Below, piece after piece: positions 1-64,000 of a DNA stretch of 64,000 nucleotides. Origin of the DNA: an uncultured bacterium (GTDB taxonomy: Bacteria > Actinomycetota > Geothermincolia > Geothermincolales > Geothermincolaceae). The position numbers and the translations under genes were made by a program. The stretch's first letter is position 1; each line of letters begins with the position of its first letter. The notes beneath the pieces were generated by a model. The model had not been told where the DNA came from, made no database searches, and saw only the letters and a list, made by a program, of their open reading frames with translations. The DNA is taken from NCBI GenBank assembly GCA_963814495.1, contig CAWFDJ010000016.1:96665-160664 (forward strand). Direction: 5' to 3'.

Positions 1-11
1 TCTTTTTATTG

Positions 12-31
12 TTCTGACCGGTCAGTATAAT
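12..31 (+). promoter_or_regulatory. Operator-like inverted repeat CTGACCGGTCAG (14-25) abutting a TATAAT box (26-31), upstream of the serine-hydrolase gene
   Basis: Perfect 12-nt palindrome directly followed by TATAAT. The TGAC-N2-GTCA half-site logic matches the palindrome at 4291-4312. Confidence 0.4.
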
Positions 32-147
32 AATGACGAGCGAGAGGAGGCACGGATATGACCAGGAAACGATGAAGAAGGACCCGGCCGACCGCCGTTC
101 CGGGGGTCGTGTCTGCATGCCAAGATATGGTCTTGGAGGTGAGGCTG

Positions 148-1160
148 ATGAAGATGACATATCCGGATAAGCGCGTCTTTCTCCTGCCTGGCGGCGGCGC
201 TGCTGGTCACCATGCTGGCCCTGGCCTGCTGCTCGTGCGGGAACGGCACGGGCGCGAAGTCGCTGGACCCCGCCACGGTCGAGAAGATAGACGCGGCGGT
301 GGCGAAGGCGATGGAGAAGTAAGATCCCCGGGGGCGCTGGTGGGCGTGTGGAAGGGAGACGGGACCACCCTGGTCAAGGCCTACGGGCTGGCCCGCACCG
401 ACCCGGAGGAGGCCATGCGGGCGGGCATGGGCTTCCGCGCCGGCAGCGTCACCAAGACCTTCACCGGCAACCTGGCCCTGCAGCTGGTGGACCAGGGCAG
501 GCTCTCACTGGATGACCCGGTCTCCAGGTATGTCGAAGGCGTTCCCGACGGCGACCGGATAACCGTGCGCATGCTCCTCAACCACTCCTCGGGCCTCTTC
601 AACTACGGGGCGGACAAGGCGCTGAACGAGACCATCACGGCCGACCCCCACAAGGTCTGGACGCCCGCGGAACTGGTGGCCGTGGCCGTCTCCAACCCGC
701 CCTACTTCCCGCCCGGCGAGGGCTGCACGTACTCCAACACCAACTACGTCCTCCTGGGCATGATCATCGAGAAGGTCACCGGCCGCGCCTTCGAGGACGA
801 CTGGCCGCGGGCATAACCGGGCCGCTGGGCCTCCGGGCACGCCGACCGCCACGAGTTCCAGGAGTCAGACCATGGCGACCGCGGGAGCATACGACCCGGG
901 GCGAATATAGAGATGGTGGCGACCTTGAACACGGGGAGCGCTCTCTACTTGATCATGCGCGTCCTGCTGCGGAAAAAGGGTGTGACCTGGAGGCCCTGGC
1001 CGACCAGCTTCTCGACTACCATGCACGGGCCCTGGCCCTGCCGGGATTCGATATCGACCGGGCCCTGCGGGAGATCATCGGCAAGGGGGGCGCTAAGCCC
1101 GTCGTTAAACCTCGGCCTAAGCGAAGCCCGGGCGCGTCAGCGTACGTCCCGGCCGCGTAG
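148..1160 (+). CDS. Serine hydrolase of the beta-lactamase / DD-peptidase family, lipoprotein; frame broken at least 3 times
   Basis: ATG 148 follows GGAGG (135-139). MKMTYPDKRV is followed by the lipobox LALACCSC, visible only in the +1 frame (about 165-320). ORF 109..816 carries SxxK (GSVTKTF), LLNHSSGL and YSNTNY. The tail continues in other frames to a stop at 1158-1160. Confidence 0.7.
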
Positions 1161-1173
1161 TTCGTCACCGCCT

Positions 1174-2477
1174 TCAGCTCGCTTGTACACGAGCGCCGGG
1201 AAGAAAGACCTGGGCTCGAAGCCGAAGTAGTAACGGGTCCACAGGGTGAGCGAGGCGAGCCTGGTCCTTGAGCATCTCGAGCCGGCTCATCTTGATCGGG
1301 TACTTCCTGCGCATCTCGACCGCTTCGGCGTAGTCGGCGCACCTGATCCAGGTGCCGCCCTCCGGCCCGGGGACCACGATGCCCCCCTCCAGCAGGGCGC
1401 GGTAGCGCTCGCCCGTCTCCTTCAGGGTGGGGCCGCAGACGATGCTGCAGTGGCCGCAGGTGACCAGGTTGGGGTCGCGCAGGTCCTTGTAGCCGAAGAC
1501 CTCGTCGCCGATGCGCTTGAGCATCCGGCTCTTCTCCAGCTGGTCCTCGGGCCACTGGTCCAGGGGCGGGAACTTGGCGATCTCCTCCTCCGGCCAGAGC
1601 AGGCTGCCGATCTGGCGGATCTGGTCGTAGCGGGGGGTGGAGTCGCCCGCGCGCCGGCCCTGCTCGAGCAGGTCCCGGCGGAGCTTGATCCGCCCCCCCT
1701 CCGGCTTGCGCCCGATCCAGTCCTCGATCCAGTGCCAGCCCCAGGTGGACCAGGTCTTGTCGCGGCTGATGGCGTGCAGGCCGAAGCAGGAGGCGTTGCA
1801 CAGGTCGATGCCGCGCCGCTTGCCCCGCGGGTGGAGTTCCCCGTTCAGCAGTACGTATTCCTCCCCGTCCTCCTCGATCATACAGGCGGTGCAGGCGCGC
1901 GCGCACAGCTTGCACTTGGCGCAGTAGTCGTCGATGAAATAACGGGGCGGCAGGGCGGGGTCGCTGGCCAGCACCGCGTCGGTCATCACCGTACACAGGT
2001 ACACCGCCGCTCCATATTCCTTCGTCATGACGTTGCCCGACCAGCCCTGGGCGGCGATGCCCGACGCGATGGCCCCGAAGCGGTGGGAGAAGCTGGGGTG
2101 GGTGGCGAAGTGGTCGAGGGAACGGCGGTAGGTGTTGTTGGTGGGGACCACCGCGGCCCGGTGCCCGAGGGACTTTATATACTCGGCCGTTTCCGCCGCG
2201 ATGCGGAAGACACGCTGGCCCCCCTGGAGCTGGTCCACGTTGTGCAGGGTGGGCGTCTCCTTGCCCAGGAACTTGTAGATGGCGTCCACGTCCATGGGTA
2301 TGGCCAGCGATACGATGGAGCGCGCGCCCGGCATGGTGTAATCGAGGTCGAGGGAGGGGGGCCCGTAGAGGCGCTCCGGCCCGGCCACGCCCACCACCTC
2401 CACGCCGCGCGAGCGCACGAAGTCCTTGATGCTGTTCCTCGAGCCCCGTCCTGGCTGGCCTCCCTGGTTTGAGTCAT
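1174..2477 (-). CDS. 4Fe-4S protein related to epoxyqueuosine-reductase / reductive-dehalogenase-type Fe-S enzymes (frameshifted near 2440)
   Basis: ORF 1174..2418 has Cys motifs CAKCKLCARAC, CNASC and TCGHCSIVC. Its N-terminus is QueG-like (VVGVAGPERL...ARSIVSLAIPM). ATG 2475-2477 follows GGAGGG and abuts the upstream stop. Confidence 0.6.
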
Positions 2478-2478
2478 G

Positions 2479-3661
2479 TCAATCCCTCCTGTTCTCCGCG
2501 GCTACCTTCTTGTAGAGGTCGCGCGGTTTCTCCGGCGGCTCCTCGCGCTCCAGGCGGTGCAGCTTCAGCGCCTCCTGGTCGCAGGTGATGGTGCAGACGC
2601 CGCAGCCGATGCACTTGTCGGGGTCCACCACCGACCGGCCTTCGTCCTCATCGATGGAGAGCGCCCCGAAGAAAGCAGCGGTCCACGCAGATGCCGCAGG
2701 CCACGCAGTCCTCGCTCGCTACCGGGACGAAGTTGGACGGGGCCAACGCGTCCGGGTTGTCCCAGCGCGTCCGGCCCCGTACCTGGGAGCAGCAGCAGTC
2801 GCAGCAGAGGCAGATGACCGAGTGGCGGGGGTCGGAGTAGTTGTCGGTCATGGCCACCAGGCCCAGGTCCTGCATCTCGTCCAGGTACTGCCTGGCCTGC
2901 TGGGTGGTGACCTTGCGGCCCAGCCCCCTGGTCTGGAAGTAGAGGGCGGAGAGCTCGGTCATGATGCAGGCGCCCACCGGATACTTGTCCTTGCACTCCC
3001 GGACGTCCATCTTCTCGGTGCGGGTGCGGCAGGGGCAGGGCACCAGCGAGATGTTCTCGCAGGCGTCGATGATGCGGTGCGCCTCTTCGGAGTCCAGCAC
3101 CTTCTGCTCGTATTCGATGGCCCGCATCACCGGGATCACCCGCATCAGCGGGGTGCCCGCCTCGGAGCTCTCGTAGTACTTGTAGAAGCCGCCCTTGATG
3201 AAGTAGTCCCGGTAGAGCCGGGAGGCCTCGAGGTCGTCGGGTCCCACCTCCTCCGAGAACTGGTGGGCGTTGACCAGCAGGGGCACGGTGGGCATGGCGT
3301 AGGCGCCGCCGATGCCGACGATGCCGCCCCGGGCGGCCGCCCCGTCGAGGATGCGCCGCACTTCTTCCTCGTCGCGCCCCGCCGCTTCCGCCACCTGCGC
3401 CGCGGTGAGGAAATACTTCGGGCTAAGGGAGATGGGCGGGTTGAAGTGCCGTACCAGCTCCGCCTCCTCCGGGGTATAGAGGAGCTCCAGGTACTCCAGG
3501 AAGGCCGGCGAGAAGTCGCCTCCTTCCCTGGGTGCCCCCAAGGGGTTCTGGTCTATCAGTTCGGCGATCTCCCGGTAACAGAATCCCATCGGCAGCTCCT
3601 TTCCCTCGAGAGAGCTCCGCGGCTCCAGGTATTCGCCGTATTCGGCATAGACCGGATTCAT
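2479..3661 (-). CDS. 4Fe-4S dicluster-domain protein (frameshifted near 2672)
   Basis: C-terminal two thirds of ORF 2648..4192 starting at MNPVYAEYGEY. Motifs CPCRTRTEK and CLCCDCCC. Ferredoxin motifs CVACGICVDRC and CIGCGVCTITC. The second ferredoxin motif is in frame only if one A of AAA 2672-2674 is dropped. Confidence 0.65.
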
Positions 3662-4253
3662 CGGGCGAAGTCCGTGTCGTAGAGGACGTAATTCATCGGC
3701 GAGGAGAGGCCGGAGCGCTTGCCCACTTCCTCGATCCCCTCGAGGATAGCGTCCATGTGGTCCAGGGTGAAGGAGAAGGCCATCTCGTGATCCTCCGACC
3801 CGCGCCAGCGCGCGGCCAGACCAGCCACCACATCCGGCCGCCGGGGCATCGAGCTCCCGAGGGGGACGGCGTAGAGGGCGGCGTATGCCCCCGGTTCGAC
3901 GATGTCCTCCGCCTGGCCCATGACGAACTTGACCGCCGTCTCGTCGTCCTTGACCCAGCCCATAGCGCACTGCGACTGCGGGATCTTCTCCGGCGGATCG
4001 AACCTGCCCATGCCGAAGGCCGGCAGGATCATGATGCAGCCCTCGTCCTCGCCGCTCACCAGTCACCGGCAAGCCCATGCGCCCCGCCGCCGAGAGGGCC
4101 TGGCAATAGGTGAGCTTGCGCCCGAGGTCGCGCCCCGGCCTCAAGGCCTTCTCGCTCTCGCTCTCCGCGAGAGTCAGCAGGCACACCCCCACCGGCCTGA
4201 CCGTCAGGCGCAGAGTGTCCGCGAGTCGCTTCGGCTTGAGCCTGCCATTCCAT
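3658..4253 (-). CDS. DUF169-like protein (family recalled from memory; frameshifted twice)
   Basis: Fragments lie in ORFs 3658..4059 and 4056..4253 and in the N-terminus of 2648..4192. They read RPVGVCLLTL...KLTYCQALSAAGRMG...CIMILPAFGMG...PDVV. RBS GGAGGAAAGGAG. The stop overlaps the next start (ATGA). Confidence 0.4.
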
Positions 4254-4290
4254 GCGGCGCTCCTTTCCTCCGGGTTACAGGAAGTGCTTA

Positions 4291-4312
4291 TTATACTGAC
4301 TAGTCAGTATAA
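4291..4312. promoter_or_regulatory. Perfect 22-bp palindrome TTATACTGACTAGTCAGTATAA overlapping a minus-strand TATAAT; operator/promoter of the DUF169-FeS-FeS operon
   Basis: On the minus strand it reads TATACTGACTAGTCAGTATAAT. About 25 nt further downstream is GGAGGAAAGGAG and the first ATG of the operon. Confidence 0.6.
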
Positions 4313-4333
4313 TATAAGGCGCGGGCGGGGTTG

Positions 4334-4922
4334 TCAACCGACCGTGCCGAGGCGCTTCTCCATACGGGTGTAGCCGGAGATGCCGAAGACCTTGCGGTAG
4401 AAGGGGAGCCGGCGGTGTTTGACCTTCACGTAACCCACGCTCTCGTAGAGCTTCCTGGCCCGCGGGTTCTCGTCCACCACGTCGAGCGTCACCGAAGTGT
4501 AGCCCTGCCGCCGGGCTTCCGCCTCTGTCTCCCCCAGCAGGCGGCTGCCGATGCCCTGCCCCGCGGCATCCCGCGTCCACGGCCAGCACGTCCAGGAGAA
4601 AGGCCCCCTTGTGGGATCCCGCGTTGAGCAGGGCCCCCAGGAAGCCGCGGCGCAGGCCTTCGACCAGACCGTATTCCTTGAGGAAATGCTTGAGCCCCAG
4701 CTTGAAGAGGCAGCGCCCCCCGAAGTCCAGCAGGGCGAAGCCCCTGAGCTCCCCGCCTCGCGCGCGGTGATGCAGGCGCCGGGGTCGGAAAAACCCCCGC
4801 GGATGATCCGCGCCAGGCTGTGCGGGGTGCCGAAGGCCGGTCTTCACCTCCACGAAGCCCGCGAAGAAGAGGCGGGCGATGGCCCCCGCGTCTTCCGGCG
4901 TGCAGTCTTTACGATATTCCAT
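4334..4922 (-). CDS. GNAT family N-acetyltransferase (frameshifted several times)
   Basis: ORF 4275..4922 N-terminus MEYRKDCTPEDAGAIARLF. Re-joined frames give LLDVLAVDAGCRGQGIGSRLL...YESVGY, the acetyl-CoA binding Q/RxxGxG pattern. Confidence 0.6.
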
Positions 4923-4943
4923 GGTCCCGATCGTTCCCTTCGT

Positions 4944-5415
4944 TCAGCGCCAGTCGATGATCAGCTTGTGCGGGTCATCCTCGTCCACCAGCACCGCCAC
5001 CTGCGCCCCCGCCTGCAGGGCGGGCAGGTTCACCGGGTTGACGTATTCCCGGTGGGTGACCCCGTAGGTGGGTTTGCCCTCCACATTGACCTGCAGCTCC
5101 ATCTCCATCTGGGGCATGTTGTTCATCTCGCCGCCGGTGGCGCCGGAGGAGATGACCGTGGCCACGCCGCGCAGGCCGTCTTGACGCATCCTTACGGCCT
5201 TGCGGCCCGAGCGCGCGACGAAGTAGATCATGCCCGCGTAGACCACCAGGGTCAGGCCGATGAACCAGGCCCCCATGACGTACCAGAAGAACTTGAGGGA
5301 GTGGCCGTCGTCGGTCTGCGCAGCCGGGTCGGTCTCCAGCGCCGACCCAGATGAAGATGGCTCCCAGGATGATGAAGGGGACGCCGTCCAGACCGCCCAG
5401 GGTTTCATCCGCCAC
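4944..5415 (-). CDS. Hypothetical membrane protein (frameshift near 5335)
   Basis: Join of MADETLGGLDGVPFIILGAIFIWVG (ORF 4975..5415) with the C-terminus of ORF 4944..6416. That C-terminus has a second TM segment and the soluble tail ...DEDDPHKLIIDWR. Confidence 0.5.
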
Positions 5416-5454
5416 ATCTTCGCCTCCTCCTTCCGGCCGCCGTGATCACTTCTA

Positions 5455-6416
5455 TCAGTATAAACGCTTGAACACCCGGCATATCGACAGGGCCAGCCAG
5501 AAGGGCAGGTCCTGGTCCTTCCCTTCTGGATCTTCAGGTCCCACAGTACCGTCCGGGCGCTGCCCTTCCCGGAACCAGGCCAGGGCCCGCGCCATCTCCG
5601 GCCGGTCCGCGGAGAAGCCGAGGCAGCGAGAGGCTGTCCAGGGCGGATATGAGGTCCGTGTAGCAGAAGGGGAAGGTGAACTTGAGCCAGTAATCGGGGC
5701 TGCCCCGGTCCGGGTAGTTGTCCTTTCTGAGACAGGCTGGACAGGAGCAGTTCCCCCGCCTGCCTCGCGGCCTCGCTCCGGCGTTTCCGGGGATGGGCGG
5801 CGAAGGCGCGCAGCACCACCCCGGTGGCCAGCCAGGAGAAGGGCCTGGCGGGATCGGTCTCCAGGGGAGCGGCGCGCATGGAGATGACGTCGAGATTGCG
5901 CCCCCGCGTGCGCAGGGGGATGGCCCAGCCCCCGTCGTCCTGGCGCGCGGAGAGGAGCCACGCGAAGCCCTCGTCGACGCGCGGGTCGCGCGCGTAACCG
6001 GCCTTGATGAGCAGCTCCATGATGCCCGCGGAGTAGTTGGGCGTGTACTGGTTGCCGTAGATGCCCCGGAAGTCGCCCCCGGGCGTCTGGAAGGAGAAGA
6101 GGAACTCCGCGGCCCGCGTCACGGCTTCGTGCTTCCTGTCGAAGCCGTATTGCTCCACCAGGAAGCCGAGCTGGCGGAAGGTCTCGTACTGGTTGTAGTC
6201 CTGTTGAGAGCGTATGCGCTCCTGGCCGCCCGGGTACTTCCAGGCGCCGTCCTCCCGCTGGCGGCGGAGTATCTTCTGCGCCGCGGGCAGGTCCCACAAC
6301 TGCCTCACCGGCCCGGCCTTCTCTCCCAGCAGGTCCCGGCGGGTAAAGTATTCTACAGCCGGGTTGCCGCACTCCAGGAGGGCCGGAAGGGGATCGCGGC
6401 GCAGCCCGGATATCAT
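5455..6416 (-). CDS. Prenyltransferase / squalene-cyclase-repeat-like protein (frameshifted)
   Basis: N-terminal part in ORF 4944..6416 (DGAWKYPGG, QDDGGWAIP). C-terminal part in the ORF 5455..6894 frame (REGQRPDGTVG...LPFWLALSICRVFKRLY). Confidence 0.5.
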
Positions 6417-6894
6417 GACCCCAGCAGCCGCCGGCCGGTGTCCGCGCCCAGCGCGCGGGCTCGCGCCTCCTCGCCCTCCGCAGGGGGCCCTTCAAGCCCT
6501 CCTCCTGTATGAAGAACTTGGCGGCGGCGGAGACGGGTTTCAACCCGCGTGCTTCGAGGGCCTCGTGGATCATCTCGGCGCCCCGGCAGTTCCAGTCATC
6601 GTGCTTGCTCCCGTCTTCCTTGGGCTTGCCCCCGGTGCCGAAGGCCTGGAAGGGCTTGCCGCCCCAGGCGTCCTCCTTGATCTCGCGATTGATGAACCGC
6701 TTGATGTCGCCGGTCATCCGGCCCATGCGGGTCCCGGACCCCACCGCGATGAAGTCGTACCCGCTCCCGACCTTGCGCGCGTCAGAGGAGACCGTCTCCA
6801 CCTCCAGCCCCGCCTCCTCCAACCCGCTGGCGATGCTCTCGGCTATCTTCTTACAGTTCCCGTACTTGGTGTGGTAGACGACCAGTCCCTTCAT
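6413..6894 (-). CDS. Flavodoxin-like protein (frameshift near 6480)
   Basis: MKGLVVYHTKYGNCKKIAESIASGLEEAG... TGA 6413-6415 overlaps the ATG of the downstream gene. Confidence 0.65.
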
Positions 6895-7001
6895 GGCGCA
6901 CCTCCCATCCGTCCGGCTACTCTACATAAGAACATCGTGAGGCGCGGGAGGTAAAGATTCAAGACCCGGCCGGGGGTAAAGGTTAAGGGCTATAATGGGG
7001 G

Positions 7002-7827
7002 CATGTTAAAGAGCGTTTCGCGGAGCTGGCGGCGGGCAGGGATTGCCACGACCTGCGCTGCCTCAACCGGTTCTCGCAGGAGGAGAAGGAGCGGCTCTAC
7101 TCGCTGCTGGTGCCGGACCGCGCTTGCGAGATGTTCGGGATCGACAGGAGCACCTTCTTAAACCCGGCGGGCGAGGTGGCCCTCAACGTGGAGGCGGACC
7201 CGCGCACCCCCTACGCCCTGGTCGAGCTGCGGGACCAGCCGGGCGACAAGGACTGCATCTTCTACCTGGAGCTGGAGGACACCGCCTTCGGCAAGCTCGA
7301 GGTGAGCTTCCTGATCATCAACGACCCGCGCGCGCCCCGCTTCGAGACCGACCTGGACGAGCAGGGCCGCCGCACCAAGTTCGCCACCGTCCGGCGCAAC
7401 CTGCCCGAGGAAGTGCGGGCCATGCGGGCCGGCCTGGCGCCGGCCCAGGTGCGCAAGGGGCTGCACCTGCTCGAGGACTTCCTGGCGCTGGTGATGGACT
7501 TCGCGGAATGCATGGGCCAGGACATGATCATCTCGGAGCCGCTCACCTACAACGCCGCCATCACCTTCGAGCGGCACGGCTGGAACTACATGCGCGGGCG
7601 GCGCCGGATGGAGCAGATCGACGAGGGCTTCCGGCCGGGCGGGGAGCTCTTCGCGCAACTCGACGGGTCGACCCCCTTCCGGCAGCCGGGCATGGACCGG
7701 ACCGTGCTGGGCCGGAGCTGGGCCGTCCACGACGGCATCCTGGGCGAGCCCTGGCGGGGGGTGGAGATGTACATGACGCCGCAAGTCCGGCGGCGTGGAC
7801 ACCTTCCCCGGCGGCCCCTACCGTTGA
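7002..7827 (+). CDS. Conserved hypothetical protein (no family recognised; frameshifted at both ends)
   Basis: ORF 7110..7997 plus an upstream in-frame segment VKERFAELAAGRDCHDLRCLNRF. TATAAT 6991-6996 is followed by ATG 7002, which is 1 nt out of frame next to a G5 run. The probable end is ...GVDTFPGGPYR with TGA 7825-7827. Confidence 0.5.
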
Positions 7828-7836
7828 CCCGTCCGC

Positions 7837-8928
7837 TCACTCCCAGCGGAAGAAGCGCACCGCCACCAGGAAGCAGACCACCCCCATGCCCACCAGCACC
7901 AGCAGGTCCAGCCAGACGTCGGCCAGGCTGGCGGCGTCGATCATCACCCCGCGCATGGCGTCGCCCAGGTAGTAGAGGGGCAGGCAATGGGCGATGACCT
8001 TGAGGGCGGTGGGCACCCACTCGATGGAGAAGAACAGCCCGCTTAAGAACATCATGGGCATGGAGATGGCGTTGCCGGCCAGCATGGCGCTGCGGGAGGT
8101 CTTGGTCAGCGAGGAGATCATGAAGCCCAGGGAGACGAAGGACATGGATCCGACGATCGACCACCGCGGCGATGTTGAGCCAGCTGCCGTTGACCTTGAT
8201 CTGGAAGACCAGCCACCCCACCAGCACCAGGACGACCGCCTGGACCAGCGCCATCACCACCACCGTGGCCATGCCGCTCCCCAGGAACCTGGGCAGGGAG
8301 ATGGGCGACACCTTCACCCGCCGCAGGATGCCCTTCTCCCGGCGCACCGCCACCATCTCGGAGAAGCCCATCAGCCCGCCGAACATCAGCACCAGGGACA
8401 CCACGCCCGGCACCATGAAGTCGACGTAGCGGAAGTCCTTGACGTTCTCCTCCCTCTCCTCCGCCACGGTGACCAGTTCGGGAAGGCCGACCATACTCCT
8501 TGCCGATCCTGTCGATGATGCCCTGCAGGGTGGAGGAGGTTATCTGCGCCGCGGTGACGTCCGACTGGTTGACGATCATGACCAGCTCGCCCGTCTCCCC
8601 CCGCATCACCTGCTCGCTCGAACCCCTCCGGGATGATCAGCACGGCGTTGCGGTCGTCGTCCCGCATGCGGGCCCGCTCGTCCTCCTCCGTGCCCTCCGT
8701 CACCTCCAGGGCGTCGACGCCCGAGAAGGCCTCCACGATGGCCCGGCTGACGTCCGAGCCGTCGTTGTCCACCACCCCCACCGCCAGCTTGATGTTGCCG
8801 CTGGAGCCGAAGACGAAGCCCAGGATGAGCATGAGGGCGATGGGGAAGAGGAACATCCAGAAGATGGCCTCGCGCTCGCGCAGGGTCATCTTCAGCTCGT
8901 AGAGGAACATCCTGGCGAAGTTCTTCAC
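7837..8928 (-). CDS. ABC-2 type transporter permease (at least 4 frame changes)
   Basis: Four fragments concatenate into a ~360-aa permease: VKNFARMFLYELKMTLRER..., ORF 8118..8609, ORF 7586..8494 and ORF 7837..8145 (...LPLYYLGDAMRGVM). GTG 8926-8928 overlaps the ATPase stop. Confidence 0.7.
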
Positions 8929-9840
8929 TCCCTGAGCCTCCTCCCGGTCATCTTGAGGAAGACGTCCTCCAGGGTGGCCCGCTTGATGCTGACGTCCTCG
9001 GTCCGCGCGCCCCGCTCCTGGGCCAGGGCGAAGATGCCCTCCAGGGTGAGCTGGGGGGCGTCGGTGGAGACCTGGAAGGCCCCCTCCTCCAGGCTGACGG
9101 ATTTGACCCCGGCGAGGCCCTCCACCACCGCGGCCTCCACCGGCTCGCTCAGGCGGAAGTAGACCACGCTCTCCGAGACGTTTGAGTCGATGAGCTGGTC
9201 GGGGGTGCCCCGGGCGATGATGCGCCCGTTGTCCATCACCGCCACGCGGTCGCAGAGGCTCTCGGCCTCCTCGATGTAGTGGGTGGTGACGACCACCGTC
9301 TTGCCGCTCTCGCGCAGGTGGCCCACGATGTCCCAGATGTGGCGGCGGGCCTGGGGGTCGAGGCCGGTGGTGGGCTCGTCCAGGAAGACCACGCGCGGGT
9401 CGTTGAGAAGGGCCAGGGCGATGGAGAGGCGCTTGTGCTGCCCGCCGGAGAGGTCGTCGACCATGGCGGTGGCCTTGTCGGTCAGCTCCACCAGTTCCAG
9501 CAGCTCGTCGAGGTCCATGGTCCGGGGGTAGAAGGTGTGGAAGTAGTCGAGGGTCTCCCGCACCTTGAGGCGCTCGAAGAAGACGGTGGTCTGCAGCTGC
9601 ACGCCGATGATGCGCTTGATGGCCGCGGGGTCGCGCAGGGCGTCCACCCCCAGCACGCTTATCTCGCCTGAGTCCGGCCGCCGCAGGGTCTCCACCATCT
9701 CCAGGGTGGTGGTCTTGCCGGCGCCGTTGGGGCCCGAGGATGCCGAAGACCTCACCCTCCTCCACTTGCAGGTCGATGCCGTCCACGGCCTTGACGTCGC
9801 CGTAGTACTTCTTCAGCCCGGTTATCTCGATGGCGTACAT
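8925..9840 (-). CDS. ABC transporter ATP-binding protein (one frameshift in Walker A)
   Basis: MYAIEITGLKKYYGD... Walker A GPNGAGKTT is split by an extra base in GGGG 9729-9732. Signature LSGGQHKRL. Walker B VVFLDEPTTGLD. Confidence 0.85.
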
Positions 9841-9928
9841 CACTCGATTATAGCGCCTGCAGGCACGGGGCGGCGGCGATGGTAGAATGAAGGTATCGGA
9901 TGACCGCGGGCACTGAGGAGGGTTGAGC

Positions 9929-11639
9929 ATGGCTTTTAAAGAGTCGTGTGGCCGGGCGTTTAAGACGGTTCCGATCCGGCCGACCTGGTGCTGGGCAACG
10001 CCAGGATATTCACCTCTGACAGCGGTAACCCCCGGGCGAGCGCGCTGGCGGTAAGGGGCGGGCGCATCGTCTACGTGGGGAACGACGCGGGGGCGGCCGT
10101 CCACGTGGGCCCGGACACGCGGGTGGTGAACGCCGCCGCAGAGGTGGTAACTCCCGGCTTCATCGACAACCACTGCCACGTGGTGTGGATCGGCGGCATG
10201 ATGGCCTTCATGACCAAACGGCTGATGGAGGCGGAAAACCTGGACGAGATGCTCCAGATGGTCTCGGACCAGGCCGCCGCCAACCCCGAACTGCCCTACG
10301 TCTCCGGGGTGGGTTGGAGGTTCGACTACGCTCCGGGGGGCTATCCCGACCGCGAGGTGATGGACCGGGTGGTCAAGGACCGGCCGGTGCTGCTGATGTC
10401 CATCTGCGGCCAGTGCGGGTGGATCAACACCCGCGCCGCGGAACTGCTGGCCGAGCGGAACCCCGCGGCCCTGCGCCGCCTCGCGCCGCGCATGGACGCT
10501 TCCGGTAGCCGCATCAGCGGGCTGGACCACTTCCACTCCTTCTCCCCCCTCGACTTCTTCAGCGCCGAGGAGATGGACCCGGTCTTCCGGACGGTGGTGC
10601 CGGAAGCCATCGCCGGGGTGATGGATGAGGCCGTCTCGGTGGGGGTCACCGCCATGGACGACGTCCAGTTCTACCGCCCCTTTGTCCCCTACGTACTCGA
10701 CTACCGCAAGCGCGGCATCTTCGACAAGGTACGGCTGCGCGGCTCCCTCTACGTGGACCCCCACGACCTCGAGGACGAGGCGAGGCTGCGGGAGGACCTG
10801 GCCTGGTGGAAGGAGCTGGAGAAGGAGTCCGACCAGCGCCTGGCGCTGGGCCGCTCCGTCAAGTTTTACATCGACGGCACCATCGGCAACCGCACCTCCT
10901 TCCAGTTGAAGCCGTACAACGATGACCCGTCTGATTTCGGGCGCCCCGACTCGACCCGGGAGGACTTCGACAGGGTCGTCGGTCTGGTGGACGGGATGCG
11001 GCTGCAGGCCTGCACCCACGCCTGCGGCGACGCCGGCATCCGCCGGGTGGTGGACTCGGTGGAACGGGCGCGGGAGCGCAACGGGGAGTGGGACGCCCGC
11101 CATCGCCTGGAGCACTGCGAGTTCCCCACTCCCCCGACCGGGAGAGGATGGCGCGGATGGACATGCAAGCGGCCATGCAGCCAGCCCACTTCTTCGGTGA
11201 CGAGGTCCTCGAGAACTTCCTGGGCCACCAGAGGATGCAGGGCTTCTGCCCCTGGCGCAGCCTGCAGGAGGCGGGGGTGTGCGTCTCCTTCGGCAGCGAC
11301 TGGTGCAACAGCCCCCTTAACCCCGTGTACGGCCTGCTGCTCGCCGCCACGCGCATGAACTACAAGGGCAAGGCCGACTGGAGCCCGCAGGAGAAGATCA
11401 GCCTGGAGGACGGCATCCGCCACTGGACCATCGACTCGGCCTACGCCCTCAAGCTGGAGGACGAAATCGGCTCGCTCGAGGCGGGTAAACGCGCCGACTT
11501 CGTGGTGTGGAACCAGAGCCCGCTTAAGCTCGCCTCCTGGTGGTTCATGCTCACCCACGACATCGAGCTGGGCAAGCTGGAGGGCTTCGTGGACCTCACC
11601 GTGGTGGGCGGCGAGACCGTCTATGAGAAGCGGGGCTAG
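9929..11639 (+). CDS. Amidohydrolase-family metal-dependent hydrolase (frameshifts near 9965 and 11130)
   Basis: GAGGAGGG RBS and ATG 9929. Motifs ADLVLGNARIFT, FIDNHCHVVW, HRLEHCEF and GSDW. The C-terminal piece is ORF 11088..11639. Confidence 0.75.
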
Positions 11640-11742
11640 CCCATCGCTTCGACCCTGGCTATCTTCTCGCTCTCCGGGGGATGGATGTCTAAGAATGCGG
11701 AGGAAAAGGCGGAGGGGCCGACCAACCGCTTCTGCGGCTGGG

Positions 11743-12373
11743 TCATCTCCTCATAAAGCGATAATCTCGCCGGTCTATGCATGACTCGTAGAGCCGCTTA
11801 TCGATGGTGATCCAATCAGTTCCATTGATACCTCTCTTGTTCCTGCTGTTCGCACCGACCGGAAACGCCGAGGCGGCTTTAATCCATCGATTCTGTGCCA
11901 TCGAAATGGACTTGATCTCATCAACGGCCTCAGTTAGGTCCTGATCCTGGCTGAATATCAAAGCGACGTCATAGAGCGACGCCCGCGCCATCTTTACCAC
12001 ATCCAGGGCAAGGCGGACATCGATTCCTTTCTCCTGCCCTATTCTAATAGACACTTCTCCACATCTCGGGCATCTGAAGGTCCTGTTCCTGTACCTCAGG
12101 GTCCTGGAAAAAGTCTCAATACCGCTGTTCTTCATCGTAGCGAGCTTAGCAGTCCAGAAGCGATTACGGTCATGGTCTTCCGTTATATCCGGAATCCCCG
12201 TATAGAAGAATATCCTGTCGAGATTCCACCCTTTGATGCTGCGATATCGCGTCGGCCAGCTTCATAGGATCATAGTTAGGGTAGCTGTAATCGAATGCTT
12301 CCTTCGCCGCATAGAAAAGGTTCTGGCCATCGAGGAAAGCAAATGCTCTTTTCTCTTCCGGTTCAGAAGGCAT
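11743..12373 (-). CDS. NYN (LabA-like) domain protein with zinc-ribbon-like insert (frameshift near 12180); lower G+C than flanks
   Basis: ORF 12170..12373 (KRAFAFLDGQNLFYAAKEAF) plus ORF 11743..12135 (CPRCGE, GIDVRLALDV, IFSQDQDL). Confidence 0.65.
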
Positions 12374-12382
12374 GATCTCTCC

Positions 12383-12412
12383 AAAAAATAACCCCGCCGA
12401 AGGCCTTTCGGC
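12383..12412 (-). terminator. Rho-independent terminator downstream of the SDR gene
   Basis: Hairpin GCCGAAGGCCTTTCGGC (12396-12412). On the minus strand it is followed by GGGGTTATTTTTTGG. Confidence 0.6.
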
Positions 12413-12583
12413 ATCTTCAGCGGGGAGCAGTTCCTAACATCATATTCTCTCTGGCCTCTATGTTTGTCAAGGATCCCCCACAGGGCCCCTTCCCGATCTT
12501 ACTCTTAATACATTCAGTTCACCGACTTGTTCATTGTACATTTTGTTAAGGACAAATCAGCGGGCGCTGAGGACTTTCCGCGC

Positions 12584-13457
12584 TCACATCAGGCCCCGCC
12601 TGGCGAACCACATGAAGAGGGGCCGGTCCCAGCCGCGCCGGGTGAGAAAAGCCAGTTCGCGGTAGAGCAGGTTCGGGGTGAAGCGGGCGTTGAGCCAGGT
12701 GATGTAGTTGCCCGCCCCCACCACGGCGTAGAGGCGGTTGCGGTCCACGGCGCGCAGGGCGCGGCGCACCAGTTCCTCCGGGGTTATGGAGGTGTTACGC
12801 ATGGCCGTGGTGATCAGTTCCATCTCGTAGTCGACGTCGAAGTCGAGCAGGTCCCCCGCCGCCTCGATGGTGTGGTCGATGATGCCCGTCTTCACCACCG
12901 GCGGGCAGACCACGGTGACCCCGATGTTGAAGGGGGCCAGCTCGCCGTAGAGGGTCTGGGAGAGGGAGACCACCGCCGCCTTGGTGACGTTGTAGGGCCC
13001 GACGCGGGGGACCGAGTAGAGGCCGGCGGCGCTGGAGACGTTGACGATGTAGCCGCCCCCGGCCGCCTTCATACGGGGGATGTGGGCGTGGCAGCCGTGG
13101 ACGGCCCCCAGGAGGTTGACGCCGATGATCTTCTCCCAGCCCTCGATGGGCACCTCCCCCACCGAGCCGCCGCCCCCCAGGCCGGCGTTGTTGACCAGCA
13201 TGCCCACCCTGCCCCAGAGGCTCCAGAAGTGCTCGGCCGCCGCCTCCACCTGCGCCAGGTCGCTCACGTCGCAGGGGAAGGCCTCGCCCGAGCCGCCGGC
13301 CTGTTCCACCAGCTCGAGGGTGCGTGCGGCACCTTCCGATGTCCACGTCCAGCAGCCCCACCTTGCAGCCCCGCGCCGTCAGCGCCAGGGCGAAGGCCCG
13401 GCCCAGCCCGGAGCCGGCGCCGGTGATCACCGCGGTCTTCTCGTACTTGTGAGCCAT
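12584..13457 (-). CDS. Short-chain dehydrogenase/reductase (SDR) (frameshift near 13330)
   Basis: MAHKYEKTAVITGAGSGLGRAFA (TGxxxGxG), NNAG and the Y-x3-K motif in PYNVTKAAV. Confidence 0.8.
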
Positions 13458-13489
13458 GCGTCTCCTCCTCCCGCGAGGGCGGCCCCGCC

Positions 13490-14062
13490 TCACTTCCTCA
13501 GCTTCAGGAGATACCCCTTGCGCCCGGCGATGCCGTCGAGGATGCCGTGGAGCACCTTCGCCCTGCCCTTGGGGTCCAGGCCCTCCGCCGAGCGCCGCGC
13601 CTTCTCCAGGGCCTTCCTGATCTCACCCGGCTCCATGACCGTCGCGGCTATGCAGTAGTAGCTCTTGGAGCGCCCGTCGTTGAAGTCGCGCAGCATCTCC
13701 TCGAGCAACGCTTCCCTGGCCTGCTGCTCCTTCTCGAACCGGACCACGCCGTTTCCCCTTATGAAGGCGATGTCCCTCTCCTGGGCCTGATAGCACTTGA
13801 AGGAATCGTGACGCTTGCCGTATTCCCGGTGCTTTCTCCACTTCTCGCAAGTCGCGTTGTCGTCGCACTCCCAGCAGAACTCCACCCCCTTGCGCTTGAC
13901 GGCGCAGTTGATGATGGAGCAGGCGGCGCCCATGCGGTATTCGCTCTTGCATCCCTCGCAGGGGCTTTCACCTCCCGAGTGATAGGAGGGGCAGAGCCGG
14001 CAGCCCAGGCCGCATACGCCTACCAGCGGGTACCTGATCCACGGAAACTGGTCCTTTATCAT
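13490..14062 (-). CDS. Cys-rich DUF3795-like protein (intact)
   Basis: 190-aa ORF with CGLGCRLCPSYH...CEGCKSEY...CSIINCAVKRKGVEFCWEC. Family recalled from memory. Confidence 0.55.
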   Translation of the reverse strand: MIKDQFPWIRYPLVGVCGLGCRLCPSYHSGGESPCEGCKSEYRMGAACSIINCAVKRKGVEFCWECDDNATCEKWRKHREYGKRHDSFKCYQAQERDIAFIRGNGVVRFEKEQQAREALLEEMLRDFNDGRSKSYYCIAATVMEPGEIRKALEKARRSAEGLDPKGRAKVLHGILDGIAGRKGYLLKLRK

Positions 14063-14126
14063 GTATCAAGTCTACCGTAACCCGGGCGAGCCTGCTCGTC
14101 CTCGACCGCCCGCGATGTATAAAAGA

Positions 14127-14153
14127 ATCCGGCCTTCGGGGTGAAGGCCGGAT
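14127..14153 (-). terminator. Rho-independent terminator after the lipoprotein/ABC operon
   Basis: ATCCGGCCTTC-ggggt-GAAGGCCGGAT. On the minus strand it is followed by TCTTTTAT. Confidence 0.6.
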
Positions 14154-14173
14154 CCGCTTCTCGGTCTCGCGTT

Positions 14174-14774
14174 CTACTGGGACTGGCCGGGCGGGGTGCC
14201 CGAGGGCGCCTGCATGGTCCCTTCGGCGATCCTGATCATGGTGCCGCTTGAGCCCTGCATCCCCGCGCCGACGGCTATCGACATGGTGGTGTCGTTCACC
14301 TTGAAGGTGAAGACCGTCTGCGAGCTGCCGTCAGGGCCGGCCGTGCCGGTGGTCTCGGCAAAACCGTCCATGCCCGAGAGTTGCCCGCGGTACCATTCGG
14401 TCACCACGTCCACCGCGTCGGTGGTGGTGTACATCACCATGGACATGCCGCCGGACGGGGGGTCCGCCGGACGGGGGCGTGCCGCCCTGCATGTTACCAC
14501 CTGACGGTGGAGTCCCGCCGGACGGGGGCGTACCGCCTCCGGGCCCGCCCGCCTGCATGGTCTGCTTCTCGGCGCCCGGGTAGATGGGCACGCCGGTCAG
14601 GTCGGGCTCGCTCACCGTCCCGCCCTGCATGCCGCCCTGCACCCCCTGCTGCGTCGATTCCGCGGCCTGCTGCCCCGAGTCGCCCGCCTGGCCGGAAGAA
14701 CCGCCGCATCCCGCGAGCAGCGCCATGCCGGCCAGCAGAACGGTCGCCGCCAATACTCCTATTGTCCGCTTCAT
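14174..14774 (-). CDS. Lipoprotein with GGTPPSG repeats (frameshift near 14460)
   Basis: MKRTIGVLAATVLLAGMALLAGC lipobox and GGTPPSG x3. The C-terminal domain is in ORF 14174..14500. There is an ATGA overlap with the ATPase gene. Confidence 0.6.
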
Positions 14775-15490
14775 TCATTACCTCCTGTATCACTCGTGTC
14801 TCTCGTGTCTATCCCTTCCAGCTTGCCGTCCTGCATATGGTAAGCCCAGTCCGCGACGTCCAGGATGCTCTCGTCGTGCGTGATGATGATCACGCACTTA
14901 CCGTCGCGATGGGCCAGATTGACCAGGATGTCCACCACGTTCCGGCCCGTGGCGGTGTCCAGGTTGCCGGTGGGTTCGTCCGCCAGGATGACGTCCGGGT
15001 CGTTGGCCAGAGCCCGGGCGATGGCCACGCGCTGCTTCTCGCCGCCGCTCATCTTGTTGGCCCGGGCCTTCTGCAGCCTCCCGTCGATGCCCACCCGCTC
15101 CAGCAGCTCTTCCGCCCGGCGGCGCTGCTCCGCCGCCGGCACTCCTTCCAGGTCCATGGGGAGCATCACGTTCTCCAGGGCTGTCAGCGCGGTGATCAGG
15201 TTGAAGAACTGGAAGACGAAGCCGATGCTCTCGCGCCGGTAGGTGATGAGGTCGGCCGAGCTCGCGCAGATGTCCTCCCCGAACACCTGGATCTCGCCCG
15301 AGTCGGGCTTCTCCAGGGAGCCCAGCAGGTAGAGCAGGGTGGTCTTGCCGGAGCCGGAGGGCCCCACGATCACCGTCACCTCTCCCTTGCGGGCCTTGAA
15401 GCTCACGCCGTCCACCGCTTTGACGTCGCCCGACTTGGCCTTGAAGGTCTTGCTGACGTCCACTATCTCCAAAAGGTCCTGCATATCCAT
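14771..15490 (-). CDS. MacB/LolD-type ABC transporter ATP-binding protein
   Basis: MDMQDLLEIVDVSKTF, GPSGSGKTTLL, MSGGEKQRVAIARAL and ILADEPTGNLD. RBS GGAGGT. Confidence 0.85.
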   Translation of the reverse strand: MDMQDLLEIVDVSKTFKAKSGDVKAVDGVSFKARKGEVTVIVGPSGSGKTTLLYLLGSLEKPDSGEIQVFGEDICASSADLITYRRESIGFVFQFFNLITALTALENVMLPMDLEGVPAAEQRRRAEELLERVGIDGRLQKARANKMSGGEKQRVAIARALANDPDVILADEPTGNLDTATGRNVVDILVNLAHRDGKCVIIITHDESILDVADWAYHMQDGKLEGIDTRDTSDTGGNE

Positions 15491-15495
15491 ACCTC

Positions 15496-17028
15496 CTATT
15501 CCATGCTCAGTACCCGGGCGGGCCGCAACCGCGTTATCCACACCACCGGCACGGCCATCCCCAGCAGGCTTAAGAAGAAGAGGATGAGGATGCCGTAGAG
15601 GAAGAGGCCCCCGCGGTAGACCACGTTGAGGTCGGTGTCGGTGTTGGAGGTGTCCGCTGTGATGTAGAGGCTGCCGCCGTCGCCGGCCATGCCGGGAGGC
15701 CCACCCACCATCATGCCGCCGGGTCCCCCCTGGGTGCCGTTGGTCGCCACCTGGGTCTCCGTCTGCGCCTGGGCGGTGTCGTTCCCGCTCATCAGCCAGT
15801 CGCCCAGCTTCTGCCCGACGATGGCGGTGACCCCGGTGGCCAGGACGATGGACACCAGGCAGATGCACACCACCTCCACGGCGAACTGTACGATGACCTG
15901 CCGGTCGGTGGCGCCGATGGCCTTGAGCACACCCAGCTCCCGGGTGCGGCCGCCCACGATGATGGCCATGGCCAGGATGATGATGAGGGCGCAGGCGCCC
16001 AGGGCGCCCAGCAAGCCGATGGTCGATGTCTTGGCCGTCTTCTGCAGGGGGTCGGCGATGGTGCTGTAGTCCTCGTAGTCGGTCGAGAACTCGTACTTCG
16101 TCGTCGCCCCCGGTGTCCGCAGTGAAGGCCGCCTGCAGCTCGTCGGTGGAGTCGACGCTGTCGAAGTAGTAGGAGCCCAGCGAGACGTACCCCTCCGCGC
16201 CGGCCAGTTCCTGCACCACCGAGAGGGGGGCGTAGAAGGTGTTGCCGGCCGGGTTGAAGGCGGCGAACTCGCTGTTCTCGGCCTGCTCCTCCGACTGCAC
16301 GGTCTGGTAGATGCCCACGATGGTCAGGTCCACCTCGGCCGCCTTGCCGCTCAAGCCGCTGATGGTGGCGGTGACGGTGTCGCCCAGCGCCAGCTCGTTG
16401 GTCTCGGCCATGTTCTCCTCGATGATCACCACCGGGTTGGCCTCCAGGTAGTCCTTGTAGGTGTAGAAGGAGCCTTCCACCAGGACCTTGTCCCCGGTGA
16501 GGAAGTCGGCGGCGGAGGCACCGTTGGTGTTGCCCTCGAAGGTGAAGGAGGAGGAGGATATGCTCGGGCCGCCCTCTCCTCCGCGCATCTCGTTGCGCAT
16601 TCCCAGCATGGACTGCATGGCCGTGTTCTCGATGTCGTCCAGCGCGACGGACTGGGTCAGCACCTTGTCGTAGGTGGCCACGGCCGGGTCGCCGGCCAGG
16701 AGGTCGGCGGTCTCCTCCGGCACCAGGAACAGGGTGCGCTGGGCCTGTATCTGCTCCTCGGTCATGGTGCGCGACTGCGACATGCCGCTCGCTCTCGTCC
16801 ATGGAGCGCAGCTCCTCGAAGTAGCTCATCTGGTAGTCGGAGCTGACGGCTGATCTCGCCGTAGTTGCCGACGCTCTGCTTGACCTCCTCGATCTGGCTG
16901 TCGGCCGCCAGCTTCACCGCCAGCATGGACAGGGAGAAGGTGAGGCAGATGAAGAGCAGGAGCACCACCACCAGGTTGCGCAGGGGGTGGCGGTAGAAGT
17001 TCCGGAAGCCTCGCTTGATGGAACGCAT
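15496..17028 (-). CDS. FtsX/MacB-type ABC permease with large extracytoplasmic domain (at least 3 frame changes)
   Basis: N-terminal TM segment in ORF 16762..17028. Periplasmic domain in the N-terminus of ORF 14771..16783. C-terminal FtsX TM bundle in ORF 15496..16014. Confidence 0.75.
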
Positions 17029-17042
17029 CTTGCCCGACCCCC

Positions 17043-17802
17043 TTACCCGGCGAAGCCGGCCAGGCTGATCTCCACGCTCTCGGCCGTTTCGGTGTCGTAG
17101 ATGATCAGGGTGGCGCCGTCCAGGGTGAAGTCCGCGTTGGCGTCGATGCTCAGGGGGTTGAGGTCGTAGAAGAGGAAGACCTCGTCCACGCTCTCCCCGT
17201 CCCGCAGCACGTAGCTGACCTGCTGCAGGGTGGAGGTGTCGAGGAGGCTGGCCGAGATGGTGTTGGTCTTGACGTACCCGCCGTAGGTGGTGGTGTTGCC
17301 GTAATAGTCGTCGTAGGAGGAGGCGTCGATGGCCGTCGAGTAGAGCCGGAAGGAGAAGCCGGAGAGGTCGGCCAGCTCACCGGACGCGTTGGTGACGGCC
17401 AGGTCGATCTGGAGGAAGTCGCCGTCCAGCTCGCGGGTGTTCCCGCTGACCACCTCGGAGTTGCTGTCGGACCGGGTCACGCCGGTGATGGTGAAGTTGA
17501 CGTCCTCCAGGGTGACCCCTTCCTGGTGCGAACCGGCGGCCGCGGTGGTGGTCTTTTGGTGCTGGTGGTGCCGCTGCTCGAAGTCGTGCGGTGTTCGTGG
17601 TGGTGCCGGTGGTCGCGGTGGAGGTCTGGCTGACCGACTCCGCGGTGGTCCCCGGCGGCAGCTTGGTGCTGCCGGTCGATTCCGAGGAACCGGAGTCGCC
17701 GCCGCAGGACACCGCCGCCAGCGCCACGGCCGCCAGCACCAGCAGGACGGGCACCAGCTTCAGCGCCCGCACCCAGGCCGCTCTTTTCGTGTTCGGTCTC
17801 AT
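17043..17802 (-). CDS. Lipoprotein with beta-rich (DUF4352/Ig-like) domain (frameshifted)
   Basis: Lipobox LAAVSCGG (ORF 17377..17802), a Thr/Ser-rich linker, and the domain in ORF 17043..17480 (LQIDLAVTNASG...). Confidence 0.5.
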
Positions 17803-17951
17803 CCGTCGCTCCTTTCCATCGCGTATCGCGTTTCTTACTCCTTCAGGCTAACAACGGGGGTTTAGGCCTTTATGGGTGAATGATGTGGAAAATGTTAAAT
17901 CTCGGCCTCGGAAAGAAGTAAAGAATCGGGACCGTGCCGGGGGTAACGGTT

Positions 17952-19046
17952 TCAGGCGAGGGGGAGGGTGAAGGTGATGACGGCGCCCTTGCCGGGCTCG
18001 CTCTCCACGCCGATGCTCCCGCCCTGCGCCTCCACCAGCCCCTTGGCGATGGAGAGGCCCAGGCCGCTGCCGCCGGTGTCCCGGGTCCGCGACTTGTCGG
18101 TGCGGTAGAAGCGCTCGAAGACGTTGGGGAGTTCCTCCGCCGGGATGCCCGGGCCGGTATCGGACACCGAGAAGCCGACTTCCTTCCCGGCCGCCCTGGC
18201 CCGCAGGGTGACGGTGCCCCCTTCCGGCGTGTACTGCAGGGCGTTGCGCAGCAGGTTGCCCAGGACCTGCGAGAGCCTGCAGCTGGTCGGCCATGACCGC
18301 GGGGAGGTCCGGCACGGTGTCCAGCTCCAGGGCCACCCCCTTCTCCGTAGAAGTCCCGCTCCAGGCCGGCGGCGGCCGCGCGCAGGGCTTCCACCGGGTC
18401 CACCGGCATCAGGTCGAGCTCCACCTGCCCGGCGTCCACCAGGGCCAGCTGCCGCAGGTCCTCCACCAGGCGGGTGAGCAGGTGGTTGTTGCGGATGAGC
18501 ACCTCCAGCACCTCCGGGTCGAGCCGGATGACCCCGTCCTCCAGGGCCTCCAGGTTGCCCCGCTGGGCCGCCAGGGGGTTGCGCAGCTCGTGGGAGATGT
18601 CGGCGATCATGTTCTTGCGCAGCTGTTCGTTGCGCTCGAGGCCCTCGGAGAGGGCGTTGAAGGCCGCGCCCAGCTCCTCCACCTCGTCGGTGCCGCGCAC
18701 CTCCACCCGCTCTGCCGTATTCCCCGTCGGCGATGCTCCGCGTGGCCTCGGTCAGCTCGGAGATGGGGTGGGAGATGCGGTTGGCGAAATACCAGCTCAG
18801 CAGGAAGGCGAGCAGCACCCCCAGCAGCCCGGTGAGGATGTAGCTGTAGTTGACCACGTCGATCCGCTCCCGCTTGGCGTCCTCCCATTCCGGGGGCATG
18901 CCGCCCATCGGCTCCGGCGGCGGCTCCATCCTGGGCATCTCCTCGAAGGCGTGCTCGAACTGCCGGCGCACCAGGTAGTTGGTGATCAGCGAGAAGGACA
19001 GGATGGTTATGAGGGTGACGGCCAGGATGACCAGGAACAGCTCCAT
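17952..19046 (-). CDS. Sensor histidine kinase (3 frames; start 19046 or 19115)
   Basis: TM and HAMP N-terminus. H-box [12 protein letters not shown] and G boxes [23 protein letters not shown] and [12 protein letters not shown]. Confidence 0.8.
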
Positions 19047-19062
19047 CCTCAGGCTGAACAGC

Positions 19063-19758
19063 TTATTCGACTTCCTTGGCTTCGAACCGGTACCCGGCTC
19101 CGTAGACCGTTTCAATGAAACTCCATTCCTCCGCCGCTTCCTTCAGTTTCCTGCGGATGTTCTTGACGTGGGTGTCGACGTTGCGGTCGTAGCCGTCGTA
19201 ATCGTCGCCCAGCGCCAGGGAGATGAGCTCCTCGCGCGAGTAGACCCGCCCCGGCTGAGCGGCCAGGACGGTGAGGATGCCCAGTTCCATGGGGGTGAGG
19301 GCGACCTCGCTCCCCCCGACGCTCACCCGGTGGCTCGCCGAGTCGATGACCAGCGGGCCCGCGGTGATGATGGCCCGCTCCTCCGCGGATATCTGGTGGC
19401 GGCGCAGTACCGCGCGGACCCTGGCCACCAGTTCCCGCGGGCTGAAGGGCTTGACCACGTAGTCGTCCGCCCCGAACTCCAGGCCGGCCAGCCGGTCGTC
19501 CTCCTCGGAAAGGGCCGAGAGGATGATGATGGGCACCGCCGAGTCCTTCCTCACCAGCCGGCAGAACTCCAGGCCGTCCAGGCCGGGCATGAGGATGTCC
19601 AGCACGATGAGGTCGGGCCGGTGCTCCCTCCACAGCTCCAGGGCCGCCTCGCCGTCGTAGGCCTCGAGGGTGGGGTAGCCCTCCTTCTCCAGGTAGGCCC
19701 GGACGAAGTCCACGATGTCGCGCTCGTCGTCGACGATGAGTATCTTCTCTTCCCGCAT
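19063..19758 (-). CDS. OmpR-family response regulator (intact)
   Basis: ILIVDDERDIV, LIVLDILMPGLDG and the winged-helix tail ...VYGAGYRF. Confidence 0.9.
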   Translation of the reverse strand: MREEKILIVDDERDIVDFVRAYLEKEGYPTLEAYDGEAALELWREHRPDLIVLDILMPGLDGLEFCRLVRKDSAVPIIILSALSEEDDRLAGLEFGADDYVVKPFSPRELVARVRAVLRRHQISAEERAIITAGPLVIDSASHRVSVGGSEVALTPMELGILTVLAAQPGRVYSREELISLALGDDYDGYDRNVDTHVKNIRRKLKEAAEEWSFIETVYGAGYRFEAKEVE

Positions 19759-19958
19759 CGATTCTCCCTGGTCCTGGCGCATACTCTATTCTTACTCCAT
19801 TTTCCATCAAGACATACAGATGTTAAGCATTTATGAAGAGAAGGGGCCCACGGAAACCCCCTTGAAAAATATTCGCCTAGTTCCCATGTTTAATTCCTTG
19901 TGTTTTTATGTATACTATATTTAGAGATGCATATATTAGTCCGGAGGGAGTGTTTGGT

Positions 19959-20816
19959 TTGGGGAAAATCGGCATCGTCACTGATAGCACCGCGTACCTC
20001 GACGAGGACTTCGTCAGGGATAACGACATCAAGGTGGTGCCCCTGAAGGTCATCTTCGGGAACGAGTCCTTCGACGAGGGCATAGACATCACCTACGAGG
20101 AGTTCTTCCGCCGGCTGAAGGAGGCCCCCGAGCTGCCCACCACTTCCTCGCCGTCGCTGGGGGAGTTCAAGAAGGCCTACGAGGAGATGGCTGAAAAGTA
20201 CGACGAGATCATCTCCATCCACATCGCCGCGGGCATCAGCGGCACGGTGGACATGGCCCGCTCCGCCGCCAGCCAGGTGGAGGGATGCCGCATCGAGGTA
20301 GTGGACTCCCGCTCCATCTCCCTGGCCATCATGGTGATGATCCAGAACATGCTGGAGGGGATCAAGGAGGGGATGAGCTTCGACGACGTGCTCCAGCGGG
20401 TACAGAAAGTCATCAAGAACTTCAAGATATACTTCATCGTGGATACCCTCGAGTACCTGCGTAAGGGTGGGAGGATCGGGGGGGCCCAGGCCTTCATCGG
20501 CAGCATGCTCAAGTTCAAGCCCATCCTCACCCTGGACGGCACCATCGACGCCCTGGAGAGGGTCAGGGGCACCCAGAAGGCGATGGCCCGCGTCCTGGAG
20601 ATAGCCCTCGGCGACCTGCACGGGCGCAAGGCCATCGTGGGGGTCTCCCACATCCGCAACCCGGAAGGCGGGCTGGAGCTGAAGGACAAGGCGGCCGAGG
20701 CGCTGGGTTACGACGTAAACGATCTCCTCTTCAACGAGACCGGCCCGGTCATCGGGACCCACACCGGCCCGGGGCTGCTGGCGCTGGGTTACGTGCCGAA
20801 GGAAGCGCTGGCTTAA
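19959..20816 (+). CDS. DegV family fatty-acid-binding protein (intact)
   Basis: TTG 19959 follows GGAGGGAG. KIGIVTDSTAYL..., GISGT, LRKGGRIG. Confidence 0.8.
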   Translation: MGKIGIVTDSTAYLDEDFVRDNDIKVVPLKVIFGNESFDEGIDITYEEFFRRLKEAPELPTTSSPSLGEFKKAYEEMAEKYDEIISIHIAAGISGTVDMARSAASQVEGCRIEVVDSRSISLAIMVMIQNMLEGIKEGMSFDDVLQRVQKVIKNFKIYFIVDTLEYLRKGGRIGGAQAFIGSMLKFKPILTLDGTIDALERVRGTQKAMARVLEIALGDLHGRKAIVGVSHIRNPEGGLELKDKAAEALGYDVNDLLFNETGPVIGTHTGPGLLALGYVPKEALA

Positions 20817-20888
20817 CACTGTATCTATTTCCTTGCATCCATGCTACACTGTGTGAGTATTGGTTTTTTCTGTAGGATCGAGAATCTT

Positions 20889-20920
20889 CCCGAGGGGACC
20901 GAACCCTCGGGATTTTTTTT
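20889..20920 (+). terminator. Rho-independent terminator after degV-like gene, abutting the RBS of the next gene
   Basis: CCCGAGGG-gaccgaa-CCCTCGGG followed by ATTTTTTTT. Confidence 0.75.
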
Positions 20921-20938
20921 GGAAAGGAGGTGAAAAAT

Positions 20939-21211
20939 ATGAGGATATACGTGGGAAATCTGAGTTACTCAGTGACTTCCGAGGATTTGCGGACGGCATT
21001 TGAGGAGTATGGTACGGTTGATTCGGCAGAGGTCGTAATGGATCGTGACACCAACAGGTCCAAGGGGTTCGGGTTCACGGAGCTGGCCAACGACGAGGAG
21101 GCCAAGGCAGCCATCGCCGGCTTGAACGGCAAGGATATGGACGGACGCTCTCTCAATGTCAGTGAAGCCCGGCCCAAGAGAACCGACTCGAGAAGTTCGT
21201 ACCGCTACTAG
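20939..21211 (+). CDS. RRM-type RNA-binding protein
   Basis: RBS GGAAAGGAGG. RNP-2 IYVGNL and RNP-1 KGFGFTEL. Confidence 0.85.
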   Translation: MRIYVGNLSYSVTSEDLRTAFEEYGTVDSAEVVMDRDTNRSKGFGFTELANDEEAKAAIAGLNGKDMDGRSLNVSEARPKRTDSRSSYRY

Positions 21212-21353
21212 AACCTGGTATCCCGGGGTCCTCACGATCCGGGAAACCGGTAGCGGGAATAGAGTGGAGATCGCGTATCTTCACTCTTTTCTTTGTGCCG
21301 CACCCTTTGTGCTACACTTTTTTCGAGGGATAGTTGCGCGGAAGAGGTGGGCG

Positions 21354-23407
21354 ATGTTCTGCAACAGGTGCGGTACGGCCATCCGACCCGGAAAGGGCTT
21401 CTGCATGAACTGCGGGGCCCCGGCGCGGGGACGGGAACCTGCCGTCTCGCCGGTCGGCGCGGCGACCCCTTCCACCACCCCTCCCGGGCAGCCGGGAAAG
21501 CGGCCCCGCAAGTGGCTGGTGATCCTGGCCGCGGTCCTCTGCCCGCTGCTGGTATTGGGCGCGGTGCTGGGCGCCATGGCCATCTTCTCGTCGGAGGGCG
21601 GTGGGAGCGGGGGCGATGCGGAGGAGGGCGAGGCCGTCGATCTGGTGACCGGCCGCATCGAGACCGGCAGCCCGGTGGAAGTGGCCAGGCAGGTCGTCCC
21701 GGCCTCGGGCGGCACCCTGACGGTGGATGACGCGGGCAGCCCTTTGAAGGGCATGAGGCTGGAGGTGCCGGCCGGCTCCTACCCGGACGGCCGGGAGTTC
21801 ACCATCTCCGAGTCGACCATCACCGGCAACACCTTCGGCGGCGACTTCGAACCCGTCCTGCCCTTCATCGACATAGACAACGGCGGCGATTACTCGGAGC
21901 AGTTCATGCTGCTCAAGCTGCCGCTGGTGGAGGACGGGGACCACCTCTACTCGGCCTTCTTCTACGACGAGGAGAGCGGGGAGCTGGAGGGCATCCCGGT
22001 GGCGTCGTCGGACTCCGGGGGCGTGACCCTGGCCACCCGCCACTTCGCCAGGAAGGCTTCCAGGCGCTCCAACCGCATCATCGTCCTGGACCACAGCCGG
22101 AGTACCCTGGAGCGGAGTACCAGGCGGGGCATCTGGGTGCGCTTCAAGCCGGAGAACGACGGGTGGGCCGTTCAAGAACTTCAGCAACTATGCTGCGAGG
22201 GAGGGCGTCTGCGCGGGTATGAGCGTCTCCGCCATGTGGTACTTCTCGGAGAAAAAGAAGCGGGGAGCGCGCCGCCTCTGTACACGCCGTACAACAACGG
22301 CACCCCCGGGTTCGACCTCGACGACGTTGAGGGCATCAAGCTGTCGACGGCGGTGCAGCTGGACGTGGACTGGGACAAGCTCGAGGAGTCCCTCAACGCC
22401 AGCATGAACTCGAGCGATACCCGCAACTACCTGGCCATCGCCGACGACTTCGACGGGACCGGCAAGCCGGTCTTCTGGTGTCTGCTGGGCGGCAAGCCGG
22501 GAACCGGGCACGTGGTGGTGGCGTACAAGATCAAGGGGGACCGCGTCTACGTCTACGACTCGAACTTCCCGGGCGAGGAGCGTTACATCACTTACGAGGA
22601 CGGCAAGTTCCAGGCCCTACGAGGGTTTCCCAGCGACATCAATTACGTCGGCACCTGGTCCGTGGTGCCCAACAAGGTCGCGGACCGCTGGAAGGAGCTG
22701 GAGTCGGGCACCATCGGGGACGACCTCTTCCCCAAGTACGAGTTGTCGTTCGATTACACCGAATTCAGTGGGGGTGTCGAGCTGAGACCTGAGAGGAGAT
22801 GTCAGCGAAGACGACCTCCTCCAGCACGTTCGAGGATCAGGGTCAAGGCAGACCGATGCCAGCAAGCCGGTCACGTTAGACCTCGACTGTTACTGTTTAC
22901 AAGGGGACGGAACAGATACCGAGCAGCCGCAGACCGGCACTTACGCCCTGGATGTCGGGACGAACGGGCTGGGCCTGCTCATAGACGCAAAAGACACTGC
23001 GATACGAGTGGGCCGGTTGGAGACAGCGTGATCATCGAGCGCACCGGGGAGGAGGAGAAGAAGAAGCGGACGCCCACGGAACTCAGGAGGACCTACTACG
23101 GCACCGGGGAGCTGTACGAGGAGTACTACAGCTACTTCGACGAGAACGGCCAGGAGGTCTACGACGGCTCGTGGAAGAGCTACCTGGAATCGGGCATCCT
23201 GGCCCAGGATGCCACTTACGTGGACGGCAAGCTGGAGGGAACTTCGCGACCATCTACTTCGACAACGGCAAGCCGGACCGGACCTGGACCTACAAGGACG
23301 GCAAGCTGGAAGGCACCATGACCGGGTACCGGCGGGACGGCACCGTCGAACACACCTGCGAATACGTGGATGACTCGGTGGTGCCCGGAAGCGACAAGTG
23401 GTACTGA
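21354..23407 (+). CDS. Zinc-ribbon membrane protein with large extracytoplasmic region and MORN/YwqK-like C-terminal repeats (at least 3 frame changes)
   Basis: CNRCGTAIRPGKGFCMNCG. TM segment WLVILAAVLCPLLVLGAVLGAMAIF. C-terminal repeats YFDENGQEVYDGSWKSY and YFDNGKPDRTWTYKDGKLEG. Frame changes near 22160, 22790 and 23230. Confidence 0.55.
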
Positions 23408-23428
23408 CCCGGTGAAGGGAGGCCGACA

Positions 23429-24064
23429 ATGGCGGACGAGGTCACCATCATCTCCTGCGGCACCTTGCGGGAGGACCTGGAGACACTGCGGGACGAGGGC
23501 GCGCTGGAGGGCGTGAGGCTGGTCTTCACCGAGCGCTGCCTGAAGGAGCGGCCCCGGGAGCTCGCGAAGCAGCTCACGGCGGAGCTGGAGGGGGCGCGGA
23601 GGGAGGGAGGCAAGGTGCTCGTCGTCTACGGCGACGCCTGCTTCTATGACGGTTCGGACCCGGAACGCGACATCGACCGCCTCATCGGGGAGACACTGGC
23701 GGGGTGCGAGAGGGTCAGGGAGCACAGCTGCATCGAGATGATGCTCTCCCCCGGCGACAAGGAAGCCCTGGGCGGCGGCCAGAAGGCCTACTGGCTGATG
23801 CCGGCCTGGATGGAGGACCGGGACGACGTCTACTTCCAGTGGGACCTGGGCAAGCGCAACCAGACCTTTCCCCAGAACGACGTGGCCCTGATGCTGGACA
23901 GCCGGGGACATTTCGCGCGCCTGATGGAGGAGAGCCCGGAGACCATCCTGGAGTTCTCCGACTGGATGGGGCTGGCCCTGGACGCGCGGGACATCACCCT
24001 CGACAGGTTCCGGGACCTGGTGCTCGCCGCGCTGGCGAAGCTGCGGGGCGGCGAGCCGGGGTAG
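23429..24064 (+). CDS. DUF1638-like protein (intact)
   Basis: 211-aa ORF after GGGAGG. Family assignment from memory of the overall pattern only. Confidence 0.45.
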   Translation: MADEVTIISCGTLREDLETLRDEGALEGVRLVFTERCLKERPRELAKQLTAELEGARREGGKVLVVYGDACFYDGSDPERDIDRLIGETLAGCERVREHSCIEMMLSPGDKEALGGGQKAYWLMPAWMEDRDDVYFQWDLGKRNQTFPQNDVALMLDSRGHFARLMEESPETILEFSDWMGLALDARDITLDRFRDLVLAALAKLRGGEPG

Positions 24065-24076
24065 CCGGACGCAACG

Positions 24077-24847
24077 CTACTCGACGCCGCCGCGCTGGCG
24101 GAGGAGGTCCGCCGTGGAAGCGTTCCCCTTCACCAGGGCCGCGGTGAGGGGGGTCGCGCCGTCGACGTCCCGGGCGTTGACGTCCGCCCCCCGGTCCAGC
24201 AGCAGCGTCGCGATGTCGTTGCTGCCCGCGCCGGCCGCGAAATGCAGGGCCGTGTTGCCCTTGTCGGTGCGCACGTTGACGTCCTCCCCCCGGTCGAGCA
24301 GGAGCGCGATGGAGCGCGCGGAGTTGTAGTTCGCCGCCACGTGCAGCGGGGTCCAGCCGTCCTTGTCCCGCGCGCTCACCTCGGCCCCGCGGTCGAGCAG
24401 GAGCTTCCCCACCGGGGATAAGTCCCATTCCGTGGACCAGTGCAGCGGGGTCCTGCCGTACTCGTCCCGCGCGTCCACCGCGGCGCCCCGGTCCAGCAGG
24501 AGCGACGCCGTGTCCAGGCCGCCGGTTTCCGCGGCCAGGGCCAGCGGGGTCCTCTGGTCGGAGAGCCGCGCGTCCACCTCGGCCCCCTGGTCCAGCAGGA
24601 GCGCCGCGATCTCCGGGTAGCCCTTCTTCGCCGCCCAGTGCAGCGGGGTCCATCTGGTGCTGTCTGGCGCGCCGGCGTCCGCCCCCGCATCGAGCGCCTG
24701 CTCCACTCCCTCGAGGTCTCCCGCCTGGACCGCCTCGAAGATATCGGGGGCCTTGGCGGAACCGTTCCCGCCAGCCTGGCTGCCACATCCGGTGGCGGCC
24801 AGCAGGAGCGTCAACGCCAGGACGGACAGGGCCATGGTTTTCTTCAT
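24077..24847 (-). CDS. Ankyrin-repeat lipoprotein (intact)
   Basis: MKKTMALSVLALTLLLAATGC lipobox. Repeated TPLHWAAKKGYPEIAALLLDQGAEVDA-type units. Confidence 0.85.
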   Translation of the reverse strand: MKKTMALSVLALTLLLAATGCGSQAGGNGSAKAPDIFEAVQAGDLEGVEQALDAGADAGAPDSTRWTPLHWAAKKGYPEIAALLLDQGAEVDARLSDQRTPLALAAETGGLDTASLLLDRGAAVDARDEYGRTPLHWSTEWDLSPVGKLLLDRGAEVSARDKDGWTPLHVAANYNSARSIALLLDRGEDVNVRTDKGNTALHFAAGAGSNDIATLLLDRGADVNARDVDGATPLTAALVKGNASTADLLRQRGGVE

Positions 24848-24881
24848 GGTCTCCTCGCTTCCGGTGCCGGTTTTATAGATT

Positions 24882-24969
24882 TGGCGGAGAGGGGGGGATT
24901 TGAACCCCCGGGACCTTACGGCCCAACGGTTTTCGAGACCGCCCCATTCGGCCACTCTGGCACCTCTCC
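24882..24969 (-). tRNA. tRNA-Ser (anticodon CGA), CCA encoded
   Basis: GGAGAGGTGCCAGAGTGG...GCGGT-CTCGAAA-ACCGT, a long variable arm, ...GGTTCAAATCCCCCCCTCTCCGCCA. Confidence 0.9.
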
Positions 24970-24999
24970 GCCGATTATTATATAGTGCGGAGGTGCGCT

Positions 25000-25089
25000 C
25001 AAGCCAGCGGCCGTCCCAACTCCCTGCCCATGCCGGAAGACGCCCCGGTGACGACGGCCTTGCGGCCCCTGAGAACGTACTTCTTCATG
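25000..25089 (-). pseudogene. 29-codon N-terminal stump of an SDR gene
   Basis: RBS GGAGGGGAGG, then MKKYVLRGRKAVVTGASSGMGRELGRPLA and a stop. Only the TGxxxGxG start remains, 30 nt from tRNA-Ser. Confidence 0.55.
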
Positions 25090-25130
25090 CTCGGCCTCCC
25101 CTCCTCCAGCTTGACCTCTCCATACACGCC

Positions 25131-25928
25131 TTAACTGTAAACGTCTTTGAAGTACTCGTTGCAGCCCGCCATGATGAAGGACATCCGGCCTCCCTCAATG
25201 CCGGCCGCTATGAGAAGGGACAGGACGGCCAGGACGCTGTCTTTAGTGAAGAAATAGAATGCCAGGCCGTTGAGTACATGGGCCGCGCTCCCTACCGCCC
25301 AGACGGGAAGAAACATGCAGAGGACTCGACGGTACTGCTGCCTGACTGATTCGACACTCTCCCGCATAGTGTCACCGGCTCTGTCTTCCGAATCCTTCCC
25401 GGCAAGGATGGCCAGCTGGGGGCTGAGGCAGATACGCACGATAAGAAGAGCGCTCAAGAGATTCACAATGAAGTAAGCGGCGTAGGAGGAGAAGATGAAG
25501 ACCGGTGCCTCACTGCCGTAGTACAAGAACACCGGTATAAGACCGAGCGTGAAAGGGATCGCGAACACCATTGAATAGAGGTATTGAAAGAGCCAGAACC
25601 TGCAGGCAAGCCTGGTGTAATACCCCTTCGCGCCGCTCAGGCATTCTCTCCACAGCATGAACAGGTCACTCAGCGGTGAGCGCTCTTCCAGGCCATAAGC
25701 CAGGGCCGCGAGGCACCAGGACAAGAAGAAGATCGCGAAGCAGAGGATCTCTGCCGGCAGAAACAGCGCGAAGTTGAGCAAGGGATTCACCCGGTAACCC
25801 CCACTGAGGAGGTAGTTGGAGAAGGCCCACGGTAGCCCGGCGAAGGAGAGCCACAGCCATACGCGGGGCTGGCTGCGCCACGCGTCGAATGCCTTGCCCG
25901 TCAGGCCTGTTTGTTTACCCTGTTTCAT
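25131..25928 (-). CDS. Polytopic membrane protein, no family recognised; lower G+C
   Basis: C-terminal 266 codons of ORF 25131..26195 from MKQGKQTGL. Multiple hydrophobic segments. Confidence 0.55.
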   Translation of the reverse strand: MKQGKQTGLTGKAFDAWRSQPRVWLWLSFAGLPWAFSNYLLSGGYRVNPLLNFALFLPAEILCFAIFFLSWCLAALAYGLEERSPLSDLFMLWRECLSGAKGYYTRLACRFWLFQYLYSMVFAIPFTLGLIPVFLYYGSEAPVFIFSSYAAYFIVNLLSALLIVRICLSPQLAILAGKDSEDRAGDTMRESVESVRQQYRRVLCMFLPVWAVGSAAHVLNGLAFYFFTKDSVLAVLSLLIAAGIEGGRMSFIMAGCNEYFKDVYS

Positions 25929-25999
25929 AGCGACATGACGAAGGACAGGGGTTTCCGGCAGGAGCAGCGCATCGCTCAAACACCGACACCACGTATATC

Positions 26000-26446
26000 C
26001 TATCTCTTCCCGTCGAAGAAGCCGGCCAGCAGGGCGCGGCACTCCTCCTCGCAGATGCCGTCCACTACCTCCAGCCGGTGGGGCAGGCGGGGATCGCGCA
26101 CCAGGTCGAAGACGGTGCCGGCGGCTCCCGCCTTGAAGTCGCGGACCCCGTAGACCAGGCGGCGCAAGCGCGCCTGGGCCAGGGCCCCCGCGCACATGGG
26201 GCAGGGCTCGAGGGTGACGTAGATGTCGCAGTCGTCCAGGCGCCAGCCGCCCAGGGATTCCGCCGCGGCGCGCAGGGCCAGCATCTCGGCGTGGGCCAGG
26301 GGGTCGCCGTCCTCCTCGCGGCGGTTGTGGCCGCGGGCGACGACTTCGCCGTCTCTTACGATCACGCAGCCCACCGGCACGTCGCCGTGCTCGATGGCCA
26401 GCTTCGCCTCCTCGATGGCGGCCAGCATCAGTTCCCGCTGCTCCAT
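26000..26446 (-). CDS. tadA: tRNA-specific adenosine deaminase
   Basis: 148 aa with HAEMLAL and PCPMCAGAL zinc motifs, of TadA-typical length. Confidence 0.85.
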   Translation of the reverse strand: MEQRELMLAAIEEAKLAIEHGDVPVGCVIVRDGEVVARGHNRREEDGDPLAHAEMLALRAAAESLGGWRLDDCDIYVTLEPCPMCAGALAQARLRRLVYGVRDFKAGAAGTVFDLVRDPRLPHRLEVVDGICEEECRALLAGFFDGKR

Positions 26447-26481
26447 ACGCGTCCTTTCGTGCGCTCCTACCGTTAATTCAC

Positions 26482-26550
26482 TTTGGGGTCAGGCCCCAAA
26501 TTTAGTCCTAGTCTGTCTATCGTAAAGTAAATTTGGGGCCTGACCCCAAT
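26482..26550. repeat. Pair of 21/22-nt inverted repeats, each itself a hairpin (TTTGGGG-TCAGG-CCCCAAA)
   Basis: TTTGGGGTCAGGCCCCAAATTT (26482-26503) versus AAATTTGGGGCCTGACCCCAAT (26529-26550). A partial copy TGGGGTCAGGCC is at 29929-29940. Confidence 0.7.
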
Positions 26551-26551
26551 T

Positions 26552-27025
26552 TTAGGAGAAGTAGGGTTTGAACTCGGCGGGGGTGGGCATGACCCGGAAG
26601 GTGGCGTGGGCTTCCGCCACCACCTTGCCCGCGGAGTCCTTCACCTTGGTGTCCACCGTCTTGTCCGCCTTGCCGGAGGCGAGGACCTCCTCCATGACCG
26701 CGGCGAACTCGTCCGCGGTGACCCGCGCCGTGCAGGTCAGTTCACCCCTGGGCATGGCGACGAAGCGGATGTTGAGCACGGTGTTGAGGATGATGTATTC
26801 GGAGGGGTCGAGATACTCGAGCAAGGCCGAGCCCGTCGCCGTCTCCGTCAGGCCGCAGATGGCGCCGGCGTGCACCAGCCCGAAGGCGTTCAGGTTCTCC
26901 CGCGAGTCCTCCAGGGCCATGACCACCCGGCCCTCTTCCTTCTCCACCGTGAGCATGCGCATCTGGCTGCGCTGGGCGTAGGGGCACCGCTGCTCCACCA
27001 TGCCGACGAGATCTTCCCGCTCCAT
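26552..27025 (-). CDS. PaaI/hotdog-fold thioesterase
   Basis: NAFGLVHAGAICGLTETATG motif. Start at MEREDL. Confidence 0.7.
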   Translation of the reverse strand: MEREDLVGMVEQRCPYAQRSQMRMLTVEKEEGRVVMALEDSRENLNAFGLVHAGAICGLTETATGSALLEYLDPSEYIILNTVLNIRFVAMPRGELTCTARVTADEFAAVMEEVLASGKADKTVDTKVKDSAGKVVAEAHATFRVMPTPAEFKPYFS

Positions 27026-27298
27026 ACCGGCCCACCTCCTGTTAAACGTCACAAGAACAACACCCAACAGTTGCATGAAAGTAACATTGCCCTGCTTTCA
27101 CATATTATCACTGATAAACAGGGGTTTGAAGGGAGAACAGGCGCCTGAAAGGCGCTTTCCATGTTGACACTCTTCCGCCGGATTATTGTAGAATGAGTTA
27201 GGTTACCAGTGTGTTTACCAGCAAGGCAGTTGTTCCTGCCACAAGCAACCGCGACACCAAGACCACGAGTAATAGATGACGATGGGAGGGCTATATCC

Positions 27299-29920
27299 AT
27301 GAGGAAGCGCGGGAGTCATCTCCGGGTCATCCTGGCATGCCTGTTGCTCCTCGCGGCCTTCACCGTCTTCAGCGGCTGCAACGAGGTCCTCTTCCAGGAA
27401 CCGGTGGCCGGCACCGTCTGCCGCTACGACTTCACCTCCACCGCCGACGGGCTCAACCTTCCCTGCAGCGTCTACCTGCCCAGCGGCTACAGCGCCGCCA
27501 AGGCTTACCCGGTCTGGCTGGAGCTCCACTCGGTCTACGCCTATCCCATCGTCAACAACGACCCCAACAACCCCTTCTCCAACGAGATGAAGAAGCTGGC
27601 CGACGCCAAAGGGTGGATCATCCTGGCTCCCTGGGGCCGCAACCTGCACAGCATGTACATGGACGGCGTGAGCAAGGACTCCGGGGCCAACGCGGAACCG
27701 GACATCACCGACAACATGTCCTCCCTCACCAACTGGACCGCGTCCGGTGGCCACTGGACCACCCAGTCGGGCGGCTGCGTCCGCCAGTCCGACCAGACCG
27801 CCCTCTGGAAGGAACTGGTCCGCTCGGGCTCGAGCGGGGCCGACTATTCCATCCGGGTCAGGGCGCGCGAGATCGGCCGCACCGGCAACCTGAGCGCCTT
27901 CGGGGTCAACTTCCGGCACACCGCGACGGGCGAGTTCTACCACGTGGACCTGGCCACCGACACCTCTTCCGGCGTCGCCCACAAGTACGTGCGCATGTAC
28001 CGCTACGCGCAGGGCCAGTGGAACCTGATGTACCAGATCGAGAACGACTGGAACCCCATCACCGCCGGCGAGACCTGGATCGACCTGAAGGTCAACGACT
28101 ACGCCGGCTACATCGAGGTCTACGTCAACGACCAGATCATCAACATGCAGCCCAACTACGACTCCACCCCCTACGGCTACGGGAGGTTCGCTCCCGACCT
28201 GCCGGTGGCGGGCGAGGTGTCCCTGGCCAGTTTCGGCGGGGCCCACGAGTTCGACCAGTTCCGGGTACAGAACGAGTACGAGTACGGCGAGCGGGACATC
28301 ATGGACTGCCTCAACCAGGCCGCCGAGAAGTACAACCTGGACGAGAACCGCGTCTACCTGGCCGGCCACTCCATGGGCGGCCTGGGCGCGTACACCATCG
28401 GCCTGCACCACCCCGGCGTCTTCGCCGCCGCCAGCGCCTCCGACGCCCTCTCCGACCTCGTCTACGACTACAACTTCTTAAAGGACTACTTCCCCCGCAA
28501 CCCCGGCTCCCCCTATGCCGACGTCAACGACGGCCAGATCACCGACTACCTGCGCACCATCAACGGAGAGGAGCACAACCTCTCCGCCACCCTGGACAAC
28601 GCGCTGATGAAGGACAACAGCGCCCGCTACATCCTGGAGAACGCGGCCAACCTCCCCCTCCACATCGTGCACGGGGGTAAGGACGGCACCATCCCCAATT
28701 CCTACGACCCGGTCACCGTGAGCTGGTGGGCCCCCTGGTTCTTCCTGTGGGGGCAGACCGCCGCCCCCGCCCCTTACTCGCCGTACACGCCCACCTACGC
28801 CAACGGCAAGGTCATCTACGACCTGCTGACGAGCTGGTCCGGCACGGGCGCCTATTCCGGCGACTACGTGACCGACCCCGATGCCGGGCACGGGTACATG
28901 GAACCCTACACCGACACCGGTGCGTACTTCACCGACAAGACGCTGGCGCGCTACCCCACCCAGGTGGCCTACAAGACCTACGACGACGCGGAGAACACCT
29001 CCTACTGGATGAAGATGAAACGCTACACCGGGGCCGGGAACGAGCCGGGGATGGCCCGGGTCAGCTTCAACAAGGCCGCCAACACGGTGAGCGCGCACGC
29101 GAAGAACGTGGAGCAGCTGTCGCTCGACTGCAGGCGCATGGAACTGGACGCCGGGGCCGGCAAGACCATCACCGTCAGCCTGGACACCAACCTTACCCCG
29201 GTGAACATGCCGGTCAACGACACGCTGGGAAAGACCACCCTGGTGCTGACCCACGCCTGGCCCAACCCGGCCGGCATCAAGGTGAGGCTGGACGGCACGC
29301 TGCTGGTGGCCGGCACCGGTTACACCTGGCAGGACCAGACCCTGACGGTGCCGAACATCTCGCTTGCCTCGGCGCGGACGCTGACCGTCGAGGCCCCCGC
29401 CAGCGTGGCTCCGAACCTGCTGGCCAACCCCTCCTTCGAGACGGCCAATGCCGACGGCACCCCGGCCAACTGGACCAGCGGCCTGGAAGCGGGCGGCACG
29501 GCTGTCTTCGAGCGCAACCTGATGCAGACGCACGCCGGCAGCGCTTCGGCCAGGGTGAAGAACCCCGCCCCCGGCGGCTCCCCCTACGTGAGCAGCTGGA
29601 ACCAGGCGGCGAGCGGCATCACCGCGGGCAAGCAGTACGCGCTCTCCTGCTTCTACAAGACGCGCATGCTCAAGGGCGCCTCGGTGCGCATGGAGATCGC
29701 CTGGCTCAACTCGTCCGGCGGCACCATCTCCACCAGCACCTCATCGACGGTGTCCGACACGGGATACTCCAACCGGGACTGGGCCCAGCTCTACCTCAAG
29801 GCCCAGGCGCCCACCGGCGCGGTGTCGGCGCGGGTCAAGCTGGAGACGGTGGGGTCATCGGCCGGGGCCGGCTCGGGCAGCGTCTTCTTCGACTCAGCCT
29901 CGCTCTTCGCCCTCCCCTGA
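27299..29920 (+). CDS. Secreted lipoprotein: alpha/beta-hydrolase (esterase) with inserted jelly-roll-like module and C-terminal CBM-like domain (intact, 873 aa)
   Basis: RBS GGGAGGG. Lipobox FTVFSGC. GxSxG in LAGHSMGGLGAY. HGGKDGTIP. C-terminal NLLANPSFE...WTSG... beta-sandwich pattern. Confidence 0.7.
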   Translation: MRKRGSHLRVILACLLLLAAFTVFSGCNEVLFQEPVAGTVCRYDFTSTADGLNLPCSVYLPSGYSAAKAYPVWLELHSVYAYPIVNNDPNNPFSNEMKKLADAKGWIILAPWGRNLHSMYMDGVSKDSGANAEPDITDNMSSLTNWTASGGHWTTQSGGCVRQSDQTALWKELVRSGSSGADYSIRVRAREIGRTGNLSAFGVNFRHTATGEFYHVDLATDTSSGVAHKYVRMYRYAQGQWNLMYQIENDWNPITAGETWIDLKVNDYAGYIEVYVNDQIINMQPNYDSTPYGYGRFAPDLPVAGEVSLASFGGAHEFDQFRVQNEYEYGERDIMDCLNQAAEKYNLDENRVYLAGHSMGGLGAYTIGLHHPGVFAAASASDALSDLVYDYNFLKDYFPRNPGSPYADVNDGQITDYLRTINGEEHNLSATLDNALMKDNSARYILENAANLPLHIVHGGKDGTIPNSYDPVTVSWWAPWFFLWGQTAAPAPYSPYTPTYANGKVIYDLLTSWSGTGAYSGDYVTDPDAGHGYMEPYTDTGAYFTDKTLARYPTQVAYKTYDDAENTSYWMKMKRYTGAGNEPGMARVSFNKAANTVSAHAKNVEQLSLDCRRMELDAGAGKTITVSLDTNLTPVNMPVNDTLGKTTLVLTHAWPNPAGIKVRLDGTLLVAGTGYTWQDQTLTVPNISLASARTLTVEAPASVAPNLLANPSFETANADGTPANWTSGLEAGGTAVFERNLMQTHAGSASARVKNPAPGGSPYVSSWNQAASGITAGKQYALSCFYKTRMLKGASVRMEIAWLNSSGGTISTSTSSTVSDTGYSNRDWAQLYLKAQAPTGAVSARVKLETVGSSAGAGSGSVFFDSASLFALP

Positions 29921-30012
29921 CCTTTACCTGGGGTCAGGCCTTGAATGTTTACCTCTTCGCATAAAGGGTATCGCCCCCGCCTTGACGTATAAATTCATCG
30001 AGAGAAAGGCGG

Positions 30013-31023
30013 GTGGTACGCATGCCCCGTTTCAGTCACCATTTCCACGGCAGTGAGGTCACGCAGGAGGACCTGGACTGGCTGCAGGACAAGCTGCTCT
30101 TCGACCGCGTCCCCGTGCACCAGCGCTACCTGCGGTTCTTCGTGCTGCTGTTCCTCTCGGTGATCATCGCCACCTACGGCGTGCTGGGCGACTCCACCGC
30201 CACGGTCATCGGCGCAATGATCGTGGCGCCCCTGATGACCCCGATCATGGCCGTCTCCCTGAGCGTCGTCAGCGGCGACGAACGCAACATCGTCCGCTCC
30301 CTCCTGACCGTAGCGGTGGGTACGGGCATGGCCGTACTGCTGGCATACCTCTTGACCAAACTCGTACCGGGCCAGACCCTGGTGCTCGACAATTCCCAGA
30401 TAACCTCCCGGGTCTCCCCCGGCCTCCTCGACCTGGTCATCGCCCTGGCCGCGGGCGCGGCGGGCGCCTTCGCCACCGGCCGCGAGGACGTCTCCGACGC
30501 CCTGCCCGGCGTGGCCATAGCGGTATCCCTGGTGCCGCCCCTTTCCGTGGTGGGCGTCTGCCTGGCCGACGGTCTGTACCCCGACGCCTTCGGCGCCTTC
30601 CTCCTCTTTCTCACCAACTTCCTGGCCATCGTCATGGCTGGGCTCCTGGTCTTCGCGGCCATGGGATACGGGGGAGCCGCCAGGGAAGCCGCCAGGAAGA
30701 AGGCGCGCCTCCGGGCCACCATCGTCATCGTCGTAGCCATCGTCATCGTCGCCGTCCCCCTGGGCATCGCCAGCCACCGAGTGGCGGTGAACGAATTCCT
30801 CAAGGACTCCGCCAGGGAAGCGGTGGACAATTGGTTGGACGGCACCAGCTTCGAGGTCTATTCCCTGCAGGCCGACGGCAAGGAGGTCGATCTGATAATC
30901 GCAGGCACCGGAGAACCCCCTCCGCTGGAAGCTCTTCTGCAGGAACTGGGCGGGAGAGAAAAAGGCGTGGAGGTCACGGTCCGGGTGATCCAGGAGCAGA
31001 AGCTCAACGGGTTCACCGACTAG
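30013..31023 (+). CDS. DUF389-like integral membrane protein (intact)
   Basis: IGAMIVAPLMTPI and PGVAIAVSLVPPL repeats with a soluble C-terminal tail. Confidence 0.6.
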   Translation: MVRMPRFSHHFHGSEVTQEDLDWLQDKLLFDRVPVHQRYLRFFVLLFLSVIIATYGVLGDSTATVIGAMIVAPLMTPIMAVSLSVVSGDERNIVRSLLTVAVGTGMAVLLAYLLTKLVPGQTLVLDNSQITSRVSPGLLDLVIALAAGAAGAFATGREDVSDALPGVAIAVSLVPPLSVVGVCLADGLYPDAFGAFLLFLTNFLAIVMAGLLVFAAMGYGGAAREAARKKARLRATIVIVVAIVIVAVPLGIASHRVAVNEFLKDSAREAVDNWLDGTSFEVYSLQADGKEVDLIIAGTGEPPPLEALLQELGGREKGVEVTVRVIQEQKLNGFTD

Positions 31024-31034
31024 CGGGTAATCTC

Positions 31035-31875
31035 TTATAGGGAGGCGCGCTCGAACCCTTCCGTCTCCGGCAGGTACAGCTTCAGCTCGCGGGTCTCGTC
31101 CAGCCGCAGGACCACCGCGCCGGTGCGGCAGTCCAGCACGTGCCCGGCATGCTTCCCGTCCTCCGAGATGAAGTGGAGGTGGTAACCCGCCGGGTCGATG
31201 GTCCCCACGTAGGAGGGGCTGTAGAAGCCGATCATGGTGCCGCGGACGCCTTCGAGCTCCCATACCGTCTGCTGTGCCACCACCTGTGAGAGGGGCGGGT
31301 ACGGCGGCTGCGAGGCGGGGACGCTGCGTATCTTCAGGTAGGAAAAATCGCCGTCCACCCGCACCGCGTAGAAGAAGTTGGGCGTCGGCAGCAGGCCGGT
31401 GACGAACTGCTGCAGGCCGGCGTAGTCCAGCCCGGCTGCAGGGGCGCCGGACAGGTCGTTGTCGAAGAAGGTGACCAGAGCGAAGGGGGCCATCTGGGTG
31501 CCGCTCACTTCCACCGGTACACCGTCGGTGCGCACCTGGTAGAATTTACCATCTACCGCCACCATCTCGCCGTCCAACCCGGTGAAGGAGCCGATGCCGC
31601 AGTCGCCGCGCTGCTCCAGGTCGGAGTATTCCACCACTCCGCTCGAACACCCCGACGTTGAGGGCGCCGATGGTGGAGACCTGGTAGAGGATGTCGCGCT
31701 GCGGCGCCGGGGCAACCATTTCCGTCTCCGCCTGGTCGCCGCATGACACCCCGGCCAGCAGCATGGCGCACATCACCAGGCCAATCACCAGGACAGACGC
31801 GTAACGGCTCTGGTCCCCATCTGACTTCAGGTTCGTACTCGTTGTGAAATGCCGCTGGTTCCCGTTCTGCTTCAT
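31035..31875 (-). CDS. Acetolactate decarboxylase family protein with N-terminal lipobox (frameshift near 31640)
   Basis: LYQVSTIGALNVGVFE, GDCGIGSFTGLDGEMVAVDGKFYQV, HLHFISEDGKHAGHVLD, and LLAGVSCG. Confidence 0.7.
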
Positions 31876-31893
31876 ATCCGTGTCCTTTAAAAA

Positions 31894-31916
31894 GTGATGG
31901 TGCCTGGCACCGTCAC
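31894..31916. repeat. Palindrome GTGATGGTGCCTGGCACCGTCAC (family copy 1)
   Basis: Shares the GGTGCCTGGCACC centre with 53581-53603 and 55937-55953. Confidence 0.7.
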
Positions 31917-33280
31917 ATGCCGGCGAGGCGGGCGAAGAGGCGATCGAGGCCGACGACCCCCGCCACCAGGGCACCGCGCGCGGCCCGGTTCACGGGCGTG
32001 TCGTGCACCGGCCGGGTGAAGATGAGGCCCCGGTCACCCTTGCGGCGGAAGGGGTCCGGCCCCATGGCGTACTCCAATTCGTCGCGGGCCGCGTCCGCCC
32101 CCTCCATCTCCAGCAGGTCCCCCACCCACAGGGGGCGGTACTGCCCGCGGCAGGGGTAGCCGCGCCCGTACCAGATGGTGCAGCGGCGCGGCTCCATCAG
32201 GAACCTGTACAGCGTCATGGAGACCAGGCGCTCGGTGAAGGCCTCCTCCACCTCCCCCCGCTTGAGGTGAGTTCCAGAAGTTCCAGGGGTGGGCGCAGAT
32301 GGTGGAGTCGTCGACGCGCTCGCCGTGCCACGCCGGCTCCATCCCGAACTCGCGCAGGGTCTCGTAGTTGGCCCCGTGGTCCGAGGTGATGGTGCCGGCT
32401 ACGGCGGGGCTGATGCTTCCGTGATACAGGTCGAGCAGTTCCCACATGCGGGCCACCCGGGCGTAGGAGCCGGCGATCTCCGGCTGGACCGACGGGTCGG
32501 CGCAACCGCTCAAGCCCCGGTCGAGGAACTGGTGGTGGTTGGCGGAGGCCAGGACGCCGCGGTGGTCCGCGGCGCGCGTGACCTCCATGTGGTTATGGCT
32601 GTACTCCAGCAGCGCGGCCTCGCCGGACACGTCAGCCATCAACGTGTTCATGTTCAGCAGCATGGAGGACATGATGCCCGGCACTATCTGCCGCTGGTTC
32701 GAGCGCGCCGCGTCCAGCGCCTCCTCCAGGGTGGAGCAGGTCTCCATCATCAGGTTGTTCAGCTCGAAGGCCATCAGCCCCTCGCCCGCGTCGGTCATGC
32801 CCACCGCGTTGATGGCCGCGCAGAGGCCGTCCGAGTTCATCACCCCCATGCCGAAGAGCAGGGGCGAGCCCACGCACAGGTAGGGCTTACATCCCGCGAT
32901 GCGCCGCAGGTAGATGGGCATCTTCCCCATGACCCAGCGGAAGAACTCCGGCAGGTCCATGTTCCAGGAGACGTAGACCTGGTCCGCCCGGGTAGCCGGC
33001 GGGACCGCCGCGAAGTTGGTGCAGCCGGAGAGCCGGATGGGGTTGCCCGGCCCGGCGGACAGGAGCCGGTCGCGCTCCCGCTCCAGGCCGGCCGACCTCG
33101 CCAGGCCCTCCATGCGCTCCAGCGCCTGGGGGTAGCTTCCTCGAGGGCGGCGCGGCGGCGGCGCAGCGCGTCCGCCGGCAGGGGGCGGGTGTTGGATATG
33201 AGGCGGCGGTATACGGGACCGAAGCTCGCGCCCACCTGCCTTCCGTAGTCGTAATGGCTCGCGGCTTCGATCACCAACAT
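31913..33280 (-). CDS. C45-family (acyl-CoA:6-APA acyltransferase-like) Ntn hydrolase (2-3 frame changes)
   Basis: MLVIEAASHYDYGRQVG..., nucleophile context LSGCTNFAAVP, ...SANHHQF... The C-terminus is in ORF 31913..32251. Confidence 0.6.
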
Positions 33281-33459
33281 AAGGATGTCCTCCTTAAGGC
33301 TGTGGGCTTCCGGCCTTCTCAGGATTAGTGTAATTAAACCGTCCGGTAAAATAAAGCGCTTGATAATCAGCGTGTTATTGTGCATTCTAATTGCATAATT
33401 GCACGCTCTATCGACGGGGGGTCAGATGTTTTTCGACTGTTCGGAGGGAGGCTCATCGG

Positions 33460-35098
33460 ATGTCAGGTAGGAGCAAGTGGTCAGTAGTGATAATCGCCTG
33501 CATGGCCATCTTCATCATCGTCCTCGATTCCTCGGCCATGAACGTCGCCATCAGCGCCCTGGTGGAGGACCTGCACACCACCTTGAGCTTCATCCAGGCC
33601 ATCATCGCCATCTACGCATTGGTGATGGCCTCCTTCATGCTGCTCGGGAGCAAGCTCCAGGACATCCTCGGGCAGGAAACGGACCTTCATGATCGGCGTG
33701 CTCATCTACGGGTGCGGGACCATCACCGCCACCTTCAGCGTCAACGCCTGGATGCTGCTCATCGGCTGGGCGCTCCTGGAGGGCATCGGGGCCGCCTTGA
33801 TGATGCCCGCCACCACCACCCTGGTCAGCTCGGAATACAAGGGCAAGGACCGGATGGTGGCTTTCGGCATCTGGGGGGGCATAGCGGCCACGGGCGCCGC
33901 CGTCGGCCCCATCGTCGGCGGTTTTTTCACCACCTATCTCTCCTGGAGGCTGGTCTTCGGTTCCGAGGTGCTCCTGGTGATAGCCATCATCCTCCTCCGG
34001 AACCGCCTGAGCGAGTCCCAGCCCAAGCTGGGCTGGAAGGACCTGGACAAGCTGGGGGCGGTGCTCTCCGTCTCCTCGCTGTTCCTGTTCGTCTTCGGCG
34101 TCCTGGTGTTGAGGACGCCGGGAGATGTGGCCGCTGGTCCCGCTGCTGATCATACCGGGCATAGCCCTCTTCGTGCTCTTCCTGTACCTGCAGGGGAGGA
34201 GGGCGCGGGGGGGGGAAGGAGCCGCTGTTCGACACCACGCTGCTTAAGAGCAGGGCATTCAACGTCGGCTCCCTGACCAACGCGGTCCAGCAGCTGGCCC
34301 TGGCCGGGGTGCTGTTCGTCGTCCCCGTCTTCCTGCAGCAGGCCACCGACCAAGGCCAGTGCGATGAAGACCGGATTGGCCCTGCTCCCCCTGTCCTTCA
34401 GCATCCTCGTCTTCTCCCTGCTCGGCGGCAAGTTCCTTAAGGTCCTGCGCCAGTCGAAATACGTGGCGGTCCTGGGGTTCGCCGTATCCGCGGTGGGCTT
34501 CTTCCTGTTGAGTAACGACTTCTCGAGGAGCACGAAGATCACCGATCTCATCCCGGGGTTCATCGTGCTGGGCTTCGGGACCGGGCTGCTGCTCTCCCAG
34601 CTGACCAACGTCACCATGTCCGCCGCCTCGAGCGAGCAGGAAGCCGAGGCGTCGGGGTTCCTCAACACCTCCAAGAACCTCGGCTACTCGCTGGGCACCG
34701 CCCTGATCGGGGTCCTGCTGATCATGGGGGTGTTCCACGGCCTGACCACTTCGCTGAGCACCTCCAGCCTGGCCACTGACATGACGGAGGAGCAGGTGGA
34801 GACGGCCCTGGTGGATTACGTACAGAACATGCAGACCTCTCCGCCGGAGGGCATCCCGGAGGACCAGGTGCCCGAGGCGACGGCGCTGGTGGACGACGCC
34901 CTGTCCACCGGGATGGAGATATCCTTCATGGTGCTGGCCGTCCTGATGCTGCTGGGCATGGCCGTCAGTTTCTTCATGCCGAAAGTTAAGACCGAAAGGG
35001 CCGCCGCCGAAGCCGGGCCTGAGGCCGAACTCGAGCCCGGGCTTGAGGCCGGGTCCGGAACGAAGCCGGCCTCAGGAACGGAACCGGAGACCGGCTGA
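33460..35098 (+). CDS. MFS transporter, DHA2 (14-TMS) type (several frame changes)
   Basis: RBS GGAGGGAGG. VLDSSAMNVAISAL, LLEGIGAALMMPAT and WRLVFG. Fragments are ORFs 33391.., 33689.. and 34364..35098. Confidence 0.75.
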
Positions 35099-35465
35099 CG
35101 CTTCGGACCGTTCCTCCCGATTAGCCGAGCCGCCGCGTGGACGCCTGCAGCGCGGACGGCTTGGGGAGTTCGCCGTGGTAACCTTCTGCCACTTCTCCTC
35201 GACCAGTTCTTTCGCCGCCTGCTCATGGATGGGGGGGAACAGGCCGCCGAAGCGGATGAGGTTGTCCAGGTTATGGATGTAGTGTGGGTACCAGTCGTTC
35301 TCGCGGACGGAGCGGAAGAACACCGACCTTATCTTCTTGAACTCCTCCCTGGTCCAGCCCAGCTCCTGGTCGACGTTGCTGGCTGAAACGAGGGGGGCAA
35401 TTGGTGTAATACACCTCTTTCCAGTCCAACTTTACCGTGCCCGACTTCCTTACTTTCGCAGCCAT
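35072..35465 (-). pseudogene. N-terminal fragment of a DszB/NMT1-like substrate-binding-fold protein
   Basis: LDWKEVYYTNCPLVSASNVDQELGW...IRFGGLFPPIH matches my recollection of desulfinase/SsuA-like N-termini. The frame runs into the antisense of the MFS gene after about 105 codons. Confidence 0.3.
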
Positions 35466-35468
35466 AAC

Positions 35469-36043
35469 CTACCCCTTTCCTGAATGATCGTCGACGAGCC
35501 ACAGGAGCGCTCGGATCGCATTCATAGGTCCACGGCGCCCCCGAGTTCTTCCAACCGTTCTTCTTCCGTTTGCCGAGGTAGACGCTCCCGGGCTCCTTGA
35601 CCTCATCTCCCTCCATCCCATCGATGATGTTGTAGACATTGACGAAACCGGCCTGGGCGAGCGCATTGACCGCAAGGGCACTGCGCCCCCCGGACCGGCA
35701 CATGACCAGAAGCTTGCCGGTTGCCGCGAACAGCTCCCTGGCCCGCGAGACGAAGTCAGGGTTGGGCCTTACTACGGGCTCGTCCTTGCCGGCGTCCCAC
35801 TGGTAGCAGATGAAGAGGAGCGGGATATTCCTCGCCATCGCCGCATGGCCGACGAATATGTACTCCTCCGGGGTGCGGACGTCGAGGACGTTGACGCGCT
35901 CCGGCTCCGCGGCCCACATGGCGTACGCCCCCTGCGCCGTCACGTAGAGCCCCAGGCTTGTCCGCTTCTTCTCCGGTACCTCATGCTCGCTTCACGGACG
36001 GGTCTCCCTCCTCACCGGTCTTCTGGACTTCACTCACGGGCAT
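35469..36043 (-). CDS. Rhodanese-domain sulfurtransferase (frameshifted)
   Basis: VLDVRTPEEYIFVGH and active-site loop CRSGGRS. The N-terminal extension is in another frame (MPVSEVQKTGEE...). Confidence 0.7.
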
Positions 36044-36077
36044 ACTCCTCTCATCACTGTTGATACCTCCCGCCGCT

Positions 36078-36492
36078 TCAGTCCCCAAGAAGTACCGAGC
36101 GTGACAGCATGCTTCCGGACATGTTCCGCGCCTTGAAGCCGTTCTGCAAAAGGATGCGCGTCACGTAATACGAGCGCTGACCGGAGCGGCAGAAGACGTG
36201 GATCTCGCGGTCGCGGGGCAGCTCGCCGAAGGTGTGCGCGGATCTCTTCCCACGGGATGTTGACCGCGCCCGGCATCGGGTCCTTGGCCAGCTCGTCCGG
36301 ACGGCGCACGTCGAGGAGGAACGCGGAATCGTCGGGGCTCCAGTGGCTTAGGGGCATGTCACCACGGAGGACGTCGGCCGCGACCATTCCCGCGAAGTTG
36401 ACTGGAGACTTGGCGCTGCCGAACTGGGGAGCGTAACAGATGTTCTCGGCTTCCTCGAGGTCGTAGACCGTCCCACCCATCTGGATGGCCAC
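36078..36492 (-). pseudogene. C-terminal remnant of a CoA-disulfide-reductase-type flavoprotein fused to rhodanese
   Basis: AIAVAIQMGGTVYDLEEAENICYAPQFGSAKSPVNFAGMVA, then LLDVRRPDE...HVFCRSGQRS (second frame). The FAD/NAD-binding N-terminal ~400 aa are absent. Confidence 0.55.
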
Positions 36493-36500
36493 GGCGATGG

Positions 36501-36839
36501 CTAGACGACCAGCATGTCGAGGAGGTGATCGCCAGCGCCGAGAACGGGTAGGCCCAGATAACCATGAATACGATGATCATGTTCACACTGGCCCAGGCAA
36601 CCCCGAACCAGCGGGCCCACTGCTGCTTAGCGAGGATGGCGATACCCGCAAATGTCCCGATCGCGCCCAGGATGAGGTAGAACCATCCCCAGAAAGTCAG
36701 GTTGGTGACGAGGATCTGATCGACGTTGTAATTCGCGTCTCTTACCGCCAGGTCATCCCCCAGATGAAGTCATAATACCCGTTATGATCATTATGATGGA
36801 AGCGAAAATCAACCAACCGTAGCCCTTATCTTCACCCAT
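36501..36839 (-). CDS. Small HdeD/DUF308-like membrane protein (frameshifted)
   Basis: RBS GGAGGAAG. MGEDKGYGWLIFASIIMIITGI and FWGWFYLILGAIGTFAGIAILAKQQWARWFG. Confidence 0.5.
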
Positions 36840-36907
36840 TTCTTCCTCCTTTTAATCGACGACCCACAATTCCCTGCTGAAGAGCCCTTTCACCTCCCCC
36901 CTGTATA

Positions 36908-37867
36908 TCACTCCATCGGAGCCTTGACGGGCATCAGCCCGTTCTTGTCGAGCAGTTCGCGGATGAAGGCGTATCTATCCTCGCGATCTCATCCCACTTG
37001 AAGACGGACGTGCCCGCCCCCGGGGATGGTCAACAACCCGTTCCTGACGCCTGCCTGGTCCAGGGCATCGTGTAGCCGCACCGCGTGGCTATGGGAACGG
37101 GGTAGGTAGGCGTCGCCGTGGATGGTCAGGATCGGCGGCAGCCCGGCGGGAGGCGTGGGTGAGGGGCGAACCTGCCCTCGGCAAGCTCCTTGAAGTGGGG
37201 CACGGTCCCCGGCCAGGCCAAAGCGTAGCCCTTCCGGTTCGGGCCGTACAGGAGGTCGCTCGCATCCGTGACGCCCGACCACTCGATGACCGCCACCGCT
37301 TCAGAGCTCCTCGTTCCCCCGCTTCCCCTGCGCGCGTAATAGTGCCAGATCATCTCCTGGCGCTCCTCGTCGTTGCTGCCCGGCACCTCCCAATCGAAGC
37401 CCGCCGAGGCAGGCAGCATACCGGTGAGCAACGCCAGGTGCCCCCCCGCGGAGTGCCCGAACACCACTATCCTCTCCGCGTCGAACCCGTACTTGTCGGC
37501 GTTGCATATCACCCACCTCAGGGCGGCGCGGCAATCCTGCACGGCCGAGGGGGCGTTGGAGACGTGGGCCATGCGGTACTGGACGTTGGCGACGGCGAAC
37601 CCCATCTCTATGAAGGGCAGGAAGAGCGGTGGCGAACTGCTCCCGCTCGCCGCTGATCCCGACCTCCACCGTGCAGATAGATGAGGGTCGGGACCGGTTC
37701 CCCGGGCCATTCCGGCAGCCACAGGTCGAGCTTGCGCACTGGTAGTTGTTGGCGACGGCGTAGGGACGATCGGGAATCATCCTGTAGCGGATGAGTATCC
37801 TGGTCAGGAGGTCGTCAACGGGAATGGCCTCGATTCCGGTAAGATCCCTGGTATTGAACTCTTCCAC
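36908..37867 (-). CDS. Alpha/beta-hydrolase esterase (many frame changes)
   Basis: GxSxG in VVFGHSAGGHLALLTG. Other pieces are FIEMGFAVANVQYR and PPILTIHGD. Fragments span ORFs 37301.., 37126.. and 36989... Confidence 0.6.
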
Positions 37868-37877
37868 GGGCGGTTGC

Positions 37878-38159
37878 CTACCCCAGTATGGCCGCTTTCT
37901 GCGCGGCGAACTCCTCCTCCGAGAGGATCCCCTGCGCCTTCAGCTGCCCCAGGCGCTCGAGCTGGGCCAGCTTGTCGTCCATGTTGTCGGCGGGCGGGGG
38001 CGGGGGCGGGGGAGCCTGCTGCGCGTAGACCTGCTGTTCGGCCTGCGCGACGGCCTGCGCGTTCTTGCCCGCCTGCCGGCGGTCCACCGCGTTGCGGGTC
38101 GCCGTAGCGGTGCCGACCACCGCCGCCGTCCTGGCCATTCCTCTCATAAGTCCTGGCAT
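37878..38159 (-). CDS. SHOCT-domain protein, copy 1
   Basis: C-terminal LERLGQLKAQGILSEEEFAAQKAAILG and a poly-Pro tract. Confidence 0.75.
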   Translation of the reverse strand: MPGLMRGMARTAAVVGTATATRNAVDRRQAGKNAQAVAQAEQQVYAQQAPPPPPPPADNMDDKLAQLERLGQLKAQGILSEEEFAAQKAAILG

Positions 38160-38177
38160 CTTGTCTGTTCCTCCTTT

Positions 38178-38601
38178 CTATACGCCCAGCCCGGCGAGGG
38201 CGTCGTCGATGATGGGACCCGGTATGCGGAAGTCCAGGGCGACCCCCGCGCCGACTCCCTCCAGCGCCTTGCGCAGGCCGACGGCCCAGGCGTGCTCGAT
38301 GGCCAGCGCCACCACGGCGGAGCCGGGCACCATGCCTTCGATGAGTATGTCGGAGTCCTCGGAGTCGAAGAGCCCCGCGTCCCCGTCTCGATGAAGCCGA
38401 GGGATTTCTTGACGTCCTGGTCGAGGTCCTCGATGTCCAGGCCCGAGACCGTGCCGTCCATTTCCTTCATGACCACCATGGCGTCGAGGACGCGGAGGTC
38501 CCCTCGCTTGCCAGCCGCTGCAGCTCGCTCAATACGCTGCCGTCGATCTTCGGGTCACCGAAGGCGACGACCAACGACACTTCCACTGGTCCATGTTCCA
38601 T
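38178..38601 (-). CDS. Small conserved protein (DUF1269/DUF6325-like, from memory), copy 1 (frameshifted)
   Basis: MEHGPVEV..VVAFGDPKIDGSVLSELQRL...RVLDAMVVMKEMDGTVSGLDIEDL...AVVALAIEHAWA. Confidence 0.5.
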
Positions 38602-38638
38602 GCCATGCTCCTTTCTTGTTCCAGCTCATTATACGCAT

Positions 38639-38660
38639 TATAATGACTTAAGTCATTATA
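38639..38660. promoter_or_regulatory. Perfect palindrome TATAATGACTTAAGTCATTATA; operator/promoter of the copy-1 operon
   Basis: The minus strand reads TATAATGACTTAAGTCATTATAATGCGTATAATGAG, then GAAAGGAG and ATG. It is homologous to the TetR upstream region. Confidence 0.65.
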
Positions 38661-38839
38661 CCCAGTCAAGTAGTAAGGCAAACCAGCTGAATCCAGCCGT
38701 TGAGGTGCTGTTCCAAGCCCCAGGACAGCACTGAGCCAGGCAGCGGCTCAAGGCACGAGGATTCTACCGGGGCAGGTTTTCCTTCTTTCTCATGCCCTCG
38801 ACTGTGATCGTGGTGAAATCCCTGCATGCCGCGACGAGG

Positions 38840-39390
38840 TCAGAACCTGCCATTCTCGACGCACCACTCATACATGACTCCCCGATAAAAGCGGATCCAG
38901 AGAGCAGCCATCGTTTCCACGCTCATATCGCTCCGCAGTTCGCCCTGTTCCTGCCCTTCCCTCACCAGTTTCTCTATCATTTGATATAAAGGACGCTTGG
39001 GAGAAGCCATCCCCGGTTTCTTCCTGGCGGGATCGATCTCACTGCTGTAGATGACCTTCAAGGTCTTTGCCCCTACATCGTTTACATATTCAAAGCCCGA
39101 CGCGATCATCTCCGTCAAGATCCTGGTGGGGCTCTTGTGCCTCTTCGTGAGCTCCTTCACGGTATCCACGAGGAATTGGTCGATCTTCAGAACTCCTCCA
39201 GGAGCACCTGGTCCTTGGTCTTGAATTCGTCGTCGAAAGTACCTTTGGACACGCCGACCTGCTCCCAGATGTCGTCCACGCTTACCTTCGTGAACCCCTT
39301 TCTGGTGAAGAGATCGATCGCTGTATCATGCAATCTCTGCCGCGTCTCCATCCTCTGAAGTTCCCGCTTGGTCATCTGGGTCCCGGCCAT
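38840..39390 (-). CDS. TetR/AcrR family transcriptional regulator (frameshift near 39180)
   Basis: HTH region TRQRLHDTAIDLFTRKGFTKVSVDDIWEQVGVSKGTF. The C-terminal ligand domain is in ORF 38840..39169. Confidence 0.8.
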
Positions 39391-39464
39391 CTATCCCTCA
39401 CCTTTCCCGGTCACCGCCCGGCGGCTGAGGGCTCTTCTTAATGTGCTCTTCTCATTATACTCAT

Positions 39465-39486
39465 TATAATGACTTGAGTCATTATA
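39465..39486. promoter_or_regulatory. Near-palindrome TATAATGACTTGAGTCATTATA; autoregulatory operator of the TetR gene
   Basis: The minus strand reads TTATAATGACTCAAGTCATTATAATGAGTATAATGAG, about 60 nt upstream of the TetR ATG. Confidence 0.6.
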
Positions 39487-39684
39487 AGCATTCAAGTAAC
39501 GGCGATGGGGCGTGGAGCGCGGGCCGGGCGCTATGGAAGATGGAGGGACTAGCGATCGCTGGACGGTAAGACTGGGTGACAGCCCCAGGGGGGCCGGAAG
39601 GAGCCGTAGCCCCGCCATGCATCCGGGGCCTCGCGAATCAACAGGCCTTCAAGCCGCGCTGTCACGGATCGGCGATAATGCCCC

Positions 39685-39975
39685 TCAATCCCAACCAGGC
39701 TTGCCGGTCAGCTCAGGCGACGCGGCGGCCTTCTCGCGCTGCTGCGTAAGTTTGCTGGCCGCCTCAACATCGAGGGCCGACTTGGTGGGGGTGAAAATCC
39801 AGTAGAGTATCACGCCCAGTATGGGCAGGAAGACGATGGCCGCGAGCCAAAGCCCAACTTTCCACCCACTGGTTGCGCGATGGAAGAGGTCATAGAGGGT
39901 GTAGATGTCCAGCGAAATGGTGGGATGCGGGATCGACAGCGGGCTCGAAGCCGAGCGCCAGAAGTGGAGGATCAC
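39685..39975 (-). CDS. Small PLDc_N-domain membrane protein
   Basis: IYTLYDLFHR...WKVGLWLAAIVFLPILGVILYWIF. Confidence 0.6.
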   Translation of the reverse strand: MILHFWRSASSPLSIPHPTISLDIYTLYDLFHRATSGWKVGLWLAAIVFLPILGVILYWIFTPTKSALDVEAASKLTQQREKAAASPELTGKPGWD

Positions 39976-40067
39976 AAGCCGTCGAACCTCCTTTATCCGG
40001 TCCGGCCGGCTACTTGCCTACCGGAGGCGGAGCCCCGGAAGGAGCCCCGCCTGATATCAGGTGAAAG

Positions 40068-40340
40068 CTACCCCAGGATGGCCGCCTTCTGCGCGGCGAA
40101 CTCCTCCTCCGAGAGGATCCCCTGCGCCTTCAGCTGCCCCAGGCGCTCATAGAGCTGGGCCAGCTTGTCGTCCATGTTGTCGGCGGGCGGGGGCGGGGGC
40201 GGGGGAGCCTGCTGCGCGTAGACCTGCTGTTCGGCCTGCGCGACGGCCTCGCGTTCTTTCCCGCCTGCCGGCGGTCCCACCGCGTTGCGGGTCGCCGTAG
40301 CGGTGCCGACCACCGCCGCCGTCCTGGCCATTCCTCTCAT
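40068..40340 (-). CDS. SHOCT-domain protein, copy 2
   Basis: Near-identical to 37878-38159, with a 3-nt insertion (LYERLGQL) and small indels. Confidence 0.75.
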   Translation of the reverse strand: MRGMARTAAVVGTATATRNAVGPPAGGKEREAVAQAEQQVYAQQAPPPPPPPADNMDDKLAQLYERLGQLKAQGILSEEEFAAQKAAILG

Positions 40341-40368
40341 AGTCCTGGCATCTTGTCTTTCTCCTTTT

Positions 40369-40792
40369 CTATACGCCCAGCTCGGCGAGGGCGTCGTCGA
40401 TGATGGGGCGGTATCCGGAAGTACAGGGCGACTCCCACGCCGACTCCCTCCAGCGCCTGCGCAGGCCGGACGGCCCAGGCGTGCTCGATGGCCAGCGCCA
40501 CCACGGCGGAGCCGGGCACCATGCCTTCGATGAGTATGTCGGAGTCCTCGGAGTCGAAGAGCCCCCGCGTCCCCCGTCTCGATGAAGCCGAGGGAGTTCC
40601 TTCACGTCCTGGTCGAGGTCCTCGATGTCCAGGCCCGAGACCGTACCGTCCATTTCCTTCATGACCACCATGGCGTCGAGGACACGGATGGTCCCCCTCG
40701 CTTGCCAGCCGCTGCAGCTCACTCAATACGCTGCCGTCGATCTTCGGGTCGCCGAAGGCGACGACCAACACCTCCACTGGTCCATGTTCCAT
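40369..40792 (-). CDS. DUF1269/DUF6325-like protein, copy 2 (frameshifted)
   Basis: MEHGPVEVLVVAFGDPKIDGSVLSELQRL... Duplicate of 38178-38601, but it lacks the upstream palindrome. Confidence 0.5.
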
Positions 40793-40883
40793 GCCGCGCT
40801 CCCTCTTCAGTCCCGTTGTTCTTCTCCGGCCAATAAACCTAGTAGGACAGTCTTGCCCCGCTGCGTCGATCGTCAACAAAAAA

Positions 40884-41000
40884 GCAGGCCAGCCGTGAAC
40901 CGGCCTGGCCTGCTGCTTCTTGTGGCACCACACCGTGGACGACGTAGAACCAGACTGATGAATGCGGAACAGGATATCCGCATCTCTCTGTGGTACGCTA
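40884..41000. repeat. Cassette-boundary element, copy A
   Basis: GC-rich hairpin GCAGGCCAGCCG-TGAA-CGGCCTGGCCTGC, then TGGCACCACACCGTGGACGACGTAGAACCAGACTGATGAATGCGGA...TCCGCATC...TGTGGTACGC. Confidence 0.8.
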
Positions 41001-41022
41001 TACCTGTAAGAAAGGAGTCGTG

Positions 41023-41266
41023 ATGGAAGTCGATTGGAGAAAGACCATTACCTCTGATCCCGAGGTATTAATGGGCAAGCCCGTGGTCAAGGGTACCCGG
41101 CTCTCAGTGAGTTCATCCTGGGCCTGTTGCCGAGGGCTGGACGGAAGGCAGGGTGCTTGAGGAATCCTCGAATCTTACTGCCGAGAGCATCCGGGCGGCA
41201 TTCGCCTTCGCGACCGAATGCATGCGTGAGGAATCCCTTTATCCTCTGGACTCCAAAGCCGTGTGA
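41023..41266 (+). CDS. DUF433 antitoxin-like protein (frameshifted)
   Basis: RBS AAGGAG. MEVDWRKTITSDPEVLMGKPVVKGTRLSVEFILGLL...YPNLTAESIRAAFAFA. TGA overlaps the next ATG. Confidence 0.7.
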
Positions 41267-41633
41267 TGGACTTCCTTGCCAACGAGAACATTCCCCGGTC
41301 AGTACCAGGCTGCTCGAGGAGAGTGGTCATGACATCCTTCGTATCGCTGACGAAATGCCCGGCGCGACCGACCGGCAAGTACTCGAGCGGGCAATCGAAG
41401 AGAACCGCATCATCCTGACTTTTGACCGCGATTATGGAGAACTGATATTCCGGCACAAGGCGCGTAATGTCAACGGCATCGTCTACTTTCGCTTCGCTCC
41501 GACTTCACCGGATGAGGCCGGGGTGATCCTGTCAGGCATACTTCAAGAGCAAGGCATAACCTTGGCAGGGATGTTCACGGTGATAGAGCGAGATAGGATA
41601 CGCCAGCGGGCGCTAGACGCAATAAATGATTGA
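41266..41633 (+). CDS. DUF5615 (PIN/Mut7-C-like) toxin-like protein (frameshifted)
   Basis: MDFLANENIPRSV...LLEESGHDILRIADEMPGATDRQVLERAIEENRIILTFDRDYGELIF. Confidence 0.7.
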
Positions 41634-41702
41634 GGCTCGCCTTGCGCATGGCCACGTAGCATTTATATCGCACGGTAATCGAAAGTGCACCAGGCACACT
41701 AA

Positions 41703-41825
41703 GAGCAGGCCAGAACGCATATCCTCTGACCTGCTCATCTTAGTGGCACCCCACAGTGGACGACGTTAGAACCAGAATCATGAATGCGGAACATGATTTT
41801 TACATCCCCCTACTGAGCCTTTCCT
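41703..41825. repeat. Cassette-boundary element, copy B
   Basis: Hairpin GAGCAGGCCAG...CTGACCTGCTC, then TGGCACCCCACAGTGGACGACGTTAGAACCAGAATCATGAATGCGGAACATGATT...ACATCCCCCTACTGAG. Confidence 0.8.
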
Positions 41826-42015
41826 GTTAACTGCGAAGGTTACGAGGGTGAATTGGTTAGACGGCGGAGCCGACCCTTATTCCTATTACCTATTCGAGGA
41901 AACCAACCGACATCGAGCATGCGTCTAAGGGACTATAATGGGGCTGGACCGGTGAAGAGCCGGAAGGAACACCATGATGCTGTTGGGCAAAGAATAAGAA
42001 GAAGGGGATCCTGCC

Positions 42016-43002
42016 ATGGAAGAGCAGCAGCTACCGAGCGTGCCGGAAAAGAAGCGTAGGAAGTATATCGTCATCATCGCCGCTTCCCTTATTGTGATAG
42101 CAGTAATCGCTACGGCGATAGCATTGTGGCCGGAGAAGAGCATCACGCCCACCAGCGACACCATAGTCGAAGAAGCACTCAACCATGAGGAGTTGATGTC
42201 CAGGGCTCTCGAGGCCGCACGTGAATACATGCCTACGGCAGCATCCCTTACCGTCTTCGACCGCCAGCGGGGCTGGCCGGGGCGGGAGGGGGCTTCGGCG
42301 TGAAGGATGCAGGCGGAGCCGACCTCGGCTTCGTGGCAGTTGACGCGCAAGGCAGACTTTCTTCGGTAGTAGTATTCAGCGGCGACAATATCTCCCTCGG
42401 AGAACAACTTGAGCCTCGAAGAGGCGGAGGATATCGCCGTAGGTATTATTGCAGGCAAGGGTATTGAACCTGAGCTTCTCCTGCTGGAAGAAGCAAATAT
42501 CCACCACCCGAGCGAACATGTAACCGAGTACCAGTTCATGTGTCGTCCTCATATGGCGACGTGCCGGTCTACGATCAAGACGAACTGCTCTATCCGGTTA
42601 TCTCCCGCAGGCGGATCGATAATGTTTTTTGGCCTGCACGGCTCGTTCGTTCTTCCCGACACGGAACCCACCGAAACGATGGTCACGGAGGAGGAAGCAA
42701 CCACACTCGCGTTGGATGAGTTCAGGAAGTCGATGGGAGAATCGGACTCGGAGCAATACTACCAAGGGTCTACAAGCGGCACCGATTTCGTGGTGACAGA
42801 GCCAGTCAAATTGGTATATGTCCAGATGGATGACAGCATCACGCCTCTGGAGGATAGACGCATCAAGAATAATTGTAGGAGAAGATGATGAGAATACATG
42901 TGGGATAGTAGACACGCATAGGATATACGAGGTAAACGCTACTACGGGAGAAGTGATATTTTCCGGGAGAATCCATGTAAGGCTCTCCAAGAAAAAGAAT
43001 AA
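42016..43002 (+). CDS. Membrane-anchored protein with PepSY-like repeats (frameshifted)
   Basis: N-terminal TM YIVIIAASLIVIAVIATAIAL. SLEEAEDIAVGII..., TEEEATTLALDEF... and HRIYEVNATTGEVIFSG. TATAAT at 41934-41939 lies upstream. Confidence 0.5.
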
Positions 43003-43115
43003 AGCGGATGCTTGCACATCCGCTTGTATGCTGGCACCCATCGTGGAGACGTCAGGAGCCCGGACTTCTGATTCGGAGAAGGATATTTACATTCCCGTAC
43101 TGAGTATTGCCAGTT
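43003..43115. repeat. Cassette-boundary element, copy C (most diverged core)
   Basis: AGCGGATG-CTTGCA-CATCCGCT, then TGGCACCCATCGTGGAGACGTCAGGAGCCCGGACTTCTGATTCGG...ACATTCCCGTACTGAGTATTGCCAGT. Confidence 0.75.
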
Positions 43116-43255
43116 GAAGGTATCTGCTTCGTTGAGAGATATAACGTTGCCTTGTTTAACGGTAATTTATGTAGAAGTGAGGAAAAGCAATCTCTCTTGC
43201 TATAATTGGATACAGCATCGGGCTGGCGTTCATGGGCGAAAAGGAGTAGTATTTA

Positions 43256-43479
43256 ATGCTTGTGGTTTTCCAATCATTTGGCCTTCCAGAATTAGGGATT
43301 CTAATTCTTATTTTCCTGATAATCTTTGGAATTCCAATGGCTATTGCAGTTGTAGCCCTTCTAGCAGTAAAGAGTGGCTCAAAGGACAAAGGCCAGAGAA
43401 GCCATATGACACCACCGAACCCTCCTCCAACACAGCCATGGCAACAGGGTTATATTCAACCACCTCAGAAAAAGAATAA
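43256..43479 (+). CDS. Small single-TM Pro/Gln-rich protein (3' end uncertain)
   Basis: RBS AAAGGAG. MLVVFQSFGLPELGILILIFLIIFGIPMAIAVVALLAV, then PPNPPPTQPWQQGYIQPPQ. TATAAT at 43201-43206. Confidence 0.4.
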
Positions 43480-43595
43480 GCGGATGCTTGCACATCCGCT
43501 TGTATTGCTGGCACCCCACCGTAGGACGACGACTCGAATCAGACTGATGAATGCAGATCAGGATATCAGCATCCCAATTCTGCTGTTGCCAGCTA
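43479..43595. repeat. Cassette-boundary element, copy D
   Basis: AGCGGATGCTTGCACATCCGCT, then TGGCACCCCACCGTAGGACGACGACTCGAATCAGACTGATGAATGCAGAT...ATCAGCATCCCAATTCTGCTGTTGCCAGC. It contains GACTCGAA, as in the tRNA T-loop region. Confidence 0.8.
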
Positions 43596-43701
43596 AAGAA
43601 CCCCCTTAGCCTGAACTGAAAAGCAATACTACCTCACGGATGATAAAATGTTCATAAGGGAATAGGGCGACATATAGGCTGGTGAAAGCTTGATAGCCTT
43701 C

Positions 43702-44324
43702 ATGGACGAGAGCAGAGTAAGAAATCTCTTCAAAAAGTGGCTGGAGCCTGACGAGGAGGGTCTTGCCATAGGAAAGGCATACAACAAGAACTGGTACACT
43801 TGTTATTACACCTGCCAGACCAGCCGAAGGATGCTGTTCATGCGTTGGAATCCTAGTGACAAGAAGTTCGTTGTCAAAGACAAGCCGTTCGATCAATACA
43901 GCAGCTTCATGCAGAGAAAGAGAATCATCGCAATCCCCTTTGACCACCCCTACCTGATTGGGAAGAAAGAACTGGGGATATATGAAAGACTGTTACAGGT
44001 TGCACGAACTGGGATTCCTCAGGGAGAGAGCCTAATAACTATGGCGAGAGTAAACAAAGGCTCCCTCAGCCACTTGCTTGTCATTAGTAATAATAGTCTT
44101 GTGATCTTCAGGATTGATAGAAAAAGTCTTGAGTCCTTAGCACGCAGGTGCATAATCTAGCAGATCTTAAAGAACTCTCATTTCTTAATGGCAAGAGGCG
44201 AGTAGTCATGGAGGTTCCGTTTGAGAAATGTCCAGGACTCACAGTGAAACTGAAGACCGCTGATGGTCAAACTGAGTCATATAGAATAAGGGACATATTA
44301 GGATGGGGTGGTATGCCTGCTTGA
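43702..44324 (+). CDS. Hypothetical protein with bacterial PH-like (YokE/GRAM-like) pattern (frameshifted)
   Basis: MDESRVRNLFKKWLEPDEEGLAIGKAYNKNWYTCYYTCQTSRRMLFMRW... The C-terminal part ...VMEVPFEKCPGLTVKLKTADGQTESYRIRDILGWGGMPA is in another frame. Confidence 0.4.
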
Positions 44325-44374
44325 TGAAGCTAGACCTTGTGGTTCGCATTATGGAGATACGATACATTATGAAT

Positions 44375-44490
44375 AAGCAGGGGCTTTCACCCCTGCTTAG
44401 TTTGCTGGCACCCATCGTGGACGACGTTGAGAACCAGAATCATGGAAGAAGTGCAGGATATCAACATTCCTATGCTGCTTGTTGCCAGCT
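44375..44490. repeat. Cassette-boundary element, copy E
   Basis: Different hairpin stem with a similar loop: AAGCAGGGG-CTTTCA-CCCCTGCTT. Then TGGCACCCATCGTGGACGACGTTGAGAACCAGAATCATGG...CAGGATATCAACATTCC...TTGCCAGC. Confidence 0.8.
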
Positions 44491-44632
44491 GAAAAGACCC
44501 CTTCAGCAGAGTTGACAAAGCAATGCTATCTTCATGGATGAGTAAAATGCCAATGAGGGAGAAGCCGTTTAAACTGCGCTAATAATTCGAATTAGGGCAT
44601 GAGTGAAGAGGGCAGAAGCAATGCTTAAGTTC

Positions 44633-45256
44633 ATGGATGAGGAGAGGGTCAAGAAGGGGATTCAAGAAACCCTGCAATCTGGTGAAACCCTCCAATCGGT
44701 CGGCAAGGCAATGAATAGAAGGTGGGGCTTCCGATACTATACTGGGTTTACCAATAATAGAGCGGTGCTTTTCCACATGGGTCGGAGCAGCACCTTATCG
44801 CAGCAGATTCATGCCCCTCTCTGGACTTGATAATTATGTAGAGGAGAAAGGTATTGAGTTACTGCCCTTTGATGCCCCCTTCATAGCTAGAAGAGGGCGT
44901 TAGTAATCTAGAGATTAGAGATGCTAAGCGAACATCTCGAACAAGGCGAGAGACTGATTAGCATGACTCGAGCCAATGGGGGCTTCCTGCATTATTGCTT
45001 AGGCTTTACTGGCCAACGGATAATCATGATAGAATCACCATCAAGGATGCAAACGAAAGGGCTTAATACAATAACTATAGAAGTATGAAAGATATTCATG
45101 CCACAGGGGTTTGGCCCTTAATAAGAGATGTAGTGATTGATGTACCTTTAGAATTGGTGGTTCGGAAAAGGAATGATAATTGAGTTCCAAAACGGAAACA
45201 CAAAGAGATTCAGGTTCGTAAACAGTGGCTTTATTAGCATGTACAATCCAGCATGA
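44633..45256 (+). CDS. Paralogue of 43702-44324 (heavily frameshifted, possibly a pseudogene)
   Basis: FMDEERVKKGIQETLQSGETLQSVGKAMNRRWGFRYYTGFTNNRAVLFHM. The C-terminal piece is ...IIEFQNGNTKRFRFVNSGFISMYNPA. The upstream leader is also homologous to that of the previous module. Confidence 0.35.
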
Positions 45257-45274
45257 GAGGAACTCAAAGCATAA

Positions 45275-45389
45275 AGCGGATGCTTGCACATCCGCTTTTA
45301 TTGCTGGCACCCATCGTGGACGACGTTAGAACCAGACTGATGAATTCGGAGCAGGATTTCTTCATCCCCGATTCTGTGTATTGCCAGCT
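45275..45389. repeat. Cassette-boundary element, copy F
   Basis: AGCGGATGCTTGCACATCCGCTTTTATTGC, then TGGCACCCATCGTGGACGACGTTAGAACCAGACTGATGAATTCGG...TTCATCCCCGATTCTGTGTATTGCCAGC. Confidence 0.8.
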
Positions 45390-45602
45390 GAGCGCATCCC
45401 CAAGCCCAAGCAGGGAACCAAACCCCATTATGCGATATAATAATGCAAGCACAGGCATAAATGGATGTTAGACGGTTAGGAAGGGGCAGGAACGGAATTA
45501 TTTCCTTCTGGTGTGGTTTATCCCACTCAGGCGACTTGTCCTTGTATTCATTGAGGAGAAAAAGAGGAGGGAGAAGACCGCAGAGAAAGCTAGTGGGAAG
45601 TG

Positions 45603-46054
45603 ATGGAGAAAAGGGAGTATAAGGATTTCACCAATTCCCTGGAGGAGAACTAGATAATGCATGATGGAATCCCAAACAGAGGCTTTGTCGAAGCGGTGCG
45701 CCAGTCCGAGCAACTCCTCCTCGAGGGACGATAAAGAACTCTACCAATACTTTCACAATAGCTTTCTATCGAAACGACAGCAGTTTGCACCCCACCCTTC
45801 AGAGAAGCTTATTGCCTTTAATAATAGCACCCATCCCCATAGTCATTATCGTGTTTTTTGTGTTTATAGTATGATCATCGCTGATCTTGATAAGCTTTAC
45901 ATCGCAATCCTTCTTTGCCACCCCCATCATCGTCAATTGGCGCACTTATCCTGCTTGGACTCACATGATCCAGAAAAGCGATTGAGAGATTGCTGAAGCA
46001 AGATCTGGAACTGCTCGCCAAGGGCAATGTGATAATAGATTCTCTGAATTCATA
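45603..46054 (+). CDS. Hypothetical small membrane protein (several frame changes; weak call)
   Basis: MEKREYKDFTNSLEEN..., hydrophobic IAPIPIVIIVFFVFIV, and the tail ERLLKQDLELLAKGNVIIDSLNS. TATAAT at 45436-45441. Confidence 0.25.
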
Positions 46055-46077
46055 GGATTAAAGAAAAAGCGGATGTT

Positions 46078-46192
46078 TGCACATCCGCTTTTATTGCTGG
46101 CACCCCATCGTGGACGACGTTAGAACCAGACTGATGGATATAGGGCATGATGTATACATTCCTATTCTGGGGTAGCCATCTGAAAAGGCCTA
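46078..46192. repeat. Cassette-boundary element, copy G (distal end degenerate)
   Basis: AGCGGATGTTTGCACATCCGCTTTTATTGC, then TGGCACCCCATCGTGGACGACGTTAGAACCAGACTGATGGAT...ACATTCCTATTCTGGGGTAGCCATC. Confidence 0.75.
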
Positions 46193-46275
46193 GAGGGATT
46201 GTTATCTCAGTCATGCGAATACTAAGCGGGAATTCTTTGTCTCAACAGAATCTTCACAAGGCTTCTGGACTTCAG

Positions 46276-47693
46276 TCAATTTTTTTGTTCGTACAAGACG
46301 CTCGCATCATTTAAAACTCTTTCTTCTCCTTCTCTCGCTCGCTCCCCTAAAACCTTAACGTCAAAACGCACCGCACCGGCTCCGGTGAAGGTCTTCGCCA
46401 TTCTCCATCTTCCGCCCTCCCAAAAGCCACATACCATGCAGAAGGATAAGTACCATTTGCACTCGACATCGCCGATGTACTTGTCCAATAATAGGGATAG
46501 TCAGCCTTTCCACCATCGTTTATAATACCGGTACAACTGAACAGTGCATTTATTGCGGGTCCTACATTGGCAGAGTTTGTTGCATAGGGCGAACGGGTGT
46601 AATCTACAAGACTTTGAAGTTCTTTTGCGTTAGGTAACCGCCAATCGTTGTGTCCCAGATAATTTGCTTTATTCTGCGTTTGAGCATAAGCCAGTGCGTG
46701 TTCCCAATCCATACCCGAACCGTTGTCGGTTTGTTGCCACATCAAGCCGGTAGCCAAATCGGAAATAGTTCCGTCGCCATTGTTTTGGAATAAATTGACG
46801 CCATACGCAAGATTGCCACGTACACAACGAACAAAGATGCTTTGGGCCTAGCACTGATGCTATACGCTTTAATATGTCCTGTGCCAAAATTCACACCGAA
46901 GGCAAGTTCTGCGCCGGGAGTTTTCCTCGCTTATATTGCCCATTACTCCGGTATATTTGTCGCTGCTCCAGAAAATGGCATGGCTGAGTTCTTCCTCACT
47001 GCTGTAATTGATGGTAAAATATTCTGTATCAATATAAGGCCAGCCGATACTTCCATTCCATAAAGAGTATAGTTCCTTTATGGTTGGCAACTCGCCAGTC
47101 GTTGTAGCCACCGTAGTTTTGTTTGTTCAGATTGTCAACTACGGTTTGAGTTCTGCCCAGTAATAAGTGCCACTGTCATGGCTTTGCTGCCAGGTTAAGC
47201 CGGTAACTTCGTCTTTAACGGTAAGTCCATCGCTGCTTTTAGGTGTAAACAGGCGTTGTATGTGTGAACTGAGCATCTTGTCCTAAAAGTGCATCGGGCG
47301 TAGGAGCAGTGATACTGTTGCCGTTGCCGTCCAAGAAACCAGCTTGACTTGTGCCAACGATCGGATAGCTCGATTTACGTGGAGGTTTCGCGAAAAATCT
47401 GTGAATCTCATGGGTGTTGGAAGAGGTTGAAGCTCCGTATGCCTTACAAGGCCCATAATTAGTGTACCACATTACTAATGTAATTCGCCCATGAGCACGG
47501 GAGAGAAGCTGTTTCTTTTGCACCAATTTAGCGACCCATAGGTTACGATGTATTTCGTATTACGCCATTCCCCAACCTTGTTATTAATCCGGTTATTTGG
47601 CCACATAATCGACGAGCCATCATAACCATCCTGCAAATCACCCTTGCAGGTTTGGACGAATCGGCCTTCTAAGTCTTGCCCATTGTTATGCAT
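46276..47693 (-). CDS. DUF1566 (Lcl C-terminal-like) repeat protein (several frame changes)
   Basis: GHNDWRLPNAKELQSLVDY, ELPTIKELYSLWN and YYWTSTS...AWYVAFG. Fragments are ORFs 47475.., 47239.., 46869.., 46347.. and 46276... Confidence 0.65.
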
Positions 47694-47718
47694 TCAAGCC
47701 GTAACACAGGAAAAGAAA

Positions 47719-47741
47719 AAGCGGATGCTTGCACATCCGCT
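47719..47741 (-). terminator. Terminator hairpin of tRNA-Arg, identical to the hairpin of repeat copies C, D and F
   Basis: AGCGGATGCTTGCACATCCGCT flanked by A-run and T-run (bidirectional). It is 8 nt from the tRNA CCA end. Confidence 0.75.
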
Positions 47742-47749
47742 TTTATTGC

Positions 47750-47826
47750 TGGCACGCCCGGAGGGACTCGAACCCCCAACCTGCTGGTCCGTAGCCAACC
47801 GCTCTATCCAATTGAGCTACGGGCGC
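47750..47826 (-). tRNA. tRNA-Arg (anticodon ACG), CCA encoded
   Basis: GCGCCCGTAGCTCAATTGGATAGAGC-G-GTTGG-CTACGGA-CCAGC-AGGTT-GGGGGTTCGAGTCCCTC-CGGGCGT-G-CCA. Upstream extended -10 TGCTAGAAT. Confidence 0.9.
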
Positions 47827-47839
47827 ACATATCAGGAGG

Positions 47840-48276
47840 TTATTCTAGCACCGCGGCGGGGCACCGGCAACCGACGGCCGGGACCGGGGCGTCCGCCGCG
47901 CCGGAAGTGCCTAGTCCTGAAGTCAGCTTGGCTTTCTTCGCGTCGTACTGCTCCTGGGTGATGGCACCCTTCTCCTTCAACTGCTCGAGCTTGAAGAGCT
48001 GGTCCGTCTCATGGGAGGCCCGGGCGTATTCGACGTCCTCCTCCATCTTCTTCTGCCGCTCCAGGTCCTTCTCGGTCAGGCTGAAGGGGCGGGCGATCCA
48101 GTAGACGAACACCCCGAGGAACGGCAGGAAGATGATGAAGAAGAGCCAAAACGCCACCAACCAGCCGCTCATATCCCTCTGGAACAGGTCCATCAGGTGA
48201 ACACCCACAGCATGATCAGGGGTATCCAGATCAGCATCAGAAAGAACCCGGCCCAGAAATTTTCCATTCCCAGCAT
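47840..48276 (-). CDS. PLDc_N + SHOCT two-domain small membrane protein (frameshift near 48200)
   Basis: MLGMENFWAGFFLMLIWIPLIML.., LMDLFQRDMSGWLVAFWLFFIIFLPFLGVFVYWIARP and LFKLEQLKEKGAITQEQYDAKKAKL. Confidence 0.65.
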
Positions 48277-48334
48277 CTCAACCTCCTCTATTCAGTCGAA
48301 CAACCATTCCTTCCAACATCCGTACCAAACGTCG

Positions 48335-48560
48335 TCAATACGTCACGGGGCGGTCATACCTGACGGGACGCGCGACCCAGTACACGATCGACCCCGATGA
48401 ACGGGAAGAAGATGATGAAGAAGAGCCACAGGACCAGCATCCACCAGGTCATGTAGCGACGGTGGAACAGGTCCCACAGGGTGTAGCCCCACATCATGAT
48501 CAGGGGCATAAAGATTATCAGGAGCAAGAAGCCTGCCCAGAAATTGTCCATCGCCAGCAT
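48335..48560 (-). CDS. Small PLDc_N-domain membrane protein (frameshift near 48385)
   Basis: MLAMDNFWAGFLLLIIFMPLIMMWGYTLWDLFHRRYMTWWMLVLWLFFIIFFPFIG, then SIVYWVARP in the adjacent frame. Confidence 0.6.
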
Positions 48561-48708
48561 CCCGACCTCCTTTTTACAAACCCTGCCAACCTGACCGACC
48601 CGGTTAATTATAACCTATCAGGCATGTTTTCAAACGTAGGGTGGGCCGAGAGCTGGATTGCTTCGCTCGCAATGACACGGGGGCCTGCGCCCGCGATGAC
48701 ACAGGGAC

Positions 48709-49677
48709 CTATTCGTCCTCGGCCTCGTCGCTCTCCGGGATCATCCCGGGCGACGGGGCCTCCTCCGTCCTGGTGATGACCGCGGGCTCCCAGCGTCTCT
48801 GCAGGGTCTGCACTATCTCCGCCCCGAAGAAGATGAAGATGCCCACAATGTACAGCCAGAGCACGATGCCGATGACGATGCCCATGGACCCGTACAAGGC
48901 CTGGGTGGAGGAGATCTTGGTGAAGTAGATGCCCAGCAGGTATTCGGCTAAGTCCAGCAGCAGGGCCATGGGCAGGGCCGCCCAGAGGATCTCCTTCCAG
49001 CCCGGCTTGTTCTTGGGGATGGTCCGGTAGAGCAGGGCGAAGATGAGCATGGTGGCCAACGGGCTGACGATGTGGCTGGCTACCACCATCAGGCTGGAGA
49101 GGATCGGCCCTGTATGCTCGTTCACCCAGGAGAACAGATGGGTGGTGATGAAGGTGATGCCAGCCCGATGATGGCCACCAGCATTATCATCACCATCAGG
49201 GCGACGGAGTAGACCTTCTTGGCGATGTAGCTGCGTTGTTTCATCCCCCAGGCGGCCTCGAAGCCCAGCTGGAAGGAGTAGGTGATGCGGCTCATCGACC
49301 AGAGCAGGCCGATGAACCCGATGATTCCCAGGGTGCCGCGCAGGCGTTGTATGCTCTCCACGGAGGCCTGGGTGGTCCCCTGCATATCCGGCAGGGCTCG
49401 CTTGATGGCGTCGATCACCGACTGCATGGTCCCCGGGTCGTATTGGAAGATGTAGCCGACGATGGCGAAGATGAACAGTACCAGGGGGAAGAGGCCCAGG
49501 AAGGCGGAGTAGGCGAAGTTGCCGGCGTGCAGGGTCATCTTGTCCTTTATGAAACCTTCCCCGGACTCGTAGAGGACGTCCAGCCACCCGAACCGCCCGC
49601 GGGCTATCTGCAGACGCTTGAAGAGCTCCTCGCCCCGGCTCATGTATTCCCCGGTGAGCTCTTCCTTCTTGCTTCAT
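48709..49677 (-). CDS. YihY/BrkB-family membrane protein (frameshifted)
   Basis: HAGNFAYSAFLGLFPLVLF and GIIGFIGLLWS. C-terminal ...LWLYIVGIFIFFGAEIV. Confidence 0.7.
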   Translation of the reverse strand: MKQEGRAHRGIHEPGRGALQASADSPRAVRVAGRPLRVRGRFHKGQDDPARRQLRLLRLPGPLPPGTVHLRHRRLHLPIRPGDHAVGDRRHQASPAGYAGDHPGLRGEHTTPARHPGNHRVHRPALVDEPHHLLLPAGLRGRLGDETTQLHRQEGLLRRPDGDDNAGGHHRAGITFITTHLFSWVNEHTGPILSSLMVVASHIVSPLATMLIFALLYRTIPKNKPGWKEILWAALPMALLLDLAEYLLGIYFTKISSTQALYGSMGIVIGIVLWLYIVGIFIFFGAEIVQTLQRRWEPAVITRTEEAPSPGMIPESDEAEDE

Positions 49678-49856
49678 GGTTCTTCGTTCAGCAACGGTCC
49701 TTGAGCGGCATGTCTCGTGCCTGCCGTTCCCGTGTTCGGCCTGTCATACTCTACCATAAATACTGCGGGCGCACTACCGGCCGTGTTTCCGCCGGTCGGA
49801 GCGGGGTATGGGATACGTGTATGGCTTTCCAGGTACCCGGCTGGAGGGAGGTCGGC

Positions 49857-50804
49857 ATGTCGGTAGTGGCTGTCACCGGTTGTTCTGGTTACATCGGGTC
49901 CCGCCTGATGCGCTTCCTCGAGGAGAGCGACAAGGTGTCCCGAGTGGTAGGGGTGGACATCCGGGAAGGTGCGTTCAAGTCCCCGAAGCTGGAGTTCCAC
50001 CGGCTGGACGTGCGCGACCCTTCCCTGAGCGCCATCTTCGCCGGGAGCAAGGTGGAGGTGGTGGTGCACCTGGCCTTCATCGTCAACCCCCTGCACGACG
50101 ACGCCGAGATGCACGACATCGACGTCAACGGCGCCCGCAACGTCATGGCGGCGACGGCGGCCTGCGGCGCCCGGCACCTGGTCATCGCCTCGTCCTCGAC
50201 GGCCTTCGGCGCTTTCCCCGACAACCCCGAGTGGCTGACCGAGAAGGACCACCCCCGCCGCATGCGCAACTACACCTACGCCTCGGACAAGTACGAGGTG
50301 GAGATGGTGGCCCGCCTGTTCTCAGAGGACCACCCGGAGGTGAAGATAGCCGTGGTGCGGCCGTGCATCGTCTACGGGCCCAACGTCGACAACTACATCT
50401 CCCGCTTCGCCGTGCGCATGCCGCTGCTGCCCCGCGTCGGCGACGCCGACCCCGAGATGCAGTTCGTGCACGAGGACGACGTGGCCGAGGTCTTCTCGCG
50501 CGTCGTCGAGCTGGAGGCGGAGGGGTTCTTCCACGCGGCGGGCGAGGGCACCATCCGCGTCACCGAGATCGCCGCCTGGCCGGAAAGCCGGTGGTGAAGC
50601 TGCCCGGCCGGCTGCTCTACCCGGCCATGGACCTTGCTATGGAGGCTGCACGCCCCGCTGATCGAGGGGCCCTCGGGCCTGCTGGACACGCTCCGCTACC
50701 GCTGGACCATCTCCGACGAGGCCACCCGCGCCGCGCTGGGCCTGGGGCCCCGGCGTTCCAGCCGGGAGGTGGTGCAGCTGATGCTGGACACCCACGTGAA
50801 GTAG
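49857..50804 (+). CDS. NAD-dependent epimerase/dehydratase family protein (frameshifts near 50590 and 50640)
   Basis: RBS GGAGGGAGG. VAVTGCSGYIGSRL (GxxGxxG). YASDKYEVE (YxxxK). Confidence 0.75.
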
Positions 50805-50867
50805 CCGGCGCTCTTCCTGTAACATGGGAGGGCAGTGGTCCGGCAGCCTGGACGAAGGGAGGTCCCC

Positions 50868-51368
50868 ATGAAGGTCCTGGTGACTTATTACACGCAGACC
50901 GGCAACACGCGGCAGGTGGCGGAGGCCATCCACGAGGTCGTGACCTGTGAGAAGGCCATCGCGCCCATAAGCGAGCTCGCGGACCTGGAGGGGTACGACC
51001 TGGTCTTCTACGGTTTCCCCATCCAGGCCGGAAACCCCGCCAAGGACGCCGCCGAGTTCTTCAGCGGCAAGGCAGCGGGCAAGAAGGTCGCGCTGTTCAT
51101 CACCCACGGGGCGCCCGAGGACGCGGAGCGCGTAGGCCCCTGGCTGGAGGGGGCGCGGGAGCTGGCCTCCTCGGCGGGCGCGGAACTCGTGGGCTTGTTC
51201 GACTGCCAGGGCGAGGCGTCGCAGCAGATAGTCGACTTCCTGCTCTCAAGCGACAACCCCGAGCTGCAGATGTACGGCCGGGAAGCGGCCGTCGCCAAGG
51301 GGCTCCCGGACGGGGCCCGCCTGGAGAAGGCCCGCGAATACGCCCGGGAGGTCCTGGCGCAACTCTAA
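50868..51368 (+). CDS. Flavodoxin family protein (intact)
   Basis: MKVLVTYYTQTGNTRQVAEAI after GGAGG. Confidence 0.75.
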   Translation: MKVLVTYYTQTGNTRQVAEAIHEVVTCEKAIAPISELADLEGYDLVFYGFPIQAGNPAKDAAEFFSGKAAGKKVALFITHGAPEDAERVGPWLEGARELASSAGAELVGLFDCQGEASQQIVDFLLSSDNPELQMYGREAAVAKGLPDGARLEKAREYAREVLAQL

Positions 51369-51410
51369 CGCCACCGGGTTTGCCGGAGAGGCCCTGTCTC
51401 GAATATAAAA

Positions 51411-51429
51411 AGCCCGGCGTCACCGGGCT
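51411..51429 (-). terminator. Terminator of tRNA-Ser(GGA)
   Basis: AGCCCGG-cgtca-CCGGGCT. On the minus strand it is followed by TTTTTATATT. Confidence 0.6.
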
Positions 51430-51436
51430 GTCATAC

Positions 51437-51530
51437 TGGCGGAAGGGGTGGGATTCGAACCCACGAGGCATGTCACCACACCCACACGATTTCCAGTCGT
51501 GCTCCTTAGGCCATACTCGGACACCCTTCC
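51437..51530 (-). tRNA. tRNA-Ser (anticodon GGA), CCA encoded
   Basis: GGAAGGGTGTCCGAGTATGG...CACGA-CTGGAAA-TCGTG, a long variable arm, ...GGGTTCGAATCCCACCCCTTCCGCCA. Confidence 0.9.
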
Positions 51531-51644
51531 AATCGTGCACAGTGTAGTTTACCACAATCCTCGCCGCGAGGTTTCGCCAGCGGCGGCGGCTGGTGATATA
51601 ATCAGCTTGCTGGCGGGCTGTTCTTCAAAGCGGGAGGTGAGGGC

Positions 51645-52052
51645 TTGATACCTTTCATCGAGAAGCGGCTGCGGACCCTGGTCCCGGTGTTCATCCAACC
51701 GGTGGAGGGACTGCCTCCCGTCGACCCCGACCAGGTGGTCTCCTTCGTCGACGAATACCTGGGCACGGGCATGCCGGAGTTCCGCCCCCTCTACTACACC
51801 TTCATCCTGGTGCTGGACGGGCTGTGCCTGCTGCGCCGCGGCAGGCCCCTCGCGCGCCTGGCGCCGGGCCAGGCCGTGGACTTCCTGGAGTCGGTCTACG
51901 CGAGCCGCCTGTCCGGGCTGCGGGCCATCCCTTCCCTGCTGGGCATGCCCATCTTCATGGCCCATTACGAGCGCGACGACATCCAGCCCCTGCTGGGCTT
52001 CGACGTCGATACCCTGAGGCAGGAAGCGGCGCAGCGGGGGGTGGAACGGTGA
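51645..52052 (+). CDS. Small hypothetical protein, translationally coupled to the GMC oxidoreductase
   Basis: 135-aa ORF (TTG start in the ORF track). Its TGA overlaps GTG 52049 of the next gene. Confidence 0.45.
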   Translation: MIPFIEKRLRTLVPVFIQPVEGLPPVDPDQVVSFVDEYLGTGMPEFRPLYYTFILVLDGLCLLRRGRPLARLAPGQAVDFLESVYASRLSGLRAIPSLLGMPIFMAHYERDDIQPLLGFDVDTLRQEAAQRGVER

Positions 52053-53573
52053 TCGTCCGGCCGGAGCAGCTGGGCGGGGACGTGGGGCGCTCCGCCGACG
52101 TGGTCATCATCGGCTCGGGGGCGGGGGGCGGCGTGACCGCCAAGGAGCTGGCGCAGGCCGGCTACTCGGTCATCGTCCTGGAGGAGGGCGGCTACTACAC
52201 CCGCGAGGACTTCGACTTCCGCCCGGCCCGCGCCTTCATGCGCTTCTACCGCGAGGCGGGCCAGACCATCACCCTGGGCCTGCCGGTGGTCCTGCTGCCC
52301 CAGGGAAAGACGGTGGGCGGCACCACCACCATCAACTCCGGCACCTGCCTGCGCATCCACCGCCACATCCTCAAGCGCTGGCACCTGGAGTCCGGCCTGA
52401 CCGAGCTGGCCGAGACCGAGCTCAACCTGCTCTACGCGGCGGTGGAGGAGTACCTCTTCGTCAAGCGGGCGGAGCGGGACGTGGTGGGGCGCAACGCCCT
52501 GCTCTTCCTGGAGACGGCCTGGCGCCTGGGCTACTCCGGCGGCTACCTCCCCCGCAACGCCAAGGACTGCGAGGGGTACGGGGTGTGCGCCTTCGGGTGC
52601 CCCTCCGGGGCCAAGCAGAGCGTCAACGTCTCCTACATCCCGGACGCGGTGGCGGCGGGGGCCGACGTCTACACCCACTGCCGGGTGGACCGCATCGTGA
52701 CGCAGGGGCGGGCGGGCGACCGGGGTGCGCGGCCACTTCGTCGACCCGGTGAGCGGGCGGCGGCGGGGTGCCATCGAGGTGGAGGCGCGCGTGACCGTGC
52801 TGGCGGGAGGGGCCATCCAGTCGCCCAACCTGCTGCTGCGCAACCGGCTGTGCGGGGGTTCCGGGCAGCTGGGCGCCAACCTCTCCATCCACCCCTGCAC
52901 CGGCACCACCGCCGTCCTGGACGAGGTGCTGGGCAACCCCAAGGGCATCCCCCAGTCCACCTACGTGGACGAGTTCGCCCCCGACGGCATCATGCTGGAG
53001 GGCGGCACCATCTCCCCCGGCGTCTTCGCCTTCTCCATGCCCTGGGGCGGGCGGCGCCACGCCCGGGCCATGGCCGGCTACCCGCGCACCGGCATCTTCG
53101 GGGCCATGATCAGCGAGCACGACTCGGTGGGGCGGGTGCTTCCCGGCACCACGGCGTCCCGTCCCCTGGTCCTCTACAGGATGGGGCGGGAGGACATCGA
53201 GCGCCTGAAGCGGGCGGTGATCCTCTCGGCGGAGATCTGGTTCGCCGCCGGGGCCCGGCACGTGGAGACCATCTTCAACGGCTTCCGGGAGATGGGCCCG
53301 CGCGACCTCTCCCGCCTGGTGCACACGCGGGTGCGGCCGGCCGACATCTACGGGCTCTCCGCCTACCACCCCATGGGCACCTGCCGCATGGGAAGCGACC
53401 CGGACTGGTCGGTGGTCAGGCCCACCGGCGAGGCCTGGGAGGTGGAGGACCTCTTCGTCTGCGACGCCAGCATCCTGCCGACCTCGCTGGGGGTCAACCC
53501 GCAGCTGACGGTGATGGCCCTGGCCACCCGCATCGCCGGCTGCATCGACGACCGCCTGGAAGCGAAAAAGTGA
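52049..53573 (+). CDS. GMC-family FAD-dependent oxidoreductase (frameshift near 52715)
   Basis: ADVVIIGSGAGGGVTAKELAQAGYSVIVLEEG and C-terminal YHPMGTCRMG. Confidence 0.8.
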
Positions 53574-53580
53574 CGAAATA

Positions 53581-53603
53581 GTGATGGTGCCTGGCACCAT
53601 CAC
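53581..53603. repeat. Palindrome GTGATGGTGCCTGGCACCATCAC (family copy 2)
   Basis: Perfect 11-1-11 palindrome, 8 nt after the GMC stop. Confidence 0.7.
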
Positions 53604-53755
53604 ATCTGACCGGTGAGTCATTATCTCTTGCCGATATCTTCCATTTCCTGGAATTCGGAGTATAATCTATATAAGGCAAGGCTGCTGTTCGCCCACAAAG
53701 AACTCTCACGAACCCTACTTCGATGGTGACGCGTATGTCGATGCGAGGAGGAGTC

Positions 53756-55937
53756 ATGAGAAGGTCCCTTATCCCCCTGACCTTGGCGTGCGCGCTGTTG
53801 CTCGCCTTGAGCCTGCTCAGCGGCTGCTACCAGCCCGGCGGGCCGGTGCCGGAGGACCCCCACCCGGCGGCCGCCCGCGCCTGGACCACCGCCGAGGTGG
53901 ACGCGGCCGTCCAGGTCACGCAGGAGTCGATCTACTCTCCCCTGCCGCGGACCAGCGGCACTCCCCCCTCCGAGATGGACTACGTCAAGTACCTCCGCTT
54001 CCGCCCGAAGGGCGACGTGGAGCCCGACGCCGTCCTGCTGCTCATGCCCGGCTTCATGTGCGGGGCCGACGTCTTCGACTACCTGGGCCGGCAGCTGGTG
54101 TACATGGCACAGCGGGAGGGGCGCGGCAACGTCGAGGTGTGGGCGGTGGAGTGGCGCTCCAACCGGCTGGAGGACCTCACCGGCCTGAACGCGGCGGAGG
54201 CCGCGGGCGACACCGACGTCGCCATCGACTACTACTACAACGGGGCCAGCCTCGACGGCCGCACCTTCCAAGGCTTCGTCAAGAGCGAAGAGGCCCCCTG
54301 GGTCTCCGAGGTGGGGATGGAGCTGGCCATGCGGGACATCTACACGGTGATCACCACCAACGTGCCCGACCCGGTGGAGCGGCGGGCCAAGGTCTTCGTG
54401 GGCGGCCACTCCCTGGGCGGCTTCCTCACCGCCGCCTTCGCCGGCTGGGACTTCGACGGCGACCCGGCCACCATCGAGGACGCCGGCTTCCGCAACTGCG
54501 CCGGCTTCGTGGCGCTGGACACGGTGATCAAGTCCATGAAGGAGATGCTCGACCCCATCCTCGACATGCTCCCGGCGGACCTCCACTCCGGCCTCGACAC
54601 GATGGTGGAGGACTCCTACGCCGGCATGGTCGAGGGCATGCGCCAGGGGTACTTCCCGCGCATCCTGCCCATGCCCGCCATCACCCCCGAAGGCTTCATG
54701 CTCATGGAGCTGATGGGCATGGAGGCGGTGTGGGCGCCGGACCAGCAGTCCACCCTGATGCAGCGCGCCCCCTACTCCCTCGACGTCGACTTCCTCACCA
54801 AGCTGCTCCAGTCGCGGGACCTGGAGCACTACCTGATGCACATCCCGGGCATCCGGGACTACCGCTTCACCAACGAGGCGCTGCTGGGCGGGCTGCTGGA
54901 CGACAACTTCATGCCCATCTCCATCATGCAGTCGAGCACCGGCTTCCTGAGCGGCGGGCCCGTGGTGGAGAAGGACTTCCCGCTCCCCAGCGACCTGGCC
55001 AACATCCCCGGGTCTGTCCGAGCTCATCGGGTCCCTGATAGCCCTGGAGAACATGTACATCCCCTGGGACGCCGGCCCCTCCATGTACGAGATGGGACAG
55101 GGGCCGCTGTACAGCTGGACCAACTTCGACGAGATCAGCGCGGGGACGGACACCACTTACACCGACACCACCGGGCAGGTCGCCTACACCGAGCAGGTCA
55201 CCGAGGTCACGGACATCGCCGACTTCGCCCGCACCCTCTACTCCGGGCCCACCAACTTCTTCGACTGGTACTTCTCCATGCGCCTGATCGTGGACATGCT
55301 GGCGGTGAACTTCCCCTGGGGGCCGGAGTACGGCCTCGACTTCATCCACGGCGACCACGTGGGCGACCTTCCCAAGATCGAGGTGATCGCCCAGGACGGG
55401 GCCTTCACCATGATGACCAACCTCTACCCCAGCGACGACTACGTGATGTGCGAAGGCTACAACCACGTGGACGTGCTCACCGCGGCGGCGGACCGGCCGG
55501 GCCTGCGGCCCAGCGAGGTGCTGCCGCCCCTGCTGGACTTCCTCTTCGCCAACCTGGGCAACAACCCGCCGGCGCCCCCGGCCGGGGCGGGTTCCACCCG
55601 GGTGGAGACGCCGGACGTCGCCGACGTGACCACCGTGGCGGACCCGTCAGACCCCTACTACACGCTGCGCCTGTTCAACGCCGCCCTCGTGCGGGACCCC
55701 CTGAGCGTCGACACCTACCTGATGCGGGCGGGGTGCTACTACGGGCTGGCCGACTACTGGGCGGCAGCGGCCGACTGCACCACCGCCGTCCGCCTGGACG
55801 CCGGGCGGGCCGACGCCTACCTGCTGCGCGGCAGGTGCTACGAGAAACTGGGGGACGAACGGGGCGCTGACGCCGACTTCCGCAAGGTGCTCGAGCTCGA
55901 CCCCGGCAACCCCGAGGCCCAGGCCGAGCTGCAGTAA
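53756..55937 (+). CDS. Secreted lipoprotein: alpha/beta-hydrolase-like domain plus C-terminal TPR (frameshift near 55020)
   Basis: RBS GAGGAGGAG. Lipobox LLSGC. Nucleophile elbow GGHSLGG. TPR tail AYLLRGRCYEKLGDERGADADFRKVLELDPGNPEA. Confidence 0.65.
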
Positions 55938-55953
55938 CGGTGCCTGGCACCGT
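55937..55953. repeat. Palindrome ACGGTGCCTGGCACCGT (family copy 3), immediately before a TGTATAAT promoter
   Basis: Overlaps the stop codon of the upstream gene and shares the GGTGCCTGGCACC centre. Confidence 0.65.
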
Positions 55954-55966
55954 GTATAATAGCCGC

Positions 55967-57218
55967 ATGAAAGAAACTGCCGTGAGCCGAGGCCCGTCGC
56001 AGCGGGTACTCTCCATCGACATCCTGCGGGGGGGCGCCCTCATCGGCATGGTCATGGTCCACTTCATGATCTTCTTCGGCAACGACGGGGCCGTCGATTC
56101 CTGGCCCTACTTCCTCCTCAATCACATCCTGGGGGACTGGGGGGCCGCCTGCTTCCTGATGATGATGGGCATGAGCCAGGTGCTCAGCTGGCAGAAGCAC
56201 GCCGAGCTGGACGAGATGCTCCTCTTCAAGCGGGCCCTCATCCGCGGCACCTACATCTTCCTGGTGGGCCTGCTGATGCTCGCCCTGGCCTGGGGGCCCT
56301 ACCAGATATGGCAGTGGGACATCCTCACCCTGATGGGCGTCTGCACCGTCCTGGTCTTCCTCTGCCGCAAGCTGCCGTCGTGGCTCATCCTGTTACTGGT
56401 CGCGGCCATGGCCATCTGCATGCCCTGGCTGCGCGGGGGCCTCAACTTCGACGCGGTGTGGGGCGGGGACTTCATGCAGGTGCCGGTGATCTCCCGTTAC
56501 TTCCCCGGCATCCTCATCGACCCGGTCAAGGACTACGAGGTGATCTGGAACTTCAAGGACATCGTGCAGGGCTTCTTCCTGGCCGGTTACTTCCCGGTGG
56601 TCCCCTGGTCGCTCTTCCCGCTGCTGGGCGTGGTGCTGGGCCGGCGCGTCGTCTCCGGCAAGATGCGCCGCGACCTGCCCTGGCTGGTGATGGCGGGCAT
56701 CGGCCTCGCGGGCCTGGGCCTGGGACTGGCCTATGCCGGCACCTATCGGCCGGAGTCGTCCATCATCAACGGGTTCGTCACCCCCTTGAGCTTCTACCCC
56801 GACTCCTTCACCATGATCCTCTTCCAGACGGGCATGGCGCTGACCATCTTCGGCCTCCTCTTCTACTTCTTCGACGTCCGCAGGCGGACCAGGCACGAGG
56901 CGGGCCGGGTCATGACCATCCTCAACCGCACCAGCGGTTTCTCCCTCTACCTTCTACTTCATGCACTACATGCTCATCGGCTGGACCCTGGCGGTGGTCT
57001 GGTTCATCACCGGCAAGTACTACATCACCGACCTGATGGGCTCCATCCCCGCCCTGCTCTGCGGTATCGCGGGGGTGACGCTGCTGGAGGCCATCCTCTA
57101 CTTCTGGGAGAAGCGGCGCGGCAAGTACAGCCTGGAGTGGTTCCTGGGCATGATCACCATCGCCCTGACCGGCAGCAAAGAGGAGAAGGCCCGCGCCGGG
57201 GCCCCGGCGAAAGACTGA
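55967..57218 (+). CDS. DUF1624 / heparan-alpha-glucosaminide N-acetyltransferase-like membrane protein (frameshift near 56945)
   Basis: LSIDILRGGALIGMVMVHF and about 10 TM segments. TGTATAAT (55953-55960) is followed 6 nt later by ATG 55967, which is leaderless geometry. Confidence 0.6.
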
Positions 57219-57337
57219 GCCTTAAGGCCCGTTGGCCGCTTCGCGATGGGACCGGCCGTCGGTTTGCAACATACCACCCTCTGGGACGATAATTAACATG
57301 AATGGGCCATATTTCCGAAAAGACGGAGGTGTTCGGC

Positions 57338-60300
57338 ATGTCCCTTATTTCCTGCAAACCCTTAAGAGCATTGGTCATCGTCCTGCTCTGCGCCCTGGTG
57401 GCCGCGCCCCTGGCCGCCTGGCGCCCGCCCCGGGCAGAAGCGGCGGCGGACACCAGGGGTTACAAGGCCGAGGCCACCATGGAGGAGTGCGAGGTCTGGT
57501 TCCTGGCGGAGGGCTACACCGGGGGCGATTTCGACACCTGGGTGCTGGTGCAGAACCCGGGCGAGGTGGACTCCGAAGTGACCTTGAAGTTTCAACTGCC
57601 CCCCGGAGCTTCCGCGGGGGACTACGTCTTCGACCTGCCCGCGGGCACCCGGCAGTCCATCCACCTGGACGAGCTGCCCGGACTGGAGGCCACCGACGTC
57701 TCCACCACGGTGGTGGCCACCGAGCCGGTGGTGGCCGAGCGGGCTATGTACTTCAACTACAACGGCAAGCCGGGAGGCCACGACTCGGTTGGCATCAAGT
57801 ACCCGGCCAGCCTGTGGTACCTGGCCGAGGGGTACACCGGTGGGGACTTCGACACCTGGGTGCTGGTGCAGAACCCGGGAGCCGCGGATACCACCGTGAC
57901 CCTGGACTTCCAACTCCCCCCGGGGGCTTCGGCCGAGCCCTACACCTTCGACCTGCCCGGGGGCACCCGCCGCTCCATCCACCTGGACGAACTTCCCGGC
58001 CTGGAAGCCACCGACGTCTCCACCAGGGTCTCCAGCCCCATCCCGGTGGTGGCGGAGCGGGCCATGTACTTCAACTACGATAACCGGATCACCGGCGGCT
58101 CCGACTCCTGCGGGCTGTCCACCTCCTCCGACAGGTGGTTCCTGGCCGAGGGCTACACCGGGGGCGATTTCGACACCTGGGTGCTGGTGCAGAACCCTGG
58201 CACCACGGACACCACCGTTACCCTGGACTTCCAGCTTCCGCCGGGCAACTCGGCGGATCCCTACGCCTTCAATCTGCCCGCCGGCACCCGCCAGTCCGTC
58301 CACCTGGACGACCTGCCCGGTCTGGGGGCTACCGACGTCTCCACCACCGTCACCGCCACCAAACCGGTGGTGGCGGAGCGGGCCATGTACTTCAACTACG
58401 AAGGTAGGGTGGACGGCCACGACTCCATCGGCGCCAGCGACCCCCAATGCGACTGGTACCTGGCGGAGGGCTACACCGGGGGCGAGTTCGACACCTGGGT
58501 GCTGGTGCAGAACCCCGGTGAGACGGAGAAGACGGTCACCCTCCACTTCCAGCTGCCTCCGGGCTCGGCCGCCGACGACTACACATTCAAGCTGCCGGCC
58601 GGCACCCGCCAGTCCGTCCACCTGGACCTGCTGCCGGGGCTGGAGTCCACCGACGTCTCCACCTGGGTGGACTCGGACGGCCCGGTGGTGGTGGAGCGGG
58701 CGGAGTACTTCAACTACGAGGGCAAGGGGGGCGGCCACTGCTCCATCGGCGCCCTCTACGAGTCGGTACTCATCTACTCCACCACCAAGGTGCTCGAGGC
58801 GGGCGACACCCAGTACCTGGTGAGCGACGACATCCCCGCGGACGGTAAGCGGGTCCTCGTCTTCAGTCAGACCACCCCCAACCTCTCAAACGTCGAACGG
58901 GGTGACGTGGTGGTCTTCGGGCCCTGCGCCCTCGTCCCCGGGGGGCTCATGGGCAGGGTGGACGAACTGTCTACCGGCGGCACGGTGGTGATGACCCTGG
59001 GCCCCGCCGGCCTGGAGGAGGCCATCGTGCGCGGCCGTATCAACTCGGCGGGCGCCGCGGCCGCCGCGGCCGCCGGCTACAAGGACATCAACCCGTTCCC
59101 CCTGCACTTCGAGGACACCATCACCGCCAACACCTCGGTGGGTTCGGCCCCCAACTACATTGATATAACGGGCTCGGTGCACGTCGACTTCACCATGGAC
59201 TTCGCCATCGATATCGACTGCCAGCTGCCGGATTTCGACTGGGTGGCGCACAAGGGCTGGTTCGGGGTCACTTACTACACCCTGGACGTAACCCCGCCCT
59301 CGGTCGAACTGAAGAGCATGTCCTTCGGCGCCTCCTTCACTGAGGACATCGCGGTGGACATCACCACCCACGGGGACCTCACCATCAGCGAGCGCGAGGA
59401 TATCCCGGGCACCGAGGTCTTCCTGCCCGAGACGGGCATCAACTTCGCCATCGGCCCGGTGCCGGTGAGCCTGTGGCCGTACGTCAAGCTCATCGTGGGG
59501 GTGGACGGGCAGGTCCACGCCGACCTCACCGCCGGCGTGACCCAGCACGGGGGCTTTTCGGCCGGCGTCGCCTACGACAGCGGCACCGGCTGGGGGGACC
59601 CCACCTCGAGCAGCGAGTTCTCCTACGAGTTCCGGACCCCCAACGACGACAACTCCTTCGTCCAGTCCAGCATCCAGGTAGGGATCGGCCCCCAGATCGG
59701 CATCCTCTTCTACCACGTGGCCGGCCCCTACATCAACGTCCTGCCCGGCCTCAAGCTGACCCTGGACACCGACGCAGGGCATCCTGGCAACATGCTCTGG
59801 GCCATCTACATAACCTTCGACGTGGAACTGGGGGTGCAGGTGGGCCTGGAAATAGAAGACCCCTTCGATTGGGGTTTCGAGTGGAGCTTCGAGCTCTTAG
59901 ACGAATCCTGGACAGTCTTCGAGGAGGACTGGTTACTGGTGAACAAAGTGGTCATATACTCCCTCACTCCCACCGAGGGGAGTGCGGGGGACGAGGTGAC
60001 CGTCGACGGCTGGGGCTTTGGGGGTTCTCGCCAGAACGACTCCCGCGTCCTCTTCGCTTCCACCCGGGCGCCCGACGGCGGCTATACGAAGTGGACGAAC
60101 ACCCAGATCAAGTGCAAGGTGCCGACGGGTGTCGGTGGGACCGTGACCGTGAAGGTCACCAGGATCTTTCATAGATGGGACATCGGGGGGGTGGCCATCA
60201 CCATCTCCAAAAATTCCAACGGCTTGCCCTTCACGGTCACCGGCGGCGGGACCGGCGGGGCGGGCACCTGGGACCCGCAGACTTCGGGGACCACGGAACA

Positions 60301-61081
60301 CGTCTACGGGGTCTCGGCCCTTGCGGCCAACGACGTCTGGGCGGTGACCACCGCCGGCAGCGCCCTGCACTACAACGGCTCGGCCTGGTCCAGCCAGGCC
60401 ACCGGTACCACCCTCCTCTACGACATCTCCGCCGCGGCCTCCAACCGCGTCTGGGCAGTGGGATACCAGGGGCGCATCCGTTACTACAACGGCTCGTACT
60501 GGGCGGACCAGGCCATCGCCACCACCAACGACTTCCACGGCGTGTACGCGCTGGACCCCACCCACGTCTGGGCGGTGGGGGAAGGCGGCATGATCTACTT
60601 CAACAACGGCAGCGGGTGGTCGTCCCAATCCAGCGGCATTACCGAAGACCTCCACAGTGTCATGGCCGTCGACGCGAGCAACGTCTGGGCGGTGGGCAAC
60701 AACGGGACCGTGCTCTTCAACGGCGGGGGCGGCTGGGGCCAGGTGGCGGGAGCGCCCGCCAACAGCCAGGTGGACGTGTGGACGCTGGGCGTCGACAACA
60801 TCATATCCCTGTGTATAAACCTAAACTTCTACGACAGCGGGGTGTGGACTACTGAGTACTCCGGCCTGTCCGAGGGTCTGGAGTGTGTGGCCGCGCTTTC
60901 TGCGTCTCGCGTCTGGGCGGGCGGCTGGTACGGGTCCATCCGCTTCTGGGACGGCTCCGACTGGACTCCCCAGAGCGTGGCCGACGCCGGCGTGGACATC
61001 CAGGACATCGACATCCTCGACTCCACCCACATGTGGGCGGTGGGAACCGACGGGACCATCCTCTTCAACGACGGCACTTGA
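57338..61081 (+). CDS. Giant secreted surface protein: 4 tandem ~106-aa repeats, central region, IPT/TIG-like domain, WAVG-repeat beta-propeller-like C-terminus (intact)
   Basis: Signal peptide MSLISCKPLRALVIVLLCALVAAPLAA. Four units of W(F/Y)LAEGYTGG(D/E)FDTWVLVQNPG...VVAERAMYFNY. IPT-like VIYSLTPTEGSAGDEVTVDGWGFG. At least 7 units of the (V/M)WAVG..G.i..(F/Y)NG..W type. Confidence 0.8.
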   Translation: MSLISCKPLRALVIVLLCALVAAPLAAWRPPRAEAAADTRGYKAEATMEECEVWFLAEGYTGGDFDTWVLVQNPGEVDSEVTLKFQLPPGASAGDYVFDLPAGTRQSIHLDELPGLEATDVSTTVVATEPVVAERAMYFNYNGKPGGHDSVGIKYPASLWYLAEGYTGGDFDTWVLVQNPGAADTTVTLDFQLPPGASAEPYTFDLPGGTRRSIHLDELPGLEATDVSTRVSSPIPVVAERAMYFNYDNRITGGSDSCGLSTSSDRWFLAEGYTGGDFDTWVLVQNPGTTDTTVTLDFQLPPGNSADPYAFNLPAGTRQSVHLDDLPGLGATDVSTTVTATKPVVAERAMYFNYEGRVDGHDSIGASDPQCDWYLAEGYTGGEFDTWVLVQNPGETEKTVTLHFQLPPGSAADDYTFKLPAGTRQSVHLDLLPGLESTDVSTWVDSDGPVVVERAEYFNYEGKGGGHCSIGALYESVLIYSTTKVLEAGDTQYLVSDDIPADGKRVLVFSQTTPNLSNVERGDVVVFGPCALVPGGLMGRVDELSTGGTVVMTLGPAGLEEAIVRGRINSAGAAAAAAAGYKDINPFPLHFEDTITANTSVGSAPNYIDITGSVHVDFTMDFAIDIDCQLPDFDWVAHKGWFGVTYYTLDVTPPSVELKSMSFGASFTEDIAVDITTHGDLTISEREDIPGTEVFLPETGINFAIGPVPVSLWPYVKLIVGVDGQVHADLTAGVTQHGGFSAGVAYDSGTGWGDPTSSSEFSYEFRTPNDDNSFVQSSIQVGIGPQIGILFYHVAGPYINVLPGLKLTLDTDAGHPGNMLWAIYITFDVELGVQVGLEIEDPFDWGFEWSFELLDESWTVFEEDWLLVNKVVIYSLTPTEGSAGDEVTVDGWGFGGSRQNDSRVLFASTRAPDGGYTKWTNTQIKCKVPTGVGGTVTVKVTRIFHRWDIGGVAITISKNSNGLPFTVTGGGTGGAGTWDPQTSGTTEHVYGVSALAANDVWAVTTAGSALHYNGSAWSSQATGTTLLYDISAAASNRVWAVGYQGRIRYYNGSYWADQAIATTNDFHGVYALDPTHVWAVGEGGMIYFNNGSGWSSQSSGITEDLHSVMAVDASNVWAVGNNGTVLFNGGGGWGQVAGAPANSQVDVWTLGVDNIISLCINLNFYDSGVWTTEYSGLSEGLECVAALSASRVWAGGWYGSIRFWDGSDWTPQSVADAGVDIQDIDILDSTHMWAVGTDGTILFNDGT
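57497..58750 (+). repeat. Four in-frame tandem DNA repeats (period about 318-321 nt) inside the giant gene
   Basis: The W of WFLAEGY recurs at ORF 57302..61081 residues 66, 172, 279 and 385 by hand count. Confidence 0.8.
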
Positions 61082-61097
61082 GCAAGCATAAGAAAAA

Positions 61098-61125
61098 GAC
61101 CCCGGGGCTCACCCGGGGTCTTTTT
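61098..61125. terminator. Bidirectional rho-independent terminator between convergent genes
   Basis: AAAAA-GACCCCGGG-gctca-CCCGGGGTC-TTTTT. Confidence 0.85.
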
Positions 61126-61132
61126 CTTGAAT

Positions 61133-61759
61133 TCAAACCCGGCCCTCGCGCACTGCCGCAGCCAGGGAGCGGCCCAGCCTGTAGGCCCGGCGCTTGTCCC
61201 ACCGGTTGAGCTTGCGCAGGTTGAGCCGGCCCACGTAGAGCCGGCCGGTGACGCGCGCTCCGAAGATGCCCTTGGCCAGAGCGGCCATCTCGCGCGTCTG
61301 CCCGTCGCAAAAGATACGTGACCACGCGGGCACCGTGCCGGCGGTGGTCAGGGTGGCGGCGAAGCGCCGCTTGTCCGCGATGCGCGACTCCGGGACGCCC
61401 TTGACCCAGAGCACCCGGCCGGTGGCCCGCCCCAGGGTCCACACGCACCGCTCGTCGAAGGTCTTCATGATAGAGTTGGCGTGGCCGCTGGAGGCCGGGC
61501 AGGAGAGGATAAAGCCGTCCGCGGCGTCGATCTTTAAGAGCAGCTCCCGCACGTCGTCATGCTGGGCGCAGGCGGCGATGCGCGAGGTTAGGTCCGCGTG
61601 GCACCGCATGCAGAAGCGGCAGTTCCGGATATCGAGGTCGGCCAGGCAGACCACCTCCACCTCCATCCCACCGTCCGCCGCCCCGCGCGCCGCTTCTTCG
61701 TGCAGCGCGGCCAGGGCCCCGCTCTTCCTGGGATTACCGGTTATGGCCAACACCTTCAT
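61133..61759 (-). CDS. NADPH-dependent FMN reductase / iron-sulfur-flavoprotein-like protein (intact)
   Basis: MKVLAITGNPRKSGALA, Cys cluster CRFCMRC, and GFILSCPASSG. Confidence 0.65.
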   Translation of the reverse strand: MKVLAITGNPRKSGALAALHEEAARGAADGGMEVEVVCLADLDIRNCRFCMRCHADLTSRIAACAQHDDVRELLLKIDAADGFILSCPASSGHANSIMKTFDERCVWTLGRATGRVLWVKGVPESRIADKRRFAATLTTAGTVPAWSRIFCDGQTREMAALAKGIFGARVTGRLYVGRLNLRKLNRWDKRRAYRLGRSLAAAVREGRV

Positions 61760-62316
61760 CTCGCGTCCCCCTTCCGTCCAGCACGCTCCCGCTAAGACCA
61801 TTCTAAGCCCGCATTCTTCATTTGAAACCTGAAGGACTCTGTGCTTGTATTGCGTAATACTTCATCAGTACAGTGTTTCAGGGCAGTGCAGGACTTCATG
61901 GAGGGAAAATCCAGTGAAGCAGGAAGAGGGGCGAAAGGGCTCGATTCTGATGGCAGCATCAAGCTGGGATTCCAGGGGGCCAAGGTGACCACCGACGCCA
62001 GGATATGCGCCTGCTTGAAGCTGTCCTCAACCCGGCCTGCCTTCGGTATGAGCGTGCATGCAGCGGTCAATGCATGCCGGAATCGGGCGAAAACGCTCTT
62101 CGGGGAGGTTCTGCCTGCCGATCCGTGAATGGAGCGGCCGGTCGGCGGCCCGAAGCACGGACGAATGCAAGTACTGTGGTAGAATACCGATGGAGGGAAG
62201 GGTGTCAGGTTCATATGAACGTCGGGTGTTTTGTCGTGGCCGAGTGTTGTATGCTCCTTCCTGTATAGGGTTGTAGAAAGAGCAGTGTGTTGTTCATCAC
62301 GGAGGTGGAAAGGACG

Positions 62317-63526
62317 ATGAGAAAGGCCATCATCATCGCGTTGACACTGCTCTTGGTGCTGCCTCTCCTGTCCACCGGCTGCGCCGAAGGCACGAAGGGG
62401 CCTTCAGTCGACCTGGAAAAGGTGTCGGAGTTCGAAGGCGGGTTCCTGTACAAGTCAGATGGGATATACGTCTGCCAGCTGAACGGGAGCTACGAGGAGA
62501 TGGGGCGCCAGTACGGCGGGCTGATGAAGACACAGATCAGGCAGTTTCACGACGAAGCGATGAAGGCGATCGTATCAAACGCGAAACCGACAGACGAAGC
62601 ACTCAATGGGATACCGGAAAAACAGTACGAGAAGTACCCGGCAAGGATAAAGGGCATATTCACAGGGATGGAGGAGACGTCGGGTCTCAGCCTTGCCGAG
62701 CTCAAGTTCTGCGACTCGGTCGAAACTGTGGCTATGGCCGGCGAACTCAGCCGGGCCAACTGCTCGGCCGTCGTCGCATGGGGACCCTATACGGGTGGAG
62801 GGCCGCTCGTCTTCGGGAGGAACTTCGATTACCCTGACTACTTCAAGGAGTTCAACGATACCCTGACGGTCGTCGTCTACAACCCGAATGACGGGAGCAG
62901 GTCGACCGCGACGCTGGTCAATGCGGGACAGGTCTGTACCCTGAACTCGTTCAACGACAAGGGCCTGATGCTCGAGGTAAACGACGGCATGGGGTCGGGT
63001 GATCTGAGGAGCGTGGAGAACCGGGCGTCGAACCTGATCGAAGCACTGACGTTCCTGCTGGATGCCTCGGACTTCGTTTACCTCGATTCCGAACTGGAGA
63101 GCACGCTGCCGTATCACGCGTTCATCATCACCGCATCAGATTCGAGAAGAGGCGTTCACCTACGAGATGAGCACGTCAGAGGTCAAGCGGCGCGGCGGCC
63201 GGGACGGGCTGCTGGTGGCGACGAACCACTTCGTGAATACCGACTGGAACATCCAGTTGGAACAGCAGCCTGCCTGGTTCCAGCCCTTCGTGGCTGACTC
63301 TGAGGTCAGGAGCGACAACCTCACCGCCCTCGCGGAAGCGAACAAGGGCAAGCTAGACGTCGATACGATGAAGGGGATCATGGAAACGCCGCTCGATAAA
63401 GGCGGAGCGACATACTCCGGCACCATATACCAGTTCGTCGCCGAGCCGTCCGCGCGCGAGGTGTGGGTACGGGCACCGGGTTTCCAGGACTGGACACTGG
63501 TCGAGTACGGGGAGTTATTCGACTGA
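62317..63526 (+). CDS. C45-family Ntn-hydrolase lipoprotein (frameshift near 63140)
   Basis: RBS GGAGGTGGAAAGG. Lipobox LLSTGC. SRANCSAVVAWG and FGRNFDY. The C-terminal piece is ORF 63062..63526. Confidence 0.55.
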
Positions 63527-63748
63527 AGCAGGATATAACCGACTACAGCGTCTCGACCATGGTCGGGATCTATCCATTCAACGGGCCATTTGCTTCCACG
63601 CACACGTTCCACGGCTTTAACGTGCTGGAATCGCTCGCTAATGCCGCCTAATGCTTTATACGATGCCTCCACGGGTTCTTCACATTCGGATGATAGATTG
63701 GAGCTGTAAGAGCTGAAATGATCTATGTAGCGTATGCCCAGGGAAAGG

Positions 63749-64000
63749 ATGGAGAAGATGGAGGATAAACAGCCACAGACCGAGTGGACGGGACGTATGG
63801 GAAAGCTCGGAGCCTGGTTCCTGGCCAGCCCCTGGCGCCGTTGGAGTGAGATCTTCATCGGCAGGAGCCGGGAAGCGCTGCTGGAAGAGGTCTTCGCCCG
63901 CCTGCGCGGCGACGAGGTGGTGCTGGACGCGGGGTGCGGCTCCGGCTACCTGAGCCTCCCCATAGCGCGCAGGCTCGACACCGGCAAGGTGCTCGGCCTG
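63749..64000 (+). CDS. Class I SAM-dependent methyltransferase, 5' partial (runs off the window)
   Basis: MEKMEDKQPQ... ending in SAM motif I VLDAGCGSGYLS. It is not in the ORF track because no stop is reached. Confidence 0.6.
   Translation, partial: MEKMEDKQPQTEWTGRMGKLGAWFLASPWRRWSEIFIGRSREALLEEVFARLRGDEVVLDAGCGSGYLSLPIARRLDTGKVLGL

Follow-up and report, generated by a model that had tools for sequence, protein, structure and literature searches.

This locus raises the question of how a series of small genes, separated by copies of a single element, came to be lined up beside a tRNA gene with no recombinase in the vicinity. The window (the whole 64-kb stretch of DNA analysed) carries seven copies of the repeat, all on the plus strand and in one orientation, while tRNA-Arg(ACG) has an eighth hairpin beside it. 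Searched with a DNA profile of the repeat cores, the 64 kb gave exactly seven copies and none elsewhere (nhmmer; core starts at nt 40923, 41744, 43032, 43509, 44406, 45305 and 46098; E 1e-15 to 1e-22), and the motif GTGGACGACGN{0,3}AGAACCAGA was met 5 times, shuffled sequence giving an expectation of 0.00. Repeat spacings range from 477 to 1652 bp. Every interval contains a lone gene or a single DUF433/DUF5615 toxin-antitoxin pair (ORFs and Pfam), reading on the plus strand in six of seven cases. The G+C content is 0.44–0.54 across 41–48 kb, compared to about 0.65 in the flanks and the genome. The tRNA gene (nt 47750–47826, minus strand; ARAGORN) is preceded on the plus strand by the same hairpin and TTATTGCTGGCAC. 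An earlier note, made from the DNA letters, had described this arrangement accurately, including the positions and common orientation of the copies, their spacing (0.48–1.64 kb), the conserved blocks, the gene content, the drop in composition and the genuine tRNA behind the eighth hairpin. As it had also stated, no recombinase or transposase was detected in the window, as far as tested by Pfam on about 50 ORFs and by tblastn with six large serine recombinases (LSRs). The array very probably consists of seven recombinase-less integrative cassettes, belonging to a family moved by LSRs and accreted at the 3' end of tRNA-Arg(ACG). It represents a known way of island building in an unusually miniature, integron-like form. 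The features are as follows.

40884..40913, minus: G+C-rich terminator hairpin, probably native, at the distal island boundary (terminator scan 40907-40885, then T-run)
40923..40995, plus: core c1, TGGCAC and recombinase-tail frame (nhmmer E = 3.6e-17); 1-nt deletion, the frame as read being extended, with its TGA overlapping the ATG of the DUF433 gene
41023..41633, plus: cargo 1, DUF433 antitoxin-like gene (41023-41266, E = 1.4e-19) and DUF5615 PIN-like gene (41266-41633, E = 5.8e-19), both frameshifted as read (Pfam)
41705..41734, strand unassigned: imperfect hairpin, cassette 1 right end (GCAGGCCAG...CTGACCTGC); outer stem similar to the native hairpin
41744..41829, plus: core c2, TGGCAC and intact 24-codon tail VDDVRTRIMNAEHDFYIPLLSLSC-stop (nhmmer E = 4.4e-22, translation); in-frame TAG directly upstream of TGG
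42016..42990, plus: cargo 2, membrane-anchored protein in at least three frames (ORFs 42016-42303, 42300-42467, 42409-42888); no significant match in the Pfam scan
43004..43022, minus: terminator hairpin GCGGATGCTTGCACATCCGC, cassette 2 right end (scan 43025-43002; repeat family D1)
43032..43117, plus: core c3, degenerate recognition block (GTGGAGACGTCAGGAGCCCGG; nhmmer E = 1.2e-15); 24-codon tail still open, ending IPVLSIAS-stop
43256..43477, plus: cargo 3, small Pro-rich membrane protein of no Pfam family (ORFs, Pfam scan)
43480..43498, minus: terminator hairpin, cassette 3 right end (scan 43501-43478)
43509..43595, plus: core c4, degenerate (nhmmer E = 2.1e-16); GTG changed to GTA, extra bases in the recognition block, TAA stop
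43702..44324, plus: cargo 4, orphan protein (215 aa in its intact form; protein homology search)
44377..44396, strand unassigned: variant hairpin GCAGGGGCTTTCACCCCTGC, cassette 4 right end (family D1; compensatory stem changes)
44406..44492, plus: core c5, 1-nt insertion in tail, corrected VDDVRTRIMEEVQDINIPMLLVAS-stop (nhmmer E = 5.9e-21)
44603..45250, plus: cargo 5, degraded paralogue of cargo 4 (repeat families D8, D10, D13; ORFs)
45276..45294, strand unassigned: hairpin GCGGATGCTTGCACATCCGC, cassette 5 right end (family D1)
45305..45391, plus: core c6, 1-nt insertion in tail, corrected VDDVRTRLMNSEQDFFIPILCIAS-stop (nhmmer E = 1.7e-22)
45461..45996, plus: cargo 6, orthologue of a 164-aa protein of relative L020 (blastn, ORFs)
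46069..46087, minus: terminator hairpin, cassette 6 right end (scan 46092-46065)
46098..46183, plus: core c7, 1-nt deletion near tail end (nhmmer E = 5.2e-21)
46347..47693, minus: cargo 7, Lcl_C (DUF1566) protein, frameshifted as read (Pfam Lcl_C E = 2.6e-24)
47721..47739, minus: cassette-borne terminator hairpin (scan 47744-47717; fold -18 kcal/mol, z = -4.3)
47750..47826, minus: tRNA-Arg(ACG), attachment site (ARAGORN; Rfam tRNA 61 bits)

Indels are frequent in the assembly of the window, and frameshifts appear to affect most of the long genes, those of the host as well; 1-nt indels are found in five of the seven repeat copies, and not in the cleaner relative L020. The broken reading frames of many cargo genes are probably due to assembly error, decay being the alternative cause.

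The repeat had been taken for a single structured element of about 115 bp. It is real as a boundary repeat, but proves to be a composite of three segments: a hairpin that forms an intrinsic terminator on the tRNA strand (terminator scan and folding), a 6–9 bp copy of the tRNA 3' end, in which TGG corresponds to CCA, and a frame of 24 codons, (V/M)DDVRTR(L/I)MNxEQD(I/V)xIP(I/V)LSIAS-stop. The CCA of tRNA-Arg is found as TGG at every junction, and the bases that follow track the local tRNA, being CAC in the window, GGT in L019, CAGGGCA in L028 (tRNA-Trp) and CGGGCC in L036 (tRNA-Asp). The core has a coding signature. Its stop position is fixed (TGA or TAA) while the start varies (GTG or ATG), Ile-Pro is encoded in three ways (ATC CCC, ATT CCT, ATA CCA), and 188 of 577 codon differences are synonymous in the tail frame, against 21–136 in the other five frames. 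The opening ~20 nt of the tail, GTGGACGACGTTAGAAC, are conserved as DNA even between phyla, and are predicted to be the right half-site of the recombinase. By sequence, the frame appears to be what remains of a serine recombinase gene split by its own integration, namely its last 24 codons. The repeat is neither an RNA, having no match in Rfam, nor a MITE.

When 1.84e9 representative proteins were searched with a profile of the tail peptide, 68 passed E <= 1e-3; most are ORFs of 29–97 aa, and many of these have the motif at the C-terminus. The matches include P0026 (556 aa), which has Resolvase, Recombinase and Zn_ribbon_recom domains and ends ...LCLEW RS IVEDVRTAIMNYKGLIYIPKLSIS, so that the repeat frame is homologous to an LSR C-terminus. 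The DNA of the intact LSR gene (L033) reads hairpin-9 nt-TGG-9 nt-GTAGAGGACGTTAGAACC, the same layout as at the window junctions. Trp (TGG) is invariant in an alignment of 15 LSR sequences. Among the best 120 LSR homologues, the tail is kept in 15, a stop occurs no more than 6 residues after Trp in 16, and 71 go on past Trp with W..DSNP/DSNQ-type sequence, i.e. the antisense of a tRNA T-arm, which corresponds to the integrated state. This split-gene architecture is seen directly in L034 and L036, where the LSR ORF extends into tRNA-Asp on the opposite strand. In L036, a CPR-like relative, tRNA-Asp is followed by the abutting LSR and then by LSR-less cassettes with tails, the five upstream tails representing four LSR-less cassettes plus the LSR-bearing element beside the tRNA. 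The full-length LSRs recovered are from AT-rich, CPR/Patescibacteria-like genomes and have only the ~24-aa tail and the layout in common with the window repeats; the search recovered no cognate LSR from the lineage of the window itself, which counts against the assignment.

These observations are best explained by an attP that lies inside the LSR gene itself, within its final ~30 codons. In the free or circular form the LSR frame would run through the hairpin to the invariant Trp codon (TGG, complement of the tRNA CCA), then through two codons that correspond to the target tRNA's discriminator and acceptor strand, before entering a tail of 21–26 codons, (I/T)V-D-D-V-R-T-(R/K)-I-...-I-Y-I-P-x-L-...-stop. 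A crossover predicted to fall at TGG or beside it would split the gene, leaving the tail at the tRNA-distal end of the insert and placing the hairpin directly 3' of the tRNA as a replacement intrinsic terminator on the tRNA strand. Since the gene would be split at TGG, each repeat would comprise a cassette right end (terminator hairpin, ~9 nt and TGG), 3–6 bp in common with the tRNA and, as the left end of the cassette that follows, the recombinase tail. The cargo consists of a toxin-antitoxin pair, secreted and membrane proteins and orphan genes, with no recombinase body. New units would enter at the tRNA-proximal junction, presumably moved in trans by an LSR that is carried by an incoming element or encoded at another place in the genome. 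In the canonical LSR reaction attP is joined to attB. Insertion beside an earlier cassette would need attP to recombine with a P/B' hybrid site, which counts against the accretion model.

Turnover of cassettes is evident from L020, which is syntenic with the window (flanks 77–82% identical) and has at least six cores at the same tRNA-Arg. The cassette set is different: only that of cargo 6 is common to both (80% nt identity, nt 45266–46185; blastn), and the tRNA-proximal cassettes differ, cargo 7 of the window being absent from L020 (blastn). The cassette right ends in the two loci are nearly identical despite the different cargo. Cargo 4 has a single homologue among 5.8e9 proteins, P0001 (80% identity), carried by a cassette of matching architecture beside a fragment of another tRNA (L019); here the right-end hairpins differ, so cassette ends do not always travel with their cargo. 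Tails are open in 13 of 14 cases in the cleaner assemblies L020, L022 and L036. It is because of the LSR-tail repeats, the layout of L036, the turnover in L020 and the recombinase-free window that the array is attributed to tandem accretion. Accretion of integrase-less, tRNA-targeting elements, one of two analogies drawn in the earlier note, is borne out by the tRNA 3'-end copies, by this turnover and by the tRNA-proximal recombinase of L036.

The closest apparent precedent is provided by the Dehalococcoides ssrA islands, in which a serine recombinase of ~540 aa, DsiB, targets the tRNA-like 3' end of ssrA, a stable RNA gene, and the boundaries are short direct repeats of the ssrA 3' end (McMurdie et al. 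2011, PMC3146451). The 3' end of the DsiB gene overlaps the attachment site and is therefore without its own stop codon when integrated; its authors proposed that the gene is complete only on the circle or before an island supplying 'the requisite 3' gene fragment' (PMC3146451). The islands occur in tandem, and 15 are without an integration module (PMC3146451). By description, the two systems are alike in having a serine recombinase, an RNA-gene 3' target, a split gene and tandem units. They differ in that the targets here are tRNA-Arg (tRNA-Asp and tRNA-Trp in relatives) and not ssrA, the 3' fragment is a defined tail of 21–26 codons conserved across distant lineages, and the recombinase ORF contains a terminator hairpin. 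The window units are also 0.5–1.6 kb in length, with one gene each and all recombinase-less, whereas ssrA islands are multi-gene (amplicons spanning ~90% of vcr islands were 8.3–10.5 kb; PMC3146451). The array resembles as well the tandem accretion at tRNA and 3' gene ends, and the CIMEs, of the Streptococcus ICE/IME literature (PMC5704250). CIMEs keep attL and attR but have lost integration and transfer genes; they are decayed ICEs or IMEs of several kb, with mostly tyrosine integrases as recombinases (PMC5704250), while the window units are single-gene, have ends that are uniform and minimal, and retain nothing of the lost genes. In the archaeal SSV-type 'suicidal' integrases, as described in PMC7253208, the integrase ORF contains the recombination site, and integration into a tRNA gene thereby cuts the integrase gene in two. 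Those are archaeal tyrosine recombinases, whereas a bacterial serine recombinase is concerned here, and only a short tail of 21–26 codons is detached. Integrons and CALINs share with the window small, mostly co-oriented single-gene cassettes, toxin-antitoxin modules included, as well as a fixed anchor site and a recombinase that can be missing from the locus. In mycobacteriophage integration-dependent immunity, attP lies inside the repressor gene, and when the phage integrates at an attB associated with a tRNA, that gene loses its C-terminal ~30 codons, so that the protein differs between the free and integrated states. There, unlike in the window, the split gene is a repressor, the integrase is a tyrosine recombinase, and there are no cassette arrays.

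Instead of being mobile units, the cassettes could be decayed remnants of complete LSR-bearing islands (CIME-type fossils) fixed in the chromosome, the differences between relatives having arisen by deletion and homologous recombination. This is possible but doubtful. Exactly such a three-step history belongs to the CIME/accretion model (PMC5704250), and it would suit the 15 module-less ssrA islands (PMC3146451), the heterogeneous right ends of the LSR-less units in L036, the degenerate recognition blocks of c3 and c4, and the many cargo genes broken as read. It would, however, require seven independent deletions, each ending exactly at the A-tract and hairpin, and yet no remnant of an LSR body was found in the LSR-less cassettes of the window, L020, L022, L028 or L036. 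The near-identical right ends in the window and L020, the open tails, and the recurrence of cargo 4, again LSR-less, beside a different tRNA remnant also argue against it. A core acting as an independent unit, either a 24-aa micro-protein or leader peptide or a structured ncRNA regulating each downstream gene, is very unlikely. The frame is indeed open and conserved, even in LSR-less cassettes, and the c1 stop, as read, overlaps the antitoxin gene start, but it lacks a Shine-Dalgarno sequence, c4 and the L022 copy at 2323 have GTA in place of a start codon, and in L022 and L028 the cargo reads from the other strand. The absence of an Rfam match speaks against the RNA version, and the peptide is that of an LSR C-terminus, always fused to a tRNA-end copy.

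Membership among CALINs, the other analogy previously drawn, would make the repeats attC-type folded sites and place an IntI-like tyrosine recombinase elsewhere; it is already contradicted, and its probability is close to negligible. One GTTAGAA does resemble GTTRRRY, and single-gene, mostly co-oriented cassettes, one with a toxin-antitoxin pair, without an integrase in the window would be expected of it, but that box has no inverted partner. Paired R''/R' boxes are absent, as had been recognized from the outset, and the core consensus folds are weak (-9.2 and -8.3 kcal/mol) with unfavourable covariation terms. The variable part changes like codons, the C-terminus to which the repeat is homologous is that of serine, not tyrosine, recombinases, a tRNA 3' end copied at the junctions takes the place of attI as anchor, terminators and apparent promoters are supplied by the cassettes themselves, and all annotated cassette genes of L022 are on the strand opposite the tail frame. 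That the array is an assembly artefact, a collapsed or chimeric repeat in a noisy long-read assembly, has a vanishingly small chance of being correct: the window does contain many indels, but the seven copies are 10–40% divergent from each other, and the same architecture recurs in independent assemblies from other samples (L020, L019, L022–L025, L028–L032, L036).

Two terminators bracket the array. The G+C-rich intrinsic hairpin at nt 40884–40913 (fold -30 kcal/mol, z = -5.3), the only one with a host-like G+C content, is probably the native terminator of tRNA-Arg, now 6.8 kb away from it, and the cassette-borne hairpin at nt 47721–47739 has taken over as terminator of the tRNA gene.

The cassette array beside tRNA-Arg(ACG) is laid out largely as had been read from the sequence. 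The tRNA gene occupies the minus strand (nt 47750 – 47826; ARAGORN and Rfam), the claimed co-oriented repeats were recovered by a repeat search of the window as families of hairpins and cores, and a DNA profile of the cores (c1 – c7) gave exactly seven copies, all on the + strand, with no copy beside the two tRNA-Ser genes of the window. The motif GTGGACGACGN{0,3}AGAACCAGA occurs 5 times in the window, where none would be expected by chance. An eighth hairpin had also been claimed, and the same hairpin plus TTATTGCTGGCAC that stands before each core does precede tRNA-Arg on the + strand. The sequence TGGCAC (CCA, G73, U72 and G71, complemented) is present at 7/7 cores and at tRNA-Arg. The drop in composition was borne out, G+C falling from about 0.65 in the flanks to 0.44 – 0.54 between 41 and 48 kb, as was the content of one gene or one toxin-antitoxin pair per interval, mostly on the + strand (ORFs and Pfam). 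The seven intervals contain:

+ strand, DUF433/DUF5615 toxin-antitoxin pair
+ strand, membrane-anchored protein
+ strand, small Pro-rich membrane protein
+ strand, orphan gene (cargo 4)
+ strand, degraded paralogue of the cargo 4 orphan gene
+ strand, second, different orphan gene
minus strand, Lcl_C protein

Calls of gene decay in these cassettes are affected by the assembly of the window, which is indel-rich; the majority of long genes are frameshifted as read, host genes too. Genes broken into at least two frames occur in host and island (e.g. nt 48709 – 49677, 51824 – 53581, 42016 – 42990 and 46347 – 47693), which suggests that the frameshifts across the window reflect an indel-rich (possibly long-read-only) assembly more than pseudogenes.

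Six-frame translation and a codon-by-codon layout showed that the core is a + strand frame of 24 codons (GTG GAC GAC GTT AGA ACC AGA (CTG/ATC) ATG ... ATC CCC ATT CTG ... GCC AGC TGA), translated as VDDVRTR(L/I)MNxEQD(I/V)xIP(I/V)LSIAS. The position of the stop is constant (TGA or TAA), ATG replaces the initial GTG in one copy of a relative, the Ile-Pro codons vary (ATC CCC, ATT CCT, ATA CCA), and hydrophobic positions exchange among I, V, L, F and M. Synonymous codon differences number 188 of 577 in this frame, compared with 21 – 136 in the other five frames. By its fixed stop, varied synonymous codons and hydrophobic exchanges, the sequence of the core frame reads as coding. Single-base indels are found in 5 of the window copies, while in the cleaner assembly of L020, a syntenic relative of the window, 5/6 copies are intact and the sixth is truncated. 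The first ~17 nt of the frame, GTGGACGACGTTAGAAC, keep their DNA sequence even in AT-rich genomes. This suggests that the stretch is under a further constraint, and it is a putative recombinase half-site. Its sequence is like that of an antisense T-arm (GGAC...GAACC) into which 5 nt have been inserted. Dyad symmetry can be seen around TGG (CATCCGC-9-TGG-9-GTGGACG) in the window family, but is unconvincing in L033, which encodes an intact recombinase, and in the CPR-like relative L036.

L020 also contains two half-cores (nt 5104 – 5134 and 1683 – 1738), one with only the first ~30 nt (TGGCACGCC ATC ATG GAC GAC GTT AGA ACC), having an ATG start and one extra tRNA-matching base, and the other with only the second half of the tail; these resemble the outcome of deletions or recombination within cores. 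At c1 (nt 41010 – 41025), the tail frame is extended as read and its TGA shares bases with the start codon (ATG) of the DUF433 antitoxin gene (GTGATGG), just behind AAGGAG. Translation of the two may be coupled, or the overlap may be a coincidence produced by an indel.

The origin of the frame was revealed by an exhaustive HMMER search of the peptide profile against 1.84 billion representative proteins (cut-off E ≤ 1e-3). The 68 matches are mostly ORFs of 29 – 97 aa, many with the motif at the C-terminus, but include P0026 of L033, a protein of 556 aa that ends ...LCLEW RS IVEDVRTAIMNYKGLIYIPKLSIS and is a large serine recombinase (LSR), as it carries Resolvase, Recombinase and Zn_ribbon_recom domains. 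Several further matches are C-terminal fragments of LSRs, and P0026 and 14 other full-length LSRs end in ~24 residues homologous to the core. A conserved Trp is invariant in an alignment of 15 family members. The gene in L033 ends AAAAAAGAAGC-ACTACG-GCTTCTT TGTCTGGAA TGG CGGTCAATC GTAGAGGACGTTAGAACC ... TAA, that is, hairpin, 9 bases, TGG, 9 bases and conserved block, in effect an unbroken version of the window junction. P0026 has more than 5,300 relatives, and past the conserved Trp the C-termini of the best 120 of these are as follows:

71/120, W-x-x-x-D-S-N-(P/Q/R)-R..., an antisense tRNA T-arm in translation
15/120, tail present
16/120, stop no more than 6 residues past the Trp
18/120, other C-termini, a few with divergent tails

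In both L034 and L036 the LSR ORF runs into a tRNA-Asp(GTC) on the opposite strand, in a viral-labelled contig it reads into tRNA-Trp, and in two more contigs into tRNA-like sequence not called by ARAGORN. A serine recombinase that abuts and reads into its target gene or repeat was seen in L034, L036 and L039 but not in the window. L036 is particularly instructive: the recombinase-bearing element adjoins the tRNA, and four units of 0.5 – 1 kb that have no recombinase lie upstream of that element, each beginning with a tail. The end of tRNA-Asp, CGGGCC, stands before 3/5 of the tails, with TGG intact in 2 of those 3. The claim that the window has no recombinase is supported: Pfam scans of ~50 window ORFs found neither recombinase nor transposase, and tblastn with six LSRs of the family detected tails only, and no remnants of LSR bodies, in the window, L020, the metagenome contigs L022 and L028, and distal L036. 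Since no LSR body was found in the window or L020, the window units are recombinase-less derivatives and not autonomous members of the family.

Relatives were reached via protein searches. Exact-pattern scans of GTDB genomes and JGI metagenomes with TGGCACCN{4,6}GTGGACGACGN{0,3}AGAAC, a pattern too specific to the lineage of the window itself, gave chance or coding matches only (L003 – L018); pattern scans of viral contigs gave nothing relevant, and an exact look-up of the window flavodoxin matched no contig. Cargo 4 has one homologue among 5.8 billion proteins, on the 1.3-kb metagenome contig L019, where the order is core, gene, hairpin, TTGCTGG and a fragment of a different tRNA, and where GGT follows TGG at both junctions rather than the CAC of the window. 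The translated-core profile recovered five short ORFs, one of them on L020, a 20-kb contig of MAG GCA_936416865.1 that shares tRNA-Arg(ACG), SHOCT/PLDc_N, BrkB, flavodoxin and tRNA-Ser with the window (host flanks 77 – 82% identical) and has at least 6 cores upstream of tRNA-Arg. A comparison at this syntenic tRNA had been proposed. Cassette content was found to differ, although one cassette is common to both (nt 45266 – 46185, 80% identity): the tRNA-proximal cassette carries the Lcl_C gene in the window and a PQQ-type beta-propeller protein in L020, and distal cassettes also differ. The other ORFs lead to AT-rich metagenome contigs with further examples: in L022, three cores, with genes for Fic and membrane proteins on the opposite strand, and in L028, a single cassette adjoining tRNA-Trp. 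The boundary repeat tracks the local tRNA in L019, L028 and L036. The system seems to be shared by distant lineages, with a high-G+C bacterium at one end and CPR/Patescibacteria-like genomes at the other.

As encoded, tRNA-Arg has a G1-U72 wobble pair atop the acceptor stem and a G73 discriminator. Its U72-G73-CCA end is exactly the TGGCA common to all cassette cores (tRNA-Arg of L020 ends identically), and because of this match the 3' terminal bases of the gene may have come from a cassette rather than being native.

Before the link to LSRs, several other identities of the repeat might be entertained. A structured RNA is not indicated, as Rfam 15 gave nothing on the cores at gathering score or E ≤ 10 (its only matches in the window at gathering score are the three genuine tRNAs) and RNAalifold consensus folds are weak on both strands (-9.2 and -8.3 kcal/mol), with no covariation and with positive (unfavourable) covariation terms. 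The CTGATGA of the cores had brought a hammerhead ribozyme to mind, but on inspection two copies read ATCATGA/ATCATGG and no GAAA follows, so this was rejected. A tRNA- or tmRNA-like element was prompted by a 7-bp GCTGGCA/TGCCAGC 'acceptor stem', the T-loop-like motif GGTTCTAAC and tag-like endings (...IAS/...PAA); against it, ARAGORN finds no tRNA within the cores, neither L019 nor L020 retains the pairing, and the frame runs antisense to the CCA end. Copying of a mature tRNA by reverse transcription was considered because of one case, L028, in which TGG (CCA) precedes the tRNA-Trp remnant at the distal cassette end (nt 335 – 417; 1370 – 1481) while CCA is encoded by none of the four tRNA genes of the contig. 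Import of the cassette from a host that encodes CCA explains the case equally well; otherwise the site has another history. Given the LSR link, reverse transcription is unneeded.

The remaining candidates are mobile elements. Integrons have an IntI-type tyrosine recombinase and an attI anchor, and their attC sites consist of inverted boxes, R''-L''...L'-R' (RYYYAAC / GTTRRRY), which fold as an imperfect hairpin. The cores were correctly said to be without canonical attC boxes, since a lone GTTAGAA has no partner, and their folds are weak; with the tRNA anchor and the serine recombinase of relatives, this argues against membership of the integrons or CALINs, which the array resembles in size, content and array form only. 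Insertion sequences and MITEs are recognised by terminal inverted repeats, a target-site duplication of fixed length and a cognate transposase. Here the two ends of a unit are unrelated (tail and hairpin), GCTGGCA/TGCCAGC is not kept in L019/L020, and Pfam found no transposase. The interpretation offered by the earlier note survives in part: the elements do target a tRNA, lack an integrase and have accreted in tandem, but they do not belong to the integrons. Likewise, its single ~115-bp element is indeed conserved but is composite, and becomes a readable signature: terminator hairpin, TGG, a few tRNA bases, GTGGACGACGTTAGAAC and a tail peptide ...IYIPxL. This signature can serve to delimit mobile cassettes beside tRNA genes even where there is no recombinase nearby.

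The Trp codon, TGG, is the complement of the tRNA CCA, and the two codons after it mirror the discriminator and acceptor strand of the target tRNA (HP in the window, QG for tRNA-Trp, RA for tRNA-Asp). In the mechanism proposed, integration at or beside TGG would split the recombinase gene, the tail remaining at the distal end of the insert and the gene body, if present, being left to read into the tRNA. A circular cassette would have the junction hairpin-TTATTGC-TGGCAC-CCCATCGTGGAC. The hairpins upstream of TGG fold at -15 to -18 kcal/mol (z -3.7 to -4.3), with a U-run after, and are predicted intrinsic terminators on the tRNA strand, so that each insertion would give the tRNA a new terminator. 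The G+C-rich hairpin at nt 40884 – 40913 (-30 kcal/mol) was probably the native terminator before being displaced. That new units would enter next to the tRNA is suggested by the tRNA-proximal position of the LSR-bearing element in L036, and by the second cassette being common to the window and L020 while the proximal one differs.

This terminator hairpin lies inside the recombinase ORF (L033, nt 2440 – 2475; L034, nt 11545 – 11590; L036, nt 11560 – 11605), so that one sequence has two purposes. L033 and L034 read K-K-E-A-L-R-L-L across A-tract and stem, L036 reads K-E-T-E-R-I-K-A-L-R, and many homologues have a conserved K-T-E-A-L-A-S-V, which a near-perfect palindrome could encode depending on codon choice.

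The closest precedent is the ssrA-specific islands of Dehalococcoides, in which the serine recombinase gene dsiB is perhaps complete only on the circle or when the next island supplies the 3' fragment (PMC3146451). Of the features of this DsiB type, the window array has, at every boundary, a short direct repeat taken from the target RNA gene at its 3' end, beyond the repeat a 3' fragment that completes the recombinase ORF, and tandem units with content that varies between relatives (window vs L020). An abutting recombinase gene was not found in the window. Recombinase-less units kept between att sites are covered by the concept of accretion and cis-mobilizable elements (CIMEs; PMC5704250), and the window units are similarly bounded by tRNA-end repeats, with no recombinase among their cargo. 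Regarding a CIME-like origin by decay of an ICE or IME, with mobilisation in cis, the units hold no remnants of lost genes, and in L036 an autonomous element adjoins the recombinase-less units of that locus. Among tyrosine recombinases, the 'suicidal' integrases of SSV type in archaea are an analogue of the self-splitting integrase gene (PMC7253208). Within the literature searched on the motif sequence and on serine recombinases with attP inside their own gene at tRNAs, only the Dehalococcoides paper describes such an arrangement directly. What is new is that the targets are ordinary tRNA genes, that the 3' fragment which becomes detached is now delimited, being a conserved tail of 21 – 26 codons in distant lineages, that the recombinase ORF contains a terminator, and that units are reduced to recombinase-less single-gene cassettes. 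A little-noticed observation of 2011 in Dehalococcoides, a recombinase gene overlapping its own attachment site, is in this way extended to a large family at ordinary tRNA genes.

Whether the window units can be moved in trans, or represent seven independent decays, is less easily judged. Comparison of sequences leans towards the former, because right ends are uniform in the window and L020 (A-tract, GCGGATGCTTGCACATCCGC, TTTTATTGC, TGG), cargo 4 recurs without a recombinase at another tRNA remnant, and 13/14 tails are open in the cleaner assemblies (L020, L022 and L036). Caution comes from the heterogeneous right ends of L036, and from the cargo 4 hairpins, which differ between the window and L019. 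Trans-mobilisation would amount to an integron-like gene capture built on a serine recombinase. Going further, it is conceivable, if on balance doubtful, that the cassettes are a working serine-recombinase counterpart of the integron, in which an LSR acting in trans would capture and shuffle them at the tRNA 3' end. Each unit would then consist of tail, promoter, gene and bidirectional terminator, a self-expressed single gene, and the tail would stay open in recombinase-less cassettes because it is used: an LSR element directly upstream of a cassette would regain a full ORF from the tail of the latter, making the array a recombinase switch as well as a gene store. Compact att sites and a built-in split-gene switch would be of interest to those who engineer LSRs, and the array would gain in interest with proof that cassettes are mobilised in trans and that the kept tails have a function.

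Between tail and cargo gene, strong -10-like boxes (TATAAT or TGnTAAAAT) are present in several cassettes:

window, nt 43620 – 43690, 44520 – 44545 and 45420 – 45440
L020, nt 10270 – 10290, 10945 – 10960 and 11660 – 11675; L019, nt 160 – 185

These suggest that the cassettes bring their own promoters, unlike most integron cassettes.

Around the island, an operon of small SHOCT-domain proteins and neighbouring ORFs is duplicated just beyond the distal end (nt 37878 – 38700 and 40068 – 40933), and more small membrane proteins of SHOCT/PLDc_N type (repeat family D6) are found on the far side of the tRNA (nt 47840 – 48208 and 48354 – 48560). Elsewhere in the window are two patches of low G+C (0.57 – 0.58), nt 11746 – 12261, with a Pfam match to the NYN domain, and nt 62269 – 63294, an apparently frameshifted ORF that is NYN/LabA-like by eye but was assigned to no family in a Pfam scan; the two may be separate horizontally acquired genes.
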